Of a stretch of 64,000 bases of DNA, positions 1 to 64,000 are shown piece by piece; positions within the stretch are counted from its first letter, which is position 1; the number at the start of each line of letters is the position of its first letter. The DNA comes from Nitrospirota bacterium (GTDB taxonomy: Bacteria > Nitrospirota > Thermodesulfovibrionia > UBA6902). The stretch covers positions 35,337 through 99,336 of the forward strand of contig JACRLN010000024.1 of assembly GCA_016215115.1 (NCBI GenBank). The letters are read 5' to 3'. The position numbers and the translations under genes are program-made. Under the pieces are notes generated by a model that saw only the letters and a list, made by a program, of their open reading frames with translations, did no database searches and had not been told where the DNA came from.

Positions 1-1
1 T

Positions 2-295
2 ATCGGCAGGGCCGAAGTGAGAAACCTGTTCCATATATCCAGGCTCGGAACGGTTGCCGGCTGTTATGTGCTAGACGGGAAAATTACAAGAGCAAATTCA
101 AGCGTAAGGATCATAAGAGACAATGTCGTTGTTTATGAGAGCAAACTATCATCGTTAAAGAGATTCAAAGAAGATGCAAGAGAAGTGCAGGCGGGATTTG
201 AATGCGGCATAATGGTTGAAAACTTCAATGACCTAAAGGTCGGCGATATAATTGAAAATTATGTCAAAGAAGAAGTCGCCGCCAAGTTTGAATAA
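2..295 (+). CDS. infB: translation initiation factor IF-2, C-terminal fragment (5' end outside window)
   Basis: Open frame from the window edge; translated peptide matches the conserved IF-2 C-terminal domain ([27 protein letters not shown] ... GFECGI ... DLKVGDIIE). Followed by DUF503 as in the nusA-infB-rbfA operon. Confidence 0.85.
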
Positions 296-342
296 ACTTA
301 TTCCTGATTAATATCATCCCTTATTTAGCAATGCTGAGTTTC

Positions 343-419
343 AAAATCCCCCTTAATCCCCCTTTTCCAAAGGGGGAGATTCAACCCCTCTTTGAAAAAG
401 AGGGGCAAGGGGAGATTTT
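343..419. repeat. Family A MITE-like repeat, copy 1 (terminal AAAATCCCCC / GGGGAGATTTT, internal CCCCCTTTTCCAAAGGGGG and CCCCTCTTTGAAAAAGAGGGG hairpins)
   Basis: Seen directly. Near-identical architecture recurs at 21563-21638, 53572-53670 and 62295-62445. Confidence 0.8.
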
Positions 420-427
420 ATAATAAT

Positions 428-709
428 ATGATCGTCGGTCTCCTTACTTTGGATTTACATATACAAGAGTCCCATTCCCTGAAGGAGAAACGCTTCGTTA
501 TAAAAAGCTTAATAGACAGGATAAAAAACAAATTCAATGTCTCTGTAGCAGAAGTTGACGCCAATGATCTCTGGCAGCGAAGCGTTATCGGAATAGCTTA
601 TGTCTCAAATGAGACAGTAATGATAAACAAGGTCTTTGAGCAGATTAAAAACCTGGTTGTCAGCATCCATTCGGTAGAATTGATCAATGCCAACATGGAA
701 CTGCTGTGA
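428..709 (+). CDS. DUF503 (YlxP-like) small protein
   Basis: The ORF-track start at 392 lies inside the family A repeat, so the ATG at 428 (MIVGLLTLDL) is more plausible. The position immediately after infB is typical for DUF503. Confidence 0.65.
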   Translation: MIVGLLTLDLHIQESHSLKEKRFVIKSLIDRIKNKFNVSVAEVDANDLWQRSVIGIAYVSNETVMINKVFEQIKNLVVSIHSVELINANMELL

Positions 710-831
710 TGTGGAATAGAGTTAACGCATTGATACATACAAGACATCCTCTTGCGAGGCAAAGAAATATCTTAAGGATAGGTTTATTGGGAAGGCTTGA
801 CATTGGAAGACAAGAGTAGTATATTGGTAGT

Positions 832-1062
832 ATGAAAGTTAAGACATCTATAACTCTTTCAGAAGACCTGATTCACAGCATTGATGAGAAAGTTGGTAAG
901 CAGAAAAACTTATCGGAGTTTATTGAGAAGGCAGTATGGGATTTCATTGAAAGACAGGAACGAAAGAAAAGAGACCTGAAAGACCTTAAGATACTCAATA
1001 AAAAGGCTGAGAAACTTAACAGAGAAGCAGAAGATGTTCTGTCTTATCAGGCTGATTTATGA
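832..1062 (+). CDS. ribbon-helix-helix (CopG/MazE-like) antitoxin
   Basis: 76 aa. N-terminal beta-strand/RHH-like start ([19 protein letters not shown]) and a charged C-terminus. Its stop overlaps the start of the downstream MazF-like gene by 4 bp (ATGA). Confidence 0.55.
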
Positions 1063-1385
1063 GACGAGGCGAGCTTTATCGCGTGCATAAGGGAACGCCT
1101 CATGATCCTAAAAAGTTTCGTGTATTTGTCATAGTAAGCCGCCAGGTGCTTATTGATTCAAGGCTCTCAACAGTAATCTGTGCGCCGATTTATTCAAGTC
1201 ATGACGGCTTATCTACTCAGGTAAAAGTCGGTATTGAAGAAGGTCTGAAACACGACAGCAGTATCCACTGTGATGAACTTGTCAGCATCCCAAAGTCATT
1301 ATTAACCTATTATGTAAGTTCTCTTTCTCCTGAAAAAATGCAGGAACTGAATGACGCATTGGGAGTTGCGTTAGGTTTACATTAG
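1059..1385 (+). CDS. mazF: MazF/PemK-family mRNA interferase toxin
   Basis: 108 aa with PemK/MazF hallmarks (GELYRV ... PHDPKKxRxFVIVS ... [10 protein letters not shown] ... CDELVSIPK). Translationally coupled to the upstream RHH gene. Confidence 0.65.
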
Positions 1386-1895
1386 GCAGCACACCCACGC
1401 CCACTCAAACAGCGTAATTCCAGTGTAACAGGCAATAGTCCAGTAAACATTGCCTATAATCAAGCTGCCCGTGAATATCTTCCAGTCTCTTCCACTCATG
1501 CCGTTGAATTTGCCGTGGCGCATATAGGCAGTGGTAATGAACGGGTCGAATTTTATAGATAAAAACAGGAACACTACCGGAACGCTCTTTTTCATGATCC
1601 ACGTAGTCAACCGCCCTATTCTTTTGCCGCCCTCATATCCTTTGATTCCTTTTATCGCCTCAATGCCGAGCCAATCCTTTTTTGACCAGTCGTAGAATTT
1701 CATAGACAGGATACAGACTATAAATGAAAGAACTGTCATCACAATGCCGCCCTTGAGAATGCCGAATTTATAAATGATATAAGGATAAAGAACGTAACTG
1801 AAAGCGCCTCCCATCAGACCAAGAGCGGTTATGCCGATAGTTAATTCAGACATTCTGCCTTTATAGGTCAGGACTTTTTCGATAAACTTGTTCAT
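1377..1895 (-). CDS. hypothetical multi-pass membrane protein
   Basis: 172 aa with 4-5 predicted hydrophobic helices and no recognisable motif. Confidence 0.4.
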
Positions 1896-1938
1896 GCTAT
1901 TACCCTCTGAAAGAGGGATGAAAGGAGATTTTACAGAA

Positions 1939-3273
1939 TTATTTCAATCTATTAATCCGCTGCAAACATTTGTTCACTTCTTCCTCCAGATGCACTGGAT
2001 AACACCGCCAGTATTTATCAGCAGCTTTATCCGAAGGCAGTAATTGTACTACTAATGGTTTAACGCCAAAATGCTTTATTACCTGTTCATAGGCAGGCAT
2101 AACAACTGTGTTTAAAAATATTTCTTCTTCTTTTGACGTGACAAAGTTCTCAAAAAGGACTCCGTGACATATAAAGAGGGAAAGAAAATATTTATAGTAT
2201 TCTTTTGCCTTTTTACCGTGTGTTTTATACCATGATGAAGCATCATATATATCAATAGTCGGCAACCCCGATTTTAATAACCTGTGATGAAAGTCAACAA
2301 GATTCTCACCAAAGATCGTCTTAATTTCGTTTAACATTTTCTTTTCAGCCGTCATAAGGTCGATGATTTTTCGGTAGTGAAATATCATATGCTCTTTTCC
2401 ATTTCTTCTATCAAGAAAAGGCATCTTTCCCAGAGCGACCTTGTCTGCATTTCTTGTACAAAACTTATCCTCTAAATATTCCCAACCAAGTGGTTTGAGA
2501 TTTGTCTTGTTAGCTAACCCCTGAAAATGCATATTTTCAATATTAGATGTCATTATATGTCTAAACAGGACAGCTCTTGGTTCTTTTTTCAATGCTTCAG
2601 GTATTTCACCTAAATAATCCAAAACCTTCTTACTGAGTGATACATTATTCCAACGTTTCCAAACTTCTACTTTTGCTTCTTCAAGAGATGTATATATGCC
2701 CATTATCTCTTTATGCTGAGAATTCTGTTTATTCGTTGCCGGGTTGTAATATATCGCTTCAATATAATCCGCCGGTTCTTCATGATTGTAATAACGCCAC
2801 CTTTCAACCCTTCTAATCTGAGTAAACAGATATTCTTTATTAAAAACTTTTTGAATCACCTTACTTAATCCATTACTGACTCTTGCATGCATTGAAAACT
2901 TGTTAACTCCAAATCGTTTCTCCGCTTCATCCCTCATTTTATAAAGCATTCTGGAAAAACCACTTCCTTTTTGAAATTCAGGAAGTATTACCAAAGTTTC
3001 AACATAATATCTTCCGGAATCTTCTTTCATCTCAGGATCATCTTCCCCTATTTCGCAAAAAGCTTCATTATGAGGGATTGCGAGGAGATAGCCCGCTGTC
3101 TTTCCATTATCCTGCAGAAGAATATTTATGTTCTTATCTTTTTCAAGCATACTGCCGTAATATTCCTTTTCATCGTCATATGTCCAGCCATTAGGGAATG
3201 CCTTGCCCCTGACAAGTATAATCTCTCTCAGCGCCTTCTCATCAAAGCAATTTAGAACTTCAACTGTAAGCAT
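1939..3273 (-). CDS. GNAT N-acetyltransferase domain fused to a C-terminal domain of about 290 aa of unknown function
   Basis: 444 aa. The N-terminal 150 aa have a GNAT motif A (LPEFQKGSGFSRMLY). The C-terminal part has no motif I can assign. Divergently transcribed from the XRE regulator. Confidence 0.6.
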   Translation of the reverse strand: MLTVEVLNCFDEKALREIILVRGKAFPNGWTYDDEKEYYGSMLEKDKNINILLQDNGKTAGYLLAIPHNEAFCEIGEDDPEMKEDSGRYYVETLVILPEFQKGSGFSRMLYKMRDEAEKRFGVNKFSMHARVSNGLSKVIQKVFNKEYLFTQIRRVERWRYYNHEEPADYIEAIYYNPATNKQNSQHKEIMGIYTSLEEAKVEVWKRWNNVSLSKKVLDYLGEIPEALKKEPRAVLFRHIMTSNIENMHFQGLANKTNLKPLGWEYLEDKFCTRNADKVALGKMPFLDRRNGKEHMIFHYRKIIDLMTAEKKMLNEIKTIFGENLVDFHHRLLKSGLPTIDIYDASSWYKTHGKKAKEYYKYFLSLFICHGVLFENFVTSKEEEIFLNTVVMPAYEQVIKHFGVKPLVVQLLPSDKAADKYWRCYPVHLEEEVNKCLQRINRLK

Positions 3274-3478
3274 AGTTTTAGCGTTTATACCAGTAAAGAG
3301 ACTTTTTATTAATTATTGTGATGGGAGCTATTGTTCTAATAGATATAATTTAAGCTCGATAATAGCCCTAATGAATACAATTCTATCCCCAATAAGAACT
3401 TATTGTCAATAAAATAGTTCTTACTAAGCCGTTCATATTTTGTTTCTTTAAAGGGTATTTTTGAAAGGAGAAATAAAT

Positions 3479-3796
3479 ATGAACGAAAAGAAATTAATAG
3501 GACGACGGATTAAAGAGTTAAGGAGAAGTAAAGAATTATCTCAGGAGAAGCTCGCAGAATTGGCAGAAACAAGCCCTAATTATCTAAGCCGTATGGAGCG
3601 AGGCACGGAAAACCCCACGCTTGACATGCTCATAAAACTCTCCAATGCCCTTGAAGTGGAAATGTGGGAGATATTTGACTTCGGTCATGTCACAGAGCGC
3701 AAGGCTCTGAAAGAGTCCCTCCAAGCATTCCTCAAAACCGCAGACGAACCTACCCTCCGCCTCGCCCTGAAAATCATCAGAGCAGTTGCGAGATAG
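3479..3796 (+). CDS. XRE-family helix-turn-helix transcriptional regulator
   Basis: HTH_XRE signature (LIGRRIKELRRSKELSQEKLAELAETSPNYLSRMERG). AAGGAG ribosome-binding site upstream of the ATG at 3479; the ORF track began at an upstream TTG at 3461. Confidence 0.7.
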   Translation: MNEKKLIGRRIKELRRSKELSQEKLAELAETSPNYLSRMERGTENPTLDMLIKLSNALEVEMWEIFDFGHVTERKALKESLQAFLKTADEPTLRLALKIIRAVAR

Positions 3797-3860
3797 AATA
3801 GTTTTAGTCTTCTGCTCATTCGATTTAATAAATATGCTACAATTAAACAACTGGAGGTGT

Positions 3861-4106
3861 ATGATGCCGACAACAAAAAAGACATTTTATCGAGAACCTA
3901 ATGATACATATTTCAGAGAGCATTTATCTGAATTTGTTAAAGAACACGGCGGCGACTATGTTGTCATTGCAGGCGGACAATTAATAGGATTTGCCCGTAA
4001 GGATAACATCTCCTCACTTATGAAGAAAGCACGGGAAATGTTCCCTGCCGATATACCAATGTTATCTCCCATACCACGAGAGGAAGAATTAGAGTGCATT
4101 CTCTAA
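3861..4106 (+). CDS. small hypothetical protein, partner of the retropepsin-like gene
   Basis: GGAGGTG ribosome-binding site precedes the ATG at 3861 (MMPTTKK). About 81 aa. Its 3' end overlaps the next gene by 13 bp. Confidence 0.5.
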   Translation: MMPTTKKTFYREPNDTYFREHLSEFVKEHGGDYVVIAGGQLIGFARKDNISSLMKKAREMFPADIPMLSPIPREEELECIL

Positions 4107-4501
4107 TATTCCCCTACCAGTTAATAAATAAAAGGCATATTCCAGTAATCCCTTTAATTCTTCATGGTTCTCGAAATACAAAAATAAGAACAGAGGCATT
4201 TGTTGATTCCGGCGCAACATTCAGTATTTTTAATGTAGATATTGCAAAAAGTCTGATGCTCAATCTCAAAAATGCACGTGAACAGTTTTTCGTAGTCGGA
4301 GACGGCAGCTTCATACCTGCAAAGGTTATAAAAATACCGGTTGAGATAGGCAACGAAAAAATTATCTCAGATATTGCCTTTTCTGAAAAACTGAATATCG
4401 GCTTTAATTTGCTCGGCAGAAAAGGAATATTTGAATATTTTGATGAAATAGCTTTTAATGAAAAAGCAAAAGAAGTTATTTTTAGATGGAAAGCGAGATA
4501 G
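4094..4501 (+). CDS. retropepsin-like (clan AA) aspartic protease domain protein
   Basis: Contains the aspartyl-protease active-site signature FVDSGATFSIF (D-S/T-G-A) followed by the hydrophobic-Gly pattern. GTG start overlaps the upstream small gene. Confidence 0.6.
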   Translation: MHSLIFPYQLINKRHIPVIPLILHGSRNTKIRTEAFVDSGATFSIFNVDIAKSLMLNLKNAREQFFVVGDGSFIPAKVIKIPVEIGNEKIISDIAFSEKLNIGFNLLGRKGIFEYFDEIAFNEKAKEVIFRWKAR

Positions 4502-4507
4502 TAAACT

Positions 4508-4885
4508 ATGCACCCATATAAACGTTCAGCAAGGGTCGGTGATTTAATACGGGAAGAAATCGCTGACATTATATTGAATAAGATCAAACACAAAACACTC
4601 GGCTTCATTACAGTTACCGGAGCAAAGGTTAGCGATGACCTGAGAAATGCAACAGTATTCCTAAGCGTTCTTAATAGCGAAGACGCGGACAAGACAGTGC
4701 GGAAACTCACTGAATCATCGGCTTTTATCAGAGGCGAACTCGGCAGAAGGCTGAAGATGAAGTTCGTCCCGTCTCTTACTTTCAGGATTGACGAGTCAAT
4801 TCAATACGGGATGAAAATTGACAAATTACTCAATAACATTAAATCAGAAAGGAACGCACCTGACGAAGATGAAGATCTCTTCTAA
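4508..4885 (+). CDS. rbfA: ribosome-binding factor A
   Basis: 125 aa. RbfA-like sequence (RVGDLIREEIADII ... ITVTGAKVSDDLRNATVFLSV) in the conserved position after infB and before truB. Confidence 0.85.
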   Translation: MHPYKRSARVGDLIREEIADIILNKIKHKTLGFITVTGAKVSDDLRNATVFLSVLNSEDADKTVRKLTESSAFIRGELGRRLKMKFVPSLTFRIDESIQYGMKIDKLLNNIKSERNAPDEDEDLF

Positions 4886-5849
4886 ACTGCTCAATGTTAT
4901 CAGGCAGAATAAATCTTTTCTTATTGTGGGACATATTAATCCGGAAGGCGATGCAATCGGTTCAGTATTGGCGCTTGCGCTCGGATTGAAAAAGATGGGA
5001 AATAATAACACCTATCCCCTGAGCAAAGACGGCGTGCCTGAAATCCTGAAGTTCCTGCCCTCATCAAGAACAATAAAACAAACTCCCCCTAAAAAAGAAG
5101 TTGATGTCTTATGTATAGTAGACTGCAATACACTGGAACGAACCGGCTTTAAGGAATTAAAAGCGAAACACACCGTTATTATCGATCATCATATCCCGCC
5201 TGATGATGCGGATAAATCCGAACTGTACAGGAAATCGGCGGCAAGCGTCATTGATACCGGAGCCGCGGCAACAGGGATGCTCATTTATAAGCTTTTGTCT
5301 GCGCTCAAGATATCCATCGATAAAAACATTGCCACAAATTTATACACAGCATTACTTGTAGACACCGGAGGATTCAGATATTCCAACACCTCGCCTGAAG
5401 CCTTAAAGATTGCATGTCATCTCATTCAGGCCGGCGCAAGACCGTGGGATATAGCAAAAGAATTATACGAAAGCATCCCCTTCAAATCAATGAAGCTTTT
5501 AGGCCTTTCACTCGCTACCCTTGATAAAAAAGACGGCATAGCGTGGATTACCGCTGCTACGGACATGTTCAAAAAGACAGGCACAACCTACGAGGATTCT
5601 GAAGATTTTGTCGATTTTCCCAGAAAGGTCAAGGATATCGAGGTGGCTGTTTTTTTCAGGGAAGATGATAAAAATGTATTCAAGCTCAGCCTCCGTTCAA
5701 AAGGCAGGATTAATGTCGAAAAGATCGCAAAAAGTTTCGGAGGCGGCGGACATTTCGCAGCCGCAGGATGCAAGATAAAAGGGACTTTGCAGGAAGTACA
5801 GAAAAAGGTCTTTGCGGAAGTAAGGAAAGCTATAAAGGATGCGAAATGA
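4869..5849 (+). CDS. nrnA: DHH-family phosphoesterase NrnA (bifunctional oligoribonuclease / pAp phosphatase)
   Basis: DHH motifs (VGHINPEGDAIGS, IIDHH) and the DHHA1 GGGH motif. The ORF-track start at 4818 overlaps rbfA, so the internal ATG (MKISSKLL) is preferred. Confidence 0.75.
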   Translation: MKISSKLLNVIRQNKSFLIVGHINPEGDAIGSVLALALGLKKMGNNNTYPLSKDGVPEILKFLPSSRTIKQTPPKKEVDVLCIVDCNTLERTGFKELKAKHTVIIDHHIPPDDADKSELYRKSAASVIDTGAAATGMLIYKLLSALKISIDKNIATNLYTALLVDTGGFRYSNTSPEALKIACHLIQAGARPWDIAKELYESIPFKSMKLLGLSLATLDKKDGIAWITAATDMFKKTGTTYEDSEDFVDFPRKVKDIEVAVFFREDDKNVFKLSLRSKGRINVEKIAKSFGGGGHFAAAGCKIKGTLQEVQKKVFAEVRKAIKDAK

Positions 5850-6000
5850 ACTACTTAGTTGAAATCGGAGCTACAAGTTTGTCATTCCGTACTTGATGCG
5901 GAATTCAGTAGGGGCAATTCATGAATTGCCACTACATATTCTCTGGATTCCCGTTTACACAGGAATTACAGAAGAACTGGAATTACTTGTTTACAACCTC

Positions 6001-6903
6001 ATGGACCTTATAATCGCCCTTAACAAACCCAAAGATATCACATCTCAAGACGCTGTTACAAAAGTAAAAAAGATTTTAAAAATAAAAAAGGCCGGCCATA
6101 CCGGCACGCTTGACCCGATGGCAACAGGGCTTCTGCTTGTATGTATAAACAGGGCCACGCGGCTTGCTTCATATTTTTGCAACCTCGATAAAGAATACAG
6201 GGCTGTAATGAAACTCGGTGAGACAACTGATACGCAGGATGCTTACGGTAAAATTATTGCTAAGAGCGATAAAATTGAAATCGGCAACACCATAATAGAA
6301 GAGTGTTTAATATCATTTAAAGGCAACATATTACAGCAGCCACCTATGTTCTCTGCATTAAAACACGAAGGGCAGCCGCTCTACAAATTGGCAAGAAAAG
6401 GAATTGAAGTTGACAGGAAACCAAGAGAAGTAAGCATATATGATATTGATCTTATTAATATTAACTTTCCATATGTGACGTTCCGTGTTGTGTGTTCAAA
6501 AGGAACTTATATAAGAACACTATGCGATGATATAGGCAAAAAACTTGGTGTTGGCGCACACCTTTTTGAACTTGAGCGCACAGCAATAGGGTCCTTCAGA
6601 ATTGCAAACAGCTTAACTATTGAAGAATTAATAAGTTTAAATATAAATGAACCAGACGGAAAAGGTGTTTACACAATGGATAAGGCTTTATCATGGATGC
6701 CGGCATTTAAAATAGATGATGCAACAATAAAAGCTGTCAAGCATGGAAATCCGATCAGGATTCTAACTCTTTCTGATGATTACAAAAAAGCAGAAGGCAT
6801 AAGAATAAAATCACCTGATGATGAATTTCTTGCAGTCGGCAGTTTTTCCCCTGAGAGAAATACTATTAAAATGGATGTGGTATTTGCATGTGAAAAAAAC
6901 TAA
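6001..6903 (+). CDS. truB: tRNA pseudouridine(55) synthase
   Basis: TruB catalytic motif (GHTGTLDPMATGLLLVCI) and a PUA-like C-terminus. The start was chosen at an internal Met (MDLIIALNKP), and the upstream extension is uncertain. Confidence 0.8.
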   Translation: MDLIIALNKPKDITSQDAVTKVKKILKIKKAGHTGTLDPMATGLLLVCINRATRLASYFCNLDKEYRAVMKLGETTDTQDAYGKIIAKSDKIEIGNTIIEECLISFKGNILQQPPMFSALKHEGQPLYKLARKGIEVDRKPREVSIYDIDLININFPYVTFRVVCSKGTYIRTLCDDIGKKLGVGAHLFELERTAIGSFRIANSLTIEELISLNINEPDGKGVYTMDKALSWMPAFKIDDATIKAVKHGNPIRILTLSDDYKKAEGIRIKSPDDEFLAVGSFSPERNTIKMDVVFACEKN

Positions 6904-7174
6904 ATTACAAAATAAAAACGAATTAACCCTGAAAATTAAAGTTGAACCCCGCTCATCCAGGGCAGGCATCATCGGTCAATACGGCGATGCCCTGAAAGTC
7001 AAACTCACCTCCCCTCCTGTTGAAGGAAAAGCAAACAAGGAACTAATTGAAATCCTTGCAAAAGAATTTAGCATTGCCAGAAAAGATATTGAAATAATTT
7101 CGGGGCAGAGTTCCAAAAATAAAATTGTAAAACTCTACGGTGTGAAAAGCGTTAAGGACAGATTGGAAAAATGA
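6875..7174 (+). CDS. DUF167 (YggU-like) protein
   Basis: Conserved DUF167 core (LKIKVEPRSSRAGIIGQYGDALKVKLTSPPVEGKANKELIEILAKEF). The start is uncertain and overlaps the truB 3' end. Confidence 0.6.
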   Translation: MWYLHVKKTKLQNKNELTLKIKVEPRSSRAGIIGQYGDALKVKLTSPPVEGKANKELIEILAKEFSIARKDIEIISGQSSKNKIVKLYGVKSVKDRLEK

Positions 7175-7185
7175 GAATCCTGTTT

Positions 7186-8412
7186 TTACAGAAAGGTTCC
7201 TTTTTTATTCTTTTTATTGCTGTACATAAGTTTATCTGCCTCAGCCAGCAGCTCATCGGCAGAAAGAGGCGATGTCGGATCAAAACACGATATACCGACA
7301 CTGATTGAGAGCTTGTAACCGTGTTCTTCCTGTACATTGTAAGCATCGATGTTTTTCTGCAGTCTATCCATAATTATTTCAACATGGCCCTCTGAGGTCC
7401 CTACGGGGAAAACCACAAACTCATCGCCGCCGATGCGGGCGATAATGTCGGATTCACGGTACGTTGCTTTCAGGATATTGGCTGTCACAAGCAACACCTC
7501 ATCACCATTATTGTGTCCCAGGGTATCATTGATTTCTTTCAGATTATCCAGGTCCGCATAAAGCAGCATAAGTTTCATGTTTTGACGTTTGGCTAATTTC
7601 AGATGATGCTCAATCAGTTTGAAGAAACCCCGTCTGTTGTAAAGCCCTGTCAGTTCATCGGTAATTGAAAGGCTGTGCAGTTGCTTTTCTATCTTCTTGC
7701 GTTCAGTGATATCCCTGACTACATGTATCAGACCTGTTATCTTATTATTTCTGTCCCGTCGCGGGATCGCCCGTATTTCCATAAACATATTTAAATGAGG
7801 CTCAAATATTTCAGAATTGCAGGGTTCACCTGTAGTTAGGGAATTGCAGCTCGGACACCCCCGCAAAGGCTTTTCTGTGCCATGATAATGCGTATAACAT
7901 TTTGAATTAAATATCTTATCCAGGACAGGCAATTGAAACTTTTCCAGCGCTGACCTGTTGGCCCGTATGATATTAAAATCCTTGTCATGAATTGTGACAA
8001 TGTCTGTGATGGAATTGAAGACGTCTTCCCAGTCTTGCTTGGCCTGAAGGATGGTTTCTTCCGCTTTCTTAAGCTCGACTATTTGCCGTTGAAATGGCTT
8101 TATCAACAAAATGTAAATTATCGGGAATATTGTTAATGTCAATAAAGACGCATCAAGGAGAGCCCCCCGAAACTTCAATGAAAAAGACAAAATAGGAAAA
8201 ACAAGCATGACAACAACTTCTGTCAGGAATATCGACACCACAGCAATGAGAAAGAGATGAAGAGGTTTGCTGTAATTTAATTCAGTCCTTAGGGATAGTG
8301 AATCCCTTGAGTCCTTGTTTGAAGAATTCATATTTGCCATGTATTCAGATTTCATATAATAATATCCCGTCGGTCTGCTATTTGTGACTCTTATCGGCAT
8401 TTCAATCACCAT
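7186..8412 (-). CDS. membrane-anchored PAS-GGDEF diguanylate cyclase
   Basis: Two N-terminal TM helices, a PAS-like domain with a Cys cluster (CYTHYHGTEKPLRGCPSCNS) and an intact GGDEF active site (RIGGDEFVVF). Confidence 0.8.
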   Translation of the reverse strand: MVIEMPIRVTNSRPTGYYYMKSEYMANMNSSNKDSRDSLSLRTELNYSKPLHLFLIAVVSIFLTEVVVMLVFPILSFSLKFRGALLDASLLTLTIFPIIYILLIKPFQRQIVELKKAEETILQAKQDWEDVFNSITDIVTIHDKDFNIIRANRSALEKFQLPVLDKIFNSKCYTHYHGTEKPLRGCPSCNSLTTGEPCNSEIFEPHLNMFMEIRAIPRRDRNNKITGLIHVVRDITERKKIEKQLHSLSITDELTGLYNRRGFFKLIEHHLKLAKRQNMKLMLLYADLDNLKEINDTLGHNNGDEVLLVTANILKATYRESDIIARIGGDEFVVFPVGTSEGHVEIIMDRLQKNIDAYNVQEEHGYKLSISVGISCFDPTSPLSADELLAEADKLMYSNKKNKKGTFL

Positions 8413-8503
8413 ACATTAGCATGAGAGTTAAAATAAATATGGTTATGCGGGAAAGAGGGTGGATACACTATATTGAGGACAGGATATTAATGACAGGTAT
8501 CAA

Positions 8504-9202
8504 CTAAGGATTCGGCAAGACCCTTACAAATTCATTCCAGTACTCAAACAGTTCCTTTGTAGCGTACAAATCTCCGACACAATATTTTGCAATTGCAAGG
8601 TATTGCTGCTGCTTGAAGAGATCATTTACCTGATACCCTGTTACACCTTCTTCCTTTGGACTCTTGATTCCAAAGGCCCTGCACCACATGTGAAGGCTGA
8701 ATTTCCTTCTGACGGAACCGTAGAATGTCAGCTGATCAAGCAGGTCTACATGTGACAGGTTATAACGGTTGGGCATAAGTTCTTTCGAGGGCTTTATCCT
8801 GTGGACCGCAGAGCGCAGCATTATAAAAGGGGCGTCAAATCCCCTGCCGTTAAAGGTTATTATCTGATCATAATGCTTAACCGTTTCCCAAAATCTCTTG
8901 AGAATCCCTGCCTCTGTGTCAGCTATATACTCTATGCCATCTTCTTTCAGGGGTTCCTGAAGGACCTCGGGTGACTGGAAATATACAGCGCCGTTGCCGG
9001 TGTCAGGATTGAGCATGCCTATTGCAACTATCTCACCTGTCAGCGGGGAAAAGCCAAGCCCCTCTCTGGCTGCCTTTATATCTTCCTCCGACTCAGCAAA
9101 TTTCAGCAGATATTCCTTTGATATTTCATCGAGGGAATCAAAATCTTTACCGACTGTCTCGATATCAACGACGAGCTTCCTGGACATAGAAGGTTTTAAC
9201 AT
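8504..9202 (-). CDS. predicted 3'-5' exonuclease of the RNase H-like fold (PolB-exonuclease-like)
   Basis: DEDD-type Exo I motif VVDIETVG near the N-terminus and an FNGRGFDAPF Exo II-like motif. Confidence 0.55.
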   Translation of the reverse strand: MLKPSMSRKLVVDIETVGKDFDSLDEISKEYLLKFAESEEDIKAAREGLGFSPLTGEIVAIGMLNPDTGNGAVYFQSPEVLQEPLKEDGIEYIADTEAGILKRFWETVKHYDQIITFNGRGFDAPFIMLRSAVHRIKPSKELMPNRYNLSHVDLLDQLTFYGSVRRKFSLHMWCRAFGIKSPKEEGVTGYQVNDLFKQQQYLAIAKYCVGDLYATKELFEYWNEFVRVLPNP

Positions 9203-9342
9203 TTTTCATGGAAAAGATGCAATGGGTTTTGCAATCAAACCGCTTTGGGCAAACCCTTGCAAATAATTCGTATTATAGGCTATATTAAATTTTCAAATTT
9301 TTTATCTTTTTTTTTGCAGAAAAAATATCGGAGGATAATGAA

Positions 9343-9918
9343 ATGGCAAAAACAATTGAGATTCGCTGGCACGGCCGCGGTGGTCAGGGAACGGTTACTG
9401 CTGCAAAGGTTCTGGCTGACGCCTGTCTGAGCGGCGGGAGATATGTTCAGGCGTTCCCTGAATACGGACCTGAGAGGGCGGGCGCTCCGATCAGGGCCTT
9501 TAACAGGGTTAGTGAACATGTAATAAGAATGTATGGTCCTGTTCTCCATCCGAAGGTGGTAAGCATCGCGGATGCCACACTGATGGATGCGATAAATGTT
9601 ACTGAAGGGGCCCCGGACGATGCGATATTTATTGTAAACACATCAAAAGACCCTAAAGAGGTAAGAGAGAAGCTGGGCGCCAGGGATACCCAGAAAGTAT
9701 TCACAGTCAACGCTTCGAAAATTGCTGTAGAGTGTTTTGGAAAACCGCTCCCGAATTCCTCGATGCTGGGAGCGATCATTAAGGTGACCGGGATTGTTGA
9801 AATGGATGCGCTTCTGGAGAACGTCAAGAAGAGCTTTGGCAAGAAGTTTGCCCAGAAGATCATTGACGGAAACCTCGACGCCACAAAACGCGGATATGAG
9901 GAGGTAAAAGAAGGATGA
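9343..9918 (+). CDS. porG: 2-oxoacid (pyruvate):ferredoxin oxidoreductase, gamma subunit
   Basis: 191 aa. The gamma-subunit P-loop-like motif (IRWHGRGGQGTVTAAKVLA). First gene of a gamma-delta-alpha-beta cluster. Confidence 0.85.
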   Translation: MAKTIEIRWHGRGGQGTVTAAKVLADACLSGGRYVQAFPEYGPERAGAPIRAFNRVSEHVIRMYGPVLHPKVVSIADATLMDAINVTEGAPDDAIFIVNTSKDPKEVREKLGARDTQKVFTVNASKIAVECFGKPLPNSSMLGAIIKVTGIVEMDALLENVKKSFGKKFAQKIIDGNLDATKRGYEEVKEG

Positions 9919-10211
9919 GTAAGAAATTTTGGGAAACACTTCCACAGGGCTCTGTTGTACTGGAGGCCGGAAGTTCAGCTAAATTCAAGACAGGCACATG
10001 GAGGTCGGTGAGACCGAAGTGGATAGAAGAAAACTGTATACAATGTTTATTCTGCTGGATGTATTGCCCTGACATGTCGGTCAAGGTAAATGCGGAAGGT
10101 AAACGAGAAGATTTTAATTACGATTACTGCAAGGGCTGCGGGATCTGTGCCCTCGAATGCCCCGGTAAAAAGGGCAAGAAAGCAATAGTAATGGAAGAGG
10201 AGGGGAAATAA
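9915..10211 (+). CDS. porD: 2-oxoacid:ferredoxin oxidoreductase, delta subunit (2x[4Fe-4S] ferredoxin)
   Basis: Two Cys clusters, CIQCLFCWMYCPD and CKGCGICALECP. Confidence 0.85.
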   Translation: MSKKFWETLPQGSVVLEAGSSAKFKTGTWRSVRPKWIEENCIQCLFCWMYCPDMSVKVNAEGKREDFNYDYCKGCGICALECPGKKGKKAIVMEEEGK

Positions 10212-11390
10212 ATGGGTAAGATTGTTGCAGTTACAGGAAATGAAGCATGCGCACAGGCCCTGAAGCAGATCAACCCTGATGTATGCGCCGCATACCCTAT
10301 CACACCGGCAACTGACCTAATGCAGAGGTTTTCCGGCTTTGTCTCGGACGGCAAAGTGGACACAGAGCTGGTGCTTGTAGAGAGTGAGCATAGTGCGATG
10401 AGCGCCTGCATAGGCGCCGCGGCAGCAGGCGGACGGGTTGCCACAGCAACTTCATCACAGGGTCTGGCCCTGATGTGGGAGATGCTTTATATAGCAGCAG
10501 GGACAAGACTTCCTATAATCATGCCTTTGGTGAACAGGGCCCTTTCAGCTCCCCTGAATATTCATGGCGACCATTCCGATGGTATGGGCGCGAGGGACAC
10601 GGGCTGGATCCAACTCTATTCCGAGAATGCCCAGGAGGCATATGACAACACAATCCAGGCCTTCAGGATTGCGGAGCACCTGGACATCAGACTGCCTGCA
10701 ATGGTCTGCATGGATGGTTTCATAGTCAGTCACTCTATCGAGAGGGTCGAATATATTGATGATGCGGATGTAAAAAACTTTGTGGGAAAATTCCAGGCGG
10801 TACATCCGCTGCTTGATCTGGACAACCCCAAAAGCTACGGTCCTCTGATCCTGACCGACCTGTATCATGAGTACAAGAGGGCCCAGCATGAAGTCATGAC
10901 GAAGGTCCCGAAGGTTGTGCTGGAAGTAGCGTCTGATTTTGAAAAAATGACCGGCAGAAAGTACGGTCTCTTTGAAACATACAGACTTGAAGATGCAGAA
11001 ATAGCAGTCGTAGTCATGAGCTCGGCAGCAGGTACCACCAAAGACATAATCGACCAGTACAGAGACAAAGGCGTCAAAGCCGGCCTCCTGAAGCCCAGGA
11101 TGTTCAGGCCTTTCCCGTATCTGGAAATAGCCGACGCCCTTAAGCATCTGAAGGCGATAGCTGTTCTGGACAGGGCTGATTCCTTTGGCGGCTACGGACC
11201 ATTGTTCATGGAAATCTCAAGCGCGGTTATGTCCATGGATACAAAACCTGCCATGATAAACAAAATCTTCGGTCTTGGTGGAAGAGACTACCTCCCTGAC
11301 CAGGCAGAGCAGGTGCTTGATGAACTGGTAAAGGTAGCTAAAACCGGAAAAGTCCAAACCGTAAAAGAGTATATCGGAGTAAGAGAATAA
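10212..11390 (+). CDS. porA: 2-oxoacid:ferredoxin oxidoreductase, alpha subunit
   Basis: 392 aa. Pyruvate-flavodoxin/ferredoxin oxidoreductase domain I-like sequence, immediately downstream of the delta subunit. Confidence 0.85.
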   Translation: MGKIVAVTGNEACAQALKQINPDVCAAYPITPATDLMQRFSGFVSDGKVDTELVLVESEHSAMSACIGAAAAGGRVATATSSQGLALMWEMLYIAAGTRLPIIMPLVNRALSAPLNIHGDHSDGMGARDTGWIQLYSENAQEAYDNTIQAFRIAEHLDIRLPAMVCMDGFIVSHSIERVEYIDDADVKNFVGKFQAVHPLLDLDNPKSYGPLILTDLYHEYKRAQHEVMTKVPKVVLEVASDFEKMTGRKYGLFETYRLEDAEIAVVVMSSAAGTTKDIIDQYRDKGVKAGLLKPRMFRPFPYLEIADALKHLKAIAVLDRADSFGGYGPLFMEISSAVMSMDTKPAMINKIFGLGGRDYLPDQAEQVLDELVKVAKTGKVQTVKEYIGVRE

Positions 11391-11431
11391 AGCTGACAGC
11401 TGTTTGCTGATAGCTTATAGGAGAGATAAAA

Positions 11432-12388
11432 ATGACAACTAAACCGCTTAAACTTAGAGAACTTGCAAAAGGAGAAGACAGGTTCACACACGGTCACAGG
11501 ATGTGCTCAGGCTGTGGAGCTCCGATCATTGTCAAACAGGTGCTCATGGCAACCGACTATCCCATTATCGCATCAAATGCAACCGGATGCCTTGAGGTAT
11601 CCACATGCATTCAGCAATACACCGCGTGGAAGATCCCATGGATCCATAGCGCCTTCGAAAATGCGGCAGCAACAATATCCGGAGTTGAGGCCATGTACAA
11701 GTCTTTAGTGAAACAGGGGAAAATAGAGGACAAACAGGTAAAGTTTATCGCCTTTGGCGGAGACGGCGGAACATATGATATCGGCTTTCAGAGCCTTTCA
11801 GGCGCTATGGAACGCGGACATGACATGATGTATATATGTTATGACAACGGCGCATATATGAACACCGGCATACAGCGTTCAAGCGCCACTCCGTTTGGAG
11901 CCAACACAACAACCTGCCCAGCAGGGGATATTATACCCGGCAAACCGCAGCAAAGGAAGGACCTGACCAGGATCATGGCTGCACATGGCATTCCTTACGT
12001 GGCCCAGGCATCACCGGCACACTGGATGGACCTTATGAAAAAGGTGCAGAAGGCCTTTGAGATAAAAGGCCCCAAGTTCATGAATGTTATTTCACCATGC
12101 AACCGGGGCTGGCGCTCAAGGACGGACGATGCAATTATGCTGAGCAAGCTCGCTGTTGATACATGCTACTGGCCGTTGTATGAGGTTGAAAACGGTGTTT
12201 TGAAAATTACTGTTAAACCGAAAGAGAAAAAACCGATTGTAGACTTCCTGAAGCCTCAGGGCAGATTCAAACACCTCTTCGCCCCGGAAAACGCAGCGAT
12301 GCTTCTGCAGATCCAGGCGGACATTGACAGCGAATGGGAAAAACTCCAGAAGCTTGCAGCCTTCTACGGCACTGAAGAAAAGCAATAG
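11432..12388 (+). CDS. porB: 2-oxoacid:ferredoxin oxidoreductase, beta subunit (TPP-binding)
   Basis: TPP-binding motif GGDGGTYDIGFQSLSGAMERGHDMMYICYDNGAYMNTG and N-terminal Cys ligands (CSGCG). Confidence 0.85.
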   Translation: MTTKPLKLRELAKGEDRFTHGHRMCSGCGAPIIVKQVLMATDYPIIASNATGCLEVSTCIQQYTAWKIPWIHSAFENAAATISGVEAMYKSLVKQGKIEDKQVKFIAFGGDGGTYDIGFQSLSGAMERGHDMMYICYDNGAYMNTGIQRSSATPFGANTTTCPAGDIIPGKPQQRKDLTRIMAAHGIPYVAQASPAHWMDLMKKVQKAFEIKGPKFMNVISPCNRGWRSRTDDAIMLSKLAVDTCYWPLYEVENGVLKITVKPKEKKPIVDFLKPQGRFKHLFAPENAAMLLQIQADIDSEWEKLQKLAAFYGTEEKQ

Positions 12389-12418
12389 GAGCAAAAATAG
12401 AGTAGAATAAGTACATAA

Positions 12419-12493
12419 GCGCGGAAGAGCAGAAGCGCGGAAGTAAAGAAAATAAAAAGACTTTCGGGCTTTCGGGCTTACGAACTTCCGAGC
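12419..12493. repeat. Family D element: imperfect inverted repeat made of degenerate 7-8-mers (GGAAGAG CAGAAGC GCGGAAG ... ACTTTCG GGCTTTCG ... GAACTTCC)
   Basis: Seen directly between porB and tRNA-Asn. Similar elements at 26421-26510, 37461-37540 and 63481-63550. Confidence 0.7.
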
Positions 12494-12502
12494 TAAAAAT
12501 GT

Positions 12503-12578
12503 TCCCGGGTAGCTCAGCCGGCAGAGCAGGTGGCTGTTAACCACCCTGTCGGGGGTTCGAATCCCTCCCCGGGAGCCA
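12503..12578 (+). tRNA. tRNA-Asn (anticodon GTT)
   Basis: Manual cloverleaf: acceptor TCCCGGG/CCCGGGA, D-arm GCTC..GAGC, anticodon stem GGTGG/CCACC with loop CTGTTAA, T-arm GGGGG TTCGAAT CCCTC, encoded CCA. Confidence 0.85.
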
Positions 12579-12834
12579 TTTTTAGGTTATTGTACCCCTT
12601 ATTTAGAACCTACCCTGTTTTAATGCTTTTTGTATTATATTTTATACTCCTTGCAGTTAATTTCTATACAACTTTAGAAAACAAAAAACCAGTATCCATT
12701 CCAACACTTTAAAGATTTCAAAGAAAAATACCGAATATAATTTAGTCAAAGTTATATATAGTGTAATGAGTGGAGAGAATACTAAAAGGCGTACTCTCAA
12801 TGAGGATATTATTCTAATAATATAAAGAGCTGCC

Positions 12835-14652
12835 ATGAAATTATCATTGAAAAAAAGTTTTACTCTTTTAATTTTTCCGATTGTAGCGCTCATTGCTATA
12901 TTGTGCATCGCAGTATTTCCCTCTATCAGAAACATATGGTCTGACTGGGGCGTTATTGTTTTCTTTCTTATAGTCAGTGCAATTTGTATAGGAAGCCTGA
13001 TTTTTTTTTACAGAAAAACAATACGTCCCGTTCTTAAACTCAAAACTGCAACATCAAAGATAGGTGATGGAGATCTTGATGCCGGTTTAAATATTTCTTC
13101 AGAAAATGAGCATGGAGAATTGGCACAATCTTTTAACAGGATGACAAAAACTCTTAAAATTTCCAGAGATGAGCTGGAAAGCGTGGTCCGGAAACGTACT
13201 CTTGAACTTACCATTACCAATGAAAAGTTACTGCAGGAAATTAGCGAGCGTAAGCGTGCGGAAGAGCAATTACAATATGATGCATTTCATGATTCTCTAA
13301 CAGGCTTGCCCAACAGGGCCTTATTCATGGACCGCCTGGCACATCTTCTGATTCTTTCAAAACGACGTTTAAATCATCCTTTCGCAGTTTTGTTTTTGGA
13401 CGTCGACCGTTTCAAGATTATCAATGACAGCCTCGGTCATACAGTTGGGGACCAATTACTGATTGCGATTGGTCAACGGCTGCTGTCAAGCCTCAAGCCC
13501 GGAGATACGGTTGCACGTTTTGGAGGAGATGAATTTGCAATTCTCCTGGAAGACATAAGTGATCTCAACAACATTTTAAATGTTGCTGAACGCATACAAA
13601 TGGAGATTTGCAAGCCCTTTAATATGAATAACTTTGAAATATTCACTACAGCAAGTATCGGTTTGGCAATGAACTCAACAGATTATGAGAATCCTGAACA
13701 GATATTGCGCGATGCTGATATTGCAATGTACCAGGCAAAAGCCAAGGGAAAATCCTGCGCGGTAGTTTTTGAAAAAGGTATGCACACCATGGCTGTCGAA
13801 CTTCTGAAATTGGAGACTGACTTGAGAAAGGCAGTTGAAAGGAATGAATTCGTGGTTTATTATCAGCCTGTCGTATCATCTATCGCCAACTGTGTCATTG
13901 GTTATGAAGCGCTCGTACGCTGGAAACATCCGGAACGCGGACTTCTTTATCCAGGGGATTTCATCCATATAGCAGAAGAAACCGGCCTCATTGTATTTAT
14001 TGACAGATTTGTCCTCAGGGAAGCCTGCTCGCAGATGAGCAAGTGGCAACGGCAATTTCCTCAAAGTGCACTCAAGTTCATCAGCGTAAACATTTCGAAT
14101 AAGCAGTTCCTTCAGCCTGACCTGGTTGAATATGTTACAGGGGTTATTAATGAAACCAACATTGATAAGAAAAGTTTAAAGATCGAGATAACAGAAAATG
14201 TCATCATAGAAAACCCTGAAGCTCTGATAGAAATATTTTCCCAGTTGCGAAATATCGGCATTCAGCTTTATATTGATGATTTTGGCACAGGATATTCATC
14301 GTTAAGTTATCTTCACCGCTTGCCTATTGACGGTATAAAAATTGATCGCTCTTTCATACAACGAATTGGTAATAAGGGAGAAAATCATGAAATAATTAAA
14401 ACGATCATGCTGCTGGCGCAGGATATGAATGTGGATGTTATTGCTGAAGGCATAGAAACAGAAAATCAGCTTGCAAGCATTAAAACGTTGAAATGTGACT
14501 ATTGGCAGGGATTTCTCTTTTTTAAACCTGTGGACAGCGAGCATGCAGAGGCTTTAATCAAAACAGCTCCGAATACAAATAAACCTGCAGATTACAATCT
14601 ACATTCCCAACAGAAAAAAAGTATAATTTCAGACATTGCGAGTGATGTTTGA
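12835..14652 (+). CDS. membrane HAMP-GGDEF-EAL c-di-GMP turnover protein
   Basis: TM helices, HAMP, GGDEF (RFGGDEFAIL) and EAL (YEALVRW ... conserved downstream motifs). Confidence 0.8.
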   Translation: MKLSLKKSFTLLIFPIVALIAILCIAVFPSIRNIWSDWGVIVFFLIVSAICIGSLIFFYRKTIRPVLKLKTATSKIGDGDLDAGLNISSENEHGELAQSFNRMTKTLKISRDELESVVRKRTLELTITNEKLLQEISERKRAEEQLQYDAFHDSLTGLPNRALFMDRLAHLLILSKRRLNHPFAVLFLDVDRFKIINDSLGHTVGDQLLIAIGQRLLSSLKPGDTVARFGGDEFAILLEDISDLNNILNVAERIQMEICKPFNMNNFEIFTTASIGLAMNSTDYENPEQILRDADIAMYQAKAKGKSCAVVFEKGMHTMAVELLKLETDLRKAVERNEFVVYYQPVVSSIANCVIGYEALVRWKHPERGLLYPGDFIHIAEETGLIVFIDRFVLREACSQMSKWQRQFPQSALKFISVNISNKQFLQPDLVEYVTGVINETNIDKKSLKIEITENVIIENPEALIEIFSQLRNIGIQLYIDDFGTGYSSLSYLHRLPIDGIKIDRSFIQRIGNKGENHEIIKTIMLLAQDMNVDVIAEGIETENQLASIKTLKCDYWQGFLFFKPVDSEHAEALIKTAPNTNKPADYNLHSQQKKSIISDIASDV

Positions 14653-14826
14653 GCTTGTTTGAGCTTTGACTTTTTAAAAACTTTCCTTTAAACTTCAATT
14701 GACAAAAATGCGATTTGACGCAGACAAACGCTAAAAACACAAGGATCAAATTTTTATGGATTCTCTGATTTAATCCTTGTGATGACTTATTAAGGTTCTC
14801 ATAATAGTCTGAACATTATTATAAGC

Positions 14827-14905
14827 GTCATTCCCGCATGTCGTTAGCGGGAATCCAGTAATTTCTATCCTCTGGATGCCCGATTAAAGTCCTCGGGCAT
14901 GACAG
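14827..14905. repeat. Family B double-hairpin repeat (GTCATTCCCGC...GCGGGAATCCAG ... GGGCATGACAG)
   Basis: Seen directly. Related copies at 22852-22932, 25689-25806, 29317-29400, 56866-56957, 57420-57512 and 58372-58445. Confidence 0.75.
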
Positions 14906-14977
14906 ACAAAGGCCGACAGTTTGTAAATACTGTTTTGCACAGATTATTGTATATATGCATTCATCAGATATTAAACT

Positions 14978-15628
14978 ATGAACGGAGATACGGTACTAAC
15001 ACTCATATTTAAAGCAGGGCTGATTGTTAAGTTTGTCCTTTTACTATTATTGTTTTTTTCTGTATTCTCATGGGCCATAATATTTTACAAATTAAGATTA
15101 CTGTCAAAAATCGAAAAAGAATCTAAAGAATTTTATCAGGCTTTTCTAAAAGACAAGCAGTGGGATGCATTATATAAATCCACAAAAAAACTCACGATCA
15201 GTCCTCTGGCAAACCTGTTCAGGGCTGCATATTCCATCGAAGATGCGGGCATAGATGAGATAAAGAGCACATTAAAAAAGATTGAGTCCATGGAAGCGGC
15301 CCGGATCGAAAAATATCTTACATTCCTTGCAACAACCGGTTCAACCACCCCGTTCATCGGTCTTTTCGGCACAGTCTGGGGGATCATGAATTCATTTATG
15401 GGTATCGGCAGGATAGGCGCTGCCTCCCTTGCTGTGGTCGCCCCGGGTATTGCGGAGGCCCTTATAGCCACCGCTGCCGGTCTTGCTGCTGCAATCCCTG
15501 CTGTCATTGCATATAACTACTTTCTAAGCAGGACCCGCAGTATTATAATCATGACGGAAGATTTTTCACAGGAATTAATAGATCAACTCTTGAGGAAGCA
15601 TGGTGAAACGCAGACAGGCTCTTTCTGA
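14978..15628 (+). CDS. tolQ: Tol-Pal system protein TolQ (MotA/TolQ/ExbB proton channel)
   Basis: 216 aa, three TM helices, conserved MotA/TolQ/ExbB C-terminal region (TTGSTTPFIGLFGTVWGIMNSF). Confidence 0.85.
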   Translation: MNGDTVLTLIFKAGLIVKFVLLLLLFFSVFSWAIIFYKLRLLSKIEKESKEFYQAFLKDKQWDALYKSTKKLTISPLANLFRAAYSIEDAGIDEIKSTLKKIESMEAARIEKYLTFLATTGSTTPFIGLFGTVWGIMNSFMGIGRIGAASLAVVAPGIAEALIATAAGLAAAIPAVIAYNYFLSRTRSIIIMTEDFSQELIDQLLRKHGETQTGSF

Positions 15629-15989
15629 AATTAATGTTACCCCTTTTGTAGACGTTATGCTCGTCCTTCTTATTATCTTCATGGTAACAGCTCCACTGCT
15701 TCAGCAGGGAATTGACGTAACTCTTCCCCAGGCAAGAGGGAAAGAAATGCCTCCTGCAGAAAGGGTCATCATAACCGTAAAAAAAGACGGCAATATATAC
15801 CTGGATAAAACAACTGTGACTTTAGAGACCCTCAAATCAGCCTTAAGAAAAACTTCTGACAAGGAAGTTTTTCTTAAGGCTGACAAAGATGTTCCTTATG
15901 GTATTGTAGTGACAATCATGGGTGAATTGAGGGAAATCGGCATAGAAAAATTGGGGATGGTGACGGAGCCGAAGGCTCGTATTCAATGA
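15600..15989 (+). CDS. tolR: Tol-Pal system protein TolR (ExbD/TolR family)
   Basis: 129 aa with a single N-terminal TM helix (INVTPFVDVMLVLLIIFM). Overlaps the tolQ 3' end. Confidence 0.8.
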   Translation: MVKRRQALSEINVTPFVDVMLVLLIIFMVTAPLLQQGIDVTLPQARGKEMPPAERVIITVKKDGNIYLDKTTVTLETLKSALRKTSDKEVFLKADKDVPYGIVVTIMGELREIGIEKLGMVTEPKARIQ

Positions 15990-16675
15990 GGAACACCCTG
16001 AATATTGGTAAAGAACCAAATTTCCAGATAATAGTCATAACATCTGCAATCCTGCATCTGCTTCTGATTACCCTTATAGTCGTTCCGCTAAAAACAAGGA
16101 AAGATGAGTATAAAAGCTATTTTGTGAATCTTGTAGGTCCCATTGAATCTGTCAGAGAAACAAAAGGCAATGAAAATAATCACCTATCCCCTTTAGTAAA
16201 AGAGAATGAACTAAGCAAACCTCTGCCAAAAGCGGATATGTCTTTGGAGCCTTCCGACAAAGTATCAAAAGAAATAAGTAGGATGAGCGCCATAAGTGTA
16301 TTATCAAAACTGAAAAAGAAAAAAGAAGCGGGGACGGCTCATGAGATAGAAATTATAAGGCAAAAAATACAGGCAAGCGTTGCAAAGGGTCCCGGTATTC
16401 CAGGTGCTGTACAATCAATGAAATCCGATTCATATTATTCATTGATTACTCGCAAGATTTGGAGTGAATGGATTTATCCTGAAACCGGTTCTGCAGGACT
16501 TGAAGTGATTATAGCTGTAAAGTTAGACCGGGAGGGAAAGGTTATTTCACACGAAATTGAAAAATCTTCCGGCAACAGCCTCTTTGACCGCTCTGCCTTA
16601 AAAGCAATATCGAAAGCCAGCCCACTGCCGCCGCCTCCCGTTGAAATTGAAATAGGCGTGAGGTTTTATCTGTGA
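15986..16675 (+). CDS. tolA: TolA/TonB-family protein (C-terminal TonB-like domain)
   Basis: N-terminal TM anchor, charged linker, and a C-terminal TonB_C-like domain ending in PPPVEIEIGVRF. Position between tolR and tolB. Confidence 0.6.
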   Translation: MRNTLNIGKEPNFQIIVITSAILHLLLITLIVVPLKTRKDEYKSYFVNLVGPIESVRETKGNENNHLSPLVKENELSKPLPKADMSLEPSDKVSKEISRMSAISVLSKLKKKKEAGTAHEIEIIRQKIQASVAKGPGIPGAVQSMKSDSYYSLITRKIWSEWIYPETGSAGLEVIIAVKLDREGKVISHEIEKSSGNSLFDRSALKAISKASPLPPPPVEIEIGVRFYL

Positions 16676-17949
16676 AAAGTCAGCAGTCAGAAACAAGGAG
16701 TAAGGGGTCAGGAATAAGGGGTTTAATTTCAAATTTTAAATTTCAAATTTTTATTTTTTTACTTATTACTTGTCACTTGTCGCTTGTCACTGTTTCTGAC
16801 GCCAAAGTCTACATCGACATCACATCACCTGCTATTCAGAAGCTCCCAATATCAATAACAGCTAAAGGCGCTCCTGAGGCAAAAGAGATTGAGTCGATCA
16901 TAATAAATGACCTTGATTTCACAGGACTATTTTCTTTTGTCGCTCCGGAGGTCCCCGGGGCTGAGATCATTGTGCGATCTGATGTTGATGTTTCATTAAA
17001 TGAAATAACTGTTCTCTGGTCTATCATTGATTTAGTTGAAAACAAAGAAGCGCTCAAGAAACGAAATACCGCATCCAGAAAAAGTATCCGTGCAATAGCC
17101 CATAACATATCAAACGATATTTATAAATTTATAACTGAAAAGGAAGGGGTTTTCAGGACAAAAATTTCCTATCTTGTATCCGTATCACCGGGGAATAAAG
17201 AACTGTATTTAATGGACTGGGATGGATATAGCCCGATAAAGGTAATACCGGTCGGTTTAACCTCAAGTCATGCATGGTCGAATGACAGCCGTTTTCTCAT
17301 ATATTCATCAGAGAGAAACAGGGCCTGGAAGATATATTTCTTCGATATTAATGATTTCAGAGAAATTGTGCTGTTTTCCTCAAACGGACTAAACCTTGTC
17401 GGGAACTCCTCACCGCGGGATGAGATAGCGTTCTCATCATCCAAAGACGGCAATTCAGAAATATATACTATAAATAAAGACGGAAGCAATCTTCGAAAAC
17501 TTACGCATTCATTCGGAATTGATGTTTCCCCGGTGTTTTCTCCTGATGGATCCTCCATAGCCTTAGTATCAGACAGAGGAGGTTCTCCGCAGATATATAT
17601 AATGGATTCAAATGGAAGCGGGATAAGAAGAATAACGTTTGAAGGTTCATATAACACATCTCCCACATGGTCTCCTGACGGAAAATGGATAGCTTATACC
17701 GGAATGAAGGATGGCAAAAATCAGATTTTCATGGTAAAATCTGACGGAACAGGACTAAGACAACTTACTTTCAACGGTAATAACGAAAGTCCATCATTGT
17801 CTCCCGATGGTCTGTTTTTAGCATTTGATTCTGACAGAGATGGCAAGCGCGGTATTTACATTATGCGACTCAATGGAGATGAACAGAGAAGGATTACACC
17901 AAAGGATACAAAAGCCATGGCGCCAAAATGGTCGCCGTATTTTAATTAA
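16672..17949 (+). CDS. tolB: Tol-Pal system beta-propeller protein TolB
   Basis: TolB N-terminal domain plus a WD40-like propeller with repeated SPDG motifs. The N-terminal extension and signal-peptide region are encoded by a 7-mer tandem repeat (ACTTGTC x3). Confidence 0.8.
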   Translation: MKSQQSETRSKGSGIRGLISNFKFQIFIFLLITCHLSLVTVSDAKVYIDITSPAIQKLPISITAKGAPEAKEIESIIINDLDFTGLFSFVAPEVPGAEIIVRSDVDVSLNEITVLWSIIDLVENKEALKKRNTASRKSIRAIAHNISNDIYKFITEKEGVFRTKISYLVSVSPGNKELYLMDWDGYSPIKVIPVGLTSSHAWSNDSRFLIYSSERNRAWKIYFFDINDFREIVLFSSNGLNLVGNSSPRDEIAFSSSKDGNSEIYTINKDGSNLRKLTHSFGIDVSPVFSPDGSSIALVSDRGGSPQIYIMDSNGSGIRRITFEGSYNTSPTWSPDGKWIAYTGMKDGKNQIFMVKSDGTGLRQLTFNGNNESPSLSPDGLFLAFDSDRDGKRGIYIMRLNGDEQRRITPKDTKAMAPKWSPYFN

Positions 17950-17982
17950 AAAAACACATTTTTCTAAAAGGAGGATTTTGCC

Positions 17983-18528
17983 ATGAAAAAAACCTTGATT
18001 GTACTTCTGATGATCTTTGCAGCCGGCTGTGCAAAAAAACATTTACCACCACCTCAAGAACCTGCGGTGCAAAAAGAGACAGTAAAAAAAGAAACAGTCG
18101 AGCCGGTAAAAAAAGAATTCGTGAAAGAGGTTGTTGAACCAAAAGAAGCCAAACTGCAGGAGAGCGCTGTAATTGCCAAGGCGGAGGAACCTTCTGTTCT
18201 CAAGGATGTATTGTTTGATTATGACAAATATAACATAAGAGATGATGCCAGACCTGTTCTGGATACAGTTTCTTCTTTTCTCAAGAAAAATGGAACCATA
18301 AATGTCGTAATTGAAGGACACTGCGATGAAAGAGGAACAAACGAGTACAATCTTGCACTCGGTGAAAAAAGGGCGAAGGCTGCAAAAGATTATCTCACAT
18401 CCCTCGGGGTCATGCCCGCAAGGTTATCAATTATAACGTATGGAGAAGAAAAACCTCTCTGTACCGAGCAGAATGAAACCTGCTGGCAGAAAAACAGAAG
18501 GGCACACTTTGTGGTTACAGGGAAATAA
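17983..18528 (+). CDS. pal: peptidoglycan-associated lipoprotein Pal (OmpA-like)
   Basis: Lipobox LLMIFAAGC and an OmpA_C peptidoglycan-binding motif (NLALGEKRAKAAKDYL). Confidence 0.85.
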   Translation: MKKTLIVLLMIFAAGCAKKHLPPPQEPAVQKETVKKETVEPVKKEFVKEVVEPKEAKLQESAVIAKAEEPSVLKDVLFDYDKYNIRDDARPVLDTVSSFLKKNGTINVVIEGHCDERGTNEYNLALGEKRAKAAKDYLTSLGVMPARLSIITYGEEKPLCTEQNETCWQKNRRAHFVVTGK

Positions 18529-18594
18529 CATTCAATTAACCACAGAGAACACTGAGGATCTGAATAGAAGATATGAAGTTGAGAAGTTAGGAAG

Positions 18595-19632
18595 ATGAAA
18601 AGGAAATTATATATGAGATTAAAGAATCTTAAAAACAGCCTTTTCATTCTATCCGCTGTCTTCTGTCTTCTTTGTTCTGTTCTAATATTCACCGGATGCG
18701 CTACAACAGAAGATGTGAATAGAACGCAGTATGATACCAATTTATTAAAAACCGAGGTCCGGGATATAAAGGAAAAATTATCTTCACCGCTTCAAAAGGA
18801 AAAACTTGTCACGCTTGACAAAAAACTGCAGGAAATTCAGAGCACACAGGAATTAACTTCTAAATCAGTTTCAGACCTGCTGATTCAATTCCAGTCTCTC
18901 ACAACAGAATTCCGTGTTCTTACCGGCCGCTTTGAAGAATCACGCTATTATGCTGAAAAAGTTTCGACAGAAATGAAGTCTGAAAAAGAAAAACTTGCCG
19001 CTCAATTGAAGGAGTTGGAACTCTCAATTGATGATTTAAAGAAAAGGGTTGCATTAGCGGAAAAAATAGCCTCTCCTGACTTGAAGGAGGAAGCAAACCC
19101 GGCAGAAGAGAAGAAAACTGTTGAAGAAGCAAAGACGGTCGAGGAAACGAAAAAGGCTCAGGAGTCAGAAAAGAAAGGGCTCGAGAAACCTGAAGATAAA
19201 AAAGAAGCTCAAAAAACTGAACGCAAGAAAGAAATAACAAAAACGGATGTGAAAGATGTCTATCTAACCGGTTATCAGGCCTTCAAGGAAGGCAAAACTG
19301 CGGAGGCAAGAGAAAACTTCATGTCTGTGCTCAAAGATTATCCTGACAATGAATATTCGGACAATGCGCGTTTCTGGATGGCTGAAAGTTACTATAAGGA
19401 AAAGAACTATGAAGACGCCATCCTTGTATATGAAGAACTTTTAAAAAAGAATCCTAAAAGCGACAAGGCGTCAGGCGCATTGTGGAAGCAGGGATTGTCT
19501 TTTTATGCTTTGAAAGACGAAAAGACAGGCAAGATAGTTCTGGAGAAACTGATAGAGCAATTCCCAAATTCTGAACAGGCACTGCTTGCAAAAAAGAAGC
19601 TTGGCAAAACCCCCCCTTCAAAGAAGAAATAA
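18595..19632 (+). CDS. cpoB: Tol-Pal cell-division coordinator CpoB/YbgF (coiled coil + TPR)
   Basis: Lipoprotein-like signal (LIFTGC), a long coiled-coil region and C-terminal TPR repeats, last gene of the tol-pal cluster. The start may be at the downstream Met (MRLKNL). Confidence 0.7.
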   Translation: MKRKLYMRLKNLKNSLFILSAVFCLLCSVLIFTGCATTEDVNRTQYDTNLLKTEVRDIKEKLSSPLQKEKLVTLDKKLQEIQSTQELTSKSVSDLLIQFQSLTTEFRVLTGRFEESRYYAEKVSTEMKSEKEKLAAQLKELELSIDDLKKRVALAEKIASPDLKEEANPAEEKKTVEEAKTVEETKKAQESEKKGLEKPEDKKEAQKTERKKEITKTDVKDVYLTGYQAFKEGKTAEARENFMSVLKDYPDNEYSDNARFWMAESYYKEKNYEDAILVYEELLKKNPKSDKASGALWKQGLSFYALKDEKTGKIVLEKLIEQFPNSEQALLAKKKLGKTPPSKKK

Positions 19633-19771
19633 TCGCAATAGTGCCTTTTGGGGGTTAATCGAAATAATGCCCAATAGCTACCCGCCTGGATTTTGTGTAT
19701 AATACCAATTAACAAATAAAATTAACTTCGGATGAACAGTTTTGTTGCAATCCTTTGGAGGTATTAAATTA

Positions 19772-20894
19772 ATGTTTACTTATGATGAGTTAAAAGATAA
19801 ATTAAATGAACTTCAAGCAAGAATCGATACCCTCAGGAGGTATCTTTGATGTTTCCACTCAACTGGCGCGTCGTGAAATACTGCAAAAAGAACTCTCGGT
19901 TGAAAATTTATGGGAAGACCCTGCAAAGGCACAGGAACTGCTTAAGGAAAAATCAGTTGTAGAAAATTTCCTCCAGCCTTTTAATTCGATAGAGAAAAAA
20001 TACGAAGACCTCCATATCCTGCTTGAACTTTCAGGCGAAGAAGGCGGAGAGGGTTTTCTACAGGATGCAGAGAAGGATATCGGGAATCTGATATCTGAAA
20101 TGGACGATGTAGAATTAAAAAGCACTCTCTCGCTGGCAGAAGACAAAAATAACGCAATAATGACCATCCACCCCGGCGCAGGCGGTACCGAGAGCCAGGA
20201 CTGGGCGCAGATCCTGATGAGGATGTATCTCAGATGGGCTGAGCGGAAAGGATTTAAAGTGGAAATAGTAGACCTGTTGTCCGGCGAAGAGGCTGGGATA
20301 AAGAGCGCCACTTTGACCATTAGCGGGCCCTATGCATACGGCTATTTAAAATGTGAAGCCGGTGTTCACCGCCTGGTGAGAATTTCACCATTTGATGCCA
20401 ATAAAAGACGTCATACTTCATTTGCCGCCATCCTTGTTTATCCGGAAATCAGCGAAGACATTGAAATAGAAGTAAAAGAAGATGATCTGAAAATAGATAC
20501 CTTCAGGGCCTCCGGCGCAGGCGGTCAGCATGTAAATAAGACCTCTTCTGCGGTCAGGATAACCCATATTCCCTCCGGTATTGTTATAAGCTGTCAGAAT
20601 GAACGCTCCCAGTATAAGAACAAGGCAACAGCACTGAAGATCCTCAAGGCACGTCTCTACACCATGAAGAAAAAAGAACAGGAGGAAAAAATCGAAGGAT
20701 ACATAGGGGAGAAAAAAGACATTGCATGGGGCAGCCAGATCAGATCATACACCCTCCAGCCATATCAGCTTATTAAAGATCACAGGACCGGTTTTGAGGC
20801 AGGAAACGTGAATGCCGTACTGGACGGAGGTATAGACGGTTTTATTAAAGAGTACCTGTTGTTTAAAAAAGAAAAGAAAAATATGCCTGCATAA
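19772..20894 (+). CDS. prfB: peptide chain release factor 2, with programmed +1 ribosomal frameshift
   Basis: Frame 1 runs ATG 19772 ... AGG AGG TAT CTT TGA (stop 19847-19849). The +1 frame continues GAT GTT TCC ... with RF2 motifs including SPF and GGQ (RASGAGGQHVNKT). Classic CUU UGA shifty site with an upstream SD-like AGGAGG. Confidence 0.85.
19835..19850 (+). promoter_or_regulatory. prfB autoregulatory +1 frameshift site (SD-like AGGAGG, then TAT CTT TGA T)
   Basis: Seen directly in the sequence. Confidence 0.8.
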
Positions 20895-20900
20895 AAATCT

Positions 20901-21545
20901 ATGCTCAAACTCCTGATATTTGACCTTGATGGAACACTTACAGACACAGCTCAGGACATAGCGGATGCAATCAACTATGCATTAAAACCCTTCGGGCAAA
21001 AAATCTATTCGGTAGAGGAGACCAAGGCGATGGTGGGCTCCGGTATTTCAAAGCTGCTTGAATCTCTGCTGCCGGTAAAAGATAACAGATCAAAGGAAAC
21101 AGTTACCAATAGATTCCTTGAATATTATTCCGAGCATCTGCTGGATAATACAAAAGTCTATCCGTATGTAAAAGAGACCTTGTCAAAACTGGATAATTAC
21201 AAAAAGGCGGTAGTGTCTAATAAGAGAGAAGCTTTTTCAAAAAGTATACTCGAGGGACATGGAATCTTAGAGTTCTTTGATATAGTCTTCGGCAGCGACA
21301 GTGTGCCGGAAAAGAAGCCTTCTCCGGTCCCGATATTGAAACTTTTGGAAAAATTTCATGTCACTTGTGACGAAGCAGTAATAATAGGAGACAGTAATTA
21401 TGATATTGAAGCAGGTAAGGCTGGGGGGATCAAAACCATTGCTGTTACATATGGCTTTCGCAGCAGGGAAGTCCTGAAAGACGCAGACTTCATAATTGAC
21501 AGTTTTGATGAATTGTTGAATGTTCTTCCTAAAATCAATGAATAG
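20901..21545 (+). CDS. HAD-superfamily hydrolase (phosphoglycolate phosphatase-like)
   Basis: HAD motif I LLIFDLDGTLTDT, motif II-like S/T, and the C-terminal GDSxxD motif (IIGDSNYDIEAG). Confidence 0.7.
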   Translation: MLKLLIFDLDGTLTDTAQDIADAINYALKPFGQKIYSVEETKAMVGSGISKLLESLLPVKDNRSKETVTNRFLEYYSEHLLDNTKVYPYVKETLSKLDNYKKAVVSNKREAFSKSILEGHGILEFFDIVFGSDSVPEKKPSPVPILKLLEKFHVTCDEAVIIGDSNYDIEAGKAGGIKTIAVTYGFRSREVLKDADFIIDSFDELLNVLPKINE

Positions 21546-21562
21546 ATGTAATCATCTTTATA

Positions 21563-21638
21563 AAATCTCCCCTTACCCCTCTTTGCCAAAGAGGGGAATT
21601 AGTTCCCCCTTTGAAAAAGGGGGAGAAAGGGGGATTTT
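21563..21638. repeat. Family A MITE-like repeat, copy 2
   Basis: AAAATCTCCCC TTA CCCCTCTTTGCCAAAGAGGGG ... CCCCCTTTGAAAAAGGGGG AGA AAGGGGGATTTTTT. Flanked by the HAD stop and the methyltransferase start. Confidence 0.8.
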
Positions 21639-22367
21639 TTGAAACAAGAACAAAACGAAACCCTTGACAGCATAAAAGACATAAAGCTGTTTCAGGCAAA
21701 AAACGGTTATCGCTTCAGCGTAGACGCCCTTTTACTTGAAAATTTTATTTCTGCCAAGCGGCTTGAAAAAGGCATTGAACTTGGTACCGGTTCAGGCATC
21801 ATATCAATCTTACTTGCAAAGAGGTTGAAAAGCACAAAAATTATTGCTGTAGAAATTCAAAGCAATCTCGCTGAACGTGCAATAAGAAATGTGAGTCTGA
21901 ATAGTCTTGATGAGAGGATAGAGATACTTCAAAAAGACATCAAGGATTTGAAAAAGATTTATCCGGCCAATAAATTTGACTTTGTATTTTCAAACCCTCC
22001 TTTTAGAAAAACAACGACCGGTCGCTTAAGTATCTACGAAGAACGTGCTGTCGCAAGACACGAGGTTGAAATAACACTCCCTGATTTAATCAGGACAGCA
22101 TCTTATCTGATTAAACATTCAGGGAAGTTTTTCCTGATCTATCATCCCTTCAGACTTGCAGAATTAATAAGCCTCTTGCAAAAAGCAAAACTTGAACCGA
22201 AAAGGATGAGATTTGTACATTCAAAAATGGGCGAGGAGGCTAAAATGGTTTTGATTGAAGCAGTAAAAGGTTCAGGCACATGGCTTAAAATTGCCCATCC
22301 CTTATTTATCTATGAAAAAGGCAGTGAATATACTTCAGAGTTAAAAAAGATTCTTTCGGTACCCTGA
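21639..22367 (+). CDS. N6-adenine-specific SAM-dependent methyltransferase (TrmN6/YfiC-like small methyltransferase domain)
   Basis: SAM-binding GxGxG (ELGTGSGIISILLA) and the catalytic motif FSNPPF. TTG start abuts the repeat, so the start is uncertain. Confidence 0.6.
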   Translation: MKQEQNETLDSIKDIKLFQAKNGYRFSVDALLLENFISAKRLEKGIELGTGSGIISILLAKRLKSTKIIAVEIQSNLAERAIRNVSLNSLDERIEILQKDIKDLKKIYPANKFDFVFSNPPFRKTTTGRLSIYEERAVARHEVEITLPDLIRTASYLIKHSGKFFLIYHPFRLAELISLLQKAKLEPKRMRFVHSKMGEEAKMVLIEAVKGSGTWLKIAHPLFIYEKGSEYTSELKKILSVP

Positions 22368-22379
22368 TATCAGCTCTCT

Positions 22380-22778
22380 CTAAGTCCTGAAGAAACTGGC
22401 TCCGATCCCTCCCAACAGCGCACCGACAAAGTCAGCAAAAGCATCACCGATACTGGAATCCCTGCCGGGGACAAAGGATTGATGAAACTCGTCTGTAACT
22501 CCATAAAAGACTGTTAAAATAACCGCTGCTAAAAAGACATATCTTTTAATACCGCTTCTGTTGAGCGAAAGATAAAACAAAAAAGCGAGCGGGAAATAAA
22601 TACAAACATGAATGAACTTGTCAGAATTATCGGGAAGTTCAGGTAGATGGAAATTCCGGGAAGATAAATAAAAAATAATACCCATATATCCTATTGTAAT
22701 AAACCAGAAAATAATGGCTTTCTTTGTATATGTCTTTTCTGCCCTGTACATTATGTCTAAATCCTTTGGTCTTCTCAT
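22380..22778 (-). CDS. VanZ-like family membrane protein
   Basis: 132 aa with 3-4 TM helices and the VanZ signature (VTDEFHQSFVPGRDSSIGD). Confidence 0.55.
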   Translation of the reverse strand: MRRPKDLDIMYRAEKTYTKKAIIFWFITIGYMGIIFYLSSRNFHLPELPDNSDKFIHVCIYFPLAFLFYLSLNRSGIKRYVFLAAVILTVFYGVTDEFHQSFVPGRDSSIGDAFADFVGALLGGIGASFFRT

Positions 22779-22851
22779 GGCAAGTTGCTACTACTTAGAA
22801 TTACATAGCAAACGAGCCTCTTGCAAAAGTATCGTGAAAATCGCTTTTGCC

Positions 22852-22932
22852 GTCATACCCGCGAAGGCGGGTATCCAGAAGTCTTTGGTTTTATAGAATA
22901 CTGGATTCCCGATAAAGACATCGGGAATGACG
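22852..22932. repeat. Family B double-hairpin repeat copy
   Basis: GTCATACCCGCGAAGGCGGGTATCCAG ... CTGGATTCCCGATAAAGACATCGGGAATGAC. Confidence 0.75.
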
Positions 22933-23030
22933 AATAAAGACTATTGCAAGAGCTTCAAACTACAAGATTAGTTATAATTTATAAGTTGATTTAATAATAT
23001 ATAATTATAACTAAACTTATTTATTTTAGC

Positions 23031-25007
23031 TCAATTGAATATTTTTATCCATAACAAAAATCTGTGAAGCAGTCCGCCTACAAGGAATGAAAAGGGAAAT
23101 ACAAAACCGGCAATTGCCAAAGCTGCTTTTAATCCTCTCTCCTTTATTATCATGAACAGATTGGCAATACAGGGTATAAAAAGTGTAATGGTCGCAAGAC
23201 TCACTACCACCTGTTCTGTATTAAGAAGTCCCTGTTCCTGCAAAGCAAAAAGTCCTGCGGCGCCATAGTCACGTCTTAAAAATCCCATTATAAACGATTC
23301 AGTTGCCTTTGCAGGCAAACCCAGGACATTGACAATTAAAGGAGATGCTGCATCCTGTAAAAAAAGGAGTATTTTTAATTTTTCAGCAATAAATAATATT
23401 ACAGTGCCGAGTATAAAGAGCGGTACAGCCTCTTTGAGATACCATTCGATACGGTTTAAAGTTTTTAAAAGAACGTTTGAAAATTGAGGCATCCTGATTG
23501 GAGGCAATTCAAGGATGAAATCCGTCCTCTGTCCCGGAATGATTCTTGCAGCGATAAATCCGACAAATAACATTACAATTATCAGCATGAAAATCCATAC
23601 GAGCAGCGCTTCAACAGGCTGTTTCCCGAACATGCCGAGAACTACGCCAAGCTGTGCTGAACAAGGGACCCCGAGGGCCAGGAGCAGCGTAACTATTATG
23701 CGTTCCTTCTTCGTATCAAGGATTCTGGTTGTCAAAGTAGCCATAGTATCGCAGCCGAGCCCGAGGACCATTGGAAGGACAGCCTTGCCGTTCAGCCCCA
23801 TTGTCTGAAATATTTTGTTCAGCATGGCTGCGAGTCGCGGCAGATAGCCGGAATCTTCCATGATGGAAAATGCGATAAAAAAGGTGGCTGTTATCGGTAG
23901 TATTATGGCAATTGCATATGTAAGTGCCATTGTAACAATACCGTAAGGACCAATGAGTAGTTCCTGCAAGATTTGCACAGGAATGAGAGAGGTCACAATT
24001 TTTCCTGCCCACGGGTTCAAATATTCACCAAACACAACTTTTTCCAGATAATCGACCAAAACTTTAGCACCAAACCTTCCGACAAATTCATACATAAGAT
24101 AAATGATAAGAACAAGGAAAGGTATGCCCCATACAGGGTGTGTTGTAATTTCACCAAAAAATCTGGAAATGCCTTTCTTTTCTGTTGCCGCTTTTGTTAG
24201 TACTTCTCCTGCAATGCCGTCAACTATTTTGAGTCTCTGTTCACTGATGATATAGCTCAACTGCATAGAATATTTTTCTGCGGCACTGTCTCTAAGAGAT
24301 TCAATCAGGTTTATTTTTTCTGTTGATACATTCTTGAGAAGCCAGTTCTTTAATGTTTTGTCTCCTGAAAGTATCATTATGGCAATGGACCGTTTTGATA
24401 TGTTCGATAGGGGAAGAAGGGGCTCTATTTTTTTGATGTGCTCCTCAATATTGGGATCATACGAAAACTTGTAATGAGAGACCTTTGGTTGAGCGGTGGT
24501 CTTCTTCAGAGAAGATATCCCTTTCTTCTGAACAGCAATAGTTGAAACAACTTCCACCCCAAAGATGTTACTGAGACGGAAGTCATTAATCTCGATTCCC
24601 CTGTTTAATGCTTCATCTTTCATATTAAGGTCCAAAACGAGCGGCACTCCCATCTCAATCAGCTGCAAAGTAAGAAAAAGCGCCCTTTTAGTGTTTTTTG
24701 CATCGATAACCTGAATTACTGCTCTCGGTTGTTCTTCGAGAAGTATATCCCTTGTAACTTTTTCATCCTCACTCATGGGGACAAGGCTGTTGACACCGGG
24801 GGTATCTACAACCAATAACTTTTCCTTGTGAATTTCCATTTCGCCTCTTGTTATCTCAACAGTAGTGCCCGGATAGTTTGAGACAACCACGTACCGGCCG
24901 GTTAAGAGGCCGAAAATCGCGCTTTTCCCGACATTCGGGTTGCCTACAAGAAATATTTTGGGCCTGTCAGTCCTTATCTCTTCCTGCTTATGAGAATGAT
25001 CATGCAT
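23031..25007 (-). CDS. feoB: ferrous iron transporter FeoB (GTPase + permease)
   Basis: 658 aa. N-terminal G-domain (G1 motif GNPNVGKS, G3 motif DTPG), then a polytopic membrane domain with two gate motifs. Confidence 0.85.
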   Translation of the reverse strand: MHDHSHKQEEIRTDRPKIFLVGNPNVGKSAIFGLLTGRYVVVSNYPGTTVEITRGEMEIHKEKLLVVDTPGVNSLVPMSEDEKVTRDILLEEQPRAVIQVIDAKNTKRALFLTLQLIEMGVPLVLDLNMKDEALNRGIEINDFRLSNIFGVEVVSTIAVQKKGISSLKKTTAQPKVSHYKFSYDPNIEEHIKKIEPLLPLSNISKRSIAIMILSGDKTLKNWLLKNVSTEKINLIESLRDSAAEKYSMQLSYIISEQRLKIVDGIAGEVLTKAATEKKGISRFFGEITTHPVWGIPFLVLIIYLMYEFVGRFGAKVLVDYLEKVVFGEYLNPWAGKIVTSLIPVQILQELLIGPYGIVTMALTYAIAIILPITATFFIAFSIMEDSGYLPRLAAMLNKIFQTMGLNGKAVLPMVLGLGCDTMATLTTRILDTKKERIIVTLLLALGVPCSAQLGVVLGMFGKQPVEALLVWIFMLIIVMLFVGFIAARIIPGQRTDFILELPPIRMPQFSNVLLKTLNRIEWYLKEAVPLFILGTVILFIAEKLKILLFLQDAASPLIVNVLGLPAKATESFIMGFLRRDYGAAGLFALQEQGLLNTEQVVVSLATITLFIPCIANLFMIIKERGLKAALAIAGFVFPFSFLVGGLLHRFLLWIKIFN

Positions 25008-25012
25008 TGTTA

Positions 25013-25516
25013 TTATCTCCTGTCAAATCGTTCTCCCCTTAAAACGTCCTTCTTGCACATCCTGCAATATCCGTATAATTCCATTTTGTGTGTAACCGTG
25101 TTAAAACCGAATTCATTCGCAATCCTTTCCTGCAATTTTTCAATCTTGGGGTTTTCAAATTCAGTTATTGACCCGCAGTTCAGGCATATAAGATGATCAT
25201 GATGGTCCTCCGCAGAGAGAGACTCGTATCTCGTAAGATTATCGGCAAAAACCCTTTCTGTTGCTAAGCCTGATGCTGCAATGAGTTTTAATGTTCTGTA
25301 TACGGTTGTAAATCCGATATTTTTGTGCTTATTGCTGATTTTTTTATAAAGTTCTTCTGCTGTAACATGCTCACTGCACTTGAGAAATTCACCGGCAATA
25401 ATATCCCGCTGACGGGTAGACTTGAATCCCTTCTGTCTTAAGAATTTTCTTAACTGTTCTTTCTTTTCAGCGATCGTAGGGACGGCAGCAGGCTTGCTTT
25501 CATCAGAATGTATCAT
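25013..25516 (-). CDS. fur: Fur-family transcriptional regulator
   Basis: Fur-like DNA-binding helix (STRQRDIIAGEFL ... HVTAEELY), a metal site (HHDHLICLNCG) and C-terminal CxxC (CRMCKK). The ORF extends to 25552, so an internal Met start (MIHSDE) is preferred. Immediately upstream of feoB on the same strand. Confidence 0.7.
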   Translation of the reverse strand: MIHSDESKPAAVPTIAEKKEQLRKFLRQKGFKSTRQRDIIAGEFLKCSEHVTAEELYKKISNKHKNIGFTTVYRTLKLIAASGLATERVFADNLTRYESLSAEDHHDHLICLNCGSITEFENPKIEKLQERIANEFGFNTVTHKMELYGYCRMCKKDVLRGERFDRR

Positions 25517-25554
25517 GTTATTAGTATTAGCACAGCAGCTGTCGTTTGTCAAGG

Positions 25555-25577
25555 AAATTGAAATTCATTTTCAATTA
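25555..25577 (-). promoter_or_regulatory. candidate Fur box (AT-rich palindrome AATTGAAATTCATTTTCAATT) upstream of fur-feoB
   Basis: A 9-10 bp inverted repeat resembling the 7-1-7 TGAAAAT-n-ATTTTCA arrangement, located in the fur 5' region. Inference only. Confidence 0.3.
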
Positions 25578-25688
25578 TTTTACTCGGCGTAAGTTATAAT
25601 CTGGGTTATTTTAATTTTGAAATTGCTTCGTAATTCGAACTGAGGAGTTCATAAGTAAATAGAGTCTGTTTATTAATGTCGTAAATGT

Positions 25689-25806
25689 TCAAACGCGTGT
25701 CATGCCCGAAGCCTGCCCTCGAATGTCGTAATCGGGGGTCTTTAATCGGGCATCCAGAACTTATTAAAAAGACTGGATTCCCGCTCAACAGACTGCGGGA
25801 ATGACG
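25689..25806. repeat. Family B repeat, extended copy with three hairpins
   Basis: GTCATGCCCGAAGCCTGCCCTCGAATGTCGTAATCGGGGGTC ... GGGCATCCAG ... CTGGATTCCCGCTCAACAGACTGCGGGAATGAC. Confidence 0.75.
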
Positions 25807-25863
25807 CTTCAGTGTTTGATTTCATGGACAGACTCTAACCTGGATTTGAAAATCAGGCAAAAA

Positions 25864-26055
25864 TTATTGGAAAGTTATGGCCTCTGACGGGCATGTATCA
25901 GCAGCTTCCTGGCAATCACATGTATCACATTTGTCCTCTGCTTTAACAAAAGCTTTCCCATCGTCACCGAGTTCAAATACCTCAGGACATATTTCGACAC
26001 ATGTGCCGCACCCTGTACACGCATCATAATCAACGACTGGTTTTTTCATATACAC
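25864..26055 (-). CDS. small [4Fe-4S] ferredoxin
   Basis: About 62 aa with CTGCGTCVEICP and a second Cys cluster (CDTCDCQEAADTCP). Confidence 0.6.
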   Translation of the reverse strand: MYMKKPVVDYDACTGCGTCVEICPEVFELGDDGKAFVKAEDKCDTCDCQEAADTCPSEAITFQ

Positions 26056-26196
26056 CTCCTTAAATAATTAATTACTGCATCTGTCTTGTAAGACATAGTG
26101 GATTTTTTAAGCCAGAGATAATAATACCATATTTTACAATAATTAAGTTTAGTTAAAATTTGACGGAACAATAAAAAATCTTTTAAAATCAACCAT

Positions 26197-26273
26197 GCGC
26201 CCATAGCTCAATTGGATAGAGTGCCGGACTACGAATCCGTAGGTTGCAGGTTCGACTCCTGCTGGGCGCGCCA
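26197..26273 (+). tRNA. tRNA-Arg (anticodon ACG)
   Basis: Manual cloverleaf: acceptor GCGCCCA/TGGGCGC, anticodon stem CCGGA/TCCGT (one C-U mismatch at the stem base), loop CTACGAA, T-arm GCAGG TTCGACT CCTGC, encoded CCA. Confidence 0.75.
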
Positions 26274-26420
26274 TTTTTTTGTTTTCTCACCTCAAAGTTT
26301 ACAAAAACTGTCTCTAATTGTTATTATTTAAATTCAGATTGCATGCTTTAACCGTTCAGTAGCTTCTGTAACCACCAATATGTTTTAAGGAATGGTATAG
26401 ACGTTTTTTTATCTGGAAAG

Positions 26421-26510
26421 ACGAGTGAGAAGTAGAAAGTGGGAAGTAAAGAAAGAAAAATTTAATATGCCTTTTTTACTTCTTACCTCTTACTTCCTAC
26501 TTCTTACTTA
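26421..26510. repeat. Family D element: (GAGTGAG AAGTAGA AAGTGGG AAGTAAA GAAAGAA) ... inverted (TTTTTACTTCTTACCTCTTACTTCCTACTTCTTACTTA)
   Basis: Seen directly. A long imperfect hairpin built from heptamer units, sitting between tRNA-Arg and the glutamate synthase genes. Confidence 0.7.
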
Positions 26511-26522
26511 AGGAAAGAAAAC

Positions 26523-27632
26523 ATGTGCAGGCTTGCTGCTATAACATCATTTGAATATTTTTCACCGATAGAAAATATCATGGCCCTTGAAACCATGAAG
26601 GAAGGGCATGACGGTTCCGGCATGGGGCTTATCCTGAAAAGGCTCGGCGGTGAATTTGAGGACCTGAAAGACTATCCAATCCTGTCCGGCATTTGCTCTA
26701 AAGACGGGATGAAGACCCTTGATGATTACATGAACAAGCTCGGGTTCAAACTGAAGTACACCTGGACCCCCAAGATCAGAACTGTCAGAGGGATCACAGG
26801 CCGGGACCATTATTTTGCGCGGGTCTATGATTATCCCGACGTCTACAAAGACAGGGCTTGGGGCGACAAGGAAGACCTGCTCCTGAAGACTAGACTGGCC
26901 CTCAGGAAATTCGGGGAAGGCGATGAGTCAATCATTGTATTTTCTTTCTACCCGGATATACTTACGCTGAAAGAGGTCGGCGACCCTCTGCAGCTTGCGG
27001 AGTTTTTCGGCCTTGATAAATCCCCGCTCAAAGCAAAGATTATCTTTGCCCAGGGAAGACAGAATACCAATTATGCCATCAATATGTATGCATGTCATCC
27101 TTTTTTTATTCAGGGTTACGGTTCGATGACAAACGGAGAGAATACTGCGTTTGTGCCTATAAGAGAATTTTTAATGAGCAGGAATTTCCCCGGCTATATC
27201 GGCTATAACAGCGACAGCGAGGTGTTCTGTCATATTCTTCACTACACCTGCAAGCAGTTAGCTTATCCGCTTACGTACTATAAAGACGTAATCACACCGC
27301 TAAAACAGTCGGAAATCGACAAAAGGACTGACAGCGAGGTTGCAAGATTGTTGAAGATATCGCTAAGGCCGCTTTGCATAGACGGCCCCAATTGTGTTAT
27401 TGCATTTACTCCCGACGGGACCTGCCTTATGGTTCAGGATGCCAAGAAACTCAGGCCGGGCATTGTCGGCGGCATGAAGGGCAAATACGGATTCATGTCC
27501 GAGGAGTGCGGGCTTGACAGCGTAATACCTGAGAGAGATAAATCTCAGGACGTATTCCCCATGAAATACGACATGGTTATTGTCAAGCCGGACGCACAGG
27601 AGGTGATGGTATGGAACCAGCTTCACGGTTAG
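26523..27632 (+). CDS. glutamate synthase, glutamine amidotransferase subunit (archaeal-type GltB domain 1, class II Ntn amidotransferase)
   Basis: Begins Met-Cys (MCRLAAI), the nucleophile Cys of class II amidotransferases. 369 aa, followed by the FMN and GXGXG subunits. Confidence 0.75.
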   Translation: MCRLAAITSFEYFSPIENIMALETMKEGHDGSGMGLILKRLGGEFEDLKDYPILSGICSKDGMKTLDDYMNKLGFKLKYTWTPKIRTVRGITGRDHYFARVYDYPDVYKDRAWGDKEDLLLKTRLALRKFGEGDESIIVFSFYPDILTLKEVGDPLQLAEFFGLDKSPLKAKIIFAQGRQNTNYAINMYACHPFFIQGYGSMTNGENTAFVPIREFLMSRNFPGYIGYNSDSEVFCHILHYTCKQLAYPLTYYKDVITPLKQSEIDKRTDSEVARLLKISLRPLCIDGPNCVIAFTPDGTCLMVQDAKKLRPGIVGGMKGKYGFMSEECGLDSVIPERDKSQDVFPMKYDMVIVKPDAQEVMVWNQLHG

Positions 27633-29272
27633 ACCATAATCATGAGCTTTCAGTAAAAGATTTACCATATATAGTCAGATGGCGTGACGACAGGTGCAAA
27701 CGCTGCGGCAGATGCACAGCCGTTTGTCCCATGCTTTCGATAGAACCGACTGTTGTTGTAAAACGGGTTTTACAGTCAGAGGGGGTGACGCCTGAACCCA
27801 AAGCAGCGCGGGCCGTCACTACCATGGTCAAACAAACTACCAACATCGAACGCTATTGCATAGGCTGCGGCACCTGCACTCTTGTTTGTCCAAACGAGGC
27901 GATAGAGCCGGAGTATAACCCTCAGCATAAATTTAACTTCCATAAAAACAAGGGCGGGCATCCTTACAGAAGGGGCGGCAGGAGAAACGACCCGAATCCT
28001 TCCACGCTTGACAGGCTCAGGTTCACAAGAATCTCCATGCTCACTGACCCTGCGCTTGATGCGGGAAGACACGAATTCAGGATAAGAACGTACCTGGGCA
28101 GGATACTTCCTGCAGAAGAACTGCCGTTGAAAATGATTGACGGCAAACTCGCTGCTGATAAAACTTCAGGAAAATTTATACCGCCTGTCCGTGAAATATA
28201 TCCCGTGATGATAGGCAGCATGTCCATAGGCGCGCTTTCTCCCACCATGTGGGAAGGGCTTGCAATGGGCATCACGTATCTTAACGAAGTTGAAGGCATG
28301 CCTGTTGTGATGTGCTCAGGTGAAGGCGGGATGCCGCAGAGACTTCTTAAGTCCCGGTTCATTAAATATTTTATTCCGCAGATTGCCTCAGGTTATTTCG
28401 GCTGGGATGAAATAGTGAGGACGCTTCCCCACATGATTGAAGACCCCTGCGCAATAGAGATTAAATACGGTCAGGGCGCAAAGCCCGGAGACGGCGGACT
28501 CCTTATGGCGCACAAGGTTCTGAAATTAATCTCTGAGATCCGCGGGGTGCCGATGGGCGTAGACCTTCCGTCGCCACCAACTCACCAGACCAAGTACTCG
28601 ATTGAAGAGTCTGTCGCCAAGATGATTCAGTCAATGTCAATGGCGTGGGGCTTCAGGGTGCCTGTTTATCCGAAGATTTCAGGAACAAGGACTGCAAAGG
28701 CAGTTCTGAATAATTTAGTCAGAAATCAGTATGCCGCTGCCCTTTCAATTGACGGTGAGGACGGAGGGACCGGAGCGGCTTACAATGTCTCGATGGATAC
28801 AATGGGACACCCCATTGCATCAAATATAAGAGAATGCTATCTCGACCTTGTAAAATATGGCAAGCAGAATGAACTTCCCCTTATTGCGGCAGGCGGCATC
28901 GGGAAAAAAGGGAACCTCGCGGCGAATGCGGCAGCCCTGTTCATGCTTGGCGCATCCGCTGTTTCAATAGGGAAATACATCATGCAGGCGGCAGCGGCGT
29001 GTTATGGAGACGAAATGAACCGCTGCAATGTGTGCAACCTTGGCAAATGCCCGAGAGGAATTACAACACAGGATCCGAAACTCTACAGAAGGCTGGACCC
29101 TGATGTGGTTGCGGAGAGAGTTGTTGAGGTATATAAGTCATTGGATGTGGAACTGAAAAAGATATTCGCTCCTATGGGAAGAAGTATGGAATTGCCAATA
29201 GGCATGTCCGACGGCATCAGCACAGATGACCATGCAATTGCCGAGAGGCTGCAGATAAATTATGTGTGTTGA
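27611..29272 (+). CDS. glutamate synthase FMN-binding subunit (GltB domain 2) with an N-terminal 2x[4Fe-4S] ferredoxin domain
   Basis: CKRCGRCTAVCPM and CIGCGTCTLVCPN, then a glutamate-synthase FMN-domain-like core (VMIGSMSIGALSP ... GEGG ... PGDGG ... IAAGGIG). Confidence 0.8.
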   Translation: MEPASRLDHNHELSVKDLPYIVRWRDDRCKRCGRCTAVCPMLSIEPTVVVKRVLQSEGVTPEPKAARAVTTMVKQTTNIERYCIGCGTCTLVCPNEAIEPEYNPQHKFNFHKNKGGHPYRRGGRRNDPNPSTLDRLRFTRISMLTDPALDAGRHEFRIRTYLGRILPAEELPLKMIDGKLAADKTSGKFIPPVREIYPVMIGSMSIGALSPTMWEGLAMGITYLNEVEGMPVVMCSGEGGMPQRLLKSRFIKYFIPQIASGYFGWDEIVRTLPHMIEDPCAIEIKYGQGAKPGDGGLLMAHKVLKLISEIRGVPMGVDLPSPPTHQTKYSIEESVAKMIQSMSMAWGFRVPVYPKISGTRTAKAVLNNLVRNQYAAALSIDGEDGGTGAAYNVSMDTMGHPIASNIRECYLDLVKYGKQNELPLIAAGGIGKKGNLAANAAALFMLGASAVSIGKYIMQAAAACYGDEMNRCNVCNLGKCPRGITTQDPKLYRRLDPDVVAERVVEVYKSLDVELKKIFAPMGRSMELPIGMSDGISTDDHAIAERLQINYVC

Positions 29273-29316
29273 AGATAAAACAAAGAACAAAGAACACAGA
29301 GCACAGACTAAAAACA

Positions 29317-29400
29317 TGTCATTCCCGCAGTCTGTTGAGCGGGAATCCAGAGTCTTTTTAGAGGGAACTGGATTCCGGCTTAAGGACTGCCGGAATGACA
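29317..29400. repeat. Family B double-hairpin repeat copy
   Basis: GTCATTCCCGCAGTCTGTTGAGCGGGAATCCAG ... CTGGATTCCGGCTTAAGGACTGCCGGAATGACA. About 90% identical to the reverse complement of the copy at 56866-56957. Confidence 0.8.
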
Positions 29401-29440
29401 ACTTTAATAGTATCTTCGGGACAGCGACATCAATTTAACA

Positions 29441-31774
29441 ATGAAAAAGATCACTTTAAAAGGAAACATTAACGGTAAGCGTACTCCTACCCGGATTTTC
29501 GAAGAAGAAATTCAGGACGCGGTTCGCCAGGGCGCGCGTGAACTCCAGGTTATTGCTGACGGACAACACGGCCTCGGCGGCAGGGTTTGGCCCAGAGGCG
29601 AGGTTGTAAGGATAACGGTAGAAGGCCCTGTGGGGCAGAGGCTCGGCAGCATGGGCTTTTTCGGAACCGAAATAGTGGTGAAAGGAAGCGCCTCAGACGA
29701 TGTTGGCTGGATAAACTGCGGGGCCACGATAACCGTTCTTGGTGACGTCACAAACGGCGCTCACAATGCCGCTGCACAGGGAATCCTTTATGTTCAGGGC
29801 GGAGGCGGCGCACGCTGTGACACGATGACAAAGCACAATCCCAAATTCGAACCGCCGCAGTCATGGTACTTTAGAGACGTGGGTGATACATTTGCAGAAT
29901 TCAAGGCAGGCGGAATAGCAGTTGTTTGCGGAGTAAATCCCAGAAATCCTGAAAATATTTTAGGCTACCGCCCTTGTGTCGGAATGGTGGGCGGAGTTGT
30001 ATATTTCCACGGCCCGATTCAGGGCTACAGCGAAGGCGATGTCAGGCTTCTTGAGTTGACGGACCAGGACTGGCAATGGCTCACTGAAAACATGAAGCCT
30101 TATCTTAAAGCGATAGAGCGCACTGAATACCTCGATCCCCTTATCCGCTCAAAAGATGATTGGAAAAAACTTGTCCCTTACTCAGCGCAGGAACGCGCAA
30201 AGAAGAAAGTCTTCAAGATATCCGTTACCGAGTTCCGAAACAGTATTTGGGAAACAGGAGTCGGCAAGGGCGGAATTTTTGCGGAGTATTTAAACCATCC
30301 TTTCACTGTTCTTCCGTATATCACAACCGGCAAGGACAGGAGATACAAGCCTGTATGGAATAATTTCAAGTACGCTCCACCCTGTGAATACGCGTGCCCG
30401 AGCGGAATACCCACGCAAAAACGCGCTCAGCTTATAAGGGCTGGAAAACTTCATGAGGCGTTGGAGCTCGTTCTCCAATACAGTCCGCTTCCCGCTTCAG
30501 TATGCGGAGAGATTTGTCCCAATCTCTGTATGCAGACATGCACAAGGGCGCAGGTTGACACGCCTTTCAATATCAAGGAGCTTGGCAGGGCGAGTGTTGA
30601 TTTAAAGCTCCCGAAGCGTGAGAAAAAGACAAATAAAAAGGTTGCGATTATCGGCGGCGGCCCCGGCGGATTATCTGCCGCATGGCAGCTTGCGCTGAAA
30701 GGGCATAACATTGACCTTTACGAGGCAGCGGAAAAGCTCGGAGGCAAACTCGAACTCTGCATCCCGCGAGAGAGGCTGCCCCGGAAGGTGCTCAGGAAAG
30801 AACTATCACGGTTTGAAGAAATCGGCGTGAAAGTCCATCTGAAGGCAGCAGTGAATAAAAAGAAGTTTGAGGATATATACAAAAAGCATGATGCAGTTGT
30901 TGTCGCCTGCGGAGCGCACAAACCGAGGATGATGAATATCCCCGGCGCAAATGATACGGTTTCCGCATATGACTTTTTGAAAGGAATAAATACCGGCGCT
31001 GCCCCGAAATTGAAAGACAAGAGAGTGGTCGTCATCGGCGCGGGAAATGTCGGCATGGACGTTGCAGCTCAAGCCTTCCACTGCGGCGCAAAAGAGGTAA
31101 CCGCAGTTGATATTCAGAAACCTGCTGCATTCGGCAAAGAGCTTGAGATCGCCCAGGCGCTTGGAACAAAAATCCTCTGGCCGAAATTCACCGGGAAATA
31201 CGTTAAGAAGGAAAAGAAGATTTTCTTCACCGACGGCTCATCGCTTGACGCAGATGTTGTCGTTGTATCCATAGGCGATACGCCGATGACGGAATTCCTT
31301 CCTCCATCAGTTCATACAAACAAACAGGGCTGGATAGAGGCAGACGAAGTCGGGCACACATCCGACCCGAAGGTCTATGCAATCGGCGACGCTACAAAGC
31401 CTGGACTTGTCACTCATGCAATCGGCCACGGCAGAAAGGCGGCGGACGCCGTTCACGCCCTGCTTACGGGAAGGTCTTATTACATGCCCGCCAAAAGACC
31501 GATGGTCCCGTATGACAAGATAAAAACCTCCTATTACGACATCTGCAAAGGCGAACCCTTCAAGCCGGATACAGAGGCAAACCGCTGCATGTCCTGCGCC
31601 GTATGCAGGGACTGCCACATGTGCGAGGCGACCTGCTATTACGGAGCGATCACCAGGAAGGATAATCCTGACGGCTCATATGAATACGTGGTTGACGAAA
31701 ACCTCTGCATCGGATGCAGCTTCTGCGCGGGAATCTGCCCCTGCGGCGTGTGGGAGATGGTGGAGAATATTTAA
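29441..31774 (+). CDS. glutamate synthase GXGXG domain (GltB domain 3) fused to a GltD-like NAD(P)H oxidoreductase subunit with a C-terminal ferredoxin
   Basis: N-terminal GXGXG repeats (GQHGLGG, GFFGTE, YVQGGGGARCDTM). Central 4Fe-4S (CPSGIP, CGEICPNLCMQTC) and a Rossmann FAD/NAD site (VAIIGGGPGGLSAAWQLA, VVIGAGNVGMD). C-terminal CIGCSFCAGICPCG. Confidence 0.8.
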   Translation: MKKITLKGNINGKRTPTRIFEEEIQDAVRQGARELQVIADGQHGLGGRVWPRGEVVRITVEGPVGQRLGSMGFFGTEIVVKGSASDDVGWINCGATITVLGDVTNGAHNAAAQGILYVQGGGGARCDTMTKHNPKFEPPQSWYFRDVGDTFAEFKAGGIAVVCGVNPRNPENILGYRPCVGMVGGVVYFHGPIQGYSEGDVRLLELTDQDWQWLTENMKPYLKAIERTEYLDPLIRSKDDWKKLVPYSAQERAKKKVFKISVTEFRNSIWETGVGKGGIFAEYLNHPFTVLPYITTGKDRRYKPVWNNFKYAPPCEYACPSGIPTQKRAQLIRAGKLHEALELVLQYSPLPASVCGEICPNLCMQTCTRAQVDTPFNIKELGRASVDLKLPKREKKTNKKVAIIGGGPGGLSAAWQLALKGHNIDLYEAAEKLGGKLELCIPRERLPRKVLRKELSRFEEIGVKVHLKAAVNKKKFEDIYKKHDAVVVACGAHKPRMMNIPGANDTVSAYDFLKGINTGAAPKLKDKRVVVIGAGNVGMDVAAQAFHCGAKEVTAVDIQKPAAFGKELEIAQALGTKILWPKFTGKYVKKEKKIFFTDGSSLDADVVVVSIGDTPMTEFLPPSVHTNKQGWIEADEVGHTSDPKVYAIGDATKPGLVTHAIGHGRKAADAVHALLTGRSYYMPAKRPMVPYDKIKTSYYDICKGEPFKPDTEANRCMSCAVCRDCHMCEATCYYGAITRKDNPDGSYEYVVDENLCIGCSFCAGICPCGVWEMVENI

Positions 31775-32013
31775 GATTCCAGACACCAGTTCTTTTTAAT
31801 TTTCAGGAATCCATAGAAACCAGAATAATCAGTTTTCCGTACATTTCCAGCCTTTCACAGTATGAAACATTGCCCCAATCCCGATAATCTCTCAACATTA
31901 CATACCTTAACCCAGAAAATGCATTTTTTGGTTAAGTAATATCCGGATTTGACCGAATTATATATATTTACTGTTAATAACGGGGCAATTGCGTAATTTG
32001 AGGTAATAAAAAA

Positions 32014-33585
32014 ATGAAGCTGCGCTATAAAATAATAGGCATATGCATGGTCTTCTCCTTAATTGCCGGTATTACTATATTCTTCAGTATTGACACAATC
32101 ATTTCTTTGAAAGATAATTTTTCGAGGGTTACAGATGAAACAATGCCGGTTATCAAAAGCCTCGAGGATTTAAGGTTCGCAGCTCTCAGGATAGTCTCTT
32201 CTACACATGAATTTGGCCTTATCATCGCAGAAACGAAAACAGCTGATAAAGCTGAAAAAAATCAGGAACGGAAAGAAGAGAATCATATAAAATCTGCAAA
32301 AGAACTATATGAAAACGCCCTTAAGAGGTATGAATATTTAACAAATATGAATTCTCCGGGAAAAAGAGATCATGTGAAAAACGTGCATGAAGCGGGACAG
32401 CATTTTCTACAACTGAGCGAACAATTCATAGAAATGAAAGAACATGGTTCTGCCGGTTTAGAAATCCTTGAGATAATGAAACAATTTGAAAATGCAAAAA
32501 TATTTTTCCTGAATACAATAAACATGCACCTCGATCAGGAAGGAAAAGAGCTTCAGGAACGAAGAGCGAAAGTTGCATCCATGTATGGGAATGCGATTAA
32601 AACAATATTTATTGTGAGTGGGACCACATTTTTCATGGCCCTGATAAGCAGCTTAATAATGTCAGTGTTCATCACGCGTCCGATTGAGAAATTAAAGCTT
32701 GCTGCTGCCATGATAGGACAGGGCGCTTTAGACACTAAGGTAGATATAAGATCTAATGACGAGATTGGAGAACTGGCAAGGTCTTTTAACAAAATGACCT
32801 GTGACTTGAAAAAATCACGCGATGAATTATCTTCAACAACCGAAAGGCTAAAACAGAGCAACAAAGAACTTCATGAATTTCTTTTCATCGCTTCGCATGA
32901 TCTTCAGGAGCCCTTACGGAAAGTCATGGTATTCGGAGATCGGTTGAAGGACACCGACTCAGAAATTCTCAGCGAAAAGGGACGGGATTATATTGAGCGA
33001 ATGCAGAATACAACAAGGAGAATGCAGGTACTTATCAATGACCTCCTGTCATTTGCAAGAGTAAGCATTAATACCAAACCCTTTATCCCGGTTGATCTTT
33101 CCATGGTAGCTAAAAATGTGACAACTGATATAAAAGCTCTTATTAAACAAACAGGAGGGAGTGTTGAAGTCAAAGAACTGGCTGCGTTGGATGCTAACCC
33201 TGTCCAGATGCATCAACTGTTTTTTAACATTATTGACAATGCTTTAAAATTCCGTAAAAAGAACGAACCACCTGTCGTTACAGTGCAAGGCGCATATATT
33301 CCAAAAAATGGAGCTGACCAAAGCAGCAGTTCTAACGAATGCGGATTATACCAAATCACAATTGAAGACAACGGCATAGGCTTTGATGAAAAGTATGCAG
33401 AACGCATCTTCAGGGTTTTTCAGAGACTGCATGCCAGAAATGAGTATTCAGGGACCGGTATCGGTCTTTCAGTCTGCAAAAAGATTGTAGAGCGCCATGG
33501 CGGAAGTATTTCGGCGAAAAGTGCGCCTGGCGATGGCACGAAATTAATTGTAACCTTACCAGTCAAACAGAGTAATGGGGGATAA
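32014..33585 (+). CDS. membrane sensor histidine kinase (2 TM, HAMP, HisKA, HATPase_c)
   Basis: H-box ASHDLQEPLRKV, plus N/G boxes (DNGIGFDEKYAERIF, GTGIGLSVCKK). Confidence 0.8.
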   Translation: MKLRYKIIGICMVFSLIAGITIFFSIDTIISLKDNFSRVTDETMPVIKSLEDLRFAALRIVSSTHEFGLIIAETKTADKAEKNQERKEENHIKSAKELYENALKRYEYLTNMNSPGKRDHVKNVHEAGQHFLQLSEQFIEMKEHGSAGLEILEIMKQFENAKIFFLNTINMHLDQEGKELQERRAKVASMYGNAIKTIFIVSGTTFFMALISSLIMSVFITRPIEKLKLAAAMIGQGALDTKVDIRSNDEIGELARSFNKMTCDLKKSRDELSSTTERLKQSNKELHEFLFIASHDLQEPLRKVMVFGDRLKDTDSEILSEKGRDYIERMQNTTRRMQVLINDLLSFARVSINTKPFIPVDLSMVAKNVTTDIKALIKQTGGSVEVKELAALDANPVQMHQLFFNIIDNALKFRKKNEPPVVTVQGAYIPKNGADQSSSSNECGLYQITIEDNGIGFDEKYAERIFRVFQRLHARNEYSGTGIGLSVCKKIVERHGGSISAKSAPGDGTKLIVTLPVKQSNGG

Positions 33586-33617
33586 CATATGACTAATTAT
33601 AAGGATAGAGGCATTGA

Positions 33618-35054
33618 ATGTTTAAATCAATAAAACTAAAGATACTTGCCGCGCAAATTGTTATGAGCCTGCTTACGGCTCTTACGATAACCATCTTCAG
33701 AAATGCTGCAATTATTTTCCTCATAGTACTTGGCATAAGCATTATAATCTCCCGGAAACTGTCTTATAGCATAACGGCACCGATTATCAAACTCTCCAGG
33801 ACGACTCAGGGCGATTTTTTACAAAAAGTGCATATCGACTCAAATGATGAAATCGGCTTCCTTGCTGCCTCTATCAACCGGTTGATGGAAACTCTCCAGA
33901 AAACAATGAGGTCCTGCGAGGCATTTCAGGAACAAAGTGAATTCCTCAAGCATGTTGTCAATTCAATCCCCTATCCTTTTATTGTCTTAAATGCTGCAGA
34001 CTTCTCTGTTAAACTGGCAAACTCAGCCGCTTCACAATCAGGAGACTTCAAAAACATGCCCTGTTATGAAATAGCTAAACTGTCTGACATGCCATGCGTA
34101 GGCCATGAGCACAAGTGTTGTCTCGAATCAATAAAAGAGACTAAAGAACCGGTAATCATAGAGTGTCTGCATCATGATAAAGATGACAATAACAGATATT
34201 ACAGAATCCATGCTCATCCGATTTTTAATGACGGGGGGGACGTTACAGAGATAATCGAGTACTCAATTGATGTTACTGAAAGCAAGCGTGCAGAGATTGA
34301 TATCATAATGTATGCGGAAAAACTTAGGATAAGCAACAGGGAATTTCAGGAATTTTCCTATGTGGCCTCCCATGACCTTCAGGAGCCCTTACGGAAAGTG
34401 ACAGCTTTTGGTGACCGCCTGAAAGCCACATGTGGAGATGCTCTCGGGGAGAAAGGCAGTGATTACCTTGAGAGAATGCTGAACTCCGCAAAACGAATGC
34501 AGAACCTGATAAACGGTTTATTGGCTTTTTGCCATGTTACAACAAAGGCCCAGCCTCTTGTTCACGTGGACCTCTCCGTAATAACAAAAGAGGTTCTATC
34601 TGATCTCGAAGTGCGTATCGAACAGACTGGCGGACGGGTTGAAGTCGGAGATCTCCCCACACTGAATGCAGATCCGCTTCAGATGAGGCAATTATTACAG
34701 AACCTTATTGGTAATTCCCTTAAATTCCACAAAAAGGACGAACCTCCTGTTGTCAAAATTTCAGGATCTTTTATAAACAGTAATGGAAATAATCCAACTA
34801 TTGGACTTGATGACGGGAAACCCTATCAGATCATGGTTACAGACAACGGCATAGGATTTGATGAAAAATATGCAGAGCGTATATTTGGCGTATTTCAGAG
34901 GCTGCATGGCAGACAGGAGTATGAAGGAACCGGCATCGGTCTCTCTGTTTGCAAAAAAATTGTCGAAAGACACGGCGGAACCATAACTGCAAAAAGTACC
35001 CCGGGAGAAGGAACAACATTTATAGTGACGCTCCCTGTAAAGCAGTCAAATTGA
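33618..35054 (+). CDS. sensor histidine kinase (TM, HAMP, Cys-containing PAS, HisKA, HATPase_c); paralog of the upstream kinase
   Basis: H-box ASHDLQEPLRKV. The C-terminal 230 aa are near-collinear with the 32014 kinase. The PAS region carries PCYEIAKLSDMPCVGHEHKCC. Confidence 0.8.
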   Translation: MFKSIKLKILAAQIVMSLLTALTITIFRNAAIIFLIVLGISIIISRKLSYSITAPIIKLSRTTQGDFLQKVHIDSNDEIGFLAASINRLMETLQKTMRSCEAFQEQSEFLKHVVNSIPYPFIVLNAADFSVKLANSAASQSGDFKNMPCYEIAKLSDMPCVGHEHKCCLESIKETKEPVIIECLHHDKDDNNRYYRIHAHPIFNDGGDVTEIIEYSIDVTESKRAEIDIIMYAEKLRISNREFQEFSYVASHDLQEPLRKVTAFGDRLKATCGDALGEKGSDYLERMLNSAKRMQNLINGLLAFCHVTTKAQPLVHVDLSVITKEVLSDLEVRIEQTGGRVEVGDLPTLNADPLQMRQLLQNLIGNSLKFHKKDEPPVVKISGSFINSNGNNPTIGLDDGKPYQIMVTDNGIGFDEKYAERIFGVFQRLHGRQEYEGTGIGLSVCKKIVERHGGTITAKSTPGEGTTFIVTLPVKQSN

Positions 35055-35170
35055 GCATATAACCTGCTTTATCCATTTATTTAAGAAATTAATATTTTTT
35101 GCCGATATATAAAAAGTTGCAAGGGGACATAATATTACCTTACAGCAAAATTAATAACAGTTAAAGTGAA

Positions 35171-36961
35171 ATGACTGACAAAGTAATAAAAATACTGCTG
35201 GTGGACGACGATGAGGATGATTATATCATGACCCGGGACCTGCTTTCCGGGGTCGAAGGCACACACTACGAATTGCAGTGGATTAAAACCTATGACAGCG
35301 CCGTTGAAATTATTGATCAGAAAAATCATGATGTTTATCTTTTTGATTATCACCTTGGCGAACACACTGGACTGGAGCTCCTGCTTCAGGTAATCAAAAA
35401 TGGATGCAGGGCGCCGATTATCATGCTGACCGGCCAGGGGGACAAGGAATTAGACATGCAGGCAATGAAAACAGGCGCAGCAGATTACCTTGTGAAAGGA
35501 CACATCAATTCCCCGCTGCTGGAACGGTCTATCAGGTATGCCATTGAACGAAAGCGCTCAGAAGAAGATATATACCGGATGGCATATTATGACATCCTGA
35601 CCAATCTCCCGAACCGTCTTCTTTTCAGGGACCGACTGAAACAGGCGATCGGCCTTGCCGAACGTTATAACAGGCTGGGTGCGGTAATGTTTCTTGATCT
35701 CGACAACTTCAAGCGTATCAACGATACCTTTGGCCACTATACAGGTGACCAGCTATTAAAAAGTACCGCTGAACGTCTAAAAAACTGTATGCGCAAATGC
35801 GACTCCCTGTCCCGGCAAAACGTTGATGATTCGGTCGACACAATTGCCCGTCTGGGCGGTGATGAATTTACAATAATACTTACAGAGATCAAGCACATCG
35901 AAGATTCTGCAAAAGTAGCACAGCGGATTCTCGGCAGCCTGTCAGAGCAGTTTGTGCTGAACGACCATGAAATATTTATAAGCGCAAGTGTCGGCATAGC
36001 CATATATCCGCATGATGGAAAAGATATTGACAGCATTCTAAAAAACGCAGATGCGGCGATGTATCATGCAAAGGCAGAGGGGAAAAATAATTACCAGTAT
36101 TACAAACAGTCCATGAACGCTTCCGCACTTGAAAAACTTACGATGGAAAATGACCTTCGGAAGGCGCTTGAACGGAAAGAGTTTACTCTCTATTATCAGC
36201 CACAGATTGATATCGCAAAGCGTAAAATAGTCGGGCTGGAAGCGCTGATAAGATGGCACAGGACAGACAAGACAGTAGTTTTACCTGCAGATTTTATTCC
36301 ACTGGCCGAAGAAACCGGCTTAATAATTCCAATAAGCAATTGGGTAATACATACGGCCTGTGAGCAAAATAAGGCGTGGCAGGCTGCCGGTTTTTCAAAT
36401 ATTCCCATATCAGTCAACATTTCCAATCTGCAGTTTCAGCAAAAAAATTTCGTAAATACTATTGTTCAGGTTTTGAGAGATACCGGCCTGCGCCCGGGAA
36501 ATATCATACTGGAAATTACCGAAAGCACAATTATGCATAATGCAGATATGGTATTTGCAACATTATATGAACTGTCTTGCATGGGATTACGGCTCACAAT
36601 TGATGATTTCGGAACCGGTTATTCGTCCCTGAGCTATCTGAAACGCATTCCTCTTTATTCCATAAAGATCGACCGTTCTTTTATAAAGGAACTACCTGAC
36701 AGTCCTGATGATGCAGCAATTTCAAAGGCGATCATTTCGATGGCGCATTCTCTGAAACTAAGAGTTGTTGCAGAAGGCGTTGAAACAGAACAGCAACTGG
36801 CATTTTTATCTAAACAGGGATGCGACGAGTTTCAGGGATTTCTTTTCAGCCGTCCCTTGCCTGCAGACGAGATTTTTAAATTATTGACCGGGGAAAGAAA
36901 TGGTGCGGGCCTCATGTTGTCATCTTTGCACAAAATATCGGAACCCGTGCAGAAGACTTAA
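35171..36961 (+). CDS. response regulator with REC-GGDEF-EAL domains
   Basis: REC (ILLVDDDEDD ... phospho-Asp region), GGDEF (RLGGDEFTII) and EAL (LEALIRW ... conserved downstream motifs). Confidence 0.85.
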   Translation: MTDKVIKILLVDDDEDDYIMTRDLLSGVEGTHYELQWIKTYDSAVEIIDQKNHDVYLFDYHLGEHTGLELLLQVIKNGCRAPIIMLTGQGDKELDMQAMKTGAADYLVKGHINSPLLERSIRYAIERKRSEEDIYRMAYYDILTNLPNRLLFRDRLKQAIGLAERYNRLGAVMFLDLDNFKRINDTFGHYTGDQLLKSTAERLKNCMRKCDSLSRQNVDDSVDTIARLGGDEFTIILTEIKHIEDSAKVAQRILGSLSEQFVLNDHEIFISASVGIAIYPHDGKDIDSILKNADAAMYHAKAEGKNNYQYYKQSMNASALEKLTMENDLRKALERKEFTLYYQPQIDIAKRKIVGLEALIRWHRTDKTVVLPADFIPLAEETGLIIPISNWVIHTACEQNKAWQAAGFSNIPISVNISNLQFQQKNFVNTIVQVLRDTGLRPGNIILEITESTIMHNADMVFATLYELSCMGLRLTIDDFGTGYSSLSYLKRIPLYSIKIDRSFIKELPDSPDDAAISKAIISMAHSLKLRVVAEGVETEQQLAFLSKQGCDEFQGFLFSRPLPADEIFKLLTGERNGAGLMLSSLHKISEPVQKT

Positions 36962-36999
36962 AAAACAGAAATCAAAATTATATAAGGAGGCAGAATCAA

Positions 37000-37446
37000 A
37001 TGGAAAAAGACCCCAAATCTATAACAATTCTCATGGCTGATGACGATGAGGATGACCGTCTTATGGCGGAAGAGGCGCTGAAAGAAGCTAAACTGTTAAA
37101 TCCCGTACGCTTTGTTAAAGATGGTGAGGAACTGCTTGATTATCTATATCAACGCGGCGAGTATTCAAACGGAAATAGCGCTCCCCGTCCCGGATTAATC
37201 CTGCTTGATTTGAATATGCCAAGAAAAGACGGCCGTGAGGCGCTCATGGAAATCAAGCAAGACCCTGAACTGAAGCAAATACCAATTGTAGTGCTGACAA
37301 CATCAGTGTCTGAAGAAGATATTTATCGTACTTACGATCTCGGCGTAAATTCATACATTACAAAGCCGGTCGCCTTCGAGGGATTGGTGGAGGTAATGAA
37401 AAACCTGGCAAACTACTGGTTTAATATTGTAAAACTGCCATCTTAA
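37000..37446 (+). CDS. stand-alone CheY-like response regulator receiver
   Basis: ILMADDDEDD ... LILLDLNMPRKDG ... K. Confidence 0.8.
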   Translation: MEKDPKSITILMADDDEDDRLMAEEALKEAKLLNPVRFVKDGEELLDYLYQRGEYSNGNSAPRPGLILLDLNMPRKDGREALMEIKQDPELKQIPIVVLTTSVSEEDIYRTYDLGVNSYITKPVAFEGLVEVMKNLANYWFNIVKLPS

Positions 37447-37460
37447 GGCAGAGGCATGAA

Positions 37461-37540
37461 ATAGAAGAAGTTGAGAAAATTGGAAGATGAGAAGTTGTGC
37501 CCTTTTGCCTTCATAATTTCCGGACATTCCCTTAAGCTTT
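37461..37540. repeat. Family D element (AGAAGAAGTTGAGAAAATTGGAAGATGAGAAGTTG ... inverted CTTTTGCCTTCATAATTTCCGGACATTCCCTTAAGC)
   Basis: Seen directly, 3' of the REC gene. Confidence 0.6.
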
Positions 37541-37643
37541 AACATATTTAATCCGATATAAATAAACGAGAGGAGAGCGCTCGTTTTTCAGCGTGTATAA
37601 TGCATGTGCAGTCTGAAAAAAGTACATATTAAGTGGTAAAAAA

Positions 37644-38576
37644 ATGGCAAAGAAATATTTATTAACTCTGATATGCCTCCTTGTTATTGGAGCATCAGGT
37701 TGCAGCAGAAACGACGATGTTAAAAAAATAAACCTTTCTGAAAAGATAGACGTAAAAAATACCGGGAAGCAATCAGAAAAAAGTCCTGTCCGCATCGCAG
37801 TCGGGGGTATGACTACTCCCAGGGCAGGATTTGTTTATTATAAACAGCTTCTGAATTATATAGGTGAAAAACTCGGAAGAAAAGTAGAATTTGTTGACAG
37901 GGAAGACTATGCGGCAATCAACAACATGCTGCAAAACAGGGAGATTGACGTGGCCTTTGTATGCGGCGGTCCGTATGTTGACGGACATGAAGAGTTCGGG
38001 CTTGAACTTTTAGCCGCTCCTGTGGCCTACGGCGGGACAGTATATTACTCATATATTATAGTGCCGAAAGACAGTCCTGTTAAGAATTTTAAAGAGCTGC
38101 GCGGTAAGACCTTTGCCTTTTCCGATCCTTTGTCCAACAGCGGGAAATTAATCCCCACATATATGCTGGCCAAAATGAATGAGACGCCGGAGAGTTTTTT
38201 TAAAAGTTTTTATTATACACATGCCCATGACAAATCCATAAAGGCTGTGGCCACCGGGGTCGTGGACGGAGCCGCTGTTGACAGCCTTATATGGGAATAT
38301 GCAAATCATACGAATCCCGAGTTTACATCAAAGACAAAGATAATTGAGAAGTCTTCACCGCATGGAATTCCGCCAGTTGTAATTCGTCACGGAATGGACC
38401 TTGAATTAAAAGAAAGACTGCGGCAGATTTTTTTGAACGCCCATAATGACAAAAAAGGGCAGGAGATTCTCAAGGGGATGATGATAGAAAAATTTGTCCC
38501 GATAGATAATAAAGCGTATGATTCTATAAGGGAAATGAAGCAATGGGTGGATAAACAAACAGCAGGAAAGAAATGA
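37644..38576 (+). CDS. periplasmic substrate-binding lipoprotein, PhnD/SsuA-like (PBP2 fold)
   Basis: Lipobox LLVIGASGC. PhnD-like binding-domain core (RIAVGGMTTPRAGFVYYKQL ... DVAFVCGGPYV). Its stop overlaps the start of the downstream kinase (ATGA). Confidence 0.65.
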   Translation: MAKKYLLTLICLLVIGASGCSRNDDVKKINLSEKIDVKNTGKQSEKSPVRIAVGGMTTPRAGFVYYKQLLNYIGEKLGRKVEFVDREDYAAINNMLQNREIDVAFVCGGPYVDGHEEFGLELLAAPVAYGGTVYYSYIIVPKDSPVKNFKELRGKTFAFSDPLSNSGKLIPTYMLAKMNETPESFFKSFYYTHAHDKSIKAVATGVVDGAAVDSLIWEYANHTNPEFTSKTKIIEKSSPHGIPPVVIRHGMDLELKERLRQIFLNAHNDKKGQEILKGMMIEKFVPIDNKAYDSIREMKQWVDKQTAGKK

Positions 38577-41296
38577 AACTACGCAGTAAAATCCTCTTAC
38601 ACACTGTCGGGTTAATTGTGTTTCTGGGACTGACAGTGATCGTTTTTTTAAAAACCACATTCACCCGGACTCTCATGTGCGAATTTAAGGAAAACAGCAT
38701 TTTTCAAACTCAACAATTGGCAAATTTGATTATCAACGATTTGCTGACAGAGAGCAAACTTAGACTACAGTTACTGCTTGATGACTACAAAAGAGAAGAT
38801 GCACATATTCAATATATTTTCATTATGAATGCAAACAAGAAACTGGTAGTTCATACTTTCAAACAGGGATTCCCTGCAGCTCTTTTAACCCTCAATAACT
38901 CCAACATTAAAGAAGGATATCATATCGAACACGTTGTCACAGAAGACGACGATATCTTTGATGTTGCTGCGCCTGTATTGGGAAGTGAAGCGGGAATACT
39001 ACATATTGGTTTTACAGAAGAACCGCTCCACGAAAAGGTTAACGAAATTGTTGCGTTAATTATCGGGATAATAACTGTTGTGTTAGCTTTAGGCGGCACA
39101 GGAGCGTTTGTTTTCGCCTCCAGGATTACAAGACCTCTCTATGACCTCTCAGAAGTGGCAAAAGATATCGGCAGCGGCAACTTGGACCGCAAAGCAGTGG
39201 TCAGAACAAAAGATGAAATTGGACAGCTTGGAACGACCTTCAATAAAATGATGAGGGATTTGAAAGGCACCACTGTATCGCTGGACACGCTGCAGAAAGA
39301 AAGAGATAGGGCGCAAAACTACCTGGATGTAGCAGGCGTCATGCTTATTGCGCTTAATACAAAGGGAAATGTCACACTGATAAATAAAAAAGGCTGTGAG
39401 CTTTTAGGGTATGAAGAACATGAAATTATAGGTAAAAACTGGTTTGACAATTTTATCCATGATAGCCTGAGAGAAGAGACAAAGACTGTCTTTACCGGTC
39501 TTATGGATGGAAGGATTGAGGCTAATAAACAATATGAAAATTCTGTATTAACCCGGAACGGTGAAATAAAAATTATAGAATGGAGAAATACCGTTCTAAC
39601 CGACACAACAGGAAAGATCATAGGCACTCTCAGTTCAGGAGAGGATATAACAAGAAGAAAAGAAGCGGAGAAGGAAGCGTATGAAAGCCGTCAGATGATT
39701 ATAAAAGAGCACGAAGAGTTAAATACAGTCTTTCATAAAATAGAAATTGCAAAGAAAGAATGGGAAAAAACCATAGACTGTATAGGTGACATGATAATGA
39801 TTACTGACAACAGGGGCAAAATAAAGAGGGTTAACCGCGTAGTTAAAGATTTTGTAGAAAAACCCTATCCTGAGATTCTCGGTAAAAACTGGGAAGAAAT
39901 AATAAAAGAAAAGGGACTGGAAAGCCGCACATTTTATGCCGGGGGAGTGGAATTGTATCAAGAATCTACCGGGAATTGGTTCCAACTTAACTCATATCCT
40001 TTCAACTCCGAGGATGTTGGATATTCAGGGACGGTCATAACACTTCACAACACTACAGAATTAAAGCAGATTACGGCAAAGCTTGAGGAGACTACAAAAG
40101 AGATTAACGAAGAGAGGGAAAAACTCTCGATGGCTCTTGAACGTATTTCCAGTCTTATTCAAAATGTCACCCATCAGAAGCAGTATGAAATGGCTCTTGA
40201 TAACCCATATTTAACGACATGCTATGAATTGAAGAATTGCAAAAAGGAAGATTGTCCCTCCTACGGCAAGGGGGCGACAAGATGCTGGCAGACAGCAGGG
40301 ACTTTCTGCGGCGGAAAGGTGGAGGGGGCATTTGCCCAAAAATACAAAAACTGTACAGAATGTAATGTGTTCAAGGCCGCAACATCAAACCCTATTCACC
40401 AGATAGGGGAACAGTTCAACAACATGATGCATGTGCTTGAAGCGAAAAACAGGGAACTTGAGAACGCCTATGCAGAGCTCAAGGAGACTCAGGCGCAGAT
40501 ACTGCAGCGTGAAAAAATGGCTTCAATCGGGCAGCTTGCCGCCGGGGTCGCGCATGAGATTAATAATCCCATGGGGTTTATCTCAAGCAATCTCGCCACT
40601 CTTGGGAAATACGTAAATAAACTAACCGATTTTATCAATACACAAAGTGTGATTATCGAATCTCTTAAATCAGCAGAGGCGTCAGAAAGCCTGAAAGAAC
40701 TTAAAAAAAAGCTTAAGCTCGATTATATCTTTGAAGACATCGGGCAGTTGATAAAAGAATCTCTTGAGGGGGCGGAGAGGGTGAAGAAGATTGTGCAGAA
40801 CCTCAAGAGTTTCTCAAGGGTGGACGAGGCGGAATACAAATTTACAGATATCAACGAATGCATTGAGAGTACGTTAAATATTGTATGGAACGAATTGAAA
40901 TATAAAGCAACGGTGACAAAAGAATACGGAGAACTGCCGCAGATTAAATGCTACCCCCAGCAGATTAACCAGGTCTTTATGAACCTCTTTATCAATGCGG
41001 TTCAGGCTATTGAAAAACAGGGCGAGATAAAGATAAAGACCTGGAACGGCAACGGGCTGATCAATATATCAGTATCAGATACAGGAAACGGAATTCCCCA
41101 GGACAAGCTCAGCAGGATATTTGAGCCGTTCTTTACAACAAAACCGGTGGGGCATGGGACCGGGCTTGGATTGAGCATAACCTACGACATAGTAAAGAAG
41201 CATAAGGGAGAAATTACAGTCGAGAGCGAAGTGGGCCGGGGAACTACTTTTACAGTAAAACTCCCGATCGCTGAGGAGGAAAATAAAAATGGATGA
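38573..41296 (+). CDS. multidomain sensor histidine kinase (periplasmic sensor, HAMP, 2-3 PAS, 7-Cys module, HisKA, HATPase_c)
   Basis: TM1, a periplasmic domain of about 140 aa, TM2, HAMP, PAS repeats, the Cys-rich segment CYELKNCKKEDCPSYGKGATRCWQTAGTFCGG ... CTEC, an H-box (AAGVAHEINNP) and the ATPase G-boxes (GHGTGLGLSI). Confidence 0.8.
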   Translation: MKLRSKILLHTVGLIVFLGLTVIVFLKTTFTRTLMCEFKENSIFQTQQLANLIINDLLTESKLRLQLLLDDYKREDAHIQYIFIMNANKKLVVHTFKQGFPAALLTLNNSNIKEGYHIEHVVTEDDDIFDVAAPVLGSEAGILHIGFTEEPLHEKVNEIVALIIGIITVVLALGGTGAFVFASRITRPLYDLSEVAKDIGSGNLDRKAVVRTKDEIGQLGTTFNKMMRDLKGTTVSLDTLQKERDRAQNYLDVAGVMLIALNTKGNVTLINKKGCELLGYEEHEIIGKNWFDNFIHDSLREETKTVFTGLMDGRIEANKQYENSVLTRNGEIKIIEWRNTVLTDTTGKIIGTLSSGEDITRRKEAEKEAYESRQMIIKEHEELNTVFHKIEIAKKEWEKTIDCIGDMIMITDNRGKIKRVNRVVKDFVEKPYPEILGKNWEEIIKEKGLESRTFYAGGVELYQESTGNWFQLNSYPFNSEDVGYSGTVITLHNTTELKQITAKLEETTKEINEEREKLSMALERISSLIQNVTHQKQYEMALDNPYLTTCYELKNCKKEDCPSYGKGATRCWQTAGTFCGGKVEGAFAQKYKNCTECNVFKAATSNPIHQIGEQFNNMMHVLEAKNRELENAYAELKETQAQILQREKMASIGQLAAGVAHEINNPMGFISSNLATLGKYVNKLTDFINTQSVIIESLKSAEASESLKELKKKLKLDYIFEDIGQLIKESLEGAERVKKIVQNLKSFSRVDEAEYKFTDINECIESTLNIVWNELKYKATVTKEYGELPQIKCYPQQINQVFMNLFINAVQAIEKQGEIKIKTWNGNGLINISVSDTGNGIPQDKLSRIFEPFFTTKPVGHGTGLGLSITYDIVKKHKGEITVESEVGRGTTFTVKLPIAEEENKNG

Positions 41297-42131
41297 GCAG
41301 GTAAGAATTTTATGCGTAGATGACGAGGAAAATGTCCTAAGGTCCCTGAAAAGACTTTTCCTGGACAGCGAATACGAGATCCATATCGCAGCCTCGGGGG
41401 ACGAAGGACTTGAAATCCTCAGAAAAACAGAACCGGTTCAGATAATCATTTCCGATTACAGAATGCCAAAAATGAACGGAGTGGATTTCCTGAAGGAGGT
41501 GTACAGGCACTGGCCCGATACAATCAGGATAGTCCTCTCAGGTTATGCTGATACAGCGTCTATAGTCGAAGCAATAAATGTAGGACATATTTACAAGTTT
41601 ATCCCCAAGCCGTGGAATGACGCTGAACTAAAGGTTGCAATATCCAATGCCCTGGACCGCTATTTTATAAAGCAGAAGAATATTCAGCTCACAAAGGAAC
41701 TGGAAGCAAAAAACAGGGAGCTTCAGGAAATCAACAATAATCTTGAAGTGCTTGTTACAGAGAGGACCGCTGATCTAATGATGCAGAATAAAATACTGAA
41801 CTGCTCCCAGAATATCCTTGACTCGCTTCCTGTTGCCGTTATAGGCATAGACCCGGAAGGGCAAATAGTACAATGTAACAAATTAGGGCTGGAATTTTTC
41901 AGCAGTGAAAAGGGATATATCATGGGAAGGGACAGATGGGATTCATTGCCTGATGAAATAAATACCTTTATTGAAGACGTCACTGAAAAAGGAGCCCTTT
42001 CTGCAAATATACCCAGGAATGGCGCTGACATCAGGATCAAAGGGGTTCACATGAAATACTCCAATGGACAGGAGGGGATCATCCTGATTTTTGACAGAAA
42101 CCGGGTAAATGTTAATGGAAACTGCAAATGA
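41289..42131 (+). CDS. response regulator, REC + C-terminal PAS-like domain
   Basis: REC (ILCVDDEENV ... IIISDYRMPKMNG). The C-terminal roughly 130 aa are PAS-like. Confidence 0.7.
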   Translation: MDEQVRILCVDDEENVLRSLKRLFLDSEYEIHIAASGDEGLEILRKTEPVQIIISDYRMPKMNGVDFLKEVYRHWPDTIRIVLSGYADTASIVEAINVGHIYKFIPKPWNDAELKVAISNALDRYFIKQKNIQLTKELEAKNRELQEINNNLEVLVTERTADLMMQNKILNCSQNILDSLPVAVIGIDPEGQIVQCNKLGLEFFSSEKGYIMGRDRWDSLPDEINTFIEDVTEKGALSANIPRNGADIRIKGVHMKYSNGQEGIILIFDRNRVNVNGNCK

Positions 42132-43449
42132 AATAAAATCTGAAACTCCGGTAGAAATACTCTTTGTCGATGACGAGAAGAACGTACTGCAGTCGCTCAA
42201 GCGGTTGTGCATAGAAGATGATTATTCCGTTATATTGGCAAATTCAGGAGAAGAGGCGCTGGAGATATTGAAAAACAATTCAAATATAGGACTTATAGTC
42301 TCGGACCAGAGGATGCCGGCTATGACAGGCTCCGAATTTCTTGAAAAAGCAAAAGAGATGCTGCCTGATACCATCAGGATTCTGCTCACCGGTTACGCAG
42401 ATATCAACGCAGTCGCTGATGCCATAAATAAAGGCGGCGCCTACAGATATATAACAAAACCCTGGAATGACGAGGAACTCATTCAGATTATAGGAGACGC
42501 TGTCAGGAGATATTCACTCATAAAGGAAAACAAGAGATTACAGGAAATTATCAGAAAACAGAACGAGGAACTTAAAAGATGGAATTCCCAGCTTGAGTTT
42601 TTTGTACAGGAACAGACAATCGAGATACAAAACAAAAATAAGGAACTCGAAAAATTCAATGAGAACCTGAAGAAAAATTTTAAAAACTCTATTTTTGCCT
42701 TTTCAAGCCTCATTGAACTTCGGGACAAAAAAACTGCAAACCATTCAAAAAACGTTGCAGAGCTTTCAGTAAAAACAGCGAGAGCCATGAACTTATCAGG
42801 CAAAGAGATAGAAACTATTACCGTTGCAGCGCTTCTTCATGACATAGGGAAGATCGGCATCCCTGATGCACTGCTCTTGAGGGAAGAAGATGAGATGGAC
42901 AAGGAAGCCCTGCGCGAATATATGCGGCATCCAGTGAGAGGTCAGGCGGCAATTGATTCTATAGAGGACCTGAGAGAATCCGGAATTTTAATAAGACACC
43001 ACCATGAATGGTATAACGGAACGGGATTCCCCGATCAACTCTCCGGCAAGAAGATCCCTCTTGGTGCAAAGATCATTGCCATCGCTGACTTTACAGATAA
43101 AACTATAAGAAATCTGGACAGGGATAATGCCATAGAAATTAGTTTAAAAAAAGTGAAAGACAAGCTTGGTACACGGTTTGATTACGAGATATACCCGTAT
43201 ATCGAAGCATCGGTGAGAGAGGTATATTCAAAAGTCCTGCAACAGACCGGAACCAATATGGTTGAGATGGAACTCAGCGTAAACGACATAAAAGAAGGTA
43301 CGCTGCTTTCGAGAGACGTAAAAAGCGGAACCGGTCTCATCCTTTTGCCTAAAGGGACAATATTGAACTGGAGAAACATTCAGGCGCTCAGACGTTACTA
43401 TCAGCTTGATCCGTCAAATACCGGGATATTTGTGCTGGTGAAGAGGTGA
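42109..43449 (+). CDS. response regulator with an HD-GYP c-di-GMP phosphodiesterase domain
   Basis: REC (ILFVDDEKNV ... LIVSDQRMPAMTG). HD motif (LLHDIGKIGIPD) and a GYP-like motif (HHEWYNGTGFP, a GYP to GFP variant). Confidence 0.8.
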   Translation: MLMETANEIKSETPVEILFVDDEKNVLQSLKRLCIEDDYSVILANSGEEALEILKNNSNIGLIVSDQRMPAMTGSEFLEKAKEMLPDTIRILLTGYADINAVADAINKGGAYRYITKPWNDEELIQIIGDAVRRYSLIKENKRLQEIIRKQNEELKRWNSQLEFFVQEQTIEIQNKNKELEKFNENLKKNFKNSIFAFSSLIELRDKKTANHSKNVAELSVKTARAMNLSGKEIETITVAALLHDIGKIGIPDALLLREEDEMDKEALREYMRHPVRGQAAIDSIEDLRESGILIRHHHEWYNGTGFPDQLSGKKIPLGAKIIAIADFTDKTIRNLDRDNAIEISLKKVKDKLGTRFDYEIYPYIEASVREVYSKVLQQTGTNMVEMELSVNDIKEGTLLSRDVKSGTGLILLPKGTILNWRNIQALRRYYQLDPSNTGIFVLVKR

Positions 43450-43470
43450 ATTTATGAAGGAGGATAAGAC

Positions 43471-44040
43471 ATGGAAGATTCCATACTAATAGTTGATGAC
43501 GACCCTAATGTAATATCGGCGATCAGTAGGTCATTAATGGAAGAACCATACAGTATCTATGCGGCAAATAGCGGCGTTGAGGGTCTCAACATACTAAAAG
43601 GACATAAAATTAAGCTTGTGATCTCTGATGAAATGATGCCGGGGATGTCAGGGACTGAATTTCTGTCAGCAGTAAAAAATATATTTCCTGAAACCATCAG
43701 GATTATGTTAACAGGACATGCAAGCATTCAGGCGGCTATGAAAGCTGTCAACAGCGGCGAGATTTACAGATTTTTTTCAAAACCCTGGGATGATATTGAA
43801 CTGAAGCTTTCCATTCGCTCTGCCATTGAAAAGTATAATCTTGAGGAGGAGAACAGAAGTCTTCTTAAGACTGTAAAGCGTCAGGCGTCAGAGCTAAAAC
43901 AGCTTGAAAAGATGCATCCCGGAATTACAAGCCTGAAAAAAGACACTGAGGGGCACTTTATTCTTCCTGAAATATCAGACACTGACGAAGACATTTCTGA
44001 AATAATAGCACAGTCCAAAATTAAAAAAGATTCTGCTTAA
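43471..44040 (+). CDS. CheY-like response regulator receiver with a C-terminal extension
   Basis: ILIVDDDPNV ... LVISDEMMPGMSG ... K, then an acidic tail of about 60 aa. Confidence 0.7.
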   Translation: MEDSILIVDDDPNVISAISRSLMEEPYSIYAANSGVEGLNILKGHKIKLVISDEMMPGMSGTEFLSAVKNIFPETIRIMLTGHASIQAAMKAVNSGEIYRFFSKPWDDIELKLSIRSAIEKYNLEEENRSLLKTVKRQASELKQLEKMHPGITSLKKDTEGHFILPEISDTDEDISEIIAQSKIKKDSA

Positions 44041-44126
44041 ACAATCCTTCCTTCCCCTCTTTATATAAGATAAAAATATTCCCCTGTTTTATGATATAAA
44101 TATATAAACTCACACAAGGGGGATAA

Positions 44127-44705
44127 ATGATACATTACAAAGGAATCAATCATGTAGCCCTGGCAACAAAAGATTTGGATACCACCATCCGTTTCTGGAG
44201 GGATCTGCTCGGGATGAAATTAATCGCGGGAATCGGGAAACGAGGAAATAGACAATATTTTATCGAGCTCTCGGATAATGTGCTGATAGCCTTTTTTGAA
44301 TGGCCGGAGGCTGAACCGGTGCCTGATAAAGACCCCGGAAGGCCAGCAAAAGGACCAATTATATTTGACCATTTATGCATTGAACTGACGGATAAAGAGC
44401 AATTCTGGGCGCTCAAAGACAGATTGACAGCAGCCGGAATATGGGTCACGGAAGCCATTGATAATGGTTTTATTCATTCTATATTTTCCACCGACCCAAA
44501 TGGGATACAGCTTGAGTTCTGCTATAAAATTGATAAATTTGATGTTCGTGATAAATTCAGAATGAAGGACCCCTCGCCTTCGGATGTTACAAAAGAAGGT
44601 CCCGGGCCATTCCCTGACAAATGGCCTGCGGTTAAAAATCCAACCCCGGAAAATGATAGAAAGGTTTATCCGGGTGAGTTAAGGAAGCTTTTTGAGGGGG
44701 AATAA
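44127..44705 (+). CDS. VOC-family (glyoxalase/bleomycin-resistance/dioxygenase fold) protein
   Basis: N-terminal VOC signature (GINHVALATKDLDTTIRFWRDLLGMKL), paired beta-alpha-beta-beta-beta modules. Confidence 0.65.
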   Translation: MIHYKGINHVALATKDLDTTIRFWRDLLGMKLIAGIGKRGNRQYFIELSDNVLIAFFEWPEAEPVPDKDPGRPAKGPIIFDHLCIELTDKEQFWALKDRLTAAGIWVTEAIDNGFIHSIFSTDPNGIQLEFCYKIDKFDVRDKFRMKDPSPSDVTKEGPGPFPDKWPAVKNPTPENDRKVYPGELRKLFEGE

Positions 44706-44726
44706 GAAAAAGTTTGTAAGATCGTA

Positions 44727-44818
44727 GTAGGGGCGATCCGGTGGATCGCCCCTACGAGAGGACACAAAAAGGGCACGTCGCGACGTGCCCCTACAGGGCG
44801 TATGCCATACGCCCCTAC
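44727..44818. repeat. Family C palindromic (REP-like) repeats, three consecutive palindromes
   Basis: GTAGGGGCGATCCGGTGGATCGCCCCTAC, then the perfect palindrome GGCACGTCGCGACGTGCC, then GGGCGTATGCCATACGCCC. Followed at 44840-44880 by an 8-mer array (CTTTTGCA CTTCTGCT CTTTTGCA CTTTCGCG). Confidence 0.8.
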
Positions 44819-44938
44819 TTTATTGCTTACGCCCTTCCCCGCTTTTGCACTTCTGCTCTTTTGCACTTTCGCGCTCTTGACATTGTTCGGAAATAGCGTA
44901 TGATTTAATATGTAAAGCAAAAAAACAGGAGGTGTGCG

Positions 44939-45358
44939 ATGAAAACTGTAAAACAACTTTTGTTTGCCGCCCTCATAGGGCTTCTCATGGTTTCCGTGGC
45001 AATGGCACAAGAGAAAGCAAGTCAAACTGCCGAGCCGGGCCCAACCACAACCTATCAGGCCAAGTTTCCAATCACCATTCAGGGCGGAGAATATGATATG
45101 AAAACCGTCATAATAGATTTCCCTCAAGGGGTGGGGATGCCTACACATATGCATGGCGGACACGTACTTGTGATAGTACTGAATGGTGAGATGACACTCA
45201 AAGAGAAAGGCACAGAGAGGATAATAAAAGCCGGAGAAAGCTGGACTGAGAATCCCGGCAATCACCACTCAGTCGTCAATGCAGGCTCTACCACTGCCAG
45301 GGTTGTGGTTAACATGCTGCTGCCAAAAGGCGCTGAGGCTACCACGATAATTAAGTAG
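44939..45358 (+). CDS. secreted cupin-domain protein
   Basis: Signal peptide (LLFAALIGLLMVSVAMAQE). A cupin_2-like core (PTHMHGGHVLVIVLNGEM ... NPGNHHS). Confidence 0.6.
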   Translation: MKTVKQLLFAALIGLLMVSVAMAQEKASQTAEPGPTTTYQAKFPITIQGGEYDMKTVIIDFPQGVGMPTHMHGGHVLVIVLNGEMTLKEKGTERIIKAGESWTENPGNHHSVVNAGSTTARVVVNMLLPKGAEATTIIK

Positions 45359-45426
45359 GGGCGATCCGGTGGATTGCCCAAGTGTGGTATCGGGGAAAAA
45401 AGGGCGACCCGCCGGGTCGACCCTAC
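45356..45426. repeat. Family C palindromic repeats (GTAGGGGCGATCCGGTGGATTGCCC ... GGGCGACCCGCCGGGTCGACCCTAC)
   Basis: Seen directly, downstream of the cupin gene. Confidence 0.75.
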
Positions 45427-45489
45427 GAAAACAAAAACCCCGTTAAAAATCTTCATTCTTAACGGGGATAATATTTTAATCCTGATAAA

Positions 45490-46668
45490 TTAATGAAGCT
45501 CAGGCCAGGAAGCGGTCTGCTCTCTTACAGCAATCGCTATCTTGTAAAGAATTGTAAGCACTAAAAACCCTATGGACCATATACCGAGAGTGATCAACGC
45601 CTCTGGCAGTGATGGCCAGTACTCTGTCACCCGCTCGAACATATTCGGAACAAACCCGCCTACGACCAATCCAAAACCCTTGTCGATCCAGAGGGAGATG
45701 AAAACCGCTACACACGCGAACGCAAGCATATTCTCTTTCCTGCGCATGTTAGGATTCACCAGAATGATAAGCGATACAATTGCAAGGATAGTTGACATCC
45801 ACATTAACGGAACCAGTTTTGAGTATCCATCCAGACCGGCATACAGGTAAACGAACGGATGCATGTGACCCGGTATCTGGCTGTAGAACGCAGTGAAGAA
45901 CTCAAGTCCGAGAAGGAACACATTCGCAAACATTGCATAGGTGACTATCTTGCCCAGCGCCTGAATTGCCTCTTTGCCGGGATCAAATTTACTGACCTTC
46001 CTAACTATTAGACACAAGATAATAAGGAGCGCAGGCCCTGATGCAAAGGCTGATCCAAGAAACCGCGCTGCCATAACGGCTGTCAGCCAGAAATGTCTTC
46101 CGGGAAGTCCGGCATATAAGAATGCTGTTACTGTATGAATGCTGACTGCCCATGGAACAGACAGATATATCAGGGGCTTTACCCAATCCGGCGGCGGAAC
46201 TCCTTTACGGTCCGCGGTCAGAGTGGTCCAGCCGACTATTAAGTTAATAAAAAGATAACCGTTTAAGACCATTGCGTCCCAGAAGAGGATCGAGTTAGGG
46301 GTCGGATGCAGTATGACATTCATGACCCTCATAGGCTGGCCCAAATCAACAAAGATAAACAGGATACACATGGTAACGGCTGCTATGGCCAAAAATTCTC
46401 CAAGGATTACAACTTTCCCGAATGTCTTAAAATCATGCAGATAATACGGGATCACCAGCATTACTGCCGAAGCCGCGACCCCGACAAGGAACGTGAACTG
46501 GGAAATATAGAACCCCCAGGAAACATCCCTGCTCATCCCTGTGATACCAAGGCCGTAATCAAACTGACGGAGGTAATTGATAAAACCAACTCCGATAATA
46601 GCAAGCAAAATGAATATCCATGTCCAGTACCTTTTGCTGCCGGTAAGCGCTTTCTCAAGCATGTTCAT
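45490..46668 (-). CDS. dsrP: DsrP, NrfD/PsrC-family integral membrane subunit of the DsrMKJOP complex
   Basis: 392 aa, about 10 TM helices, NrfD-like. Last gene of the dsrMKJOP run. Confidence 0.75.
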   Translation of the reverse strand: MNMLEKALTGSKRYWTWIFILLAIIGVGFINYLRQFDYGLGITGMSRDVSWGFYISQFTFLVGVAASAVMLVIPYYLHDFKTFGKVVILGEFLAIAAVTMCILFIFVDLGQPMRVMNVILHPTPNSILFWDAMVLNGYLFINLIVGWTTLTADRKGVPPPDWVKPLIYLSVPWAVSIHTVTAFLYAGLPGRHFWLTAVMAARFLGSAFASGPALLIILCLIVRKVSKFDPGKEAIQALGKIVTYAMFANVFLLGLEFFTAFYSQIPGHMHPFVYLYAGLDGYSKLVPLMWMSTILAIVSLIILVNPNMRRKENMLAFACVAVFISLWIDKGFGLVVGGFVPNMFERVTEYWPSLPEALITLGIWSIGFLVLTILYKIAIAVREQTASWPELH

Positions 46669-47455
46669 TCCCTCCTATTACGTAGTAAACACTGGGACCA
46701 GACCCGATTTCAGGTTTACGTCTGATGGTATAATTAGCGCTGAGGACCTTCCTTACTTCTGAATTGGAATCTTCGAGATCGCCAAAGACCAGTGCGCCGT
46801 TGGATTTCTCTACACAGGCCGGTTTAAGTCCCCGTGCAAGTCTTTCTGAACAAAAGGTGCATTTCTCTACAACTCCCTTCATCCGGGTCGGGAATTCTTT
46901 ATTTTCTTCTTTTTCTTTGATGAAGGGTCTCGGGTCCCTCCAGTTAAAGCTCCTTGCACCAAACGGGCACGCCGCCATGCAGAAACGGCATCCGATACAG
47001 CGATGGTAATCCATTGCAACAATGCCGTCCGGCCTCTTGAATGTGGCCTTTGTGGGACATACCCTTACACAGGGTGGTTTTGCACAGTGGTTACAGAGCG
47101 CCAGAAAAGGTTTGTGTTTTATGCTCTCAGGTATAAATTCATCGGATACTCCGGGAAAGGTGTTCTCATATTCCTCTTCCCATATCCATTTTACTTCATC
47201 TTTCTTGTTGCCGATATCCGGTACATTATGAATGCTGTGACAGGCATGAATGATTTTCTCATAATCTTCTTTTGTCTTGATTTTACTGACATCAATAACC
47301 ATGGCCCATCTCTTTGCTGTGAGGGCTTCCGGTCCCGGCGAAACAGAGGCTTCAGCATTCGTCGTTAGTAACTCTTCAATAGCAGATGCGCCTGTTAATC
47401 CGAAAAGTGCGGAAGCGCCCGCAATTTTTAAGAATTTTCTCCTGTTTATACTCAT
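46655..47455 (-). CDS. dsrO: DsrO, periplasmic 4x[4Fe-4S] ferredoxin-like subunit with a Tat signal
   Basis: Tat motif (RRKFLKIAGASALFGLTGASA) and multiple CxxCxxC...CP clusters (CNHCAKPPCVRVCP, CIGCRFCMAACP, CTFCSERL). Confidence 0.8.
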   Translation of the reverse strand: MSINRRKFLKIAGASALFGLTGASAIEELLTTNAEASVSPGPEALTAKRWAMVIDVSKIKTKEDYEKIIHACHSIHNVPDIGNKKDEVKWIWEEEYENTFPGVSDEFIPESIKHKPFLALCNHCAKPPCVRVCPTKATFKRPDGIVAMDYHRCIGCRFCMAACPFGARSFNWRDPRPFIKEKEENKEFPTRMKGVVEKCTFCSERLARGLKPACVEKSNGALVFGDLEDSNSEVRKVLSANYTIRRKPEIGSGPSVYYVIGGNEHA

Positions 47456-47850
47456 ATCTCATTCTCCTTTGGTGGGATATGGCACGACCAGCAGTAAGGT
47501 TTTACATTTGCATAGTTGTGGCACTTGTCACAGAATTCCTTTTTGTTGGAATGACAGTGCATGCATGTATTCTGAAGGCTCATTATATATTTTTTTCCGC
47601 CCGTGCTTTCGTATACCAAATTTCCTTCGCGTATAACCAGATCTCTCCAGTTATCCAAAAGCTGCATGTGGTTGGCCCTCATATATTCTTTTGATTCCAC
47701 ACAGCGTTTTTCGACTAACTGTTTAATCACAGGGGTATCGAGTTTTGGTTCAGGCATGGCAGATGTTTTCCCCATGTTATAAAAAATGGGGAATGTAAAC
47801 AGACCGACAAATATGATAAGCCCTGCTATTATCTTTCCTCCGTTATACAT
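47452..47850 (-). CDS. dsrJ: DsrJ, membrane-anchored triheme cytochrome c
   Basis: N-terminal signal/anchor helix and three CxxCH motifs (CMHCH, CDKCH, CWSCH). 132 aa. Confidence 0.8.
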   Translation of the reverse strand: MYNGGKIIAGLIIFVGLFTFPIFYNMGKTSAMPEPKLDTPVIKQLVEKRCVESKEYMRANHMQLLDNWRDLVIREGNLVYESTGGKKYIMSLQNTCMHCHSNKKEFCDKCHNYANVKPYCWSCHIPPKENEI

Positions 47851-49460
47851 TATTCATTGCCCTCCATTCCGGGAAGAGGATCTCCTCGCAGATCTGTGGT
47901 CCTCTCTTTCTCGCCCTTCATAATCATTGCATTTGCTACGAGTTCGTGAACTCCCGTAACTTTTACGCCGGGGACCCAGTAATCCATCGAGGCCGTCAGC
48001 ACCGCCCTGTCGATCGCGCAGATATTTGCGAGCATATTGACGCCATATTTTTCCGCAACGTCTTTTACGGCATTGGCCCTTGGCAATCCCCCTCTCATTC
48101 TGATCTCCATGTTCTCACCTGCGTTCAGTCCTGAACCGCTTCCGCAGCAGAATGTCTTCTCTCTGGTTGTGAGCTCGTCCATTTCGTAGAAATGATTGCA
48201 TACGTTATTGATAATGTAACGGGGTTCTTCAAAGAGTCCCATGCCTCTTGCGGTATTGCAGGAATCATGGAAAGTCACCTTCAGGTTATCATTGCGTTTC
48301 GGGTCCAGTTTCAGTTTCCCGTTTTTAATAAGGTCCGCTGTAAATTCGGCAACGTGCACCATCTTGGTTGATTTTGTATTCTCAAATACCGTGCCGGTTA
48401 TTGGAGACTTCGGCACTTCAAGGAAATCTGCCGGGCCGTTCCATGTATCCATGTACTGGTTGAGGACCCTCCACATATGGCCGCATTCTCCGCCTAATAT
48501 CCACTTTACGCCGAGCCTCCTGGCTTCGGCATATATTTTAGTGTTCAACCGTTTTGCCAGCTCATTGGAAGTAAAGAACCCGAAGTTCCCGCCTTCCGAT
48601 GCGTATGTGCTCCATGTATAATCAAGCCCTAATTCATGGAAGAGCATAAGATATCCCATGCAGGTATAGGTCCCGGGATCCGCGAAAAGATCGCCGGAAG
48701 GTGTTACAAAAAGTATCTCGGCGCCTTTCCTGTTAAATGTCGGTTCAATCTTAATTCCGGTTACGGTTTCGATATCATCCAGCATATAACTCAGATTGCC
48801 CACAATCGTGTGGGGTTCAAGGCCGAGGTGATTGCCCTTCATATAACAATTTGCCGCAGGTCCGGATATCCAGTCAGTGTTTAAACCGAGCAGATTGAGC
48901 AGTTCCCTCCCCATCATAGTAATCTCGGCGGTATCAATCCCGTAAGGGCAAAATACCGAACAGCGGCGGCACTCGGTACACTGGAAGAAATAGTACCACC
49001 ACTCTTTAAGAACTGACAGTGTAAGCGGTCTTGCTCCGGCAATTTTTCCAAGTATCTTGCCCGCTGTTGTAAAATTGCCCCTGTAGACCGAACGGAGGAG
49101 TTCCGCCCTTAGAACCGGCATATTTTTTGGATCTCCGGAGCCGATAAAGAAGTGGCACTTATCTGCACAAGCTCCGCATCTTACACAGATATCCATGAAG
49201 ACTTTGAAAGAACGGTATTTATCAAGCCTCTCCCTCATACCCTGCAGAACTATTTCCTGCCAGTTTTCAGGCAGCTTCCAGTCCTCGTCCTGCACCCTCC
49301 ACTCTCTGGGATTCGGGAAGTGAAGTGTTTCAAGATTTTTCGGCTTTGCCCCATAGCACCAGTTGCCCTCTTTCAGTTCAGCGGGAGTGTCCATCCAGGC
49401 GCTTTGAGGCGGTGTGTAATTTATTTTGCTCAGTTCATCTGGTTTCGGTGTCTTTGCCAT
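47850..49460 (-). CDS. dsrK: DsrK, HdrD-like catalytic Fe-S subunit (CCG domains)
   Basis: N-terminal ferredoxin-like clusters (CVRCGACADKC, CTECRRCSVFCP) and a C-terminal CCG motif (FCCGSGSGLNAG). Confidence 0.85.
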   Translation of the reverse strand: MAKTPKPDELSKINYTPPQSAWMDTPAELKEGNWCYGAKPKNLETLHFPNPREWRVQDEDWKLPENWQEIVLQGMRERLDKYRSFKVFMDICVRCGACADKCHFFIGSGDPKNMPVLRAELLRSVYRGNFTTAGKILGKIAGARPLTLSVLKEWWYYFFQCTECRRCSVFCPYGIDTAEITMMGRELLNLLGLNTDWISGPAANCYMKGNHLGLEPHTIVGNLSYMLDDIETVTGIKIEPTFNRKGAEILFVTPSGDLFADPGTYTCMGYLMLFHELGLDYTWSTYASEGGNFGFFTSNELAKRLNTKIYAEARRLGVKWILGGECGHMWRVLNQYMDTWNGPADFLEVPKSPITGTVFENTKSTKMVHVAEFTADLIKNGKLKLDPKRNDNLKVTFHDSCNTARGMGLFEEPRYIINNVCNHFYEMDELTTREKTFCCGSGSGLNAGENMEIRMRGGLPRANAVKDVAEKYGVNMLANICAIDRAVLTASMDYWVPGVKVTGVHELVANAMIMKGEKERTTDLRGDPLPGMEGNE

Positions 49461-49462
49461 AT

Positions 49463-50455
49463 TTACTCCTTCTCAACTGGTAGTCCAGCGTTTTTCATTT
49501 TATCTCTGAATTCATCTTCATACTCTTGATACGTATGAACCTCAACCGGATAATTCCATGGATTAACATGCCTGACCATACGACTGTTATTGGGAAGATT
49601 CCGTGTCGGGCTGAGCAATACCCCTCCAAGATGCATTATCTTACTGTACGGAATATAAGCAATCAATGTGCTGACGAGTAACAGGTGGATATAAAATATA
49701 ACGCTTATTCCCTCAGGAATCTTGGTATTAAAAGTAACCAGCCCCATTGTCAAAGTTTTTATGCTGACCAAATCCACTCTCAGAAAATACCTCATCAGGA
49801 TGCCGGTAATGGCAATGCTCATAATAAGGAAAAGCGGGAAATAATCAGCGGCAAGAGAAATATAACGGACTTGCGGGACAAAAACCCTTCTCAGAAAAAG
49901 ATAGGTTACAGCTAATAGAAGAACTACCCCGCTTATCAGTACCCCGGGTATTCCTACTTGTAAAAATCCGTCAAGGGCCTCAACGTTCTTCAGAAAGGCA
50001 GGAACCGGTTCAGTAAATAGCCTTATATGTCTTACCAACACAATAAAAAACGACCAGTGGAACGCAAGGCCTCCCAGCCAAAGCCATTTTGTCGATCCGT
50101 AAGAGAGCTTCGGGCCTTCTCTTAATTCAAATTTTGTATTGCTGAAAAGGGATCGGAACAATAAAACTTCAAGGAGCATCCTTCCGACAACTCCAGAGGT
50201 TGTTGAGGGATTGTCAAGTTTGGACTGCTTAATCCATGGCAGGGACTGTTGCTGACCGCAGGTGGTTGGTATACAAAAAGGCACCGGCACGCGTCCCCAT
50301 TTCATGACGCGGGAAATTACTCCAATCAGAAAAACAATAATTGCAATATACGGAACAACTATCCCGAAGAGGAAATGAAGGTTTGCCCCCTTGACTCCTA
50401 TTAAAGGAATTAAAACAAGCCCTATAACAGCTATCAGGGAAAGAATGGCATTCAT
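49463..50455 (-). CDS. dsrM: DsrM, NarI/HdrE-like membrane dihaem cytochrome b
   Basis: 330 aa, 5-6 TM helices, conserved His residues in the helices. Immediately upstream of dsrK. Confidence 0.75.
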   Translation of the reverse strand: MNAILSLIAVIGLVLIPLIGVKGANLHFLFGIVVPYIAIIVFLIGVISRVMKWGRVPVPFCIPTTCGQQQSLPWIKQSKLDNPSTTSGVVGRMLLEVLLFRSLFSNTKFELREGPKLSYGSTKWLWLGGLAFHWSFFIVLVRHIRLFTEPVPAFLKNVEALDGFLQVGIPGVLISGVVLLLAVTYLFLRRVFVPQVRYISLAADYFPLFLIMSIAITGILMRYFLRVDLVSIKTLTMGLVTFNTKIPEGISVIFYIHLLLVSTLIAYIPYSKIMHLGGVLLSPTRNLPNNSRMVRHVNPWNYPVEVHTYQEYEDEFRDKMKNAGLPVEKE

Positions 50456-51021
50456 TTGGCTACCTCTTTTCTTTCAAATTGTATTATTTCATTATGGATG
50501 TCTTCATAGACACATTCCTTCTTGTATATCTCATCTGCCTTCTGCAATCTCCTGAAGGTCCAGCTTTGCAATTCATTTGCTTTTATCTGGTAAAGTTTTT
50601 CACGGCATTTCATGTAGATATCAAAGGCGAGGAGAGATATATCGTCTATTTTCAGCTCAAGCTCAAGCAGTTCAGTGTAAAGATTCTGTTCAATGAGTTC
50701 TTCTTTAATCTCTTCTCTGACCGCTTTTTTAAATAAAATGACAAAACTTATACATTGGGATGGGGTAAATTCCTGTACTGCCCGGATTCGAATAATATTG
50801 TCAAGGAACTGAGAAACCCCCTCCCTCTCACCACCAATAAGGATTTCATTATAGAGATTCTCAATTCCTTGGAATATCGTGCAACCCACAGGATTCAGAA
50901 ATGGGTTTTTCTGTTGTTTCAGGAAACCTGAAGTGTCAGATGGATAGGTGTTGAGGATGGCATCATACCATCTGTTCAAGACAGCAGACTTTTTCGCTGA
51001 TAGAAGGTTATTTAACTTCAT
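50452..51021 (-). CDS. hypothetical protein at the DsrT position (between dsrC and dsrM)
   Basis: 189 aa, soluble and alpha-helical. Translationally coupled to dsrM (4-bp overlap). The DsrT/RsbRD_N-like assignment is inference from position only. Confidence 0.4.
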   Translation of the reverse strand: MKLNNLLSAKKSAVLNRWYDAILNTYPSDTSGFLKQQKNPFLNPVGCTIFQGIENLYNEILIGGEREGVSQFLDNIIRIRAVQEFTPSQCISFVILFKKAVREEIKEELIEQNLYTELLELELKIDDISLLAFDIYMKCREKLYQIKANELQSWTFRRLQKADEIYKKECVYEDIHNEIIQFERKEVAK

Positions 51022-51114
51022 CTCGTGCCTCTATCTTACACAGGGCATTACAATCCTGTACCCTTCAGGTTTAAAGGTTCTTTAAAAAAGATTTTAATTA
51101 TTTAAAGGGTAATA

Positions 51115-51450
51115 TTATACGCAACCAGTCGGCTTTGGCAGCCCGGCATACCTACATGCCTGTTTTGCAGGACCTGCCGGATACAGTTCATAAAGATATT
51201 TTGTATTCCCCTTTTCCGGACCCATAACTTTTCCAATCTCTTTGGTAAGTATCTTAATCATTGGAGCTATCTGATATTTCGCAAAATAATCTCTGAGGAA
51301 TTTGATAACTTCCCAATGTGAATCAGTCAATTCAAGACCGTCATCCTGTGACATTTTCTTGGCAATGTTTTCATTCCATTCCTGCCAGTCCTGTAAATAT
51401 CCGTCCTCATCTACCTCATAGTTTTTCCCATCAACTTCTATAGTTGCCAT
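51115..51450 (-). CDS. dsrC: DsrC (TusE/DsrC family sulfur relay protein)
   Basis: 111 aa ending ...QACRYAGLPKPTGCV, the diagnostic DsrC C-terminal arm with two Cys 10 residues apart and penultimate Cys-Val. Confidence 0.9.
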   Translation of the reverse strand: MATIEVDGKNYEVDEDGYLQDWQEWNENIAKKMSQDDGLELTDSHWEVIKFLRDYFAKYQIAPMIKILTKEIGKVMGPEKGNTKYLYELYPAGPAKQACRYAGLPKPTGCV

Positions 51451-51591
51451 TTTTGTACTCCTTTCTTCTTAATGTATTTGGTATCTTCTATTTCAAACGG
51501 AAGATATTTGTAATGGTTAAACTGGAAAACAGGGTAAAACTATAATACATAACACTGTTACAGGTCAAATAAAAAAATCTTATAAAAACAT

Positions 51592-51924
51592 TTACAAATT
51601 TTTCAACCTCACAAAAATCAGCTTGCCTGTCCTTCCTCTTTTGTCCTCTCTTCTGCTTATTGTATTTGTATGAGTATCATAATCGAGCGTCTCCTCTTCA
51701 TAATCCTCCGGCATCAACGTTAATGCCTTATCAATATCGCCCTTGCATAAAAAAGTCAAAGCATCCAGACATATCTCTCCAAGGTTATGCCCTCTGCGGT
51801 CTAATACATACACTGCCCTGCATGTACATATGCCGCCGGTAATCTCAAGTGATTTAATACGAATGTCAACAGGGTTTGCCAGATAATTATCACAAAATGG
51901 ACATTGTAAAGGTTGTCTTCTCAT
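51592..51924 (-). CDS. small cysteine-containing hypothetical protein (CPFC ... CTC ... C...C)
   Basis: 110 aa with an N-terminal zinc-ribbon-like CPFCDN ... GGICTCRAV. Wedged between dsrN and dsrC, overlapping the dsrN stop. Confidence 0.4.
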   Translation of the reverse strand: MRRQPLQCPFCDNYLANPVDIRIKSLEITGGICTCRAVYVLDRRGHNLGEICLDALTFLCKGDIDKALTLMPEDYEEETLDYDTHTNTISRREDKRGRTGKLIFVRLKNL

Positions 51925-53546
51925 GGTTTTATCGAGGTATCCTTAAACTTCCTTGCACATCTCACCAACCCATCCGCCCATTCAGGCGCTCCAATTGCAT
52001 GAAGATGTGTATATGCAGCCAATACATTTTTGTAGCACATTCCGTCTTTGCCATCTACGATACCCTTCCCGCGTCTGACGTTGAATGCAAAATATATTTG
52101 CTCTGAAAATCCCCCTACATCCCCCATTGTAGGGGCGACCCGGCGAGTCGCCCCTACGGTTGAGAGGGGATCTATTTCAAGAACTCGCGAATAATGAAAC
52201 TCATGTCCCTTAAGAACGGTCTTATCGGGAAAGTATTGATTAGCTTTTTCAACCTCAACAATTGTATAACCATGCGCCTGCGGTTTTTTCTCAAGCCCAA
52301 AAGTTATCGGAAGGGCGCCAACCATCGGATATGTCTTGTTGCCTAAAACAAGACTTTTACCAAGATACATCAGCCCGCCGCATTCGGCATATACAGGAAG
52401 CCCGTCCTGAATTGCATCAAACAATGAATTCCTGAAACTTATATTATCAGCCAATGCTATCGCATGTGTTTCAGGGAAACCTCCGCCCATGTAAAGCGCG
52501 TCTATTTCGGGAAGTTTTGTTTCTCTCAGAGGGCTCACTTCGATCAGACTGGCTCCCCTTTTCTCAAGCTCTTCAAAATTCTCCTGGTAGTAAAATTGAA
52601 AAGCAGAATCTCGGATGATACCGATTTTGACTACGGAGCTGGAAGTTGGAGGTTGGGGGTTAGCTTGACCCTTGACACTAATCCCTAATCCCTTATCCCT
52701 TATCCCTGTCTCCAGAGGAGACGCTTCATTGGCAATTTTCAATACTTGATCGATATCAATATATTTCTCTCCTATGTCAGCAACTAATGCCAAAGATTCT
52801 TCAACGTCCTGCCGTTCCTGGAAAGGGGTTAAGCCCATATGCCTTTCAGGAAAAGGGTCTTTCTTTAATCTTGGGATGGCGCCCACCACAGGCAATTTAC
52901 ACCTTTTTTCTATTGCTTTTTTTATCAGGGTCTCCTGCCTGTTTGTCGCAATCTGGTTAAGAACGATACCACCTATTGCAACATCTGCATCCATCTGCTG
53001 GCATCCCAGGACCATTGCGGCAATTGTATTGGTTGCCTTTGTGCAGTCAACAATAATTATTACCGGAGTTTTTAATAATTTGGCCAGTTCAGCGGTGCTA
53101 TAAGTGCCCTCATCATCAACTCCGTCAAACAAGCCCCTATTACCTTCGATGATGGCAATCTGAGTGGAGAGTGGAGAGTTTGGAGTTAGGAGTTCGGATT
53201 CTTTGATTTTGGATTTCAGATTTCGAATTTCGGATCTCAATTCTGTCTTACTTTTGCACTTCTGCACTTTTGCACTTCTGTACTTATCATATGTATGCGA
53301 GATAAAAGACCCAAGCGCCTGCTCCGGCTTCATCATGAAGAGGTCCAGATTGTAACATGGAGTCCCGGCCGTCTTTGCAAGCCAGCCCGCGTCAATATAA
53401 TCAGGCCCTTTCTTAAAAGGTGTAACAAGCAAGCCTCTTTTTCTGAATAAAGAAACAAGACATAAAGAAAGGATAGTCTTTCCGCTCCCACCCCTGAGAC
53501 CGGAAACAACTATCCTTGGTATTGAGAAATTCTGTGATTGGGTCAT
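51921..53546 (-). CDS. dsrN: DsrN, cobyrinic acid a,c-diamide synthase (CbiA/CobB) homolog, putative sirohaem amidase
   Basis: P-loop (VVSGLRGGSGKT), a CobB/CbiA ATPase domain and a C-terminal class-I amidotransferase-like domain (GHEFHYS ... YTHLHAIG). Carries three in-frame repeat-derived segments (52107-52172, 52640-52720, 53160-53290). Confidence 0.8.
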   Translation of the reverse strand: MTQSQNFSIPRIVVSGLRGGSGKTILSLCLVSLFRKRGLLVTPFKKGPDYIDAGWLAKTAGTPCYNLDLFMMKPEQALGSFISHTYDKYRSAKVQKCKSKTELRSEIRNLKSKIKESELLTPNSPLSTQIAIIEGNRGLFDGVDDEGTYSTAELAKLLKTPVIIIVDCTKATNTIAAMVLGCQQMDADVAIGGIVLNQIATNRQETLIKKAIEKRCKLPVVGAIPRLKKDPFPERHMGLTPFQERQDVEESLALVADIGEKYIDIDQVLKIANEASPLETGIRDKGLGISVKGQANPQPPTSSSVVKIGIIRDSAFQFYYQENFEELEKRGASLIEVSPLRETKLPEIDALYMGGGFPETHAIALADNISFRNSLFDAIQDGLPVYAECGGLMYLGKSLVLGNKTYPMVGALPITFGLEKKPQAHGYTIVEVEKANQYFPDKTVLKGHEFHYSRVLEIDPLSTVGATRRVAPTMGDVGGFSEQIYFAFNVRRGKGIVDGKDGMCYKNVLAAYTHLHAIGAPEWADGLVRCARKFKDTSIKP

Positions 53547-53571
53547 TAATTAATTTAACAAAGGCGCACAA

Positions 53572-53670
53572 AAAATTTCCCCCCTTTAAAAAAGGGGGGC
53601 AAGGGGGGATTTTCAAGAAACATATTTTTCTCAAAATCTCCCCTAACCCCTCTTTGTCAAAGAGGGGCAT
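53572..53670. repeat. Family A MITE-like repeat, copy 3 (two tandem sub-units)
   Basis: AAAATTTCCCCCCTTTAAAAAAGGGGGGCAAGGGGGGATTTT ... AAAATCTCCCCTAACCCCTCTTTGTCAAAGAGGGG. Between dsrD and dsrN. Confidence 0.8.
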
Positions 53671-53697
53671 CAAGGCTTAATGACAAATTTTATGTAC

Positions 53698-53946
53698 TTA
53701 CTTAATAAGCCCTTTTTCTCTGAGGTATTCTTCGCTCGGAATTTCAACAGAGCTGGCGCCTCCGCCGTAAGAATACATGAGCCTTCCGACATCAATCATT
53801 CCCCTCAGGGCTTTTTTAACTGCATCAGGAGCCTCTGCTGTCTCCTCAGCGAGGGCCTTGATAACATCTTTTTCTTTGAGTTTTTTCTTACCCTTCATCT
53901 TTTCCATATAAGCGAAGATCTTGTCTTGTAATTCTGTTGTTTCCAT
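53698..53946 (-). CDS. dsrD: DsrD (small winged-helix protein of the reductive dsr operon)
   Basis: 82 aa, Lys-rich (MEKMKGKKKLKEKDVIKALAEE ... VKKALRGMIDVGRL), immediately downstream of dsrB. Confidence 0.8.
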   Translation of the reverse strand: METTELQDKIFAYMEKMKGKKKLKEKDVIKALAEETAEAPDAVKKALRGMIDVGRLMYSYGGGASSVEIPSEEYLREKGLIK

Positions 53947-53966
53947 ATCCTCACCTCTTTCTATTT

Positions 53967-54000
53967 TTTGTAGGGGCGACCCGCCGGGTCGCCCCTACAT
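53967..54000. repeat. Family C perfect palindrome TGTAGGGGCGACCCGCCGGGTCGCCCCTACA
   Basis: Seen directly between dsrB and dsrD. Confidence 0.85.
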
Positions 54001-54012
54001 GCCTGTGATTAA

Positions 54013-55089
54013 TTATCTTGAATACTTGAATGCTGCCGATGTCCTGAATGTATCTCTTGCGAAAGTGAAATCGTCAATATGCTGGAATGTGAACTCGATT
54101 CCGGTCAGATTGAAGAAGTCTTCCCATCCTATCCTCTCAATCCATTCGCCAACTCTTTCATGCTTCCTTGCATTTTTTGCATATACCTCAAGGATATTCT
54201 TTATTGCAGCAACAACCTTGGGCCATCTCGGCGGTTCATTGTAAAAGAACGGGATTGCCAGTTTCGAGAACTTCGGATTTGTTCTGAGACTGCCGATCTT
54301 TCCGCCCACCACTATCGCCACGCCATCTTCTTCCGGCTTGTGAATGTCAATCGGCGGACATACGGTGAAGCAGTTTCCGCAGTACATGCATTTATCCTCA
54401 TTGATTGTTACTGATTTGTCTTTCGGATTGGGTCTGATTGCCGATGTCGGACACGATGCGACTGTTGTCGGAATCTCACATACTTTAGGCACAAGTTCAT
54501 GATTGATTGTCGGCACTTTTCTGTGCACGGCAACTACAGCTATATCAGAACAGTGAACAGCGCCGCACATGTTAACGCAGCATGCAACTGCAAGCCTTAC
54601 TTTATTGGGCAGTTCTTTTGTTGTGAAATATTCATAGAGATCATCCATTATCGCCTTTACCAATCCTGAGGCATCGGTACAAGCGCTGTGGCAGTGTACC
54701 CATCCCTGTGTATGGACTACGTTACTGACTCTCGGTCCGATACCGCCAACTGAATATTTTTTTGCCTTCAGTTCTGCTACAAGAGGATCTACCTTGCTCT
54801 GGTCGGACACGAGAAATTCCACGTTGTTTCTTGTTGTGAAACGGAGGTATCCGTCACAGTATTTCTCTGACATATCGCAGATTTCACGGATAGTCTCGGT
54901 GCTTAAAATCCTTGGTGATGCAACCCTTACCGTATAAAGCTTATCGCCGCTTTCTGCAACATGCACCATTGTGCCGCCGCTCAAAACCTCATGATATTTC
55001 CATTTGCCGTAGTTTTTCTTTATTACAGGCGGTATAAACTGATCATATTTAGGTGGTCCAATATCTGTTTGTCTTTTTGGTAATGCCAT
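54013..55089 (-). CDS. dsrB: dissimilatory sulfite reductase beta subunit
   Basis: 358 aa. Sirohaem/[4Fe-4S] Cys motifs ([21 protein letters not shown]) and a ferredoxin-like insert ([10 protein letters not shown] ... [12 protein letters not shown]). Confidence 0.9.
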
Positions 55090-55124
55090 GTATTTATTCC
55101 TCCTATTTTTATTTTATTAATTAT

Positions 55125-56309
55125 TTATTTTTTGAAATCGCTTTCTGACCAGAAGAAGAACGGGTCTTTTCTCGGCTCTTTAACCTGCTGTGGCTGAGGC
55201 GGCACACCAATGTGCTCAAGGAAAGGCCTCAAGCCTTTTATTTCAAGAACCTCGCCGATTCTCTCTCTTGGTTTTGCGGTATCATCCCACCATTCAATCA
55301 TGCTGCGGATAAGGGTCTTCAATTCTGTGTATGGCGCCTCCACTTTTATAAATGGAACGATTACCCAGGAAAGCAATGAACCGACAACAATCGGAGCCTT
55401 ACTGCCAACAAGAAGGGTTGCGCCTTTTTCCTTACCTGGTCTTAGCGCCTTTGTCATCTTTGCTATACAATGCATGCACCTGTTGCATTGAACGTCATTA
55501 ATCTTGAGTGTCTTTCCATCGTAAGACATACATTCGGTAGGACACATGTCAATTATCTCTGCATTGATATTCATGCCTGAGTCTGCATACTTTTTCACTT
55601 CTGCCTGATCAATCTGGATATTGCCTTTCCAGGTACCGATGATGGACAGGTCTGCACGGGCAATAGCTGCAACGCAGTCAACTGCGCAGCCGGCTGTCTT
55701 GATTTTAAATTTATAAGGGAATGCCGGCCTGTGAAGTTCATCCTGGAATTCCTGTGTGAGTGCGTATGTAATATCAAGTGTGTCTATACAGGACCATTCG
55801 CAGCGGCCCGGGCCAACGCAGCAACTTGGGGTCCTCATTGCAGAACCTGAACCTCCGAGATCCCATCCGCGTGAAGAATACTCAGCAAAAATGGCTTCGA
55901 GATTTTCAGTCGTGGTCCCGAGAAGAACCAGGTCACCGGTGGAGCCATGCATATTTGTAAGTCCGCTTCCGTATTTATCCCAGATGTCGCAGATCATCTT
56001 TAATGCTTTTGCAGTATAGAAGAAACCGCTTGTCTGGTTAATTCTTACAGTATGAAACTGTGCAATACCGGGGAATTCTTCAGGTAAAGACGAATATCTG
56101 CCGATTACGCCGCCCCCGTAACCGAGAACGCCGACTATTCCGCCGTGTTTCCAGTATCCGCGTTTTGTCTTATACGATTTTTCAAGCTGGCCTAATTCAT
56201 CATCTGCCATTGAGCTTTTTTTCGCAGCCTTTTTTATTTCTGTAACGAAACTCGGCCACGGTCCTTTTTCAAGCTCGTCCAACATTGGTGTTTTATACTT
56301 CCCGCTCAT
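55125..56309 (-). CDS. dsrA: dissimilatory sulfite reductase alpha subunit
   Basis: 394 aa. Sulfite-reductase Cys motifs (PSCCVGPGRCEWSC, TAGCAVDCVAA) and a ferredoxin-like domain (CPTECM ... CNRCMHCIAKM). Confidence 0.9.
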   Translation of the reverse strand: MSGKYKTPMLDELEKGPWPSFVTEIKKAAKKSSMADDELGQLEKSYKTKRGYWKHGGIVGVLGYGGGVIGRYSSLPEEFPGIAQFHTVRINQTSGFFYTAKALKMICDIWDKYGSGLTNMHGSTGDLVLLGTTTENLEAIFAEYSSRGWDLGGSGSAMRTPSCCVGPGRCEWSCIDTLDITYALTQEFQDELHRPAFPYKFKIKTAGCAVDCVAAIARADLSIIGTWKGNIQIDQAEVKKYADSGMNINAEIIDMCPTECMSYDGKTLKINDVQCNRCMHCIAKMTKALRPGKEKGATLLVGSKAPIVVGSLLSWVIVPFIKVEAPYTELKTLIRSMIEWWDDTAKPRERIGEVLEIKGLRPFLEHIGVPPQPQQVKEPRKDPFFFWSESDFKK

Positions 56310-56506
56310 GTATACCTCCTTTTGATTTTTGCCCTTGTAATCTTACAAGAGAATATTTTGCATAGAACTATAAAAAACTGTCCCTTTTTATAGACTTTTT
56401 TCTTGAACTTAGGGTAGAACAGGAAAAAATGGTTTATTACATTAATACAACTTTTATTTTAACGTCAAATAAAAAAATTTAATTAAAACATCATTGATGC
56501 TTATTT

Positions 56507-56857
56507 CTACTTCGACTTTCCTACCTTCCATCCTTCAATAAGAATTAAGGTAAATACAATGGTAAACCCGATTAAAAGTCCAATTACATTTACAATTCTG
56601 TGATATACAAGCATAAATATAGCAACAGATAGCGCCAGCAATCTCGTAATGTTTAAAACTACTATCCTTGCTGTTGCTTTTTCAGGGCCCAGCAGTCCCT
56701 CAACATTCTTCGTAAGAGCCCTCAAATTAACAACCCCGAACAGCCACCCTAAAAAAATGCCGAGCGGCAGCCTCCGGGTTTCAATAAAGAAAGATACTAT
56801 TATTAAAGGGAGAATAATGAAAATGCTTTTTTTGAGTACCCCTTTCAGAATTTCCAT
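56507..56857 (-). CDS. small membrane protein, possibly AtpI-like
   Basis: 116 aa, 3-4 TM helices. Sits between an AtpZ-like gene and dsrA. Assignment is weak. Confidence 0.35.
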   Translation of the reverse strand: MEILKGVLKKSIFIILPLIIVSFFIETRRLPLGIFLGWLFGVVNLRALTKNVEGLLGPEKATARIVVLNITRLLALSVAIFMLVYHRIVNVIGLLIGFTIVFTLILIEGWKVGKSK

Positions 56858-56865
56858 ATGTTAGC

Positions 56866-56957
56866 AGTTTGTCATTCCGGCAGTCCTTAAGCCGGAATCC
56901 AGTTCCTTATGAAATGACTCTGGATTCCCGCTCAAAAGACTGCGGGAATGACAGACA
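56866..56957. repeat. Family B double-hairpin repeat copy (opposite orientation to the 29317 copy)
   Basis: TGTCATTCCGGCAGTCCTTAAGCCGGAATCCAG ... CTGGATTCCCGCTCAAAAGACTGCGGGAATGACA. ORF-track entries 56861-57091 and 56869-57051 are artefacts of this repeat. Confidence 0.8.
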
Positions 56958-57047
56958 AAGAAGTAGATTAATAACCCCGATGCAAAGCATCGAGGAATTC
57001 TGTCGATTAAATAACTTCTTCTTTTCCATAATTTTGATCTTTGATTA

Positions 57048-57305
57048 TTAATCTTTTGAATTTTCCTTATCGTTGCTAATCCTCGATGCAACCTTAAATA
57101 AGTATTTAAACCCGGCCACGATCCCGAGAAGCGTAAATATTACAGTAAGCCATGGAAATGTGTCAAAATATTTATCAAGCAGATAGTATCCGATTGCAAA
57201 TCCAATAAATGTACTTATAACAAGGTTTATCCCGACAGTGCTCGCTATTCCGAGATAGCGGAATAACTCACTCTTTTCTTTTTTGTTCTTCAGAGAGTTT
57301 TTCAT
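57048..57305 (-). CDS. AtpZ-like small membrane protein (ATP-synthase gene-1 family)
   Basis: 85 aa. GxxIGxxLDxxxxTxPWxxxxxxLLGxxAG pattern (IGFAIGYYLLDKYFDTFPWLTVIFTLLGIVAGF). Confidence 0.5.
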   Translation of the reverse strand: MKNSLKNKKEKSELFRYLGIASTVGINLVISTFIGFAIGYYLLDKYFDTFPWLTVIFTLLGIVAGFKYLFKVASRISNDKENSKD

Positions 57306-57419
57306 CAGATTAGAAGTTTAGCAGATAGAAATTTAAAATTGTAAGGGGGCCTGGCATGCCGTGCCCCTACTGGAAACTGGAAATAAAAACTGTTACAATG
57401 AAACCTCTTGCAAAAATCT

Positions 57420-57512
57420 TTATTTGTCATTCCCGAGGTCTTTATCGGGAATCCAGTATTATTTAGAACAAAAGACCCTCGAATGTCGTAATCGGAGGCG
57501 GGTATGACGGCT
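57420..57512. repeat. Family B double-hairpin repeat copy
   Basis: TGTCATTCCCGAGGTCTTTATCGGGAATCCAG ... CCTCGAATGTCGTAATCGGAGGCGGGTATGAC. Confidence 0.75.
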
Positions 57513-57576
57513 AAAGCGATTTTCATGATACTTTTGCAAAAGGCTCAATGTATAAATTAAAATTTTACAGTAATTC

Positions 57577-58368
57577 ATGGAAATAGAAATTCTTAAGGCA
57601 GCAATACTTGGCGTAGTTGAAGGTATTACAGAATTTTTACCCATATCTTCAACAGGCCATCTAATCCTTGCCGGGGATATACTCGGCTTTACCGGTGATA
57701 TCGCAAAAACCTTTGAGGTATTTATTCAGCTTGGCGCAATCCTTGCAGTAGTATGGTTGTATCGTGAAAAGATATCATCTACCATAAAGGGTATAGGCAC
57801 AGAAAAGACAAACCGCTTTATGTTAAATCTCCTGATAGCGTTCCTGCCCGCCGCATTTTTCGGACTTATCACGCATTCATTTATAAAGCATCACTTATTT
57901 AATCCCGTAACTGTTGCTTTTGCACTTATACTTGGCGGCATTGCCATATTTGTGATTGAAAGGGTGATAAAAAAGTCAGTTGTCCTGGATATGGATGATA
58001 TTTCATTTAAACAGGCTTTGGGTGTTGGGCTGGCACAGACCTTGTCGCTTTTCCCTGGTGTTTCAAGGGCCGGCGCTACAATAATGGGCGCTATGTGCTT
58101 TGGATTAGAACGAAAAGTCGCTACAGAATTCTCCTTCTTCCTCGCAATACCCACCATGTTTGCCGCTACATCGTATGACCTCTTAAAAAACCTTAACTAT
58201 TTGACCATAAACGATTTACCCATCTTCGCGGTCGGTTTTCTTGTCTCTTTTTTTTCGGCGTTGATAGTTATAAAAGCATTCCTTGGGTTCGTAACAAAAC
58301 ACACCTTTGACTCCTTTGCAATATACCGCATCATCTTCGGCGCTGTTGTACTTTTTTATTATATGTAA
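57577..58368 (+). CDS. uppP: undecaprenyl-diphosphate phosphatase
   Basis: BacA/UppP motifs (VEGITEFLPISSTGHLIL, PGVSRAG), 263 aa, 7-8 TM helices. Confidence 0.85.
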   Translation: MEIEILKAAILGVVEGITEFLPISSTGHLILAGDILGFTGDIAKTFEVFIQLGAILAVVWLYREKISSTIKGIGTEKTNRFMLNLLIAFLPAAFFGLITHSFIKHHLFNPVTVAFALILGGIAIFVIERVIKKSVVLDMDDISFKQALGVGLAQTLSLFPGVSRAGATIMGAMCFGLERKVATEFSFFLAIPTMFAATSYDLLKNLNYLTINDLPIFAVGFLVSFFSALIVIKAFLGFVTKHTFDSFAIYRIIFGAVVLFYYM

Positions 58369-58371
58369 GGA

Positions 58372-58445
58372 GGATTCCCGACAAGCGGGAATGACAGAAC
58401 CTTTGCTGCCGTCATTCGGCTTGTCCGGAATCTCTCCGTCACTGG
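58372..58445. repeat. Family B repeat, partial copy
   Basis: TTCCCGACAAGCGGGAATGACAGA ... GTCATTCGGCTTGTCCGGAATC. The ORF 58307-58510 is an artefact. Confidence 0.65.
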
Positions 58446-58488
58446 CTTATTATCGTTTTTTACCGGCTTTTGGTATCATATTAGCGAT

Positions 58489-60675
58489 ATGGAGCGGGAA
58501 AGCAGGATAAAGGACGAAATTATAGGCATCCTTGCCATTCTTATCGGTCTCGTTGTCATCATAAGCATTATAAGCCACAACCGCTGGGATCAATCACTTT
58601 TTACCTATAACACTTATGAATTAAAAAATCTTCTGGGCCGTTTCGGGGCCAACCTATCAGAAATCCTTCTGCAGGCTGTCGGTCTTTCCTCCTATATAAT
58701 TCCAATAATCTTTCTGATTTTTGGAATAAAGAAGGTTTTTGGCAAAGCAACAAACCAGAAACCTGTTTTATTTATTGTTACAGTCGTAATCCTGATTATT
58801 TCAACATCCTCGCTCTTTACTCTTTTCCTCGGAGGTGATTCCGGCGGCGCTGCAGGAGTATTAATAACAGAGCTGACCAATAAAACTGTTTCATCAATCG
58901 GTTCTCTGCTGCTTTTTGCAACCTTAACGCTTGTTTCTCTGATGTACATTATTCAATTCTCTGTAGCAGATCTGGTAAGAAAGACAAAAAGCAAAATAAT
59001 TTTTGGCACCCAGGCAATCTCTGCCGTAGCGGCTAAAAAGAAAGAGAAAGAACAGCCACAAATAAAAGAAAATAGCGCCACTTCTGAAATACCGGTTCAG
59101 CCGGAGATCGCAGAGCCGGTAGAAATGCCGGAAATACCAAGTATTCAGGAGCCCCTGCCTCTTGCACCCGAGGCAAGAATGAAACCAAAAGAAAAACCTT
59201 TTATGAAACCCTCGGAAAAGGTCGAAGGAGATTATAAACTCCCCGGCGTTGATCTTTTAAAAGACCCTTCACCGTCAAAGTCCAAACCTACAAAAGAAGA
59301 GCTGTTACAACAGTCTGAATTGTTAGAGAAAAAACTCCAGGACTATTCAATTGAAGGAAAAGTCACTTATGTGTCCCCCGGTCCGGTTGTAACAATGTTT
59401 GAATTCGAACCTGCGCCGGGCATTAAGATCAATAAAATCATGTCTCTTTCAGATGACCTTGCAATGGCGATGAAGGCAACGAGCATCCGCATTTCACCAA
59501 TACACGGCAGGTCCACGCTCGGCATCGAAGTGCCAAATCAGGAACGAGAAGATGTTTGTTTGAAAGAGCTTATTGTCTCTGATATATTCAGGAAAAGCCC
59601 TTCAAAATTGACCATCGCTCTCGGGAAAGACATATTCGGAACGCCTGTCATGGCGGACCTGAGCAAGATGCCTCATCTTCTTATTGCCGGAGCAACCGGC
59701 TCCGGTAAAAGCGTTGGAATGAACAGCATCGTGTTAAGCCTTTTATACAGGGCGACGCCAAAAGAAGTTAAGATGCTTATGATTGACCCCAAGATGCTTG
59801 AGCTCTCCGCTTATGCTGAAATTCCGCATCTTCTCATGCCTGTCATTACCTTGCCAAAAGAAGCTTCAAATGCGCTGAAGATGCTGGTATTTGAGATGGA
59901 GCGGCGTTACAGGCTTCTCGCAGAATCAGGGGCCAGGAACATCGAGACATACAATAAGAAATTTGAAATTTCAAATTTCAAATTTCAAATTAAAGAATCA
60001 GATTTTGAATCTCATTCTGCAACTGAACGTGAACCTCTCCCCTATATCGTTATCTTCATCGACGAACTTGCCGACCTCATGTTTGCGTCAGGACACGAAG
60101 TGGAAGACTCTATTGCGCGTCTGGCGCAGATGGCGCGGGCCGCCGGAATACACCTGATCCTGGCAACGCAAAGACCGTCTGTTGATGTAATCACGGGAAT
60201 AATAAAAGCTAACTTTCCATCAAGGATATCTTTTCAGGTCTCATCGAAACTGGACTCCCGGATAATCCTCGATACATACGGTGCAGATCAATTGTTAGGC
60301 AAAGGCGACATGCTCTTTGTCAGTCCGGGCAAAAAAATCAAAAGAATTCACGGCGCATATGTGAGTGAAGAAGAAATGAAACATGTTGTGGATTTTATTA
60401 AGACACAGGGCGGGCCTGATTATACATTGTTCGAGGATATTACCATTGAATCACGGGAAGGGGAGTTATCTGAGGACAAAGATGAACTCTATCTGCAGGC
60501 AAAAGATATTGTGCTGTCCACCGGTCAGGCGTCGATTTCATATATACAGCGCAGGATGAAAATAGGATACAACAGGGCAGCAAGGATTATGGAAATGCTC
60601 GAAGAAGAAGGCGTTGTCGGCCCTCCGGGTGAAGCTGGGAAACCAAGGGAGATATTATGGAAGAGAAAACAATGA
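58489..60675 (+). CDS. ftsK: DNA translocase FtsK/SpoIIIE
   Basis: Four N-terminal TM helices, a Pro/Glu linker, the motor domain (Walker A AGATGSGKSVGMNS, Walker B IVIFIDELADLM) and a C-terminal winged-helix gamma domain. Contains a heptamer-repeat-derived segment at about 59950-60010. Confidence 0.85.
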   Translation: MERESRIKDEIIGILAILIGLVVIISIISHNRWDQSLFTYNTYELKNLLGRFGANLSEILLQAVGLSSYIIPIIFLIFGIKKVFGKATNQKPVLFIVTVVILIISTSSLFTLFLGGDSGGAAGVLITELTNKTVSSIGSLLLFATLTLVSLMYIIQFSVADLVRKTKSKIIFGTQAISAVAAKKKEKEQPQIKENSATSEIPVQPEIAEPVEMPEIPSIQEPLPLAPEARMKPKEKPFMKPSEKVEGDYKLPGVDLLKDPSPSKSKPTKEELLQQSELLEKKLQDYSIEGKVTYVSPGPVVTMFEFEPAPGIKINKIMSLSDDLAMAMKATSIRISPIHGRSTLGIEVPNQEREDVCLKELIVSDIFRKSPSKLTIALGKDIFGTPVMADLSKMPHLLIAGATGSGKSVGMNSIVLSLLYRATPKEVKMLMIDPKMLELSAYAEIPHLLMPVITLPKEASNALKMLVFEMERRYRLLAESGARNIETYNKKFEISNFKFQIKESDFESHSATEREPLPYIVIFIDELADLMFASGHEVEDSIARLAQMARAAGIHLILATQRPSVDVITGIIKANFPSRISFQVSSKLDSRIILDTYGADQLLGKGDMLFVSPGKKIKRIHGAYVSEEEMKHVVDFIKTQGGPDYTLFEDITIESREGELSEDKDELYLQAKDIVLSTGQASISYIQRRMKIGYNRAARIMEMLEEEGVVGPPGEAGKPREILWKRKQ

Positions 60676-61409
60676 AAAAACAGTCAGCGGTAGGCAGCCA
60701 AAAAAATAAAGCAGAAGGTAAGAAGATAAGAAGATGGGAGGATAAGAAATCTCCACTTCTCAACTTCTTAACTTCTCAACTTCTCATACTCTGTTTACTT
60801 GTCACTTGTCACTTGTCACTTGTCACTATTGTTCATGCTGCCACCGTCGACGAAATTGTCAACGACATCCAGAAGAAGTTAGCTGAGATTCATGACATGA
60901 AAGGCACATTCTCTCAAACAAGCTATCTCAAAGATCTCGAGAAAACAGAAACGTATGCAGGCACATTTTACATAAAAAAACCTTCCGGTATAATGTGGGA
61001 ATATATACCCCCCCGCGATGAAAAAATTATAATTAACGGGACGGAAACGTGGGCTTACAAAAAGTCACAAAAACAGGCAATAAAAACCAGATTCAGCAAA
61101 GAAGCGTATAGCCAGGTCCCTATAGCATTGTTAAACGGTCTCGAAAATCTCGGTGCTGATTTTGACATAACGATCATGGAACAGGACACGCTGCATTTGA
61201 AGCCAAAACATCAGATGGGATTCATTCAGGAGATAATCCTCAAGACAAGCTCCAGGAATTTCCCTGTAAAAATGCTTAAAGTATTGGACGTGTACGGCAA
61301 TAAAATTACCATAGAACTCACAGATATAAAAACTAACAATGGACTTGATGATTCACTTTTTACTTTTACAGCGCCTCCGGGAGTTGAGGTGTTTGATATG
61401 ACCCAGTGA
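60657..61409 (+). CDS. lolA: outer-membrane lipoprotein carrier protein LolA (LolA-like fold)
   Basis: Signal peptide, then an open beta-barrel-type sequence (GTFSQTSYLKDLEKTETYAGTFYIKKPSGIMWEY). The start is uncertain (60657 or 60672). The N-terminal extension and signal h-region are encoded by an (ACTTGTC)x4 array. Confidence 0.65.
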   Translation: MEEKTMKKQSAVGSQKNKAEGKKIRRWEDKKSPLLNFLTSQLLILCLLVTCHLSLVTIVHAATVDEIVNDIQKKLAEIHDMKGTFSQTSYLKDLEKTETYAGTFYIKKPSGIMWEYIPPRDEKIIINGTETWAYKKSQKQAIKTRFSKEAYSQVPIALLNGLENLGADFDITIMEQDTLHLKPKHQMGFIQEIILKTSSRNFPVKMLKVLDVYGNKITIELTDIKTNNGLDDSLFTFTAPPGVEVFDMTQ

Positions 61410-61459
61410 AGAATAGCCCGGAAGTGCTGAAGAGCGGAAGTTCATAAGCAAAAGAGGAA

Positions 61460-62275
61460 ATGAAAAAAAGTAAAACTAAACATCATTACATTTTTATATT
61501 TCTTCTTATTATCGCCGCTATCTTTTTCCTCTATGAAGAATTCGGAAAAGAAAAAAAGCCGAAGGTCACCCCCCGCATAACAAAACCGGATAAAAAGTCC
61601 GAAATGGTTTTGCCCAAACCTTCCAGGCCAAAGGCCGCAATTATAATAGACGATCTGGGTTCAAATAAGAATGCTGCCAAAGAAGTTCTTGACCTGAAAA
61701 TTCCCGTCACACTTTCCATCCTGCCGCAGCAGACTTATAGTGCATGGGTTGCAGAGGAGGGGCACCGGCTTGAACATGATATTATAGCCCACATACCAAT
61801 GGAAGCGGAAAAATCCTACAAGCTTGGTGAAGGGGGTCTGTATATATGGATGACTGACAAAGAAATTGCTGAAACTCTAAATAAGGATATACTCTCAATA
61901 CCCCATGCTCTTGGAGTCAGCAATCATATGGGTTCTGCATTTACTCAGGATGAACGGGCCATGCAGGTCCTGATTTCAGAACTGAAAAAGAAAAAACTCT
62001 TCTTCCTCGACAGCCTCACTTCTCCAAAATCGGTCGGATTTAATCTTGCAAGAATGCAGGGAATAACGGCATTAAATCGTGATATCTTTCTTGATGACAA
62101 GGACGACCCATCTGAAATCGAGGCACAATGGAGGAAGCTGATTAAAATAGCAGATAAAAATGGCTATGCTATCTTGCTGGCCCATCCAAGAAAAAATACA
62201 ATAGAGTTTTTACAAAAGACATTGCAGAACAATAATCAGGTTGCCGTTGTGCCGATCTCGGAATTGGTACGGTAA
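61460..62275 (+). CDS. yibQ: divergent polysaccharide deacetylase (YibQ family)
   Basis: N-terminal TM anchor, then the YibQ-like core (AIIIDDLG ... IPVTLSILP ... GVSNHMGS). Confidence 0.65.
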   Translation: MKKSKTKHHYIFIFLLIIAAIFFLYEEFGKEKKPKVTPRITKPDKKSEMVLPKPSRPKAAIIIDDLGSNKNAAKEVLDLKIPVTLSILPQQTYSAWVAEEGHRLEHDIIAHIPMEAEKSYKLGEGGLYIWMTDKEIAETLNKDILSIPHALGVSNHMGSAFTQDERAMQVLISELKKKKLFFLDSLTSPKSVGFNLARMQGITALNRDIFLDDKDDPSEIEAQWRKLIKIADKNGYAILLAHPRKNTIEFLQKTLQNNNQVAVVPISELVR

Positions 62276-62294
62276 AAGATAACAGTTTCTTGAA

Positions 62295-62445
62295 AAAAAT
62301 CCCCCTGCATCCCCCTTTTTCAAAGGGGGACATTTTTCCCCTCTATTAAGAGGGGTTAGGGGGGTGTTCCCCTCTTTGGCAAAGAGGCTGGGCTCCCGTT
62401 GCAGCGAAGCATCGCAACGGGAAGTGGGGAGATTTTTAAAACTAT
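62295..62445. repeat. Family A MITE-like repeat, copy 4 (largest; extra GC hairpin CCCGTTGCAGCGAAGCATCGCAACGGG)
   Basis: AAAAATCCCCC ... CCCCCTTTTTCAAAGGGGGA ... CCCCTCTATTAAGAGGGG ... CCCCTCTTTGGCAAAGAGG ... GGGGAGATTTTT. Confidence 0.8.
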
Positions 62446-62566
62446 ACCTTTGAAGCAAATTTACATGCATGATATTTTTGGTTGCAATAATTTTTTTTTA
62501 TGGTATAAGATAATCACGTGGTTAAAATGCAGTATAAATAATATTATTTTAAGAAAGGAGGATTTA

Positions 62567-63064
62567 ATGGGAAAAATCAGACTCGTAACAACAATCACTT
62601 GCGCAGCGCTGCTATTGCTAAGCACAGCCATATATGCAGCGGATGACATCCAGAAACAGGTTGACGATATCAGGGGTGCATTGCCCAAATTCGCCGTTCC
62701 GATGCGGGAAGTGGGCGACAGGTTCCAGAACATGTATTTCGCAGCAAAGGAAGGAAACTGGGCTCTGGCGGCATACATGTCCAAATACATGGACAAAGCG
62801 ATGAACCCTGCTAAGGTAACCAAGCCTACTGAATACGAAGCATGGAAGACATTTTATGCTGAAACTTTTGCCCCTGTGAATAAGGCAATACAGGCTCAGG
62901 ACATGAAAGCCTTCGAAAAGGAGCATAACGCTGTGATTCAGCACTGCAATAACTGTCATGCTGGTATGGGTTACGGTTTTATTAAAGTCATCAAGATGCA
63001 GACACCTGCCGATGCGGGGATTGACTACAAAGTAACATCAAAGGCAACCGACGTTCCAAAGTAA
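62567..63064 (+). CDS. periplasmic cytochrome c'-like (class II, four-helix-bundle) haem protein
   Basis: AAGGAGG ribosome-binding site and signal peptide (LLLLSTAIYAADD). A single CxxCH (CNNCH) near the C-terminus, about 165 aa. The ORF-track start at 62399 is unlikely. Confidence 0.55.
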   Translation: MGKIRLVTTITCAALLLLSTAIYAADDIQKQVDDIRGALPKFAVPMREVGDRFQNMYFAAKEGNWALAAYMSKYMDKAMNPAKVTKPTEYEAWKTFYAETFAPVNKAIQAQDMKAFEKEHNAVIQHCNNCHAGMGYGFIKVIKMQTPADAGIDYKVTSKATDVPK

Positions 63065-63272
63065 AAGGTTTAAGAAACTTTAATAAGCCACGGATACCGA
63101 AAGTATCCGTGGCTTATTTTATCCTATTATAATCAGGGACAAAAATCCGGTCTAAAAACTTGTAATTGAAATGGGTGTGTGATAGATTACCAGGCCGGTT
63201 TTACTATATGAGAATTCTTTGAAGATAAATATTATTTAGAATTGAGCAATCAATATTATTTGAGGAGGTTTT

Positions 63273-63428
63273 ATGGAGATTAATTATATGCTGAAAATTC
63301 AGGATGCAAAGGCTGTAGATATACAGAAAGCCTTGCAGGCTGCCAACATTAAAGTCACAAGCATCACTGAGATTTATAAAGAAAAAGGGGAAGAAGCTAC
63401 GCCTGCAGCACCTCAAGCGAATGCATAA
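63273..63428 (+). CDS. possible small protein (51 aa)
   Basis: GAGGAGG ribosome-binding site 6 bp upstream of the ATG. No homolog recognised, and it could be non-coding. Confidence 0.25.
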   Translation: MEINYMLKIQDAKAVDIQKALQAANIKVTSITEIYKEKGEEATPAAPQANA

Positions 63429-63480
63429 TCTCATCATATTGAATATATAATATAAATACCACAGAGACACGGAGTATAAA

Positions 63481-63550
63481 GTTCGGAAGCACGGAAGTTC
63501 AGAAGTTGGGAAGCCTTTTACTTCCGAGCTTCCAGACTTCCGCACTTTTC
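63481..63550. repeat. Family D element (CGGAAGCA CGGAAGTT CAGAAGTT GGGAAGCC TTTT ACTTCCGA GCTTCCAG ACTTCCGC ACTTTTC)
   Basis: Seen directly. An inverted array of GGAAG/CTTCC-containing 8-mers. The ORF 63204-63545 is an artefact. Confidence 0.7.
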
Positions 63551-63577
63551 TCGTCTCAGTGACTCAGTGGTTTTAAC

Positions 63578-64000
63578 ATGGCGCATTTTAATCAAAATAC
63601 GAATATGGAACAAACTAACGTATTATCTCAAAACTGGTACGCGGTACATACAAAATCGCGCCATGAATTTCAGATCCTTGAAAGATTGAAACAAAAAGGG
63701 ATTAACTCTTTTCTTCCAACAGTAGAAAGGCTAAGGAAATGGAAAGACAGGAAAAAAATAATTGCATTTCCTCTTTTTCCTGGTTATATGTTTGTGCACA
63801 TATCCAAAGATTCTCAGAGCCTTCTGAGTGTGCTGAAAGTAAAAGGCGTTGTCAGGCTGTTATGCACTATCCCAGGGAACCCTGACCCCATCCCTGATGA
63901 ACAGATAATATCATTGCAAAAGCTTATAGAAAATAAAGAAGCTCTCGACCATTATCCATATCTGAATGAAGGCCAGAGAGTGAGAATAATCAGAGGCCCT
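63578..64000 (+). CDS. NusG-paralog transcription antiterminator (UpxY/LoaP/RfaH-like), 3' end outside window
   Basis: NGN-domain signature (WYAVHTKSRHEFQ ... GINSFLP ... PLFPGYMFV), then the beginning of a KOW region (GQRVRIIRGP). Confidence 0.65.
   Translation, partial: MAHFNQNTNMEQTNVLSQNWYAVHTKSRHEFQILERLKQKGINSFLPTVERLRKWKDRKKIIAFPLFPGYMFVHISKDSQSLLSVLKVKGVVRLLCTIPGNPDPIPDEQIISLQKLIENKEALDHYPYLNEGQRVRIIRGP

Follow-up and report, generated by a model that had tools for sequence, protein, structure and literature searches.

Among the closest described relatives of the repeat reported here are the CGTC-tagged REPs, which have a CGTC (often TGTC) head, stems of 8-9 bp that nearly always start with A-T, loops of 4-5 nt and CCA-like tails, and which occur mostly as head-out dimers, tail-to-tail arrangements being rare (Di Nocera 2013, PMC3733652). 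The class includes Neisseria dRS3, which constitutes the CGTC-1 family, as well as RPE-4 and RPE-6 of Rickettsia; no transposase associated with CGTC repeats and no RAYT flanked by them was found, and many REPs were argued to act as RNA (PMC3733652). A nuclease for hairpins of this kind was described in 2025, when Neisseria SsnA, a single-domain GIY-YIG protein, was reported to bind and cut the 28-nt NTS (CGTCATTCCCGCGMAVGCGGGAATCYRG), acting on it as single-stranded DNA only and on one strand only (Chenal 2025, PMC11893778). Binding requires the C that follows the palindrome and cleavage the 3 nt upstream of it, while the identity of the loop is dispensable (PMC11893778); in the published cases (Neisseria, Wolbachia and relatives) the head-bearing strand alone is bound and nicked by Ssn. 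The gene is laid out as NTS-ssnA-NTS, and “Ssn-related motifs” (SRM) surround thousands of its homologues. The effect of the system in Neisseria is a modulation of natural transformation. The same study worked mainly on Neisseria (three other homologues were assayed in vitro), summarised dRS3 as a site targeted by a phage recombinase, and raised repeat mobilisation by Ssn as an analogy only (PMC11893778). A third point of comparison is QMITE2 of Coxiella, a MITE of ~150-190 bp with terminal inverted repeats (TIRs), direct repeats and a REP core (Wachter 2018, PMC5896051).

Herein we followed up a repeat family in a 64-kb stretch of DNA from a Nitrospirota bacterium (the window, meaning the whole stretch analysed), where an earlier note made from the letters alone had listed seven copies of a MITE-like double hairpin, called family B, among them copy 4, which is the subject of this report. 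Our results indicate that family B probably consists of dimers of a hairpin of the CGTC-tagged REP/NTS/SRM class, which is linked to Ssn, with a second, MITE-borne route in this lineage. The repeat class (as DNA hairpins) and its partner enzyme are already known; a long-loop variant and the use of dimers as cores of two TIR-bounded MITE families look new, and are modest additions.

All seven copies were found where the earlier note had placed them, and its reading of a repeat family that is structured, lies dispersed between genes and is probably mobile was borne out. The palindrome ATTCCSGC-N3-30-GCSGGAAT has 6 matches in the window against 0.00 expected, GTCATTCCSGC with at most one mismatch has 13 against 1.46, and a profile HMM built from related elements added an eighth, degenerate copy that was absent from the earlier list (Table 1). 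Several details had to be amended. Identity, given as ~85-90% for the family, is 88-94% for copies 2 and 6 and 94% for copies 4 and 5 (copy 5 being compared with the reverse complement of copy 4), but other pairs share ~70-75%. The copies are intergenic, as had been described, but according to the ORF list six of the seven lie between same-strand genes, one between divergent genes and none between convergent ones. Two facing units with inverted ends are usually arranged head-out (7/8 copies, the second unit of copy 6 being only half), except that copy 7 is a tail-to-tail dimer (1/8). Copies 2, 3 and 6 do not end where the earlier note had them end, and instead reach outer inverted repeats, whereas the bare head-out dimers in the window are copies 4, 5 and 8. 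The profile match of copy 4 is restricted to the core, its fold scores z = -8 as DNA and -9.3 as RNA, and its neighbours are two glutamate-synthase-like genes; those of copy 5 are two small ATP-synthase genes (atpZ/atpI-like). By reading, the spurious peptide (M)SFRQSLSRNPVP derives from the codons TTG TCA TTC CGG CAG TCC TTA AGC CGG AAT CCA GTT CC at 56869.

Table 1. Family B copies and other features of the window, with positions counted from its first letter and the strand of each unit in brackets.
Feature	Position	Description	Support
Copy 8	5881-5969	Degenerate head-out dimer; units 5881-5908 (+), 5943-5969 (-)	nhmmer E 9e-5
Copy 8 spacer	5908-5935	GTAG-type REP nested inside	
Copy 1	14827-14903	Head-out heterodimer; units 14827-14858 (+, stem ATTCCCGC), 14872-14903 (-, stem ATGCCCGA)	
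Copy 1 shell	~14809-14927	Decayed type I	Profile match at model positions 9-133 of 145
Copy 2	22814-22956	Type II MITE; TIRs GAGCCTCTTGCAAAA / TTGCAAGAGCTTC; core units 22852-22878 (+), 22901-22931 (-)	
Copy 2 duplication	22810-22813 and 22957-22960	AAAC, 4 bp	Perfect
Copy 3	25661-25836	Full-length type I MITE; TIRs 25661-25676, 25820-25836	nhmmer model 1-145, E 2e-22
Copy 3 units		25699-25757 (+), loop with nested 23-nt hairpin 25716-25738; 25773-25805 (-)	
Copy 4 (flagged)	29318-29399	Bare head-out heterodimer; units 29318-29350 (+), 29368-29399 (-)	
Copy 5	56871-56952	Bare head-out heterodimer; units 56871-56902 (+), 56920-56952 (-)	
Copy 6	57401-57546	Type II MITE; unit 57426-57456 (+)	
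Copy 6 second unit	57499-57508	Reduced to half, beside nested hairpin 57476-57498	
Copy 6 duplication	57397-57400 and 57547-57550	AATG, 4 bp	Perfect
Copy 7	58372-58432	Tail-to-tail dimer; short-loop units 58372-58395 (-), 58411-58432 (+)	
23-nt hairpin module	25716-25738, 57476-57498	CCCTCGAATGTCGTAATCGGGGG; within copy 3 loop / copy 6 second unit	
AGAGTCTTTTCATAAAG-like spacers	29351-29367, 56903-56919		
C5/G5-rich family	343-423, 21558-21647, 53572-53681, 62287-62372	Separate intergenic repeat, ~80 nt (AAAATCCCCCTTAATCCCCCTTTTCCAAAGGGGGAG...)	
GTAG-headed REPs	44725-44755, 45353-45383, 45396-45426, 52127-52157, 53968-53998; also 5908-5935, ~57343-57370	GTAGGGGCGACCCGCCGGGTCGCCCCTAC	
8-nt-period runs	12409-12451, 16758-16794, 18563-18602, 26431-26511, 29277-29308, 37460-37495	AAGTGCAGAAGAGCGGAAG..., ACTTGTCACTTGTCACT...	
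Further 8-nt-period runs	44818-44876, 53235-53285, 60715-60830, 61422-61448, 63479-63547	Intergenic	
Terminator-like module	56958-57010	Hairpin 56975-56995, minus strand; CCTCGATGCTTTGCATCGGGG then T-rich tail	
Promoter-like site	57371-57400	TGGAAA-17-TACAAT, directly before copy 6	
NIR_SIR-domain genes	54013-56309	Two adjacent genes, dsrAB look-alikes	
NrfD-like gene	45490-46668		

Every unit in the window keeps the head, stem and tail of one layout, in which a (C/T)GTC head is followed by a stem of 8 bp that opens with two A-T pairs, a loop of 4-10 nt, the other stem half and CCAG. The heads read CGTCAT or TGTCAT in the intact units of copies 1-6 and CGTCAT in the plus-strand unit of copy 7, the stem consists of AT plus six variable paired positions, and the tail is ATCCAG. 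Loops are 8-10 nt long in most window units (exceptions: the first unit of copy 2 with 4 nt, and copy 7 with ~5 nt), and 9 nt is the commonest length in related loci. In copy 4, the letters 29317-29400 thus resolve into TGTCATTCCCGC-AGTCTGTTGA-GCGGGAATCCAG, a 17-nt spacer and CTGGATTCCGGC-TTAAGGACT-GCCGGAATGACA. The sequences GTCATTCC and GGAATGAC, which the earlier note took for the inverted termini of a MITE, are actually the heads of two inverted CGTC-REP/SRM hairpin units. For the analysis of covariation, and as a guard against circularity, units were located by their GTCAT and ATCCAG anchors alone and the seed 32-mer was left out. Among the 114 units so obtained, the variable stem positions are complementary at 6/6 in 89 and at 5/6 in a further 15 (at least 5/6 in 104/114), the observed complementarity being 5.86/6 as compared to 3.9/6 for randomly shuffled pairings of left and right halves. 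Three or four types of Watson-Crick pair are represented at each of stem positions 3, 6, 7 and 8, and copy 7 itself provides a compensatory change, with a CCCG/CGGG stem in the window versus CCGG/CCGG at the orthologous site in locus L216. Since the stems covary strongly, the hairpin itself is under selection. G:T pairs are rare in the stems of these 114 units, and from this scarcity of wobble we infer that a constraint at the level of DNA is a better fit than one on RNA alone. Dimers fold far more stably than shuffled sequence (z = -5 to -9, as DNA or RNA). The earlier note had named a known structured RNA family as the alternative identity: at gathering thresholds, Rfam found two tRNAs only in the window and zero match to family B, yet the element does fit a known family of DNA repeats.

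Family B shares with the CGTC-tagged REPs the head, the 8-bp AT stem, the CCA tail, the predominance of head-out dimers and the rarity of tail-to-tail ones, and likewise its heterodimers are common, it lies in intergenic spaces between same-strand genes and it lacks an associated transposase. It departs from them in its loops, which exceed the published criterion of 4-5 nt, and in its host, as Nitrospirota is outside the five phyla listed in PMC3733652. The likeness to NTS/SRM is in the (C/T)GTCAT head, the ATTCC(C/G)GC-type stem and the C/CCAG after the palindrome. Applied to the window, the published SRM pattern HGTCWYN(0-2)YYVSBRHN(0-5)WNVSBRGN(0-2)RNCYNB (PMC11893778) matched two units, 14826-14858 and 22851-22878, against 0.18 expected by shuffling, and with loop length relaxed it matched seven, the rest failing on loop length or stem variants. 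Most units escape the pattern because their loops are 9-10 nt long, as opposed to ~4 nt in the described motifs. Nitrospirota is unmentioned in the main text of PMC11893778, and dimers and MITE packaging are undescribed there. The Neisseria dRS3/NIME form ATTCCC-N8-GGGAAT has a literal fit in zero window units, the nearest being ATACCC-N8-GGGTAT in copy 2, with 13-16 nt between the half-sites in the others.

The pairing with a nuclease gene was seen in related loci. Three small GIY-YIG ORFs were present in the loci we fetched (L120, L141 and L166), each lying between two inverted units with the tails towards the gene, and their proteins match PF01541 with E values of 1e-15 to 1e-17. The 32-mer shared by window copies 4 and 5 recurs, letter for letter, as the 5' hairpin of L166. 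GTC-headed inverted hairpins likewise stand on both sides of every homologue taken from IMG/VR (L333-L337), and hairpin-flanked homologues also occur in L340 (a Thermodesulfovibrionales MAG), L341 (a complete Nitrospiraceae genome) and L342 with its orthologues (a deltaproteobacterial lineage). Counted as independent ssn-like loci (L120/L332, L141, L166, L333, L334, L335/L336, L337, L340, L341 and L342), 10/10 carry inverted hairpins on both sides, oriented with the tails inwards to the gene, and three of these loci are in Nitrospirota. No ssn gene was found in the 64-kb window. The ssn-like protein family counts 3945 database proteins at E <= 1e-20, and a sequence search of the PDB with an ssn-like protein returned only the uncharacterised UPF0213 protein BH0048. 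Relatives of the L166 protein (P0121-P0240) are 70-84% identical across Nitrospirota, Desulfobulbaceae, Syntrophaceae, Elusimicrobia and others, and most of their contigs are under 2 kb; the high cross-phylum identity and the short contigs suggest frequent horizontal transfer, multicopy status, or both. In L340 the hairpin-flanked ssn gene (1001-1294) sits between nuoA-like and nuoC-like genes, which looks like an insertion into an NADH dehydrogenase operon.

In relatives, the dimer is usually not free-standing, but the core of a MITE. The type I element is 133-145 nt long and has 16-nt TIRs (AGAGTCTGTCCATAAA...TTTATGGACAGACTCT), with the dimer as its core; exact 4-bp repeats lie directly outside the TIRs in 35/55 elements, versus 0/55 at control positions shifted by 4 nt, the 4-nt repeats including AATT (13), ATTT (10), AAAT (5) and ATAT (3). 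These repeats are direct (ATTT...ATTT) and not inverted, and can thus be regarded as target-site duplications. Hairpins are present in 52 of the 55 type I elements, and no “empty shells”, i.e., TIR pairs without a hairpin core, were found in the related loci. A type II shell (GAGCCTCTTGCAAAA...) has TIRs related to those of type I (~11/17 positions by eye) and is bordered by exact 4-bp duplications in L138, L146 and L161 as well as in window copies 2 and 6. Across both shell types the TIRs measure 15-16 nt. They have GAG-type ends and, together with the 4-bp duplications, are reminiscent of the IS5 family. The shells show the features of a MITE (TIRs plus duplication, below 300 bp, non-coding) while the bare dimers do not. 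The search for flanking duplications proposed in the earlier note therefore has a divided outcome, with 4-bp duplications around the shells of copies 2 and 6 and none at the bare dimers in the filled and empty sites compared; the flanks of copy 3, AAAT and AACC, are mismatched and form no intact duplication. A transposase with matching TIRs, for which that note had also suggested looking, was not found: a search of ~0.6-0.8 Mb of related loci for type I or type II TIRs paired at a distance of 500-4000 nt gave nothing. A TIR scan of IMG/VR yielded 39 single matches, which are probably due to chance, and zero inward-facing TIR pairs, and clustering of ORFs near hairpins in 83 related loci gave zero enriched protein families.

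A REP-type core in a TIR shell is what these elements have in common with QMITE2, and short versions of QMITE2 without TIRs look like plain REPs. The two differ in that QMITE2 has a GTAG REP core and direct repeats of 7-11 nt, where family B has a CGTC/SRM dimer and 4-bp duplications, and in that QMITE2 is a hot spot for IS1111 insertion, whereas here two different shells share one core. The CGTC dimers of Halothiobacillus lie inside 41-bp palindromes with no reported target-site duplications (PMC3733652), while the outer palindromes here are TIRs with 4-bp duplications.

Comparison of orthologous sites showed that the copies come and go. For the uppP side of the window, orthologous regions were taken from metagenome contigs encoding UppP at 79-96% identity. 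The site of copy 6 holds a type II element in the window and in L210, and reads as uninterrupted AACTGTTACAAT... in L209 (96%), L223 (95%) and L216 (86%). The copy 5 site, between small atp genes, is occupied by a long-loop dimer in the window, by a short-loop dimer in L223 and L210, by a GTAG REP in L209 and by nothing in L216, L221 and L224. Where copy 4 lies in the window, L331 shows an empty site of 26 nt, L330 carries a single short-loop unit, L329 a short-loop dimer into which a further repeat is nested, and L328 repeats of an unrelated kind. Copy 7 is shared with L210 and L216, but L219, L229 and L212 lack it. Since orthologous sites are found both filled and empty, turnover is fast relative to protein divergence. 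No duplication was seen beside bare dimers at comparable sites, where the relatives are too diverged for base-exact junctions. The further genomic copies that the earlier note expected do exist: the exact 32-mer shared by copies 4 and 5 (GTCATTCCGGCAGTCCTTAAGCCGGAATCCAG) was located in 83 stretches, spread over at least 32 assemblies of a one-genome-per-species collection, nearly all of its carriers being labelled Nitrospirota or Thermodesulfovibrionia. Exact matches to window proteins came only from short Logan contigs (SRR12113393-96). These short-read contigs of the same organism stop inside copies 3 and 6, which fits a genome-wide multicopy repeat. The closest homologues of a window protein are 83-96% identical and belong to Nitrospirota MAGs including Candidatus Magnetoovum and Magnetominusculus.

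Other small repeats share the intergenic spaces of the window (Table 1). These comprise a separate family of C5/G5-rich hairpins, a relative of which is nested in the spacer of the L329 hairpin dimer, a family of GTAG-headed REPs, and runs with an 8-nt period, one of which directly follows the stop codon of the gene upstream of copy 4, as is likewise seen in L329 and L330. The ORF between GTAG REPs at 44939-45358 was considered as a RAYT and rejected, as it encodes a cupin, and the other window ORFs tested for RAYT or transposase are ordinary metabolic genes. A 23-nt hairpin module inside copies 3 and 6, with a variant in L210, is an instance of a repeat nested within a repeat. The spacers of copies 4 and 5 (similar ones occur in L171, L173 and L193) resemble the type I terminal repeat AGAGTCTGTCCATAAA, and may mark an internal site for the transposase or be a vestige of MITE origin. 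The terminator-like module beside copy 5 recurs beside dimers in L171, L173 and L205. A promoter-like site immediately ahead of copy 6 is conserved upstream of uppP in relatives, and copy 6 is probably within the 5' untranslated region of uppP. Further genes of the window include the two dsrAB-like (dissimilatory sulfite-reductase-like) genes, which together with the NrfD-like gene fit a sulfate- or sulfite-reducing host of the Thermodesulfovibrionia.

Other accounts of family B were weighed against its assignment to the CGTC-REP/NTS/SRM class. The copies could be primarily RNA elements, retained as stem-loops between cistrons or in 3'-UTRs for a role in the termination, stabilisation or processing of mRNAs, and six of the seven original copies do lie between same-strand genes, copies 4 and 5 within likely operons, with predicted RNA folds that are very stable (z down to -9) and with the argument of Di Nocera 2013 that many REPs act as RNA. 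We nevertheless regard this as unlikely: terminator scans scored zero copies as terminator-like and no T-run follows any copy, Rfam has no match, both orientations occur, G:T pairs are rare though an RNA-only constraint should tolerate them, and a 32-mer that is identical across at least 32 species is not explained by an RNA role. As orthologous sites are empty in close relatives, no copy is essential, which counts against the role as well. It is decidedly improbable that family B is a classical MITE, whereby the double hairpin of 80-90 nt would be the transposon, GTCATTCC and GGAATGAC its TIRs and a DDE transposase its mover, because the supposed TIRs make up the head and stem portions of two hairpins, each self-complementary and with covarying stems, duplications are not visible beside bare dimers, single units and tail-to-tail dimers occur, and the real TIRs with their 4-bp duplications lie outside the dimer, with zero associated transposase. 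The inverted ends, the sharp stop of bare-copy homology at GTCAT/ATGAC, and the presence or absence of this dispersed family at orthologous sites count in favour of such an element.

That the dimers are REP/REPIN doublets mobilised by a RAYT (IS200/IS605 type) is very unlikely in our estimation. The doublet architecture, the long-hairpin fold and the intergenic position are REPIN-like and the window also harbours a distinct family of REPs with a GTAG head, but the family B head is (C/T)GTC and not GTAG, no RAYT was found flanked by CGTC repeats (Di Nocera 2013, PMC3733652), a Y1 transposase is neither among the window ORFs tested nor enriched near copies, and the gene that is found between inverted copies is a GIY-YIG nuclease. 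There is similarly scant reason to believe that the copies are passive landing pads, targets of IS110-type elements or filamentous phages as for Neisseria dRS3, that are spread by recombination. This reading draws on dRS3 as a phage-recombinase target (PMC11893778) and on the other small repeats nested in loops and spacers here, but neither the window nor 83 related loci have IS110-family or phage genes next to copies, and being a target gives no account of how the hairpins themselves multiply.

Returning to the assignment to the CGTC-REP/NTS/SRM class, a scheme for the spread of the copies can be proposed. By analogy, the head-out dimers of the window may be gene-less counterparts of an SRM-ssn-SRM unit, in the way that REPINs are to REPtrons. 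The two systems are alike in having a gene flanked by inverted hairpins and many gene-less doublets that fold into a long hairpin, and unlike in that the gene is a GIY-YIG nuclease here and an HUH tyrosine transposase there, and that the head is GTC instead of GTAG. A cognate Ssn encoded elsewhere in the source genome would act on the dimers in single-stranded DNA, such as arises in replication, repair or DNA uptake, the cleavage of long-loop hairpins by a Nitrospirota Ssn being putative. As a second route of spread, the dimers form the cores of the two related MITE families, whose shells are presumably moved in trans by a putative DDE-type transposase. Since most copies lie between same-strand genes, they are likely also transcribed as stem-loops, as a side effect. 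The full form of this scheme, in which gene-less dimers are copied in trans by Ssn through a duplication-free GIY-YIG transposition and are additionally cargo of two DDE-type MITE families, is put forward as a tentative idea that we consider more doubtful than probable. The bare dimers could also be mere MITE remnants.

For those who work with such genomes, the repeats break short-read assemblies of these organisms and yield spurious ORFs, and given the long-loop variant, counts of SRM by the published pattern may be underestimates. The pairing of motif and nuclease extends to uncultured sulfate-reducing Nitrospirota, where dimers can hitch-hike in conventional MITEs with clean 4-bp duplications and filled and empty sites. 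How CGTC palindromes spread was left open by Di Nocera 2013, and Chenal 2025 provided a nuclease, not a mechanism of mobilisation; if the scheme above is true, the “transposase-less” CGTC repeats would have two independent routes of spread, the first of them parallel to REPIN/RAYT.

Follow-up and report, generated by a model that had tools for sequence, protein, structure and literature searches.

Several bacterial sensors read the state of a cytoplasmic cofactor that is held by cysteines. NreB carries four of them in a PAS domain (CxxC-x11-CxxC) and FNR combines C-x2-C-x5-C with a distant cysteine, and in both the state of a cytoplasmic Cys-ligated cluster controls the signalling output. Chemoreceptors may bear accessory sensors of other kinds, such as the CZB domain, with a His3Cys zinc site in a helical bundle, or the C-terminal hemerythrin of DcrH, a di-iron site that senses O2. 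Here we describe a seven-cysteine module in a sensor histidine kinase encoded in a 64-kb window (the whole stretch of DNA that was analysed) from a Nitrospirota MAG. The concept of cluster-controlled output is what we propose for this module, named the two-CW domain, but its fold context differs from that of the Fe-S sensors: as the first-pass annotation had recognized, the NreB and FNR cysteine patterns are both absent, and no NreB or FNR family occurs among the Pfam or NCBIfam matches to the module. Like CZB and DcrH hemerythrin, two-CW is found on methyl-accepting chemotaxis proteins (MCPs), but without homology to either.

The kinase gene and its neighbours

The kinase protein matches NCBI MBI5098876.1, which comes from a Nitrospirota MAG, in every residue; relatives of the kinase carry the label Thermodesulfovibrionia. 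Its 12 cysteines lie at residues 36, 275, 403, 550, 556, 561, 571, 579, 594, 597, 763 and 793, so that 7 of the 12 fall inside one span of 48 residues (550-597; codons 40220-40363), which bears out the cluster originally placed at 40215-40380. When 12 cysteines were randomly placed in 907 residues, seven or more per 48 residues occurred in 17 of 200,000 trials. The module does lie between the PAS repeats and HisKA, as had been described, and in the family consensus a conserved “NPxL” lead-in closes the helix that links it to PAS2 (Table 1). The letters quoted earlier for the cysteine pattern were correct, but two of its spacings, x10 and x8, were each one residue too long: the true spacing is C-x5-C-x4-C-x9-C-x7-C-x14-C-x2-C, where “GG” falls among the 14 residues that separate C579 from C594. 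No second copy of the module was found in the 64-kb window by regex or HMM.

Upstream, the stop of the gene for a PhnD-like periplasmic binding protein overlaps the kinase start (ATGA); the first pass had described the two genes as translationally coupled. In 5-6 related loci, too, a PhnD-like gene precedes that of the orthologous kinase. The count of two inputs given to the kinase on that occasion was too low, since the kinase also has two PAS domains and, on the periplasmic side, an sCache domain. Three response regulators are encoded directly downstream, in what reads as a conserved operon. The REC-PAS gene is kept in this place in at least 12 Nitrospirota loci, and the REC-HD-GYP protein, which judging from its sequence is likely a c-di-GMP phosphodiesterase output, occupies the same downstream place with 54-91% identity in the best-matching 14 related loci.

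Table 1. Positions of the kinase gene, its domains and its neighbours
Feature	Kinase residues	Position	Strand	Basis or remark
PhnD-like periplasmic binding protein		37644..38576	+	Pfam Phosphonate-bd, E 5e-62
Sensor histidine kinase, 907 aa		38573..41296	+	ORF list, Pfam scan, full-length AF2 secondary structure
TM1, periplasmic sCache_3_2, TM2 (N-terminal order)	sCache_3_2 40-160			Pfam, AF2
HAMP	181-231			Pfam
PAS1	251-364			
PAS2	about 403-493			
Helix (coiled coil), PAS2-to-two-CW link	495-535	40055..40177	+	AF2 secondary structure, family consensus
Two-CW module	542-606	40196..40390	+	NF045718
Module Cys codons	550, 556, 561, 571, 579, 594, 597	40220, 40238, 40253, 40283, 40307, 40352, 40361		
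Ser563 (TCC)	563	40259..40261	+	
HAMP-AS2-like amphipathic helix, PIHQIGEQFNNMMHVLEAKN	607-626	40391..40450	+	HAMP profile, hhalign
S-helix and DHp/HisKA	HisKA 653-751	40451..40825	+	AF2 secondary structure, Pfam
Phospho-acceptor His661 (codon)	661	40553-40555	+	Within helix 607-696
HATPase_c catalytic domain	795-900	40955..41272	+	Pfam, E 4.8e-27
REC-PAS response regulator		41289..42131	+	Pfam; start overlaps kinase gene end
REC-HD-GYP (HD_5) response regulator		42109..43449	+	Pfam
Single-domain REC response regulator		43471..44040	+	Pfam; conserved downstream

The two-CW domain and its conserved residues

The module is already catalogued in NCBIfam as NF045718, the “two-CW domain”, whose profile it matches over positions 2-78 of 80 (E 6.9e-9). 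Its score of 36.0 bits lies barely above the cut-off, 35, because two loops are shorter in the kinase module; the same profile matches all 46 of 46 aligned relatives. A Pfam scan gives no model for the module, in agreement with its original description as a discrete domain that is neither PAS nor GAF. The kinase module is therefore a strongly conserved copy of a named, functionally uncharacterised signalling domain. A search of one literature library on the two-CW domain, NF045718 and related topics found no publication on the domain.

The seven cysteines of stand-alone two-CW proteins align one-to-one with those of the module, with invariant columns in alignment A3, and the family and the module also share the second Cys-Trp, two stretches, “AGTxCGG” and “QGxFAxK”, and a CxxC at the end. 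The best-scoring NF045718 stand-alone proteins (about 100 aa) have much longer C2-C3-C4 loops and no AS2-like helix, whereas the form found in kinases has short loops (x4 and x9), is fused to an AS2-like helix and often has CY for the first CW. An exhaustive profile search gathered 1337 related protein clusters at 50% identity. The relatives came from full-length and profile searches; when only the 100-aa module served as query, a word-indexed homology search gave no match.

Conservation was counted over 175 embedded two-CW copies. C550, C571, C594 and C597 are present in all 175, C556 and C561 in 174 and C579 in 171, so that conservation of the seven cysteines, which the sensory module proposed at first pass presupposed among orthologs, extends far beyond them. 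The second Cys-Trp dipeptide, C571-W572, is kept in 175/175 copies, T577 is likewise invariant, and R570, G576, G585 and K590 are each found in 167-172. At the first Cys-Trp position, C550-Y551 in this kinase, Trp occurs in 85 copies and Tyr in 64. P562, which forms a Cys-Pro dipeptide with C561, is found in 136 copies, and residue 564 is Y, H or F in 174. Losses of cysteines in degenerate copies are very rare, too rare for the grouping of the cysteines to be read from them. Position 563, a serine here, is cysteine in 15 of the 15 closest orthologs, giving “CxC” and eight cysteines there. A reading of the kinase module as a degenerate eight-cysteine form, with Ser563 in place of a cysteine, was nevertheless rejected because this position varies across the family (C 91, A 44, S 23, V 15).

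One further family comes close to the domain. Pfam DUF2769 (PF10967), which is uncharacterised too, gives a sub-threshold match to its C-terminal two thirds, from the CP to the CxxC (20.3 bits in P0128 against a cut-off of 22.8), with 5 of 46 relatives at E<1 and no match of the model to the kinase itself.

Fold prediction and the helix behind the module

In a confident AF2 model of residues 530-640 (pLDDT 85.7, pTM 0.74), loops and short helices predominate. Confidence is lowest (pLDDT 61-74) in residues 570-589, where conservation is highest, and in the full-length model the module stays below 50. Searches by sequence and by fold found no relative of solved structure, zinc ribbons included, a match to which would have told against the sensory reading of the first-pass annotation.

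The domain occupies the same place as HAMP (PF00672), before the S-helix and DHp or GGDEF. The statement that the module is not HAMP stands in that Pfam HAMP does not match it: on this kinase the model falls on residues 181-231 only, and no member of A3 matches at E<1. It does not extend to the helix behind the module, which aligns to HAMP AS2. The HAMP profile matches this helix in 35 family members, and in an hhalign comparison with 48 canonical HAMP domains the AS2-like helix reached 43% identity at P 7.2e-5, with a modest probability of 63%. The two helices share a GxxFNxM core and the two-CW helix, too, leads into the output helix; where HAMP has AS1 and the connector, two-CW has a Cys-rich globule of 65 residues. 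AF2 secondary structure predicts one continuous helix from residue 607 to 696 that contains His661. The distance from the last cysteine to the histidine, in counts that take in close orthologs, falls into two heptad-related series, 55/62 and 57/64, and is 64 residues here.

Possible cofactors, rival readings and spread of the domain

On balance we favour, with some confidence, the view that two-CW is a cytoplasmic sensor with a Cys-ligated cofactor that gates the kinase through the HAMP-like helix. The seven near-invariant cysteines probably bind a metal or an iron-sulfur cofactor that would hold the compact domain together or form its core. Our guess would be one or more Fe-S clusters, maybe with a reactive thiol site in addition, and it is a guess because the module has one CxxC pair only and no pattern of the ferredoxin, FNR, NreB or radical-SAM kind; a zinc site is the main alternative. 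The globule would sit in place of AS1 and the connector, packed on the AS2-like helix, which would continue as an unbroken coiled coil into the DHp helix with His661. Oxidation of the cofactor, or binding or loss of a ligand, might then alter the packing of the module on the helix, and the resulting shift in helical register or rotation could move the balance between kinase and phosphatase activity. Since two-CW is the input nearest to DHp it could gate the signals of the two PAS domains and those that come in from the periplasm through the Cache domain and its PhnD-like partner. The output would pass to the three downstream response regulators and, as one of these is the HD-GYP protein, would probably be c-di-GMP turnover.

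The module could also be a passive transmitter in which zinc does no more than fold the domain, PAS and Cache signals being relayed to DHp and nothing sensed. Small loop-rich, Cys-rich domains are typically stabilised by zinc, and the HAMP position, the AS2-like helix and the rigid, heptad-quantised distance to the histidine are all what a relay would show; PAS domains often precede two-CW, and a place between PAS and DHp suits a relay as well. We nevertheless consider this explanation unlikely in view of the company that the domain keeps. Its partners are HisKA/HATPase in 44 of 74 cases, GGDEF in 11, and also HD-GYP, RsbU, MCP and LuxR HTH domains, partners typical of sensory input domains, which supports such a role. 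Two-CW is the sole domain before GGDEF in P0207, P0249, P0263 and P0244 and the sole domain before the kinase core in P0299 and P0226. MCPs carry tandem copies at their C-terminus that lack the AS2 helix, and genes for stand-alone two-CW proteins (about 100 aa) adjoin a Che cluster that includes a GGDEF gene, a LytS/LytTR pair and a PilZ gene. A pure relay would have no role in these three settings. In addition, the module lacks the two CxxC (or CPxC) knuckles of a zinc ribbon or classical zinc finger and matched no such family or fold, and its conserved ligands number seven rather than eight, with a single CxxC knuckle.

A switch that needs no metal, in which reversible disulfides or persulfides would reshape the module by analogy with the cysteine switches of ArcB and RegB, appears to us improbable. 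An odd number of cysteines, the slightly weaker constraint on C579, the extra CxC of the close orthologs and a cytoplasmic location in lineages that record titles suggest to be anaerobic are all compatible with it, but near-invariance of all seven cysteines together with an invariant Trp/Thr/Gly pattern points more to a cofactor cage than to one or two switch cysteines, and neither thioredoxin-like nor known disulfide-switch families were matched in Pfam or NCBIfam. Least probable is a sensor of heme or another ligand built on C561-P562 and the Tyr or His that follows, with the remaining cysteines structural: other proteins are known to use Cys-Pro as a heme-regulatory motif and both the CP and the aromatic or His residue at 564 are conserved here, but six further invariant cysteines would be left unexplained, about 20% of copies have another residue in place of P562 and no heme-binding family was matched in Pfam.

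The domain is widespread over the main bacterial signalling outputs, yet is without known function, structure or literature, and the annotation “PAS domain S-box protein” conceals a second, better-conserved input domain. Should two-CW prove to sense through a Cys-ligated cofactor and to act by way of a HAMP-like helix, two-component and c-di-GMP signalling would gain a new class of input. Going further, we speculate, with a good deal of doubt, that two-CW is a new class of cytoplasmic Fe-S (or metal/thiol) sensor, a “cofactor-gated HAMP” of uncultured, anaerobe-looking lineages. In such a device a cluster-binding globule would replace AS1 and drive the AS2-like helix, and the same unit would have been reused in more than 1000 protein clusters, among kinases, c-di-GMP enzymes, chemoreceptors, transcription factors and a stand-alone adaptor, with redox state, O2, NO or sulfide as possible signals. 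Were this correct, the domain would offer a handle on redox or sulfide sensing in these subsurface lineages.

The genomes in which two-CW was found are all MAGs, mostly Nitrospirota/Thermodesulfovibrionia and Desulfobacterota-type, an anaerobe bias that is partly built in because the genome scan used patterns derived from Nitrospirota. Its lineages comprise Nitrospirota/Thermodesulfovibrionia, Desulfobulbales, Geobacteraceae and Deferribacteres. Many of the record titles name groundwater, deep mines, vents or the Black Sea, which suggest anoxic source habitats. One protein, P0250, combines CZB and two-CW.

A seven-cysteine two-CW module in the kinase

The ORF at 38573..41296 on the plus strand encodes a histidine kinase of 907 aa with 100% identity to MBI5098876.1 from a Nitrospirota MAG, annotated as 'PAS domain S-box protein' and nothing more. 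Of its 12 cysteines (36, 275, 403, 550, 556, 561, 571, 579, 594, 597, 763 and 793) seven are packed in 48 residues, and random placement put at least 7 of 12 in such a stretch in 17 of 200,000 trials. Their codons (40220-40363) fall inside the interval 40215-40380 where the first-pass annotation had located a seven-cysteine cluster. The module sequence it quoted is correct but the spacing is not, as x10 and x8 were each one too long and the pattern reads C-x5-C-x4-C-x9-C-x7-C-x14-C-x2-C.

Residues 540-650 gave no match in Pfam. The module scores 36.0 bits (cut-off 35; E 6.9e-9) against the NCBIfam model NF045718 ('two-CW domain-containing protein'), which also hits all 46 relatives in our alignment of the module (A3); the module almost certainly belongs to this family. 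Since a two-CW HMM already exists it is a new member of a catalogued kind. The one Pfam link of two-CW is to DUF2769, below threshold and itself uncharacterised, and the literature searched yielded no described function, structure or paper for the domain. As a candidate for a new class of sensor, the module is clean and open to testing.

Hydrophobic stretches near the N-terminus (about 6-26 and 160-180, read from the sequence) predict that the kinase is cytoplasmic beyond residue 181. Owing to a shallow alignment, the AF2 model of the full-length protein is of moderate confidence only (mean pLDDT 69.5), with values under 50 in the module. Modeling residues 530-640 with the 46-sequence alignment gave a mean pLDDT of 85.7 and a pTM of 0.74, residues 570-589 being the weakest part (pLDDT 61-74). 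Foldseek of the module model against the PDB returned 0 matches, and sequence and profile searches of the PDB with the module found no relative.

Features of the kinase, conserved module residues and stand-alone two-CW genes
Feature	Position	Basis, conservation or neighbours
sCache_3_2	residues 40-160	Pfam
HAMP	residues 181-231	Pfam
PAS	residues 251-364	Pfam
Second PAS-like fold	residues 403-493	full-length AF2 secondary structure
Helix	residues 495-535	full-length AF2 secondary structure
Loop-rich segment with four short helices	residues 536-606	full-length AF2 secondary structure
Single unbroken helix including His661	residues 607-696	full-length AF2 secondary structure
HisKA	residues 653-751	Pfam
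HATPase_c	residues 795-900	Pfam
Cysteines	C550, C571, C594, C597	175/175 embedded copies
Cysteines	C556, C561	174/175 embedded copies
Cysteine	C579	171/175 embedded copies
Other residues	W572, T577	175/175 embedded copies
Other residues	R570, G576, G585, K590	167-172/175 embedded copies
Stand-alone gene	L081	CheA/CheW/CheB cluster and dCache-GGDEF gene
Stand-alone gene	within L082:4001-6376	immediately upstream of short (332-aa) LytS-type kinase and LytTR regulator
Stand-alone gene	L080	PilZ gene
Two neighbouring paralogous stand-alone genes	L083:180-479, L083:505-813	radical-SAM gene and several Usp genes

Conservation and distribution of the family

A profile of the module run against 1.84 billion cluster representatives retrieved 1337 proteins at E<=1e-3, of which 390 reached E<=1e-10; they range in length from 139 to 1358 aa, some with two copies. 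Conservation was counted over 175 embedded copies. At position 551, a Tyr in our protein, 85 of them have W and 64 have Y, and this explains the first 'CW' in the name of the family. Position 563 is not conserved (C 91, A 44, S 23, V 15) and this family-wide variability indicates that the seven cysteines are the canonical set and an eighth is a lineage feature. All 15 closest homologs of the kinase (57-87% identical) carry the module with eight cysteines, having CxC at the site of C561-P-S563. The Ser563 codon (40259-40261) differs from the ortholog cysteine by one base (TGC to TCC), which may reflect either true variation or a mistake in the assembly.

Stand-alone two-CW proteins (about 100 aa) have the same seven cysteines with longer loops and without the following helix. 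They are visibly unlike the embedded copies, whose loops are short and which are fused to a helix resembling AS2 (the second HAMP helix). A scan of GTDB genomes gave 79 two-CW loci, all from MAGs and several genomes having multiple copies. Labels of Nitrospirota, Nitrospirae, Nitrospira or Thermodesulfovibrio type account for 58 of the 79, a proportion biased by scan patterns derived from Nitrospirota sequences; others include Desulfobulbales, 'Deltaproteobacteria', Geobacteraceae, Deferribacteres, Omnitrophota, Chloroflexi, Thermoguttaceae, Poribacteria and Schekmanbacteria.

Sensory role, helical coupling and cofactor

Partner domains were scanned in 74 two-CW representatives. HisKA with HATPase_c occurs in 44, PAS in about 29, REC in 21, GGDEF in 11, HAMP in 10, and HD-GYP and RsbU_N in one each. 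Among further members, one carries a LuxR-type HTH. In some MCPs (P0204, P0250) two tandem copies sit at the very C-terminal end and lack the HAMP-like helix; P0250 has an N-terminal CZB zinc-binding domain as well. Several proteins (P0207, P0249, P0263, P0244) consist of about 35 N-terminal residues, two-CW and GGDEF and nothing else, and others (P0299, P0226) of two-CW and a kinase core only. Stand-alone genes adjoin signalling genes in three of four loci examined, and the L082 protein may be a separate sensor subunit. Input domains are typically recognised by being combined with all the major kinds of output and by being the only domain present besides the output. Two-CW shows both traits, and on balance we favour a sensory input over a passive relay.

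The module is nearly always followed by 'DPxxxIGExFNNMMxxLE'. In 35 proteins this helix is hit by a profile made from the kinase's own HAMP, the matches covering profile positions of about 35-58, which correspond to AS2. When A3 was compared by hhalign with 48 canonical HAMP domains, columns 75-95 aligned with HAMP 38-58 (P 7.2e-5, 43% identity, probability 63%). The distance from the last cysteine to the phospho-acceptor His is quantised at 55 (26 cases), 57 (8), 62 (5) and 64 residues (48, the value of our protein), counts that take in close orthologs, and forms two series that each step by seven residues. Together with the continuous predicted helix, this spacing points to a rigid, register-dependent helix joining two-CW to the kinase, as HAMP or an S-helix is joined to the DHp.

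The module is likely to hold a Cys-ligated metal or cluster. An Fe-S cofactor is a tentative guess, drawn from the seven rather than eight ligands, the lone CxxC, the CP and CGG motifs and the apparently anaerobic hosts. The cofactor state would change the packing of the module against the AS2-like helix, and the altered packing would shift the coiled coil in register or rotation; His661 would then have a different balance of kinase and phosphatase activity, and the phosphorylation of the three REC proteins would change with it. That the module is instead a structural Zn relay, its cysteines binding Zn for folding, runs against the input-domain signature, and we consider it unlikely. Less probable still is a metal-free thiol switch, which would use the conserved cysteines with no ligated metal, and heme binding via the Cys-Pro motif is very improbable.

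Genomic setting

The start of the kinase overlaps at ATGA with a PhnD-like binding-protein gene, and in 5-6 related loci such a gene likewise precedes the kinase ortholog. On the 3' side follow REC-PAS, REC-HD-GYP and REC genes in that order; REC-PAS overlaps the kinase gene at its end, and REC-HD-GYP overlaps REC-PAS. Gene order from the kinase through REC-HD-GYP is kept in at least 12 Nitrospirota loci (MAGs), where the kinases differ in their N-terminal sensor part; the final REC gene is kept in fewer. From these conserved downstream genes, and from the REC-GGDEF-EAL and REC genes on the 5' side, we infer that the system probably feeds c-di-GMP turnover. All these genes form a dense one-strand signalling island at 35171-44040 with several overlapping start/stop codons.

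Two more histidine kinases, both with a canonical HAMP and without two-CW, lie just upstream (32014-35054), and a HAMP-GGDEF-EAL protein is encoded at 12835-14652. The window also contains a PFOR subunit, FeoB and several 4Fe-4S dicluster oxidoreductases (10212-11390, 23031-25007 (-), 27611-31774 and 47850-49460 (-)), genes that are typical of anaerobic metabolism.

Follow-up and report, generated by a model that had tools for sequence, protein, structure and literature searches.

In-frame genomic repeats at three tolerant sites of an intact dsrN gene in a groundwater Nitrospirota bacterium

Small repeats that are read in frame within bacterial genes are known in several forms. Rickettsia palindromic elements (RPEs; Ogata et al. 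2000, 2002) are repeats of ~100–150 bp that reside in Rickettsia genes and are translated (PMC10969869, PMC3733652). Intragenic REPs of the GTAG/CGTC type are known from several species (PMC3733652), and their presence at recurrent sites, for example in Xanthomonas recB, has likewise been reported. MITEs that create in-frame fusions include ERIC, BOX, Nezha and Coxiella QMITE1 (PMC10969869, PMC5896051, PMC3184786), and a MITE review calls such fusions "not unusual" (PMC10969869). Heptamer SSRs comprise the heptanucleotide repeats of cyanobacteria, the G-rich heptamers of Xanthomonas and Nostoc, which show a four-unit bias (PMC4692102), and the TAACTGA repeats of Beggiatoaceae (PMC4679880); these studies found them to be under-represented within coding sequence, or located at protein ends (PMC4692102, PMC4679880). 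The view, taken in a preliminary description of the locus studied here, that in-frame insertion of this kind is rarely described outside Rickettsia is too sweeping, with in-frame REPs (PMC3733652) and MITEs (PMC10969869) documented beyond that group.

The locus lies in a 64,000-nucleotide stretch (the window) of a contig from the metagenome-assembled genome (MAG) of a groundwater Nitrospirota bacterium. On its minus strand, positions 51921–53546 hold dsrN, an uninterrupted open reading frame of 541 amino acids encoding an amidase of the CbiA/CobB family, which was assigned by an identical public protein (P0001) and by operon synteny; siroheme amidation, the putative function of DsrN, is taken from the literature (PMC10504309). 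The protein matches the profiles CbiA (PF01656, residues 12–230), AAA_26 and GATase_3 (residues 307–517), and with the NCBIfam CobB model NF002204 it reaches 400.5 bits, above that model's cut-off of 254. The predicted domain plan is an N-terminal CbiA/MinD-type ATPase followed by a C-terminal GATase_3 glutaminase. Residues Gly19, Gly20, Gly22, Lys23 and Thr24 of the P-loop, together with Cys389, His514 and His516, are invariant across 30 relatives. The operon has the order dsrA-B-D-N-x-C-T-M-K, which recurs in four relatives; Pfam calls around dsrN are DsrA, DsrB, DsrC and an RsbRD_N protein, while Pfam gives no match for the 82-amino-acid open reading frame located where dsrD is expected, which is labelled dsrD from position and size only. 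The length of 450–470 residues cited in the preliminary description as typical agrees with the baseline among relatives (464–477 residues). Our analysis establishes that this dsrN is an intact gene under selective constraint that is read through genomic repeats at three tolerant spots, numbered here as sites 1 to 3 from the N-terminus. The explanation that we favour, to which we assign a probability of roughly 0.75, is that three permissive regions of DsrN in this Thermodesulfovibrionia lineage have repeatedly been filled by small repeats of the genome, which were tolerated in frame and then turned over.

Site 3 (52107–52172, minus strand; residues 459–480, a net gain of 21 residues) falls in a beta-hairpin loop of the GATase domain, with a beta strand on either side, and encodes the peptide DPLSTVGATRRVAPTMGDVGGF at exactly the coordinates originally claimed. 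In the ortholog comparison, which covered 120 relatives (63–87% identity), this loop measures 31 residues in the window gene against a baseline of 10 residues in 84 relatives, and is clearly above baseline in 26. The inserted composite spans 63–66 bp and consists of family-A ends around a 29-bp GTAG-tagged REP-like palindrome, GTAGGGGCGACCCGGCGAGTCGCCCCTAC, which lies at 52129–52157 and is translated as VGATRRVAPT. The palindrome is GC-rich and imperfect, with a 13-bp stem and a 3-nt loop, and starts with GTAG and ends with CTAC (GTAGGGGC...GCCCCTAC). Folded as RNA, site 3 reaches −46.5 kcal/mol (z = −5.6), the inner stem being nested in an outer stem that is formed by the paired element ends and, in part, by the conserved host codons GAA ATA. 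Site 3 is a nested structure, in which a MITE-like double-hairpin element supplies the two ends and the REP-like palindrome lies between them. Filled alleles of site 3 lack five original codons (EEADT), and the event was thus not a clean insertion. The palindrome of the window gene is also found at site 3 of relative L082, and the distribution of "GGFSEQIY" alleles at this site departs from the gene tree, which calls for recombination, multiple losses or site-specific re-insertion.

Both components of site 3 have copies elsewhere in the window. The GTAGGGGCGACCCGGCGAGTCGCCCCTAC palindrome recurs at 53970–53998, in the dsrB–dsrD spacer at a position that is also occupied in L083, and at 44727–44755, against an expectation of 0 from shuffled sequences; with a degenerate copy at 45402–45427, the window holds three exact-pattern copies (two of them intergenic) and two to three degenerate ones. 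Related DNA of 374 kb, a dsrN-centred and hence biased sample, contains seven intact copies, three of which are inside dsrN. The copy at 44727 opens an intergenic repeat cluster (44727–44879) that also contains two more GC-rich palindromes and an octamer array (44834–44879) related to that of site 1. The palindrome is similar to the GTAG REPs and REPINs mobilised by RAYT transposases (PMC3733652, PMC3116915) in that it is GC-rich, imperfect, GTAG-ended and within their size range of 20–40 bp, and it may likewise be multi-copy and mostly intergenic. It differs from them in its setting in dsrN, where a second repeat encloses it, and in the few copies seen in our dsrN-centred sample. The family-A end of site 3 recurs at 62296–62315, 343–362 and 53604–53615. 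A full-length family-A element with two hairpins lies between genes at 62296–62375; its end matches 52106–52125 at 95%, and its reverse complement matches, by eye, the site 3 insert of L002 and L084. In addition, a family-A-like element (53560–53680) fills most of the dsrD–dsrN spacer and, read on the gene strand, includes a terminator-like hairpin. Family A resembles bacterial MITEs such as ERIC, BOX, Nezha and Coxiella QMITE1 in its length of ~80–100 nt, non-coding nature, hairpins and partly complementary ends, and in its location both in spacers and in frame in dsrN of several relatives. Unlike MITEs, it is accompanied by no convincing target-site duplication when filled and empty alleles of site 3 are compared, and the window dsrN keeps only its ends. 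Across the 64 kb of the window, dsrN is the only gene with the REP or family A inside it. An Rfam search of 51500–54100 returned nothing at family threshold, and weak matches to the family-A spacer were at chance level.

Site 1 (53160–53294, minus strand; residues 85–129, a gain of ~40 residues), delimited by Tandem Repeats Finder and the ortholog alignment, is of another kind. It occupies a stretch of the ATPase domain that connects a helix to a strand and is a 135-bp chain of unrelated 7–8-nt tandem arrays, one of which has an intergenic copy. Read on the gene strand the chain is (AAGTGCAR)x4.5, a spacer, (GAAATYC)x~4, (NAACTCY)x3 and (CCACTCT)x2; Tandem Repeats Finder reported (GAGTGGA)x2.6, (GAGTTAG)x3.3, a 14-nt doublet at 53205–53235 and (ACTTCTGC)x4.5 at 53250–53285. 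The octamer array recurs at 44842–44868 (27 nt, 96%). The peptide KYRSAKVQ...ESELL corresponds to residues 88–120 (53187–53285). The segment is 46 residues long here against a 6-residue baseline in 70 of the 120 relatives and exceeds that baseline in the other 50, and the CobB profile alignment is interrupted at this point and picks up again at residue 127. At site 1 the window gene exceeds L081 by 12 codons, which are made of GAAATYC units.

Site 2 (52626–52721, minus strand; residues 276–307), defined by the same two methods, is the interdomain linker. On the gene strand it contains (GGGATWA)x4 at 52678–52707 and (ACCYCCA)x3 at 52640–52661, reported by Tandem Repeats Finder as (CTAATCC)x4.3 and (TGGAGGT)x3.1, and the peptide ETGIRDKGLGISVKGQANPQPPTSS covers residues 279–303 (52638–52712). 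The array is common to L081, L083, L084 and L003, and a second copy of the heptamer unit was found nowhere else in the 64-kb window. A non-conserved linker is present at site 2 in every ortholog, with 35 residues here and a median of 32 (range 23–71) among the 120 relatives; since it is no longer than its equivalents, an insertion at site 2 was ruled out. The preliminary description had reported three repeat segments in an unbroken frame and called all three insertions: the segments and the open frame are as it described, and sites 1 and 3 are indeed additions that most of the 120 orthologs lack, but site 2 involves no net insertion.

Arrays of this kind are abundant in the lineage. The window is enriched in arrays of periods 7 and 8, of which shuffled sequence contains none, and period-7/8 arrays number 86 in 310 kb of Nitrospirota loci versus 9 in 364 kb from other taxa. 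Among 100 arrays there are >60 different units, and copy number is 4.0–4.9 in 56 and at least 5 in 8. Within the window, in-frame arrays are found in dsrN, ftsK, tolB and lolA, with a weak case in a cpoB-like gene; TolB and LolA have in common a "TCHLSLVT" stretch encoded by (ACTTGTC)n in the hydrophobic core of the signal peptide. The FtsK heptamer array was rejected as a net insertion, as the corresponding loops of E. coli and P. aeruginosa are equally long. A stop-codon filter acts on intragenic arrays: of 60, the array consensus is stop-free in every rotation for 51 on the coding strand and 33 on the opposite strand, with a random expectation of ~60%. A metagenome scan for (AGTGCARA)n returned at least 120 contigs with GC contents of 0.21–0.63 from soil, marine, rumen and other sources, which shows that such arrays are widespread and that the scan is too unspecific for tracing a family. 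Similar to known heptamer SSRs, the arrays have tandem 7-nt units, a preference for about four copies, lineage-specific abundance and a mostly intergenic location. They differ in using dozens of units, including 8-mers, in forming chained blocks, and in often being in frame in conserved genes; moreover, most units of this lineage lack G-tracts, and therefore the G-quadruplex rationale does not apply.

The diversity of more than 60 units argues against a single mobile family as the source of sites 1 and 2, and it favours a rival explanation in which the arrays of these two sites were made in place, by slippage-like amplification of 7–8-nt words in weakly constrained DNA. The linker of nearly every Thermodesulfovibrionia DsrN relative is built from arrays of its own, as in-place formation would produce, the additional heptamer units relative to L081 are consistent with it, and over-representation of heptamer SSRs as a class is recognised in some bacteria (PMC4692102, PMC4679880). 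However, a block of AGAAGATA+TCTCAACT is found at 60713–60790 and, by eye, also in the linkers of L002/P0011, P0022, P0051 and P0070, the AAGTGCAG array is found at site 1, at site 2 and between genes, and the sharp ceiling on copy number is not predicted by plain slippage. We regard formation in place as a real possibility, though one that falls short of even odds, and it is partly compatible with the repeated filling of permissive regions that we favour. The newer aspect of the locus is the lineage-wide abundance of 4–5-copy 7/8-mer arrays that serve as coding sequence. More speculatively, and with slightly less conviction, we suggest that Thermodesulfovibrionia, and, going by the metagenome scan, further lineages as well, may possess an uncharacterised process or element that yields ~30-nt blocks of 4–5 copies of near-arbitrary 7–8-nt words, often chained. 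Such blocks would be regular raw material for enzyme loops and linkers (DsrN, FtsK) and signal-peptide cores (TolB, LolA), and the DsrN sites might be "cassette" positions at which resident repeats attract more.

Comparison with relatives further revealed that the sites are not private to the window gene. The preliminary description had treated the segments as lineage-specific insertions; instead, the sites are clade-wide hot spots with turnover. At least six classes of repeat peptide occur at site 1, and inserts found at adjacent tips of the tree are unrelated to one another. The octamer-array class fills site 1 of the window gene and of L081 and L002, but site 2 of L008 and L082; hairpin peptides of family A appear at each of the three sites, and site 1 of L001 holds a GTAG palindrome of different sequence. 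That relatives differ in the repeat class at a given site, and that a given class appears at more than one site, identifies the sites as turnover hot spots. Because the contig is from a MAG and repeats are classic places for assembly errors, mis-assembly has to be weighed, as does a pseudogene whose frame stayed open by chance. Homologous in-frame inserts are nevertheless found at the same sites in independent assemblies from different studies and environments, and the frame is kept in all that were examined. In addition, dN/dS of the core is 0.07–0.12, the catalytic residues are invariant, and the dsrN stop codon overlaps the start codon of a downstream 110-amino-acid gene in an ATGA. Artefact or decay is thus very improbable, and the suspicion of a pseudogene is not borne out. 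The gene had also been called essential; that it is conserved and important stands, but strict essentiality was an overstatement.

The inserts themselves have dN/dS values of 0.34–0.91, and thus the core is under strong purifying selection and the inserts under relaxed selection. Synonymous divergence is lower in the inserts as well (0.05 versus 0.41 in the core for site 3 against L082, and 0.59 versus 1.7 for site 1 against L002), these dN/dS and dS contrasts being noisy at insert sizes of 20–33 codons. An AF2 model of DsrN has a mean pLDDT of 83.5 and a pTM of 0.85. In the model, site 1 forms a protruding helical hairpin with pLDDT 52–66 (ten-residue block means over residues 91–130, with residues 117–123 below 50), and pLDDT is below 50 at residues 283–300 of site 2 and 462–480 of site 3. 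No experimental CbiA/CobB structure was detectable by sequence or fold, the best matches being GatD and CTP synthase domains, and the placement of the segments in surface loops therefore rests on the predicted model; the segments do coincide with low-confidence regions of that model. Predicted tryptic peptides that span the insert junctions include VAPTMGDVGGFSEQIYFAFNVR, GLGISVK, GQANPQPPTSSSVVK and TELR/SEIR. A search of the concatenated insert peptides against a protein database gave only 17 word candidates, none of which reached a score, and was uninformative.

The dN/dS values below 1, the low synonymous divergence, the helix predicted at site 1 and the stable hairpin of site 3 could each indicate that the inserts are adaptive and kept for their usefulness, the site 1 helix for example as an arm for partner binding and the site 3 hairpin as an mRNA element tuning dsr operon expression. 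We consider this unlikely: at the corresponding sites the closest relatives have unrelated sequence or none, the model has low confidence in each of the three, and low dS fits recent spread or gene conversion from repeat copies equally well. A structured-RNA role was dropped for sites 1 and 2, whose folds are no more stable than those of shuffled sequence (z = +0.4 and +1.2). The strong hairpin of site 3 is also the sole hint that the inserts might be removed before maturity, by RNA processing, translational bypassing or protein splicing. Yet the segments are 21–45 codons long without intein motifs and match no known RNA family, and frame and avoidance of stop codons, which would be needless in untranslated inserts, are kept across them. 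Removal is very improbable.

On the favoured explanation of repeated filling and turnover, the permissive regions would be the ATPase helix-to-strand connection, the interdomain linker and the glutaminase beta-hairpin loop, where GTAG REP-like palindromes, family A and 4–5-copy 7–8-nt blocks would repeatedly land or arise. Variants would survive only if in frame and free of stop codons, and translation of the repeats would yield flexible peptides at the surface, tolerated by the enzyme and presumably kept in the mature protein. REPs may be mobilised by a RAYT-type transposase. With a repeat in place, the site would go on turning over, whether one repeat inserts into another, is replaced, or an array grows or shrinks, and close relatives would consequently differ in the repeat peptides found at one site.

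An intact gene whose relatives have other repeats at the same spots resembles the RPE phenomenon, in a new lineage and with partly new repeat types. As with RPEs, small palindromic selfish repeats are in frame in conserved functional genes and are presumably tolerated at permissive positions. Unlike RPEs, the host is a Nitrospirota bacterium and the repeats are a 29-bp REP-like palindrome, a double hairpin of ~80 nt and 7–8-nt arrays; the lengths of 29 bp (core), 63–66 bp (site 3) and 135 bp (site 1, a chain of unrelated arrays) set them apart from RPEs, whose ~100–150 bp encode a conserved peptide. Furthermore, in dsrN several unrelated repeat classes share and exchange three sites of one gene. 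The RPE-like behaviour proposed in the preliminary description is therefore upheld, but the elements are not RPEs, differing in length, repeat type and host; overall, its observation is confirmed and its interpretation supported in part.

These findings place selfish or slippage-derived repeats inside a conserved metabolic enzyme of a free-living subsurface sulfate/sulfite-reducing lineage of environmental importance. The 4–5-copy ceiling on arrays that lack G-tracts puts the G-quadruplex explanation of similar arrays in question. For annotation, DsrN proteins of ~500–560 residues in Nitrospirota bins are not to be taken as fusions or mis-annotations, peptides such as VGATRRVAPT, PPFSKGG and SPLAGEGQGEG in otherwise conserved proteins are repeat-derived, and the three sites should be masked in DsrN alignments and phylogenies. 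With dozens of natural alleles at three sites, DsrN is a natural experiment on loop tolerance and on protein sequence seeded by repeats.

The dsrN reading frame (51921..53546, minus strand) is open throughout its 541 codons and encodes a CbiA-type ATPase domain and a GATase_3 glutaminase domain; the product scores 400 bits against the CobB equivalog model. Within the dissimilatory sulfite reductase system, DsrN serves as siroheme amidase (PMC10504309). Among the neighbouring products Pfam identifies DsrA, DsrB, DsrC and an RsbRD_N (DsrT-like) protein, while the 82-aa ORF occupying the place of dsrD matches no Pfam family and is named from position and size only. The order dsrA-B-D-N-(110 aa)-C-T-M-K is common to the window and four close relatives, and the assignment as DsrN is therefore sound. 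The public record of an identical protein is a 'Nitrospirae bacterium' MAG, and the relatives come from Thermodesulfovibrionia/Nitrospirota bins sourced from groundwater and deep mines. The dsrN stop overlaps the next gene's start (ATGA), the P-loop, the glutaminase Cys389 and His514/His516 are invariant among 30 relatives, and dN/dS of the gene core is 0.07-0.12 against nine relatives.

The preliminary description had read three repeat-derived peptides in this frame; they map to 52107-52172, 52638-52712 and 53187-53285, and the tandem arrays that it named are real. We aligned 120 relatives (63-87% identity) and took segment lengths between invariant anchors. In the ATPase domain (site 1, 53160-53294) the window gene has 46 aa against a baseline of 6 aa (70/120), a net insertion of about 40 aa, and in the GATase domain (site 3, 52107-52172) it has 31 aa against 10 aa (84/120), a net insertion of 21 aa. 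CobB and cobB profile alignments are interrupted at both sites and then continue without skipped model positions. Site 2 (52626-52721) is a variable, unconserved linker that joins both domains in all orthologs (median 32 aa, range 23-71); the window gene, with 35 aa, has no net insertion there, and the linker of its clade is composed of heptamer arrays. Thus, the claim of three in-frame insertions holds for sites 1 and 3 and fails for site 2. Nor are the insertions private to this gene: site 1 exceeds its baseline in 50 of the 120 relatives and site 3 clearly does so in 26.

Mapping onto a CbiA/CobB structure had also been proposed; sequence and fold searches found no experimental one, and the segments were placed on an AF2 model alone, where confidence falls at all three. 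The model is confident overall (pLDDT 83.5, pTM 0.85) and predicts a protruding helical hairpin over residues 91-130, with ten-residue block means down to 52-66 and values below 50 at residues 117-123; confidence is also below 50 at residues 283-300 and 462-480.

Site 3 is a composite whose two ends match family A, a MITE-like repeat with a full-length double-hairpin copy at 62296-62375. Two relatives (loci L002 and L084) carry a complete in-frame family-A copy at this site, encoding NTPLTLLKAPTVGL[DN]RGES...GGFSEQIY (compared by eye with the 62296-62375 copy), and in the window gene and L082 a GTAG palindrome takes the place of the family-A interior. This 29-bp palindrome, GTAGGGGCGACCCGGCGAGTCGCCCCTAC, shows the features that define GTAG-tagged REPs (PMC3733652); it recurs at 53970-53998 (dsrB-dsrD spacer) and 44727-44755, with 0 copies expected from shuffles, and degenerate copies lie at 45355-45427. 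The flanking family-A end, GAAAATCCCCCTACATCCCCC, is also found at 62296, 343 and 53604. As RNA the site folds into nested stems (-46.5 kcal/mol, z = -5.6). On contig_71370 (ENA), which carries L084, dsrA and dsrB are split into several short gene calls and dsrN is whole; indel errors of a long-read assembly are the probable cause, and the locus is therefore unfit for frame arguments.

On the gene strand, site 1 reads (AAGTGCAR)x4.5, a spacer, (GAAATYC)x~4, (NAACTCY)x3 and (CCACTCT)x2. A 27-nt, 96% copy of its octamer array lies inside an intergenic repeat cluster (44834-44879), and relative to L081 the window gene has 12 additional codons, made of GAAATYC units. Site 2 consists of (GGGATWA)x4 and (ACCYCCA)x3, with no second copy of its unit in the window; the array is common to L081, L083, L084 and L003, and is therefore older and inherited vertically. 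A perfect (GGGATTA)n would place an in-frame TAG after GAT (52686-52694); the five alleles (window, L081, L083, L084 and L003) have AAG, CAT, TAT, CAG and CAG at that codon, as if selection against the stop were counteracting homogenisation of the array toward its unit. The longest array seen within dsrN, a 10.4-copy (AGTTACA) heptamer array, lies in the linker of L021 (JACQXB010000024.1, dsrN 4001..5833), whose DsrN is about 610 aa.

Among relatives, site 1 holds at least six repeat-peptide classes: a GTAG-REP type (SRGVACNAPT), a GQVLNLTPQGS type, a family-A hairpin type (NPPLPPFSKGGRGG), a TPSPSSPPVKGGE...SPLAGEGQGEG type, the octamer-array type and others. L001 carries a different, perfect GTAG palindrome there in-frame. 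On a tree from conserved DsrN columns adjacent tips have unrelated inserts, and classes swap sites: octamer arrays occupy site 1 in the window gene, L081 and L002 and site 2 in L008 and L082, and family-A hairpin peptides are seen at all three sites. A AGAAGATA+TCTCAACT composite upstream in lolA (60713-60790) reappears, by eye, as the DsrN linker in L002/P0011, P0022, P0051 and P0070. The inserts are therefore not three private accidents; the sites are permissive positions, colonised and overwritten again and again.

The best-supported reading is that repeats sit in-frame at permissive sites of dsrN as tolerated passengers, filtered by selection for an open frame without stops, with turnover continuing; the REP would, from the literature, be mobilised by a RAYT-type transposase. 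The inserts have dN/dS of 0.34-0.91, from small counts. Their synonymous divergence is below that of the core (0.05 against 0.41 at site 3, window versus L082; 0.59 against 1.7 at site 1, window versus L002), which suggests, albeit on small numbers, homogenisation at the DNA level or recent exchange.

The dsrD-dsrN spacer (53560-53680) is mostly one family-A-like element. On the gene strand it contains a hairpin, CCCCCCTTTTTTAAAGGGGGG, with a T-run behind it, which is scored as an intrinsic terminator and might lower transcription passing from dsrABD into dsrN. Read-through of the element yields the mechanical ORF 53413..53673 and, in relative P0004, a 46-aa N-terminal extension.

Arrays of period 7 and 8 are the dominant tandem repeats of the window; loci from Thermodesulfovibrionia contain 86 over 310 kb, and Desulfobacterota and other loci 9 over 364 kb. 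Across the window and loci L001-L035, L057 and L081-L084 we counted more than 60 different units, a diversity that generation in place would account for; recurring composites would be accounted for by mobility or copying. Both explanations leave over a copy-number ceiling: copy number peaks sharply at 4.0-4.9 (56/100) and seldom reaches 5 (8/100), with or without G/C tracts. To our knowledge, no known mechanism explains this peak.

In dsrN-centred loci nearly all intragenic arrays lie in dsrN (linker, site 1, C-terminal tail), and dsrA, B, C, M and K yielded none. For units of intragenic arrays, all rotations lack a stop on the coding strand in 51/60 cases and on the opposite strand in 33/60 (random expectation, about 60%), a visible selection filter. 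Three other window genes contain in-frame arrays. In ftsK (58489..60675), (AAATTTC)x4.7 at 59959-59991 is read as FEISNFKFQIK in a variable motor-domain loop (YNKK to PLPYIV) of about E. coli and P. aeruginosa FtsK length; the array therefore substitutes loop sequence and adds none. Chained 7/8-mers encode the N-terminal regions of periplasmic TolB (16696-16791, ORF 16672..17949) and LolA (60713-60827, ORF 60672..61409), (ACTTGTC)n supplying the signal-peptide hydrophobic core '..TCHLSLVT..' in both; each start overlaps the upstream gene by 4 nt (GTGA, ATGA), so these arrays are coding sequence. A weaker (CTGTCTT)x3.6 (18656-18680) in the signal peptide LFILSAVFCLLCSVLIFTGC of a cpoB/ybgF-like lipoprotein (18595..19632) may simply stem from the T/C richness of codons in hydrophobic cores. 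Among metagenome loci L085-L204, (AGTGCARA)n occurs at about 4-5 copies in at least 120 contigs (GC 0.21 to 0.63), and L137, L138, L117, L176 and L139 are crowded with other 7/8-mer arrays; the phenomenon is therefore not limited to Nitrospirota.

Collectively, the observation is confirmed and its earlier interpretation partly supported: of the three dsrN segments, two are true insertions and the third is a linker built from arrays; the behaviour is Rickettsia palindromic element (RPE)-like, the elements themselves not being RPEs. The rarity claimed outside Rickettsia is overstated, as intragenic GTAG/CGTC REPs are known, at times at matching sites of orthologs (PMC3733652), and a review calls in-frame MITE fusions 'not unusual' (PMC10969869); in Beggiatoaceae, TAACTGA repeats mostly occupy the ends of proteins (PMC4679880). 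Compared with known systems, what sets this case apart is the lineage, the sharing and swapping of three sites by three repeat classes, and non-triplet arrays often serving as coding sequence.

What the first reader, a model, noticed from the sequence alone, without database searches (positions are those of the whole stretch)
51592..51924. Uncharacterised 110-aa Cys-rich protein inserted between dsrN and dsrC
The protein has a zinc-ribbon-like N-terminus (CPFC ... CTC) and two further Cys. Its 3' end overlaps the dsrN stop, and it is transcribed with the dsr genes. No canonical dsr component has this size or Cys pattern at this position. It could be a lineage-specific accessory or regulator of the DsrC/DsrN step.
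Basis: inference. Interest (0 to 1): 0.5.

Follow-up and report, generated by a model that had tools for sequence, protein, structure and literature searches.

The report
Orphan Cys4 domain in dsr operon
The 110-aa gene between dsrN and dsrC is real and conserved: it is the free-standing form of a four-cysteine domain that in many other sulfate/sulfite reducers is fused to a HEAT-repeat protein ("DVU0298 family") encoded inside the dsr gene cluster, a widespread but unnamed and unstudied companion of the sulfite-reductase system.

Summary
The ORF at 51592-51924 (minus strand, 110 aa) exists as described. Its ATG overlaps the dsrN stop (ATGA), and it evolves under purifying selection (dN/dS 0.12-0.18). 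It has more than 100 close homologs, almost all in Thermodesulfovibrionia/Nitrospirota MAGs. In 38 genome loci, dsrC lies downstream in 32 and dsrN upstream in 26.

It is not lineage-specific. A profile search finds the same roughly 110-aa domain, with invariant C8, C11, C33, C35 and G49. It stands alone in 69 cluster representatives and is fused to a roughly 210-aa HEAT-repeat domain (NCBIfam NF045662, "DVU0298 family protein") in 35. Fused versions sit inside dsr clusters of Thermodesulfovibrio yellowstonii-type genomes (exactly between dsrN and dsrC), Desulfofundulus, and MAGs labelled Deltaproteobacteria and Actinobacteria.

Best reading: a metal-stabilised, non-catalytic binding module dedicated to the Dsr system (DsrN/DsrAB maturation or DsrC handling). 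Here it lacks its HEAT scaffold. The mechanism is inferred, not shown. It is a moderately interesting candidate for a new Dsr accessory protein.

The parts
51592..51924 (-). ORF110: 110-aa protein, the free-standing form of the Cys4 alpha+beta domain found in DVU0298-family proteins
   Evidence: ORF listing. 105 close homologs. Profile search gave 166 cluster representatives. dN/dS 0.12-0.18. AF2 mean pLDDT 84.7.
51892..51903 (-). First metal-binding knuckle, C8-P-F-C11
   Evidence: C8 and C11 are invariant in 58 diverse family members. Codons were checked.
51820..51828 (-). Second knuckle, C33-T-C35 (family motif GGxCxCGAVY)
   Evidence: C33 and C35 are invariant in both the close and the wide family.
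51778..51801 (-). Conserved loop D42-R-R-G45-H46-N47-L-G49 in front of helix 48-59; a candidate ligand or partner contact site
   Evidence: G49 is invariant in alignment A3, and D42 and G45 are at least 90% conserved. The equivalent T-G-H-N-x-G is nearly invariant in the fused proteins. Secondary structure.
51745..51747 (-). C60, a fifth cysteine conserved only in part of the family
   Evidence: Invariant in 30 sequences and at least 90% conserved in 105 close homologs. Not conserved in the wide family.
51921..53546 (-). dsrN (CobB/CbiA-type amidotransferase). Its stop codon overlaps the ORF110 start (ATGA at 51921-51924).
   Evidence: Pfam CbiA plus GATase_3 and NCBIfam CobB-like hits. Overlap read. 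The same overlap of the dsrN end with the start of the homolog is seen in distant relatives.
51115..51450 (-). dsrC, the gene immediately downstream
   Evidence: PF04358 E=3.7e-45 and TIGR03342. dsrC follows ORF110 in 32 of 38 related genome loci.
51451..51591 (-). ORF110-dsrC spacer. It holds a conserved promoter-like -35 TTGACC (51568-51563) and -10 TATAGT (51544-51539), an invariant inverted repeat TATCTTC-N11-GAAGATA (51482-51506), and the RBS GAAAGGAG.
   Evidence: Consensus scan. Six-genome alignment in which these elements are invariant. This suggests dsrC has its own promoter and ORF110 is the last gene of the dsrABDN unit.
45490..56309 (-). Whole dsr cluster that carries the ORF: dsrA 55125-56309, dsrB 54013-55089, dsrD-like 53698-53946, dsrN, ORF110, dsrC, dsrT-like 50452-51021, dsrM 49463-50455, dsrK 47850-49460, dsrJ 47452-47850, dsrO 46655-47455, dsrP 45490-46668
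   Evidence: ORFs. Pfam/NCBIfam for dsrC, dsrN, dsrT-like and dsrD-like. The arrangement is syntenic in related loci. The dsrA, dsrB and dsrMKJOP assignments were not scanned directly; they are inferred from ORF sizes, gene order, and the Pfam domains of the syntenic genes.

Best explanation
SHOWN:
- ORF110 is a genuine protein-coding gene at the end of the dsrABDN unit.
- Its product is the free-standing form of a roughly 110-residue domain with four invariant cysteines (CxxC...21 residues...CxC) and a conserved DxxGHNxG loop.
- In other organisms carrying dsr genes, the same domain is the N-terminal (sometimes C-terminal) domain of 'DVU0298 family' HEAT-repeat proteins. These are encoded inside dsr clusters, in Thermodesulfovibrio exactly between dsrN and dsrC.
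- In two relatives (L024, L027) the two domains are adjacent separate genes.
- In this window the HEAT gene is absent from all 64 kb.

INFERRED:
- The four cysteines hold one structural metal ion (most likely Zn) that staples a zinc-ribbon-like hairpin onto an alpha+beta body.
- The protein is non-catalytic. It works by binding a partner made from the same cluster.
- In fused relatives it tethers a HEAT (and often TPR) protein-interaction scaffold to that partner. Here it acts alone or with a scaffold encoded elsewhere.
- My preferred partner and process is maturation or assembly of the sulfite reductase system. This could be handing DsrN's product (amidated siroheme) to DsrAB, or chaperoning DsrC.

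I put about 0.9 on the identity part. I put about 0.5 on 'Dsr-dedicated binding/assembly module'. I put about 0.25 each on the DsrN/DsrAB version and the DsrC version.
For: Gene reality:
- 105 homologs, dN/dS 0.12-0.18, AF2 pLDDT 84.7.

Linkage in close relatives:
- Of 38 genome loci, 32 have dsrC downstream, 26 have dsrN upstream, and 23 have both.
- When the cluster is split, the gene stays with dsrC (8 loci) or with dsrN (2 loci).

Linkage in distant relatives:
- 8 of 11 contexts examined lie in dsr loci.
- The overlap of the homolog's start with the dsrN stop recurs at 27-43% identity.

Domain fusion in both orders:
- 31 representatives are N-fused and 4 are C-fused (three to a ~210-aa HEAT domain; the fourth, 201 aa, has no recognised partner domain), against 69 standalone.
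- Sampled fused proteins score 133-180 bits against NF045662 (cut-off 75).

Fission intermediates:
- L024 and L027 carry a separate DVU0298 HEAT gene directly after the ORF110 homolog.

Conservation:
- Invariant C8, C11, C33, C35 and G49.
- Only sub-threshold zinc-ribbon hits in Pfam.

Scaffold character of the fused partner:
- The fused model has two domains joined by a disordered linker, and the C-terminal domain is a generic HEAT/ARM scaffold.
- Recurrent neighbours are a ~205-aa TPR protein, a CxxCxxCC protein and a Zn_ribbon_8 protein.

Transcription units:
- dsrC has its own conserved promoter-like region, so ORF110 probably belongs to the dsrABDN unit.
Against: - No experiment or structure links this domain to any Dsr protein. 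The partner is guessed from gene order only.
- Three close homologs (L009, L015, L038) and three distant ones are not next to dsr genes within the DNA available.
- Metal binding and metal identity are untested. I could not inspect model coordinates to confirm that the four Cys converge.
- CobB/CbiA-type amidotransferases are not known to need partner proteins (general knowledge).
- The absence of a HEAT partner in the window could mean the free domain has a different role from the fused one.
Confidence: 0.5

Rival explanations
1. Redox or sulfur-carrier protein. The Cys4 site binds Fe (rubredoxin-like) or a small Fe-S cluster, possibly together with C60. The protein passes electrons or sulfur to DsrC or DsrAB.
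For: Four invariant cysteines. A fifth, C60, is conserved in the close family. The gene sits beside dsrC, whose function is cysteine-based. Small ferredoxin genes occur in several related dsr loci, so soluble carriers are common there.
Against: No match to rubredoxin, ferredoxin, IscA or any Fe-S family in Pfam or NCBIfam. The CxxC...CxC spacing on a beta-hairpin is typical of structural zinc ribbons. C60 is lost in many family members. Fusion partners are HEAT and TPR scaffolds, not redox domains.
Confidence: 0.15
2. Regulator of dsr expression or activity. This would be a small zinc-ribbon protein that controls dsrC transcription or translation, or modulates DsrAB allosterically. It would be comparable in role to DsrR (post-transcriptional control in Allochromatium) or DsrD (allosteric activator).
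For: The gene lies directly upstream of a conserved dsrC promoter-like region and an invariant inverted repeat in the dsrC leader. It has the same position as dsrR, the gene after dsrN in A. vinosum (from my own knowledge of the dsrABEFHCMKLJOPNRS order). It is small and has a zinc-ribbon-like N-terminus. DsrD sets a precedent (PMC8794893, listed).
Against: The protein is near-neutral (pI 6.7) with a strongly acidic stretch (PEDYEEETLDYD), which is unlike nucleic-acid binders. It has no HTH and no known regulator domain. It is not IscA/DsrR-like by sequence or fold. Fused relatives carry scaffolding repeats.
Confidence: 0.12
3. General-purpose small zinc-ribbon protein whose dsr linkage is historical, not functional.
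For: Some homologs lie outside dsr clusters: next to UvrD-like helicase genes (L009, L015, L038), between argJ and def, or beside glycolytic genes.
Against: The linkage to dsr genes persists across very deep divergence, down to 27% identity, and across lineages carrying different phylum-level labels. Gene order otherwise varies. This is hard to explain without selection.
Confidence: 0.1
4. Functionless remnant left after the ancestral fused gene lost its HEAT half.
For: The HEAT domain is missing from the window. Related genomes have fused or split versions at the same place.
Against: dN/dS is 0.12-0.18. More than 100 intact standalone homologs of constant length keep invariant Cys residues. 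Sixty-nine standalone cluster representatives exist in the wide family. The start overlap with dsrN is conserved.
Confidence: 0.03

Closest known systems
DVU0298 family protein (NCBIfam NF045662), e.g. the 324-aa Thermodesulfovibrio yellowstonii protein between dsrN and dsrC (P0386; by the locus-tag numbering in PMC5812927 Table 2 this should be THEYE_A0002) and Desulfofundulus thermobenzoicus WP_152947016.1
   Same: The N-terminal ~110 residues of these proteins are homologous to ORF110 over its full length: 27% identity to P0386, 43% to the Nitrospirae MAG protein P0384, and 38% to the Desulfofundulus protein. The four Cys and the GHNxG loop are the same. The genomic slot in dsr clusters is the same.
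   Different: ORF110 lacks the ~210-aa HEAT-repeat domain on which the NCBIfam model is built; it has no NCBIfam hit. The family itself has no known function, and I found no literature on it.
DsrR (IscA-like protein encoded after dsrN in Allochromatium vinosum)
   Same: A small (~100 aa) protein encoded immediately after dsrN in a dsr operon (from my own knowledge of the A. vinosum operon). It is an accessory, non-catalytic protein.
DsrD (small winged-helix activator of DsrAB)
   Same: A small cytoplasmic accessory protein that is encoded in the dsr operon and characteristic of reductive-type clusters. It acts by binding rather than catalysis (PMC8794893).
   Different: Unrelated sequence and fold. 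A separate dsrD-like gene is present in the window at 53698-53946.
Generic zinc-ribbon / treble-clef Cys4 modules (e.g. Pfam Zn_ribbon_8/FmdB-type proteins that neighbour the fused genes)
   Same: An N-terminal CxxC knuckle plus a second Cys pair on a beta-hairpin. Family members give sub-threshold hits to several zinc-ribbon families.
   Different: The second knuckle is CxC, not CxxC. The ribbon is embedded in a larger alpha+beta domain that has no structural relative. No Pfam family reaches its threshold.

Membership tests
DVU0298 family protein (NCBIfam NF045662) | Match to the 213-position HEAT-repeat profile at or above the 75-bit cut-off | tested here: not met
   ORF110 has no NCBIfam hit at E<=1. 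Fused relatives score 133-180 bits over their C-terminal (or N-terminal) 200 residues only.
DVU0298 family protein (NCBIfam NF045662) | Possession of the accessory Cys4 domain found in many members. This feature is not part of the NCBIfam model. | tested here: met
   A profile of ORF110 homologs hits residues ~1-120 of 31 representatives of about 270-580 aa and the C-terminus of 4. Pairwise E-values range from 2e-9 to 3e-22.
DVU0298 family protein (NCBIfam NF045662) | Genomic association with dsr genes | tested here: met
   In the window the gene lies between dsrN and dsrC. Fused members lie in dsr loci.
Zinc ribbon (Pfam zinc-ribbon families) | Two Cys knuckles (CxxC ... CxxC) on beta-hairpins, with a score above a family threshold | tested here: inconclusive
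   CPFC is present, but the second pair is CxC. The best Pfam hit is DUF7501 at 16.1 bits against a cut-off of 27. Across 58 members there are only sub-threshold hits. The AF2 model places the Cys pairs on hairpins by secondary structure, but the coordinates could not be inspected.
Zinc ribbon (Pfam zinc-ribbon families) | Binds one Zn ion through the four Cys | not testable with these tools
   Needs metal analysis of purified protein.
DsrR / IscA-like (PF01521 Fe-S_biosyn) | Sequence match to the HesB/IscA family and the IscA beta-sandwich fold | tested here: not met
Rubredoxin / small Fe-S proteins | Match to rubredoxin or ferredoxin profiles; CxxC...CxxC with the rubredoxin knuckle context | tested here: not met
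   No such Pfam or NCBIfam hit for ORF110. The only related hit is a sub-threshold 'rubredoxin-like zinc ribbon' (zf-ChsH2) in 2 of 58 members.
DsrC/TusE (PF04358) | DsrC fold with a C-terminal conserved Cys arm | tested here: not met
   There is no hit for ORF110. The true dsrC is the next gene.

The most novel reading that the evidence does not exclude
The Cys4 domain (free, as here, or fused to the DVU0298 HEAT domain) may be the core of an unrecognised, widely distributed Dsr accessory module. Its recurrent TPR, CxxCxxCC and Zn_ribbon_8 neighbours may belong to the same module. The module would be needed to build or service the sulfite reductase, for example by inserting amidated siroheme made by DsrN into DsrAB, or by presenting DsrC to DsrAB or DsrK. 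ORF110 would then be a new 'Dsr' protein and the minimal client-binding part of that module.
Probability: 0.25. Interest if true: 0.7.

Novelty: new variant of a known kind. Interest (0 to 1): 0.48.

Why it matters
The dsr cluster is the central and most heavily studied gene set of the anaerobic sulfur cycle. Functions have been assigned only recently to some small accessory genes such as DsrD.

This family is conserved within dsr clusters of Nitrospirota, Firmicutes, and MAGs labelled Deltaproteobacteria and Actinobacteria. Yet it has no name, no domain model for its Cys4 part, no structural relative, and no mention in the dsr comparative-genomics papers I could search.

Recognising the 110-aa protein as the detachable half of the DVU0298-family proteins has three practical consequences:
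- It gives a concrete small target for testing what else the sulfite reductase system needs (cofactor insertion, DsrC handling or regulation).
- It offers an extra marker for dsr loci in metagenomes.
- It corrects 'hypothetical protein' annotations in more than 100 MAG proteins.

Tried and rejected
- Pfam and NCBIfam scans of ORF110 found no family. A Pfam scan of 58 diverse members found only sub-threshold zinc-ribbon noise.
- A PDB sequence profile search found nothing below E=1.
- The AFDB50 fold library was unavailable.
- The second word-indexed homolog search, run with the wide alignment, mostly re-found the close family.
- Literature searches for DVU0298, THEYE_A0002, and PBS lyase or HEAT repeat together with dsr terms found nothing relevant. 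The single 'DVU0298' hit is in a table of CO-dehydrogenase genes and does not concern this family.
- The Ca. Sulfobium paper tabulates dsrN and dsrC but skips the genes between them.
- Rfam on the region gave only sub-threshold chance hits.
- I looked for a HEAT, TPR, CxxCxxCC or Zn_ribbon_8 partner elsewhere in the 64-kb window and found none.
- The DsrR/IscA analogy was rejected on sequence and fold.
- The pseudogene or remnant idea was rejected on dN/dS.
- Plus-strand ORFs overlapping the region (51660-51842, 51743-51886) have no support and were ignored.

Full report
**1. The observation**

The minus-strand ORF 51592-51924 encodes the 110-aa protein MRRQPLQCPFCDNYL...FVRLKNL. Its ATG (51924-51922) overlaps the TGA of the upstream gene (51923-51921) as ATGA. 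So it is the 5' end of the ORF that overlaps dsrN, not its 3' end.

- The upstream gene is a CobB/CbiA-type amidotransferase, i.e. dsrN. The downstream gene is dsrC (PF04358, E=3.7e-45).
- The full minus-strand order is dsrA-dsrB-dsrD-dsrN-ORF110-dsrC-dsrT(RsbRD_N)-dsrMKJOP.
- The dsrA, dsrB and dsrMKJOP names were not scanned directly. They rest on ORF size, gene order and the Pfam domains of the syntenic genes.
- Cysteines are at residues 8, 11, 33, 35, 52 and 60.
- The ORF is not a chance frame. It has 105 homologs at 55-100% identity. Nei-Gojobori dN/dS against three relatives with unsaturated dS is 0.12-0.18. An AlphaFold2 model built on the family alignment has mean pLDDT 84.7 and pTM 0.77.

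**2. Conservation and synteny in close relatives**

A genome scan returned 38 loci. Almost all are Thermodesulfovibrionia/Nitrospirota MAGs, and a few are labelled Deferribacteres or Deltaproteobacteria. I mapped the window's Dsr proteins onto them.

- dsrC lies downstream in 32 loci, dsrN lies directly upstream in 26, and both are present in 23.
- Where the cluster is broken, the gene stays with dsrC (L001, L003, L006, L007, L008, L020, L021, L024) or with dsrN (L030, L036).
- In three loci (L009, L015, L038) it is not next to dsr genes.
- In the close family, C8, C11, C33, C35 and C60 are invariant or nearly so. C52 of the window protein is not conserved.

**3. The wider family**

A profile built from the 105 homologs was searched against 1.84 billion cluster representatives and found 166 of them.

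- Sixty-nine are standalone proteins of about 100-190 aa.
- Thirty-one carry the domain at the N-terminus of proteins of about 270-580 aa, and four carry it at the C-terminus. Three of those four are about 340 aa with an upstream HEAT region; the fourth (201 aa) has no recognised partner domain.
- In the fused proteins I scanned, the extra part is a HEAT-repeat domain. It matches NCBIfam NF045662 'DVU0298 family protein' at 133-180 bits against a cut-off of 75, sometimes followed by TPR repeats.
- NCBI names such proteins 'DVU0298 family protein' or 'PBS lyase' in Desulfofundulus, Desulfotomaculum, Desulfoscipio, Thermodesulfitimonas, Thermodesulfovibrio and many MAGs.
- Across 58 diverse members, only C8, C11, C33, C35 and G49 are invariant. 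P9, F10, A37, D42, G45, Y75, Y82 and F104 are at least 90% conserved.
- In an alignment of 52 fused proteins, the motif T-G-H-N-x-G after the second Cys pair is nearly invariant.

**4. Genomic context of distant members**

Eight of the eleven distant contexts examined are dsr loci.

- The T. yellowstonii-type 324-aa fused protein (P0386) lies exactly between dsrN and dsrC, and its start overlaps the dsrN end. Table 2 of PMC5812927 gives dsrN as THEYE_A0001 and dsrC as THEYE_A0003, leaving one unlisted gene between them.
- A Nitrospirae MAG (GCA_001803605.1) has dsrABD-dsrN-fused(350 aa)-dsrC-dsrT-MKJOP. Its N-domain is 43% identical to ORF110 (E=3e-22).
- Desulfofundulus thermobenzoicus has fdx-dsrA-dsrB-dsrD-TPR(208 aa)-Zn_ribbon_8(81 aa)-fused(370 aa)-dsrM-dsrK-dsrC-dsrN.
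- Similar arrangements occur in a MAG labelled Deltaproteobacteria, a MAG labelled Actinobacteria, and one further metagenomic contig. These also carry a recurrent CxxCxxCC protein.
- Two standalone homologs at only 34-35% identity precede dsrC in clusters that also carry dsrEFH. One lies between dsrN and dsrC. On the other contig the upstream gene runs off the end and has no Pfam annotation.
- Three contexts are not dsr-linked within the DNA available.
- In L024 and L027 a separate DVU0298-type HEAT gene follows the ORF110 homolog, before dsrC. In Ca. Sulfobium Nbg-4 the 1.3-kb gap between dsrN and dsrC holds two unlisted genes, which is consistent with the same split arrangement.
- The window itself has no HEAT, TPR, CxxCxxCC or Zn_ribbon_8 partner anywhere in its 64 kb.

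The simplest history is this. A fused or adjacent two-domain gene sat in the dsrN-dsrC slot, and this lineage retains only the Cys4 half at the locus.

**5. Structure**

- The ORF110 model has a short N-terminal strand region carrying CPFC. A beta-hairpin (19-32) ends in CxC. Then come a strand (38-42), the conserved loop, two helices (48-59, 64-69) and three strands (75-83, 88-90, 100-107).
- Pfam gives only sub-threshold zinc-ribbon hits.
- The model of the fused T. yellowstonii protein (pLDDT 87.3, pTM 0.64) shows the same N-domain. A disordered linker (108-116) joins it to a HEAT/ARM solenoid, whose best matches are generic scaffolds such as importins, the PP2A A subunit, YibA and MMS19.

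**6. Interpretation**

- Shown: ORF110 is a constrained, dsr-linked, free-standing copy of the Cys4 domain of DVU0298-family proteins.
- Inferred: the four invariant Cys bind a structural metal, and the domain is a binding module.
- Fusion in both orders to HEAT repeats points to a protein-protein scaffolding or assembly role rather than catalysis. So do the recurrent TPR neighbours.
- The recurrent start/stop overlap with dsrN favours a link to DsrN/DsrAB. So does the conserved dsrC-specific promoter-like region after ORF110. This would mean cofactor amidation or insertion.
- The persistence of the ORF110-dsrC adjacency when clusters split favours DsrC.
- I cannot separate these two versions with the tools available.
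- Rivals, with my confidence in each, are:
  - a redox Fe site (0.15);
  - a regulator analogous in role to DsrR or DsrD (0.12);
  - a general zinc-ribbon protein with historical linkage only (0.10);
  - a functionless remnant (0.03, contradicted by dN/dS).

**7. Comparison with known families, and novelty**

- ORF110 fails the defining test of the NCBIfam DVU0298 family, which is a match to the HEAT profile. It is, however, homologous to the un-modelled second domain of that family.
- It is not DsrR/IscA, rubredoxin, DsrC or DsrD.
- I found no paper that discusses the family. Large dsr synteny studies and the Ca. Sulfobium paper do not mention it.
- I therefore class it as a new variant (a domain-fission form) of a known but functionally uncharacterised kind.
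- Interest is moderate. This is not a surprise in mechanism, but it is a concrete, conserved, unnamed candidate Dsr accessory protein.

Noticed in passing
window 52132-52154 (inside dsrN), 53973-53995 (dsrB-dsrD spacer), 44730-44752, 45401-45423: A GC-rich perfect palindrome, GGGGCGACCCGSCGRGTCGCCCC, occurs four times in the window where none is expected by chance. One copy lies in frame inside dsrN, where it encodes ...STVGATRRVAPTMGDVGG... This stretch is an insertion relative to DsrN of related genomes. It looks like a REP/MITE-like element that is tolerated in a surface loop.
   Followed up: partly
window 51921-53546 (dsrN), residues ~78-120: The window DsrN (541 aa, against about 460-475 aa in several relatives) has a second lineage-variable insert of about 40 aa (KYRSAKVQKCKSKTELRSEIRNLKSKIKESELL...). 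A similar peptide (KRKRKTELKSEIRSPKSEI) occurs at a different site in the DsrN of L005. This suggests another repeat element that inserts into coding sequence.
   Followed up: partly
window 51451-51591 (minus strand): The ORF110-dsrC spacer is highly conserved across six genomes. It has an AT-rich stretch, an invariant -35 TTGACC, a -10 TATAGT, an invariant inverted repeat TATCTTC-N11-GAAGATA (51482-51506) in the dsrC leader, and the RBS GAAAGGAG. The repeat arms never vary, so an RNA hairpin cannot be told apart from a protein operator.
   Followed up: partly
L007 7496-7789, L008 1298-1597, L020 1822-2118, L021 7683-7979, L024 3488-3784: In loci where the dsrC half of the cluster is separated from dsrABDN, a conserved 98-aa protein with hydrophobic N- and C-terminal segments is encoded directly upstream of the ORF110 homolog. 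It is absent from the window.
   Followed up: partly
L039 7095-7982, L042 2696-2941 and 5485-6737, L043 6385-6999, L047 5719-5964 and 7299-8548: Fused DVU0298-family genes are repeatedly accompanied by three neighbours between dsrD and dsrMK: a ~205-aa TPR protein (32-65% identical between loci carrying different phylum-level labels), an 81-aa Zn_ribbon_8 protein, and a ~210-aa CxxCxxCC protein. This may be a larger unnamed dsr-associated module.
   Followed up: partly
window 53579-53599 (minus strand): A terminator-like hairpin, CCCCCCTTTTTTAAAGGGGGG followed by a T-run, lies between dsrD and dsrN. The same stretch gives several sub-threshold Rfam hits. It may attenuate read-through from dsrABD into dsrN-ORF110.
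   Followed up: no
L003, L006, L010, L011, L012, L016, L019, L026, L034: In these relatives the ORF110-dsrC pair is followed by a divergent dsrMK pair (36-46% identity to the window's DsrM and DsrK), with no dsrT or dsrJOP detected. This is a short DsrMK-type cluster within the same class.
   Followed up: no
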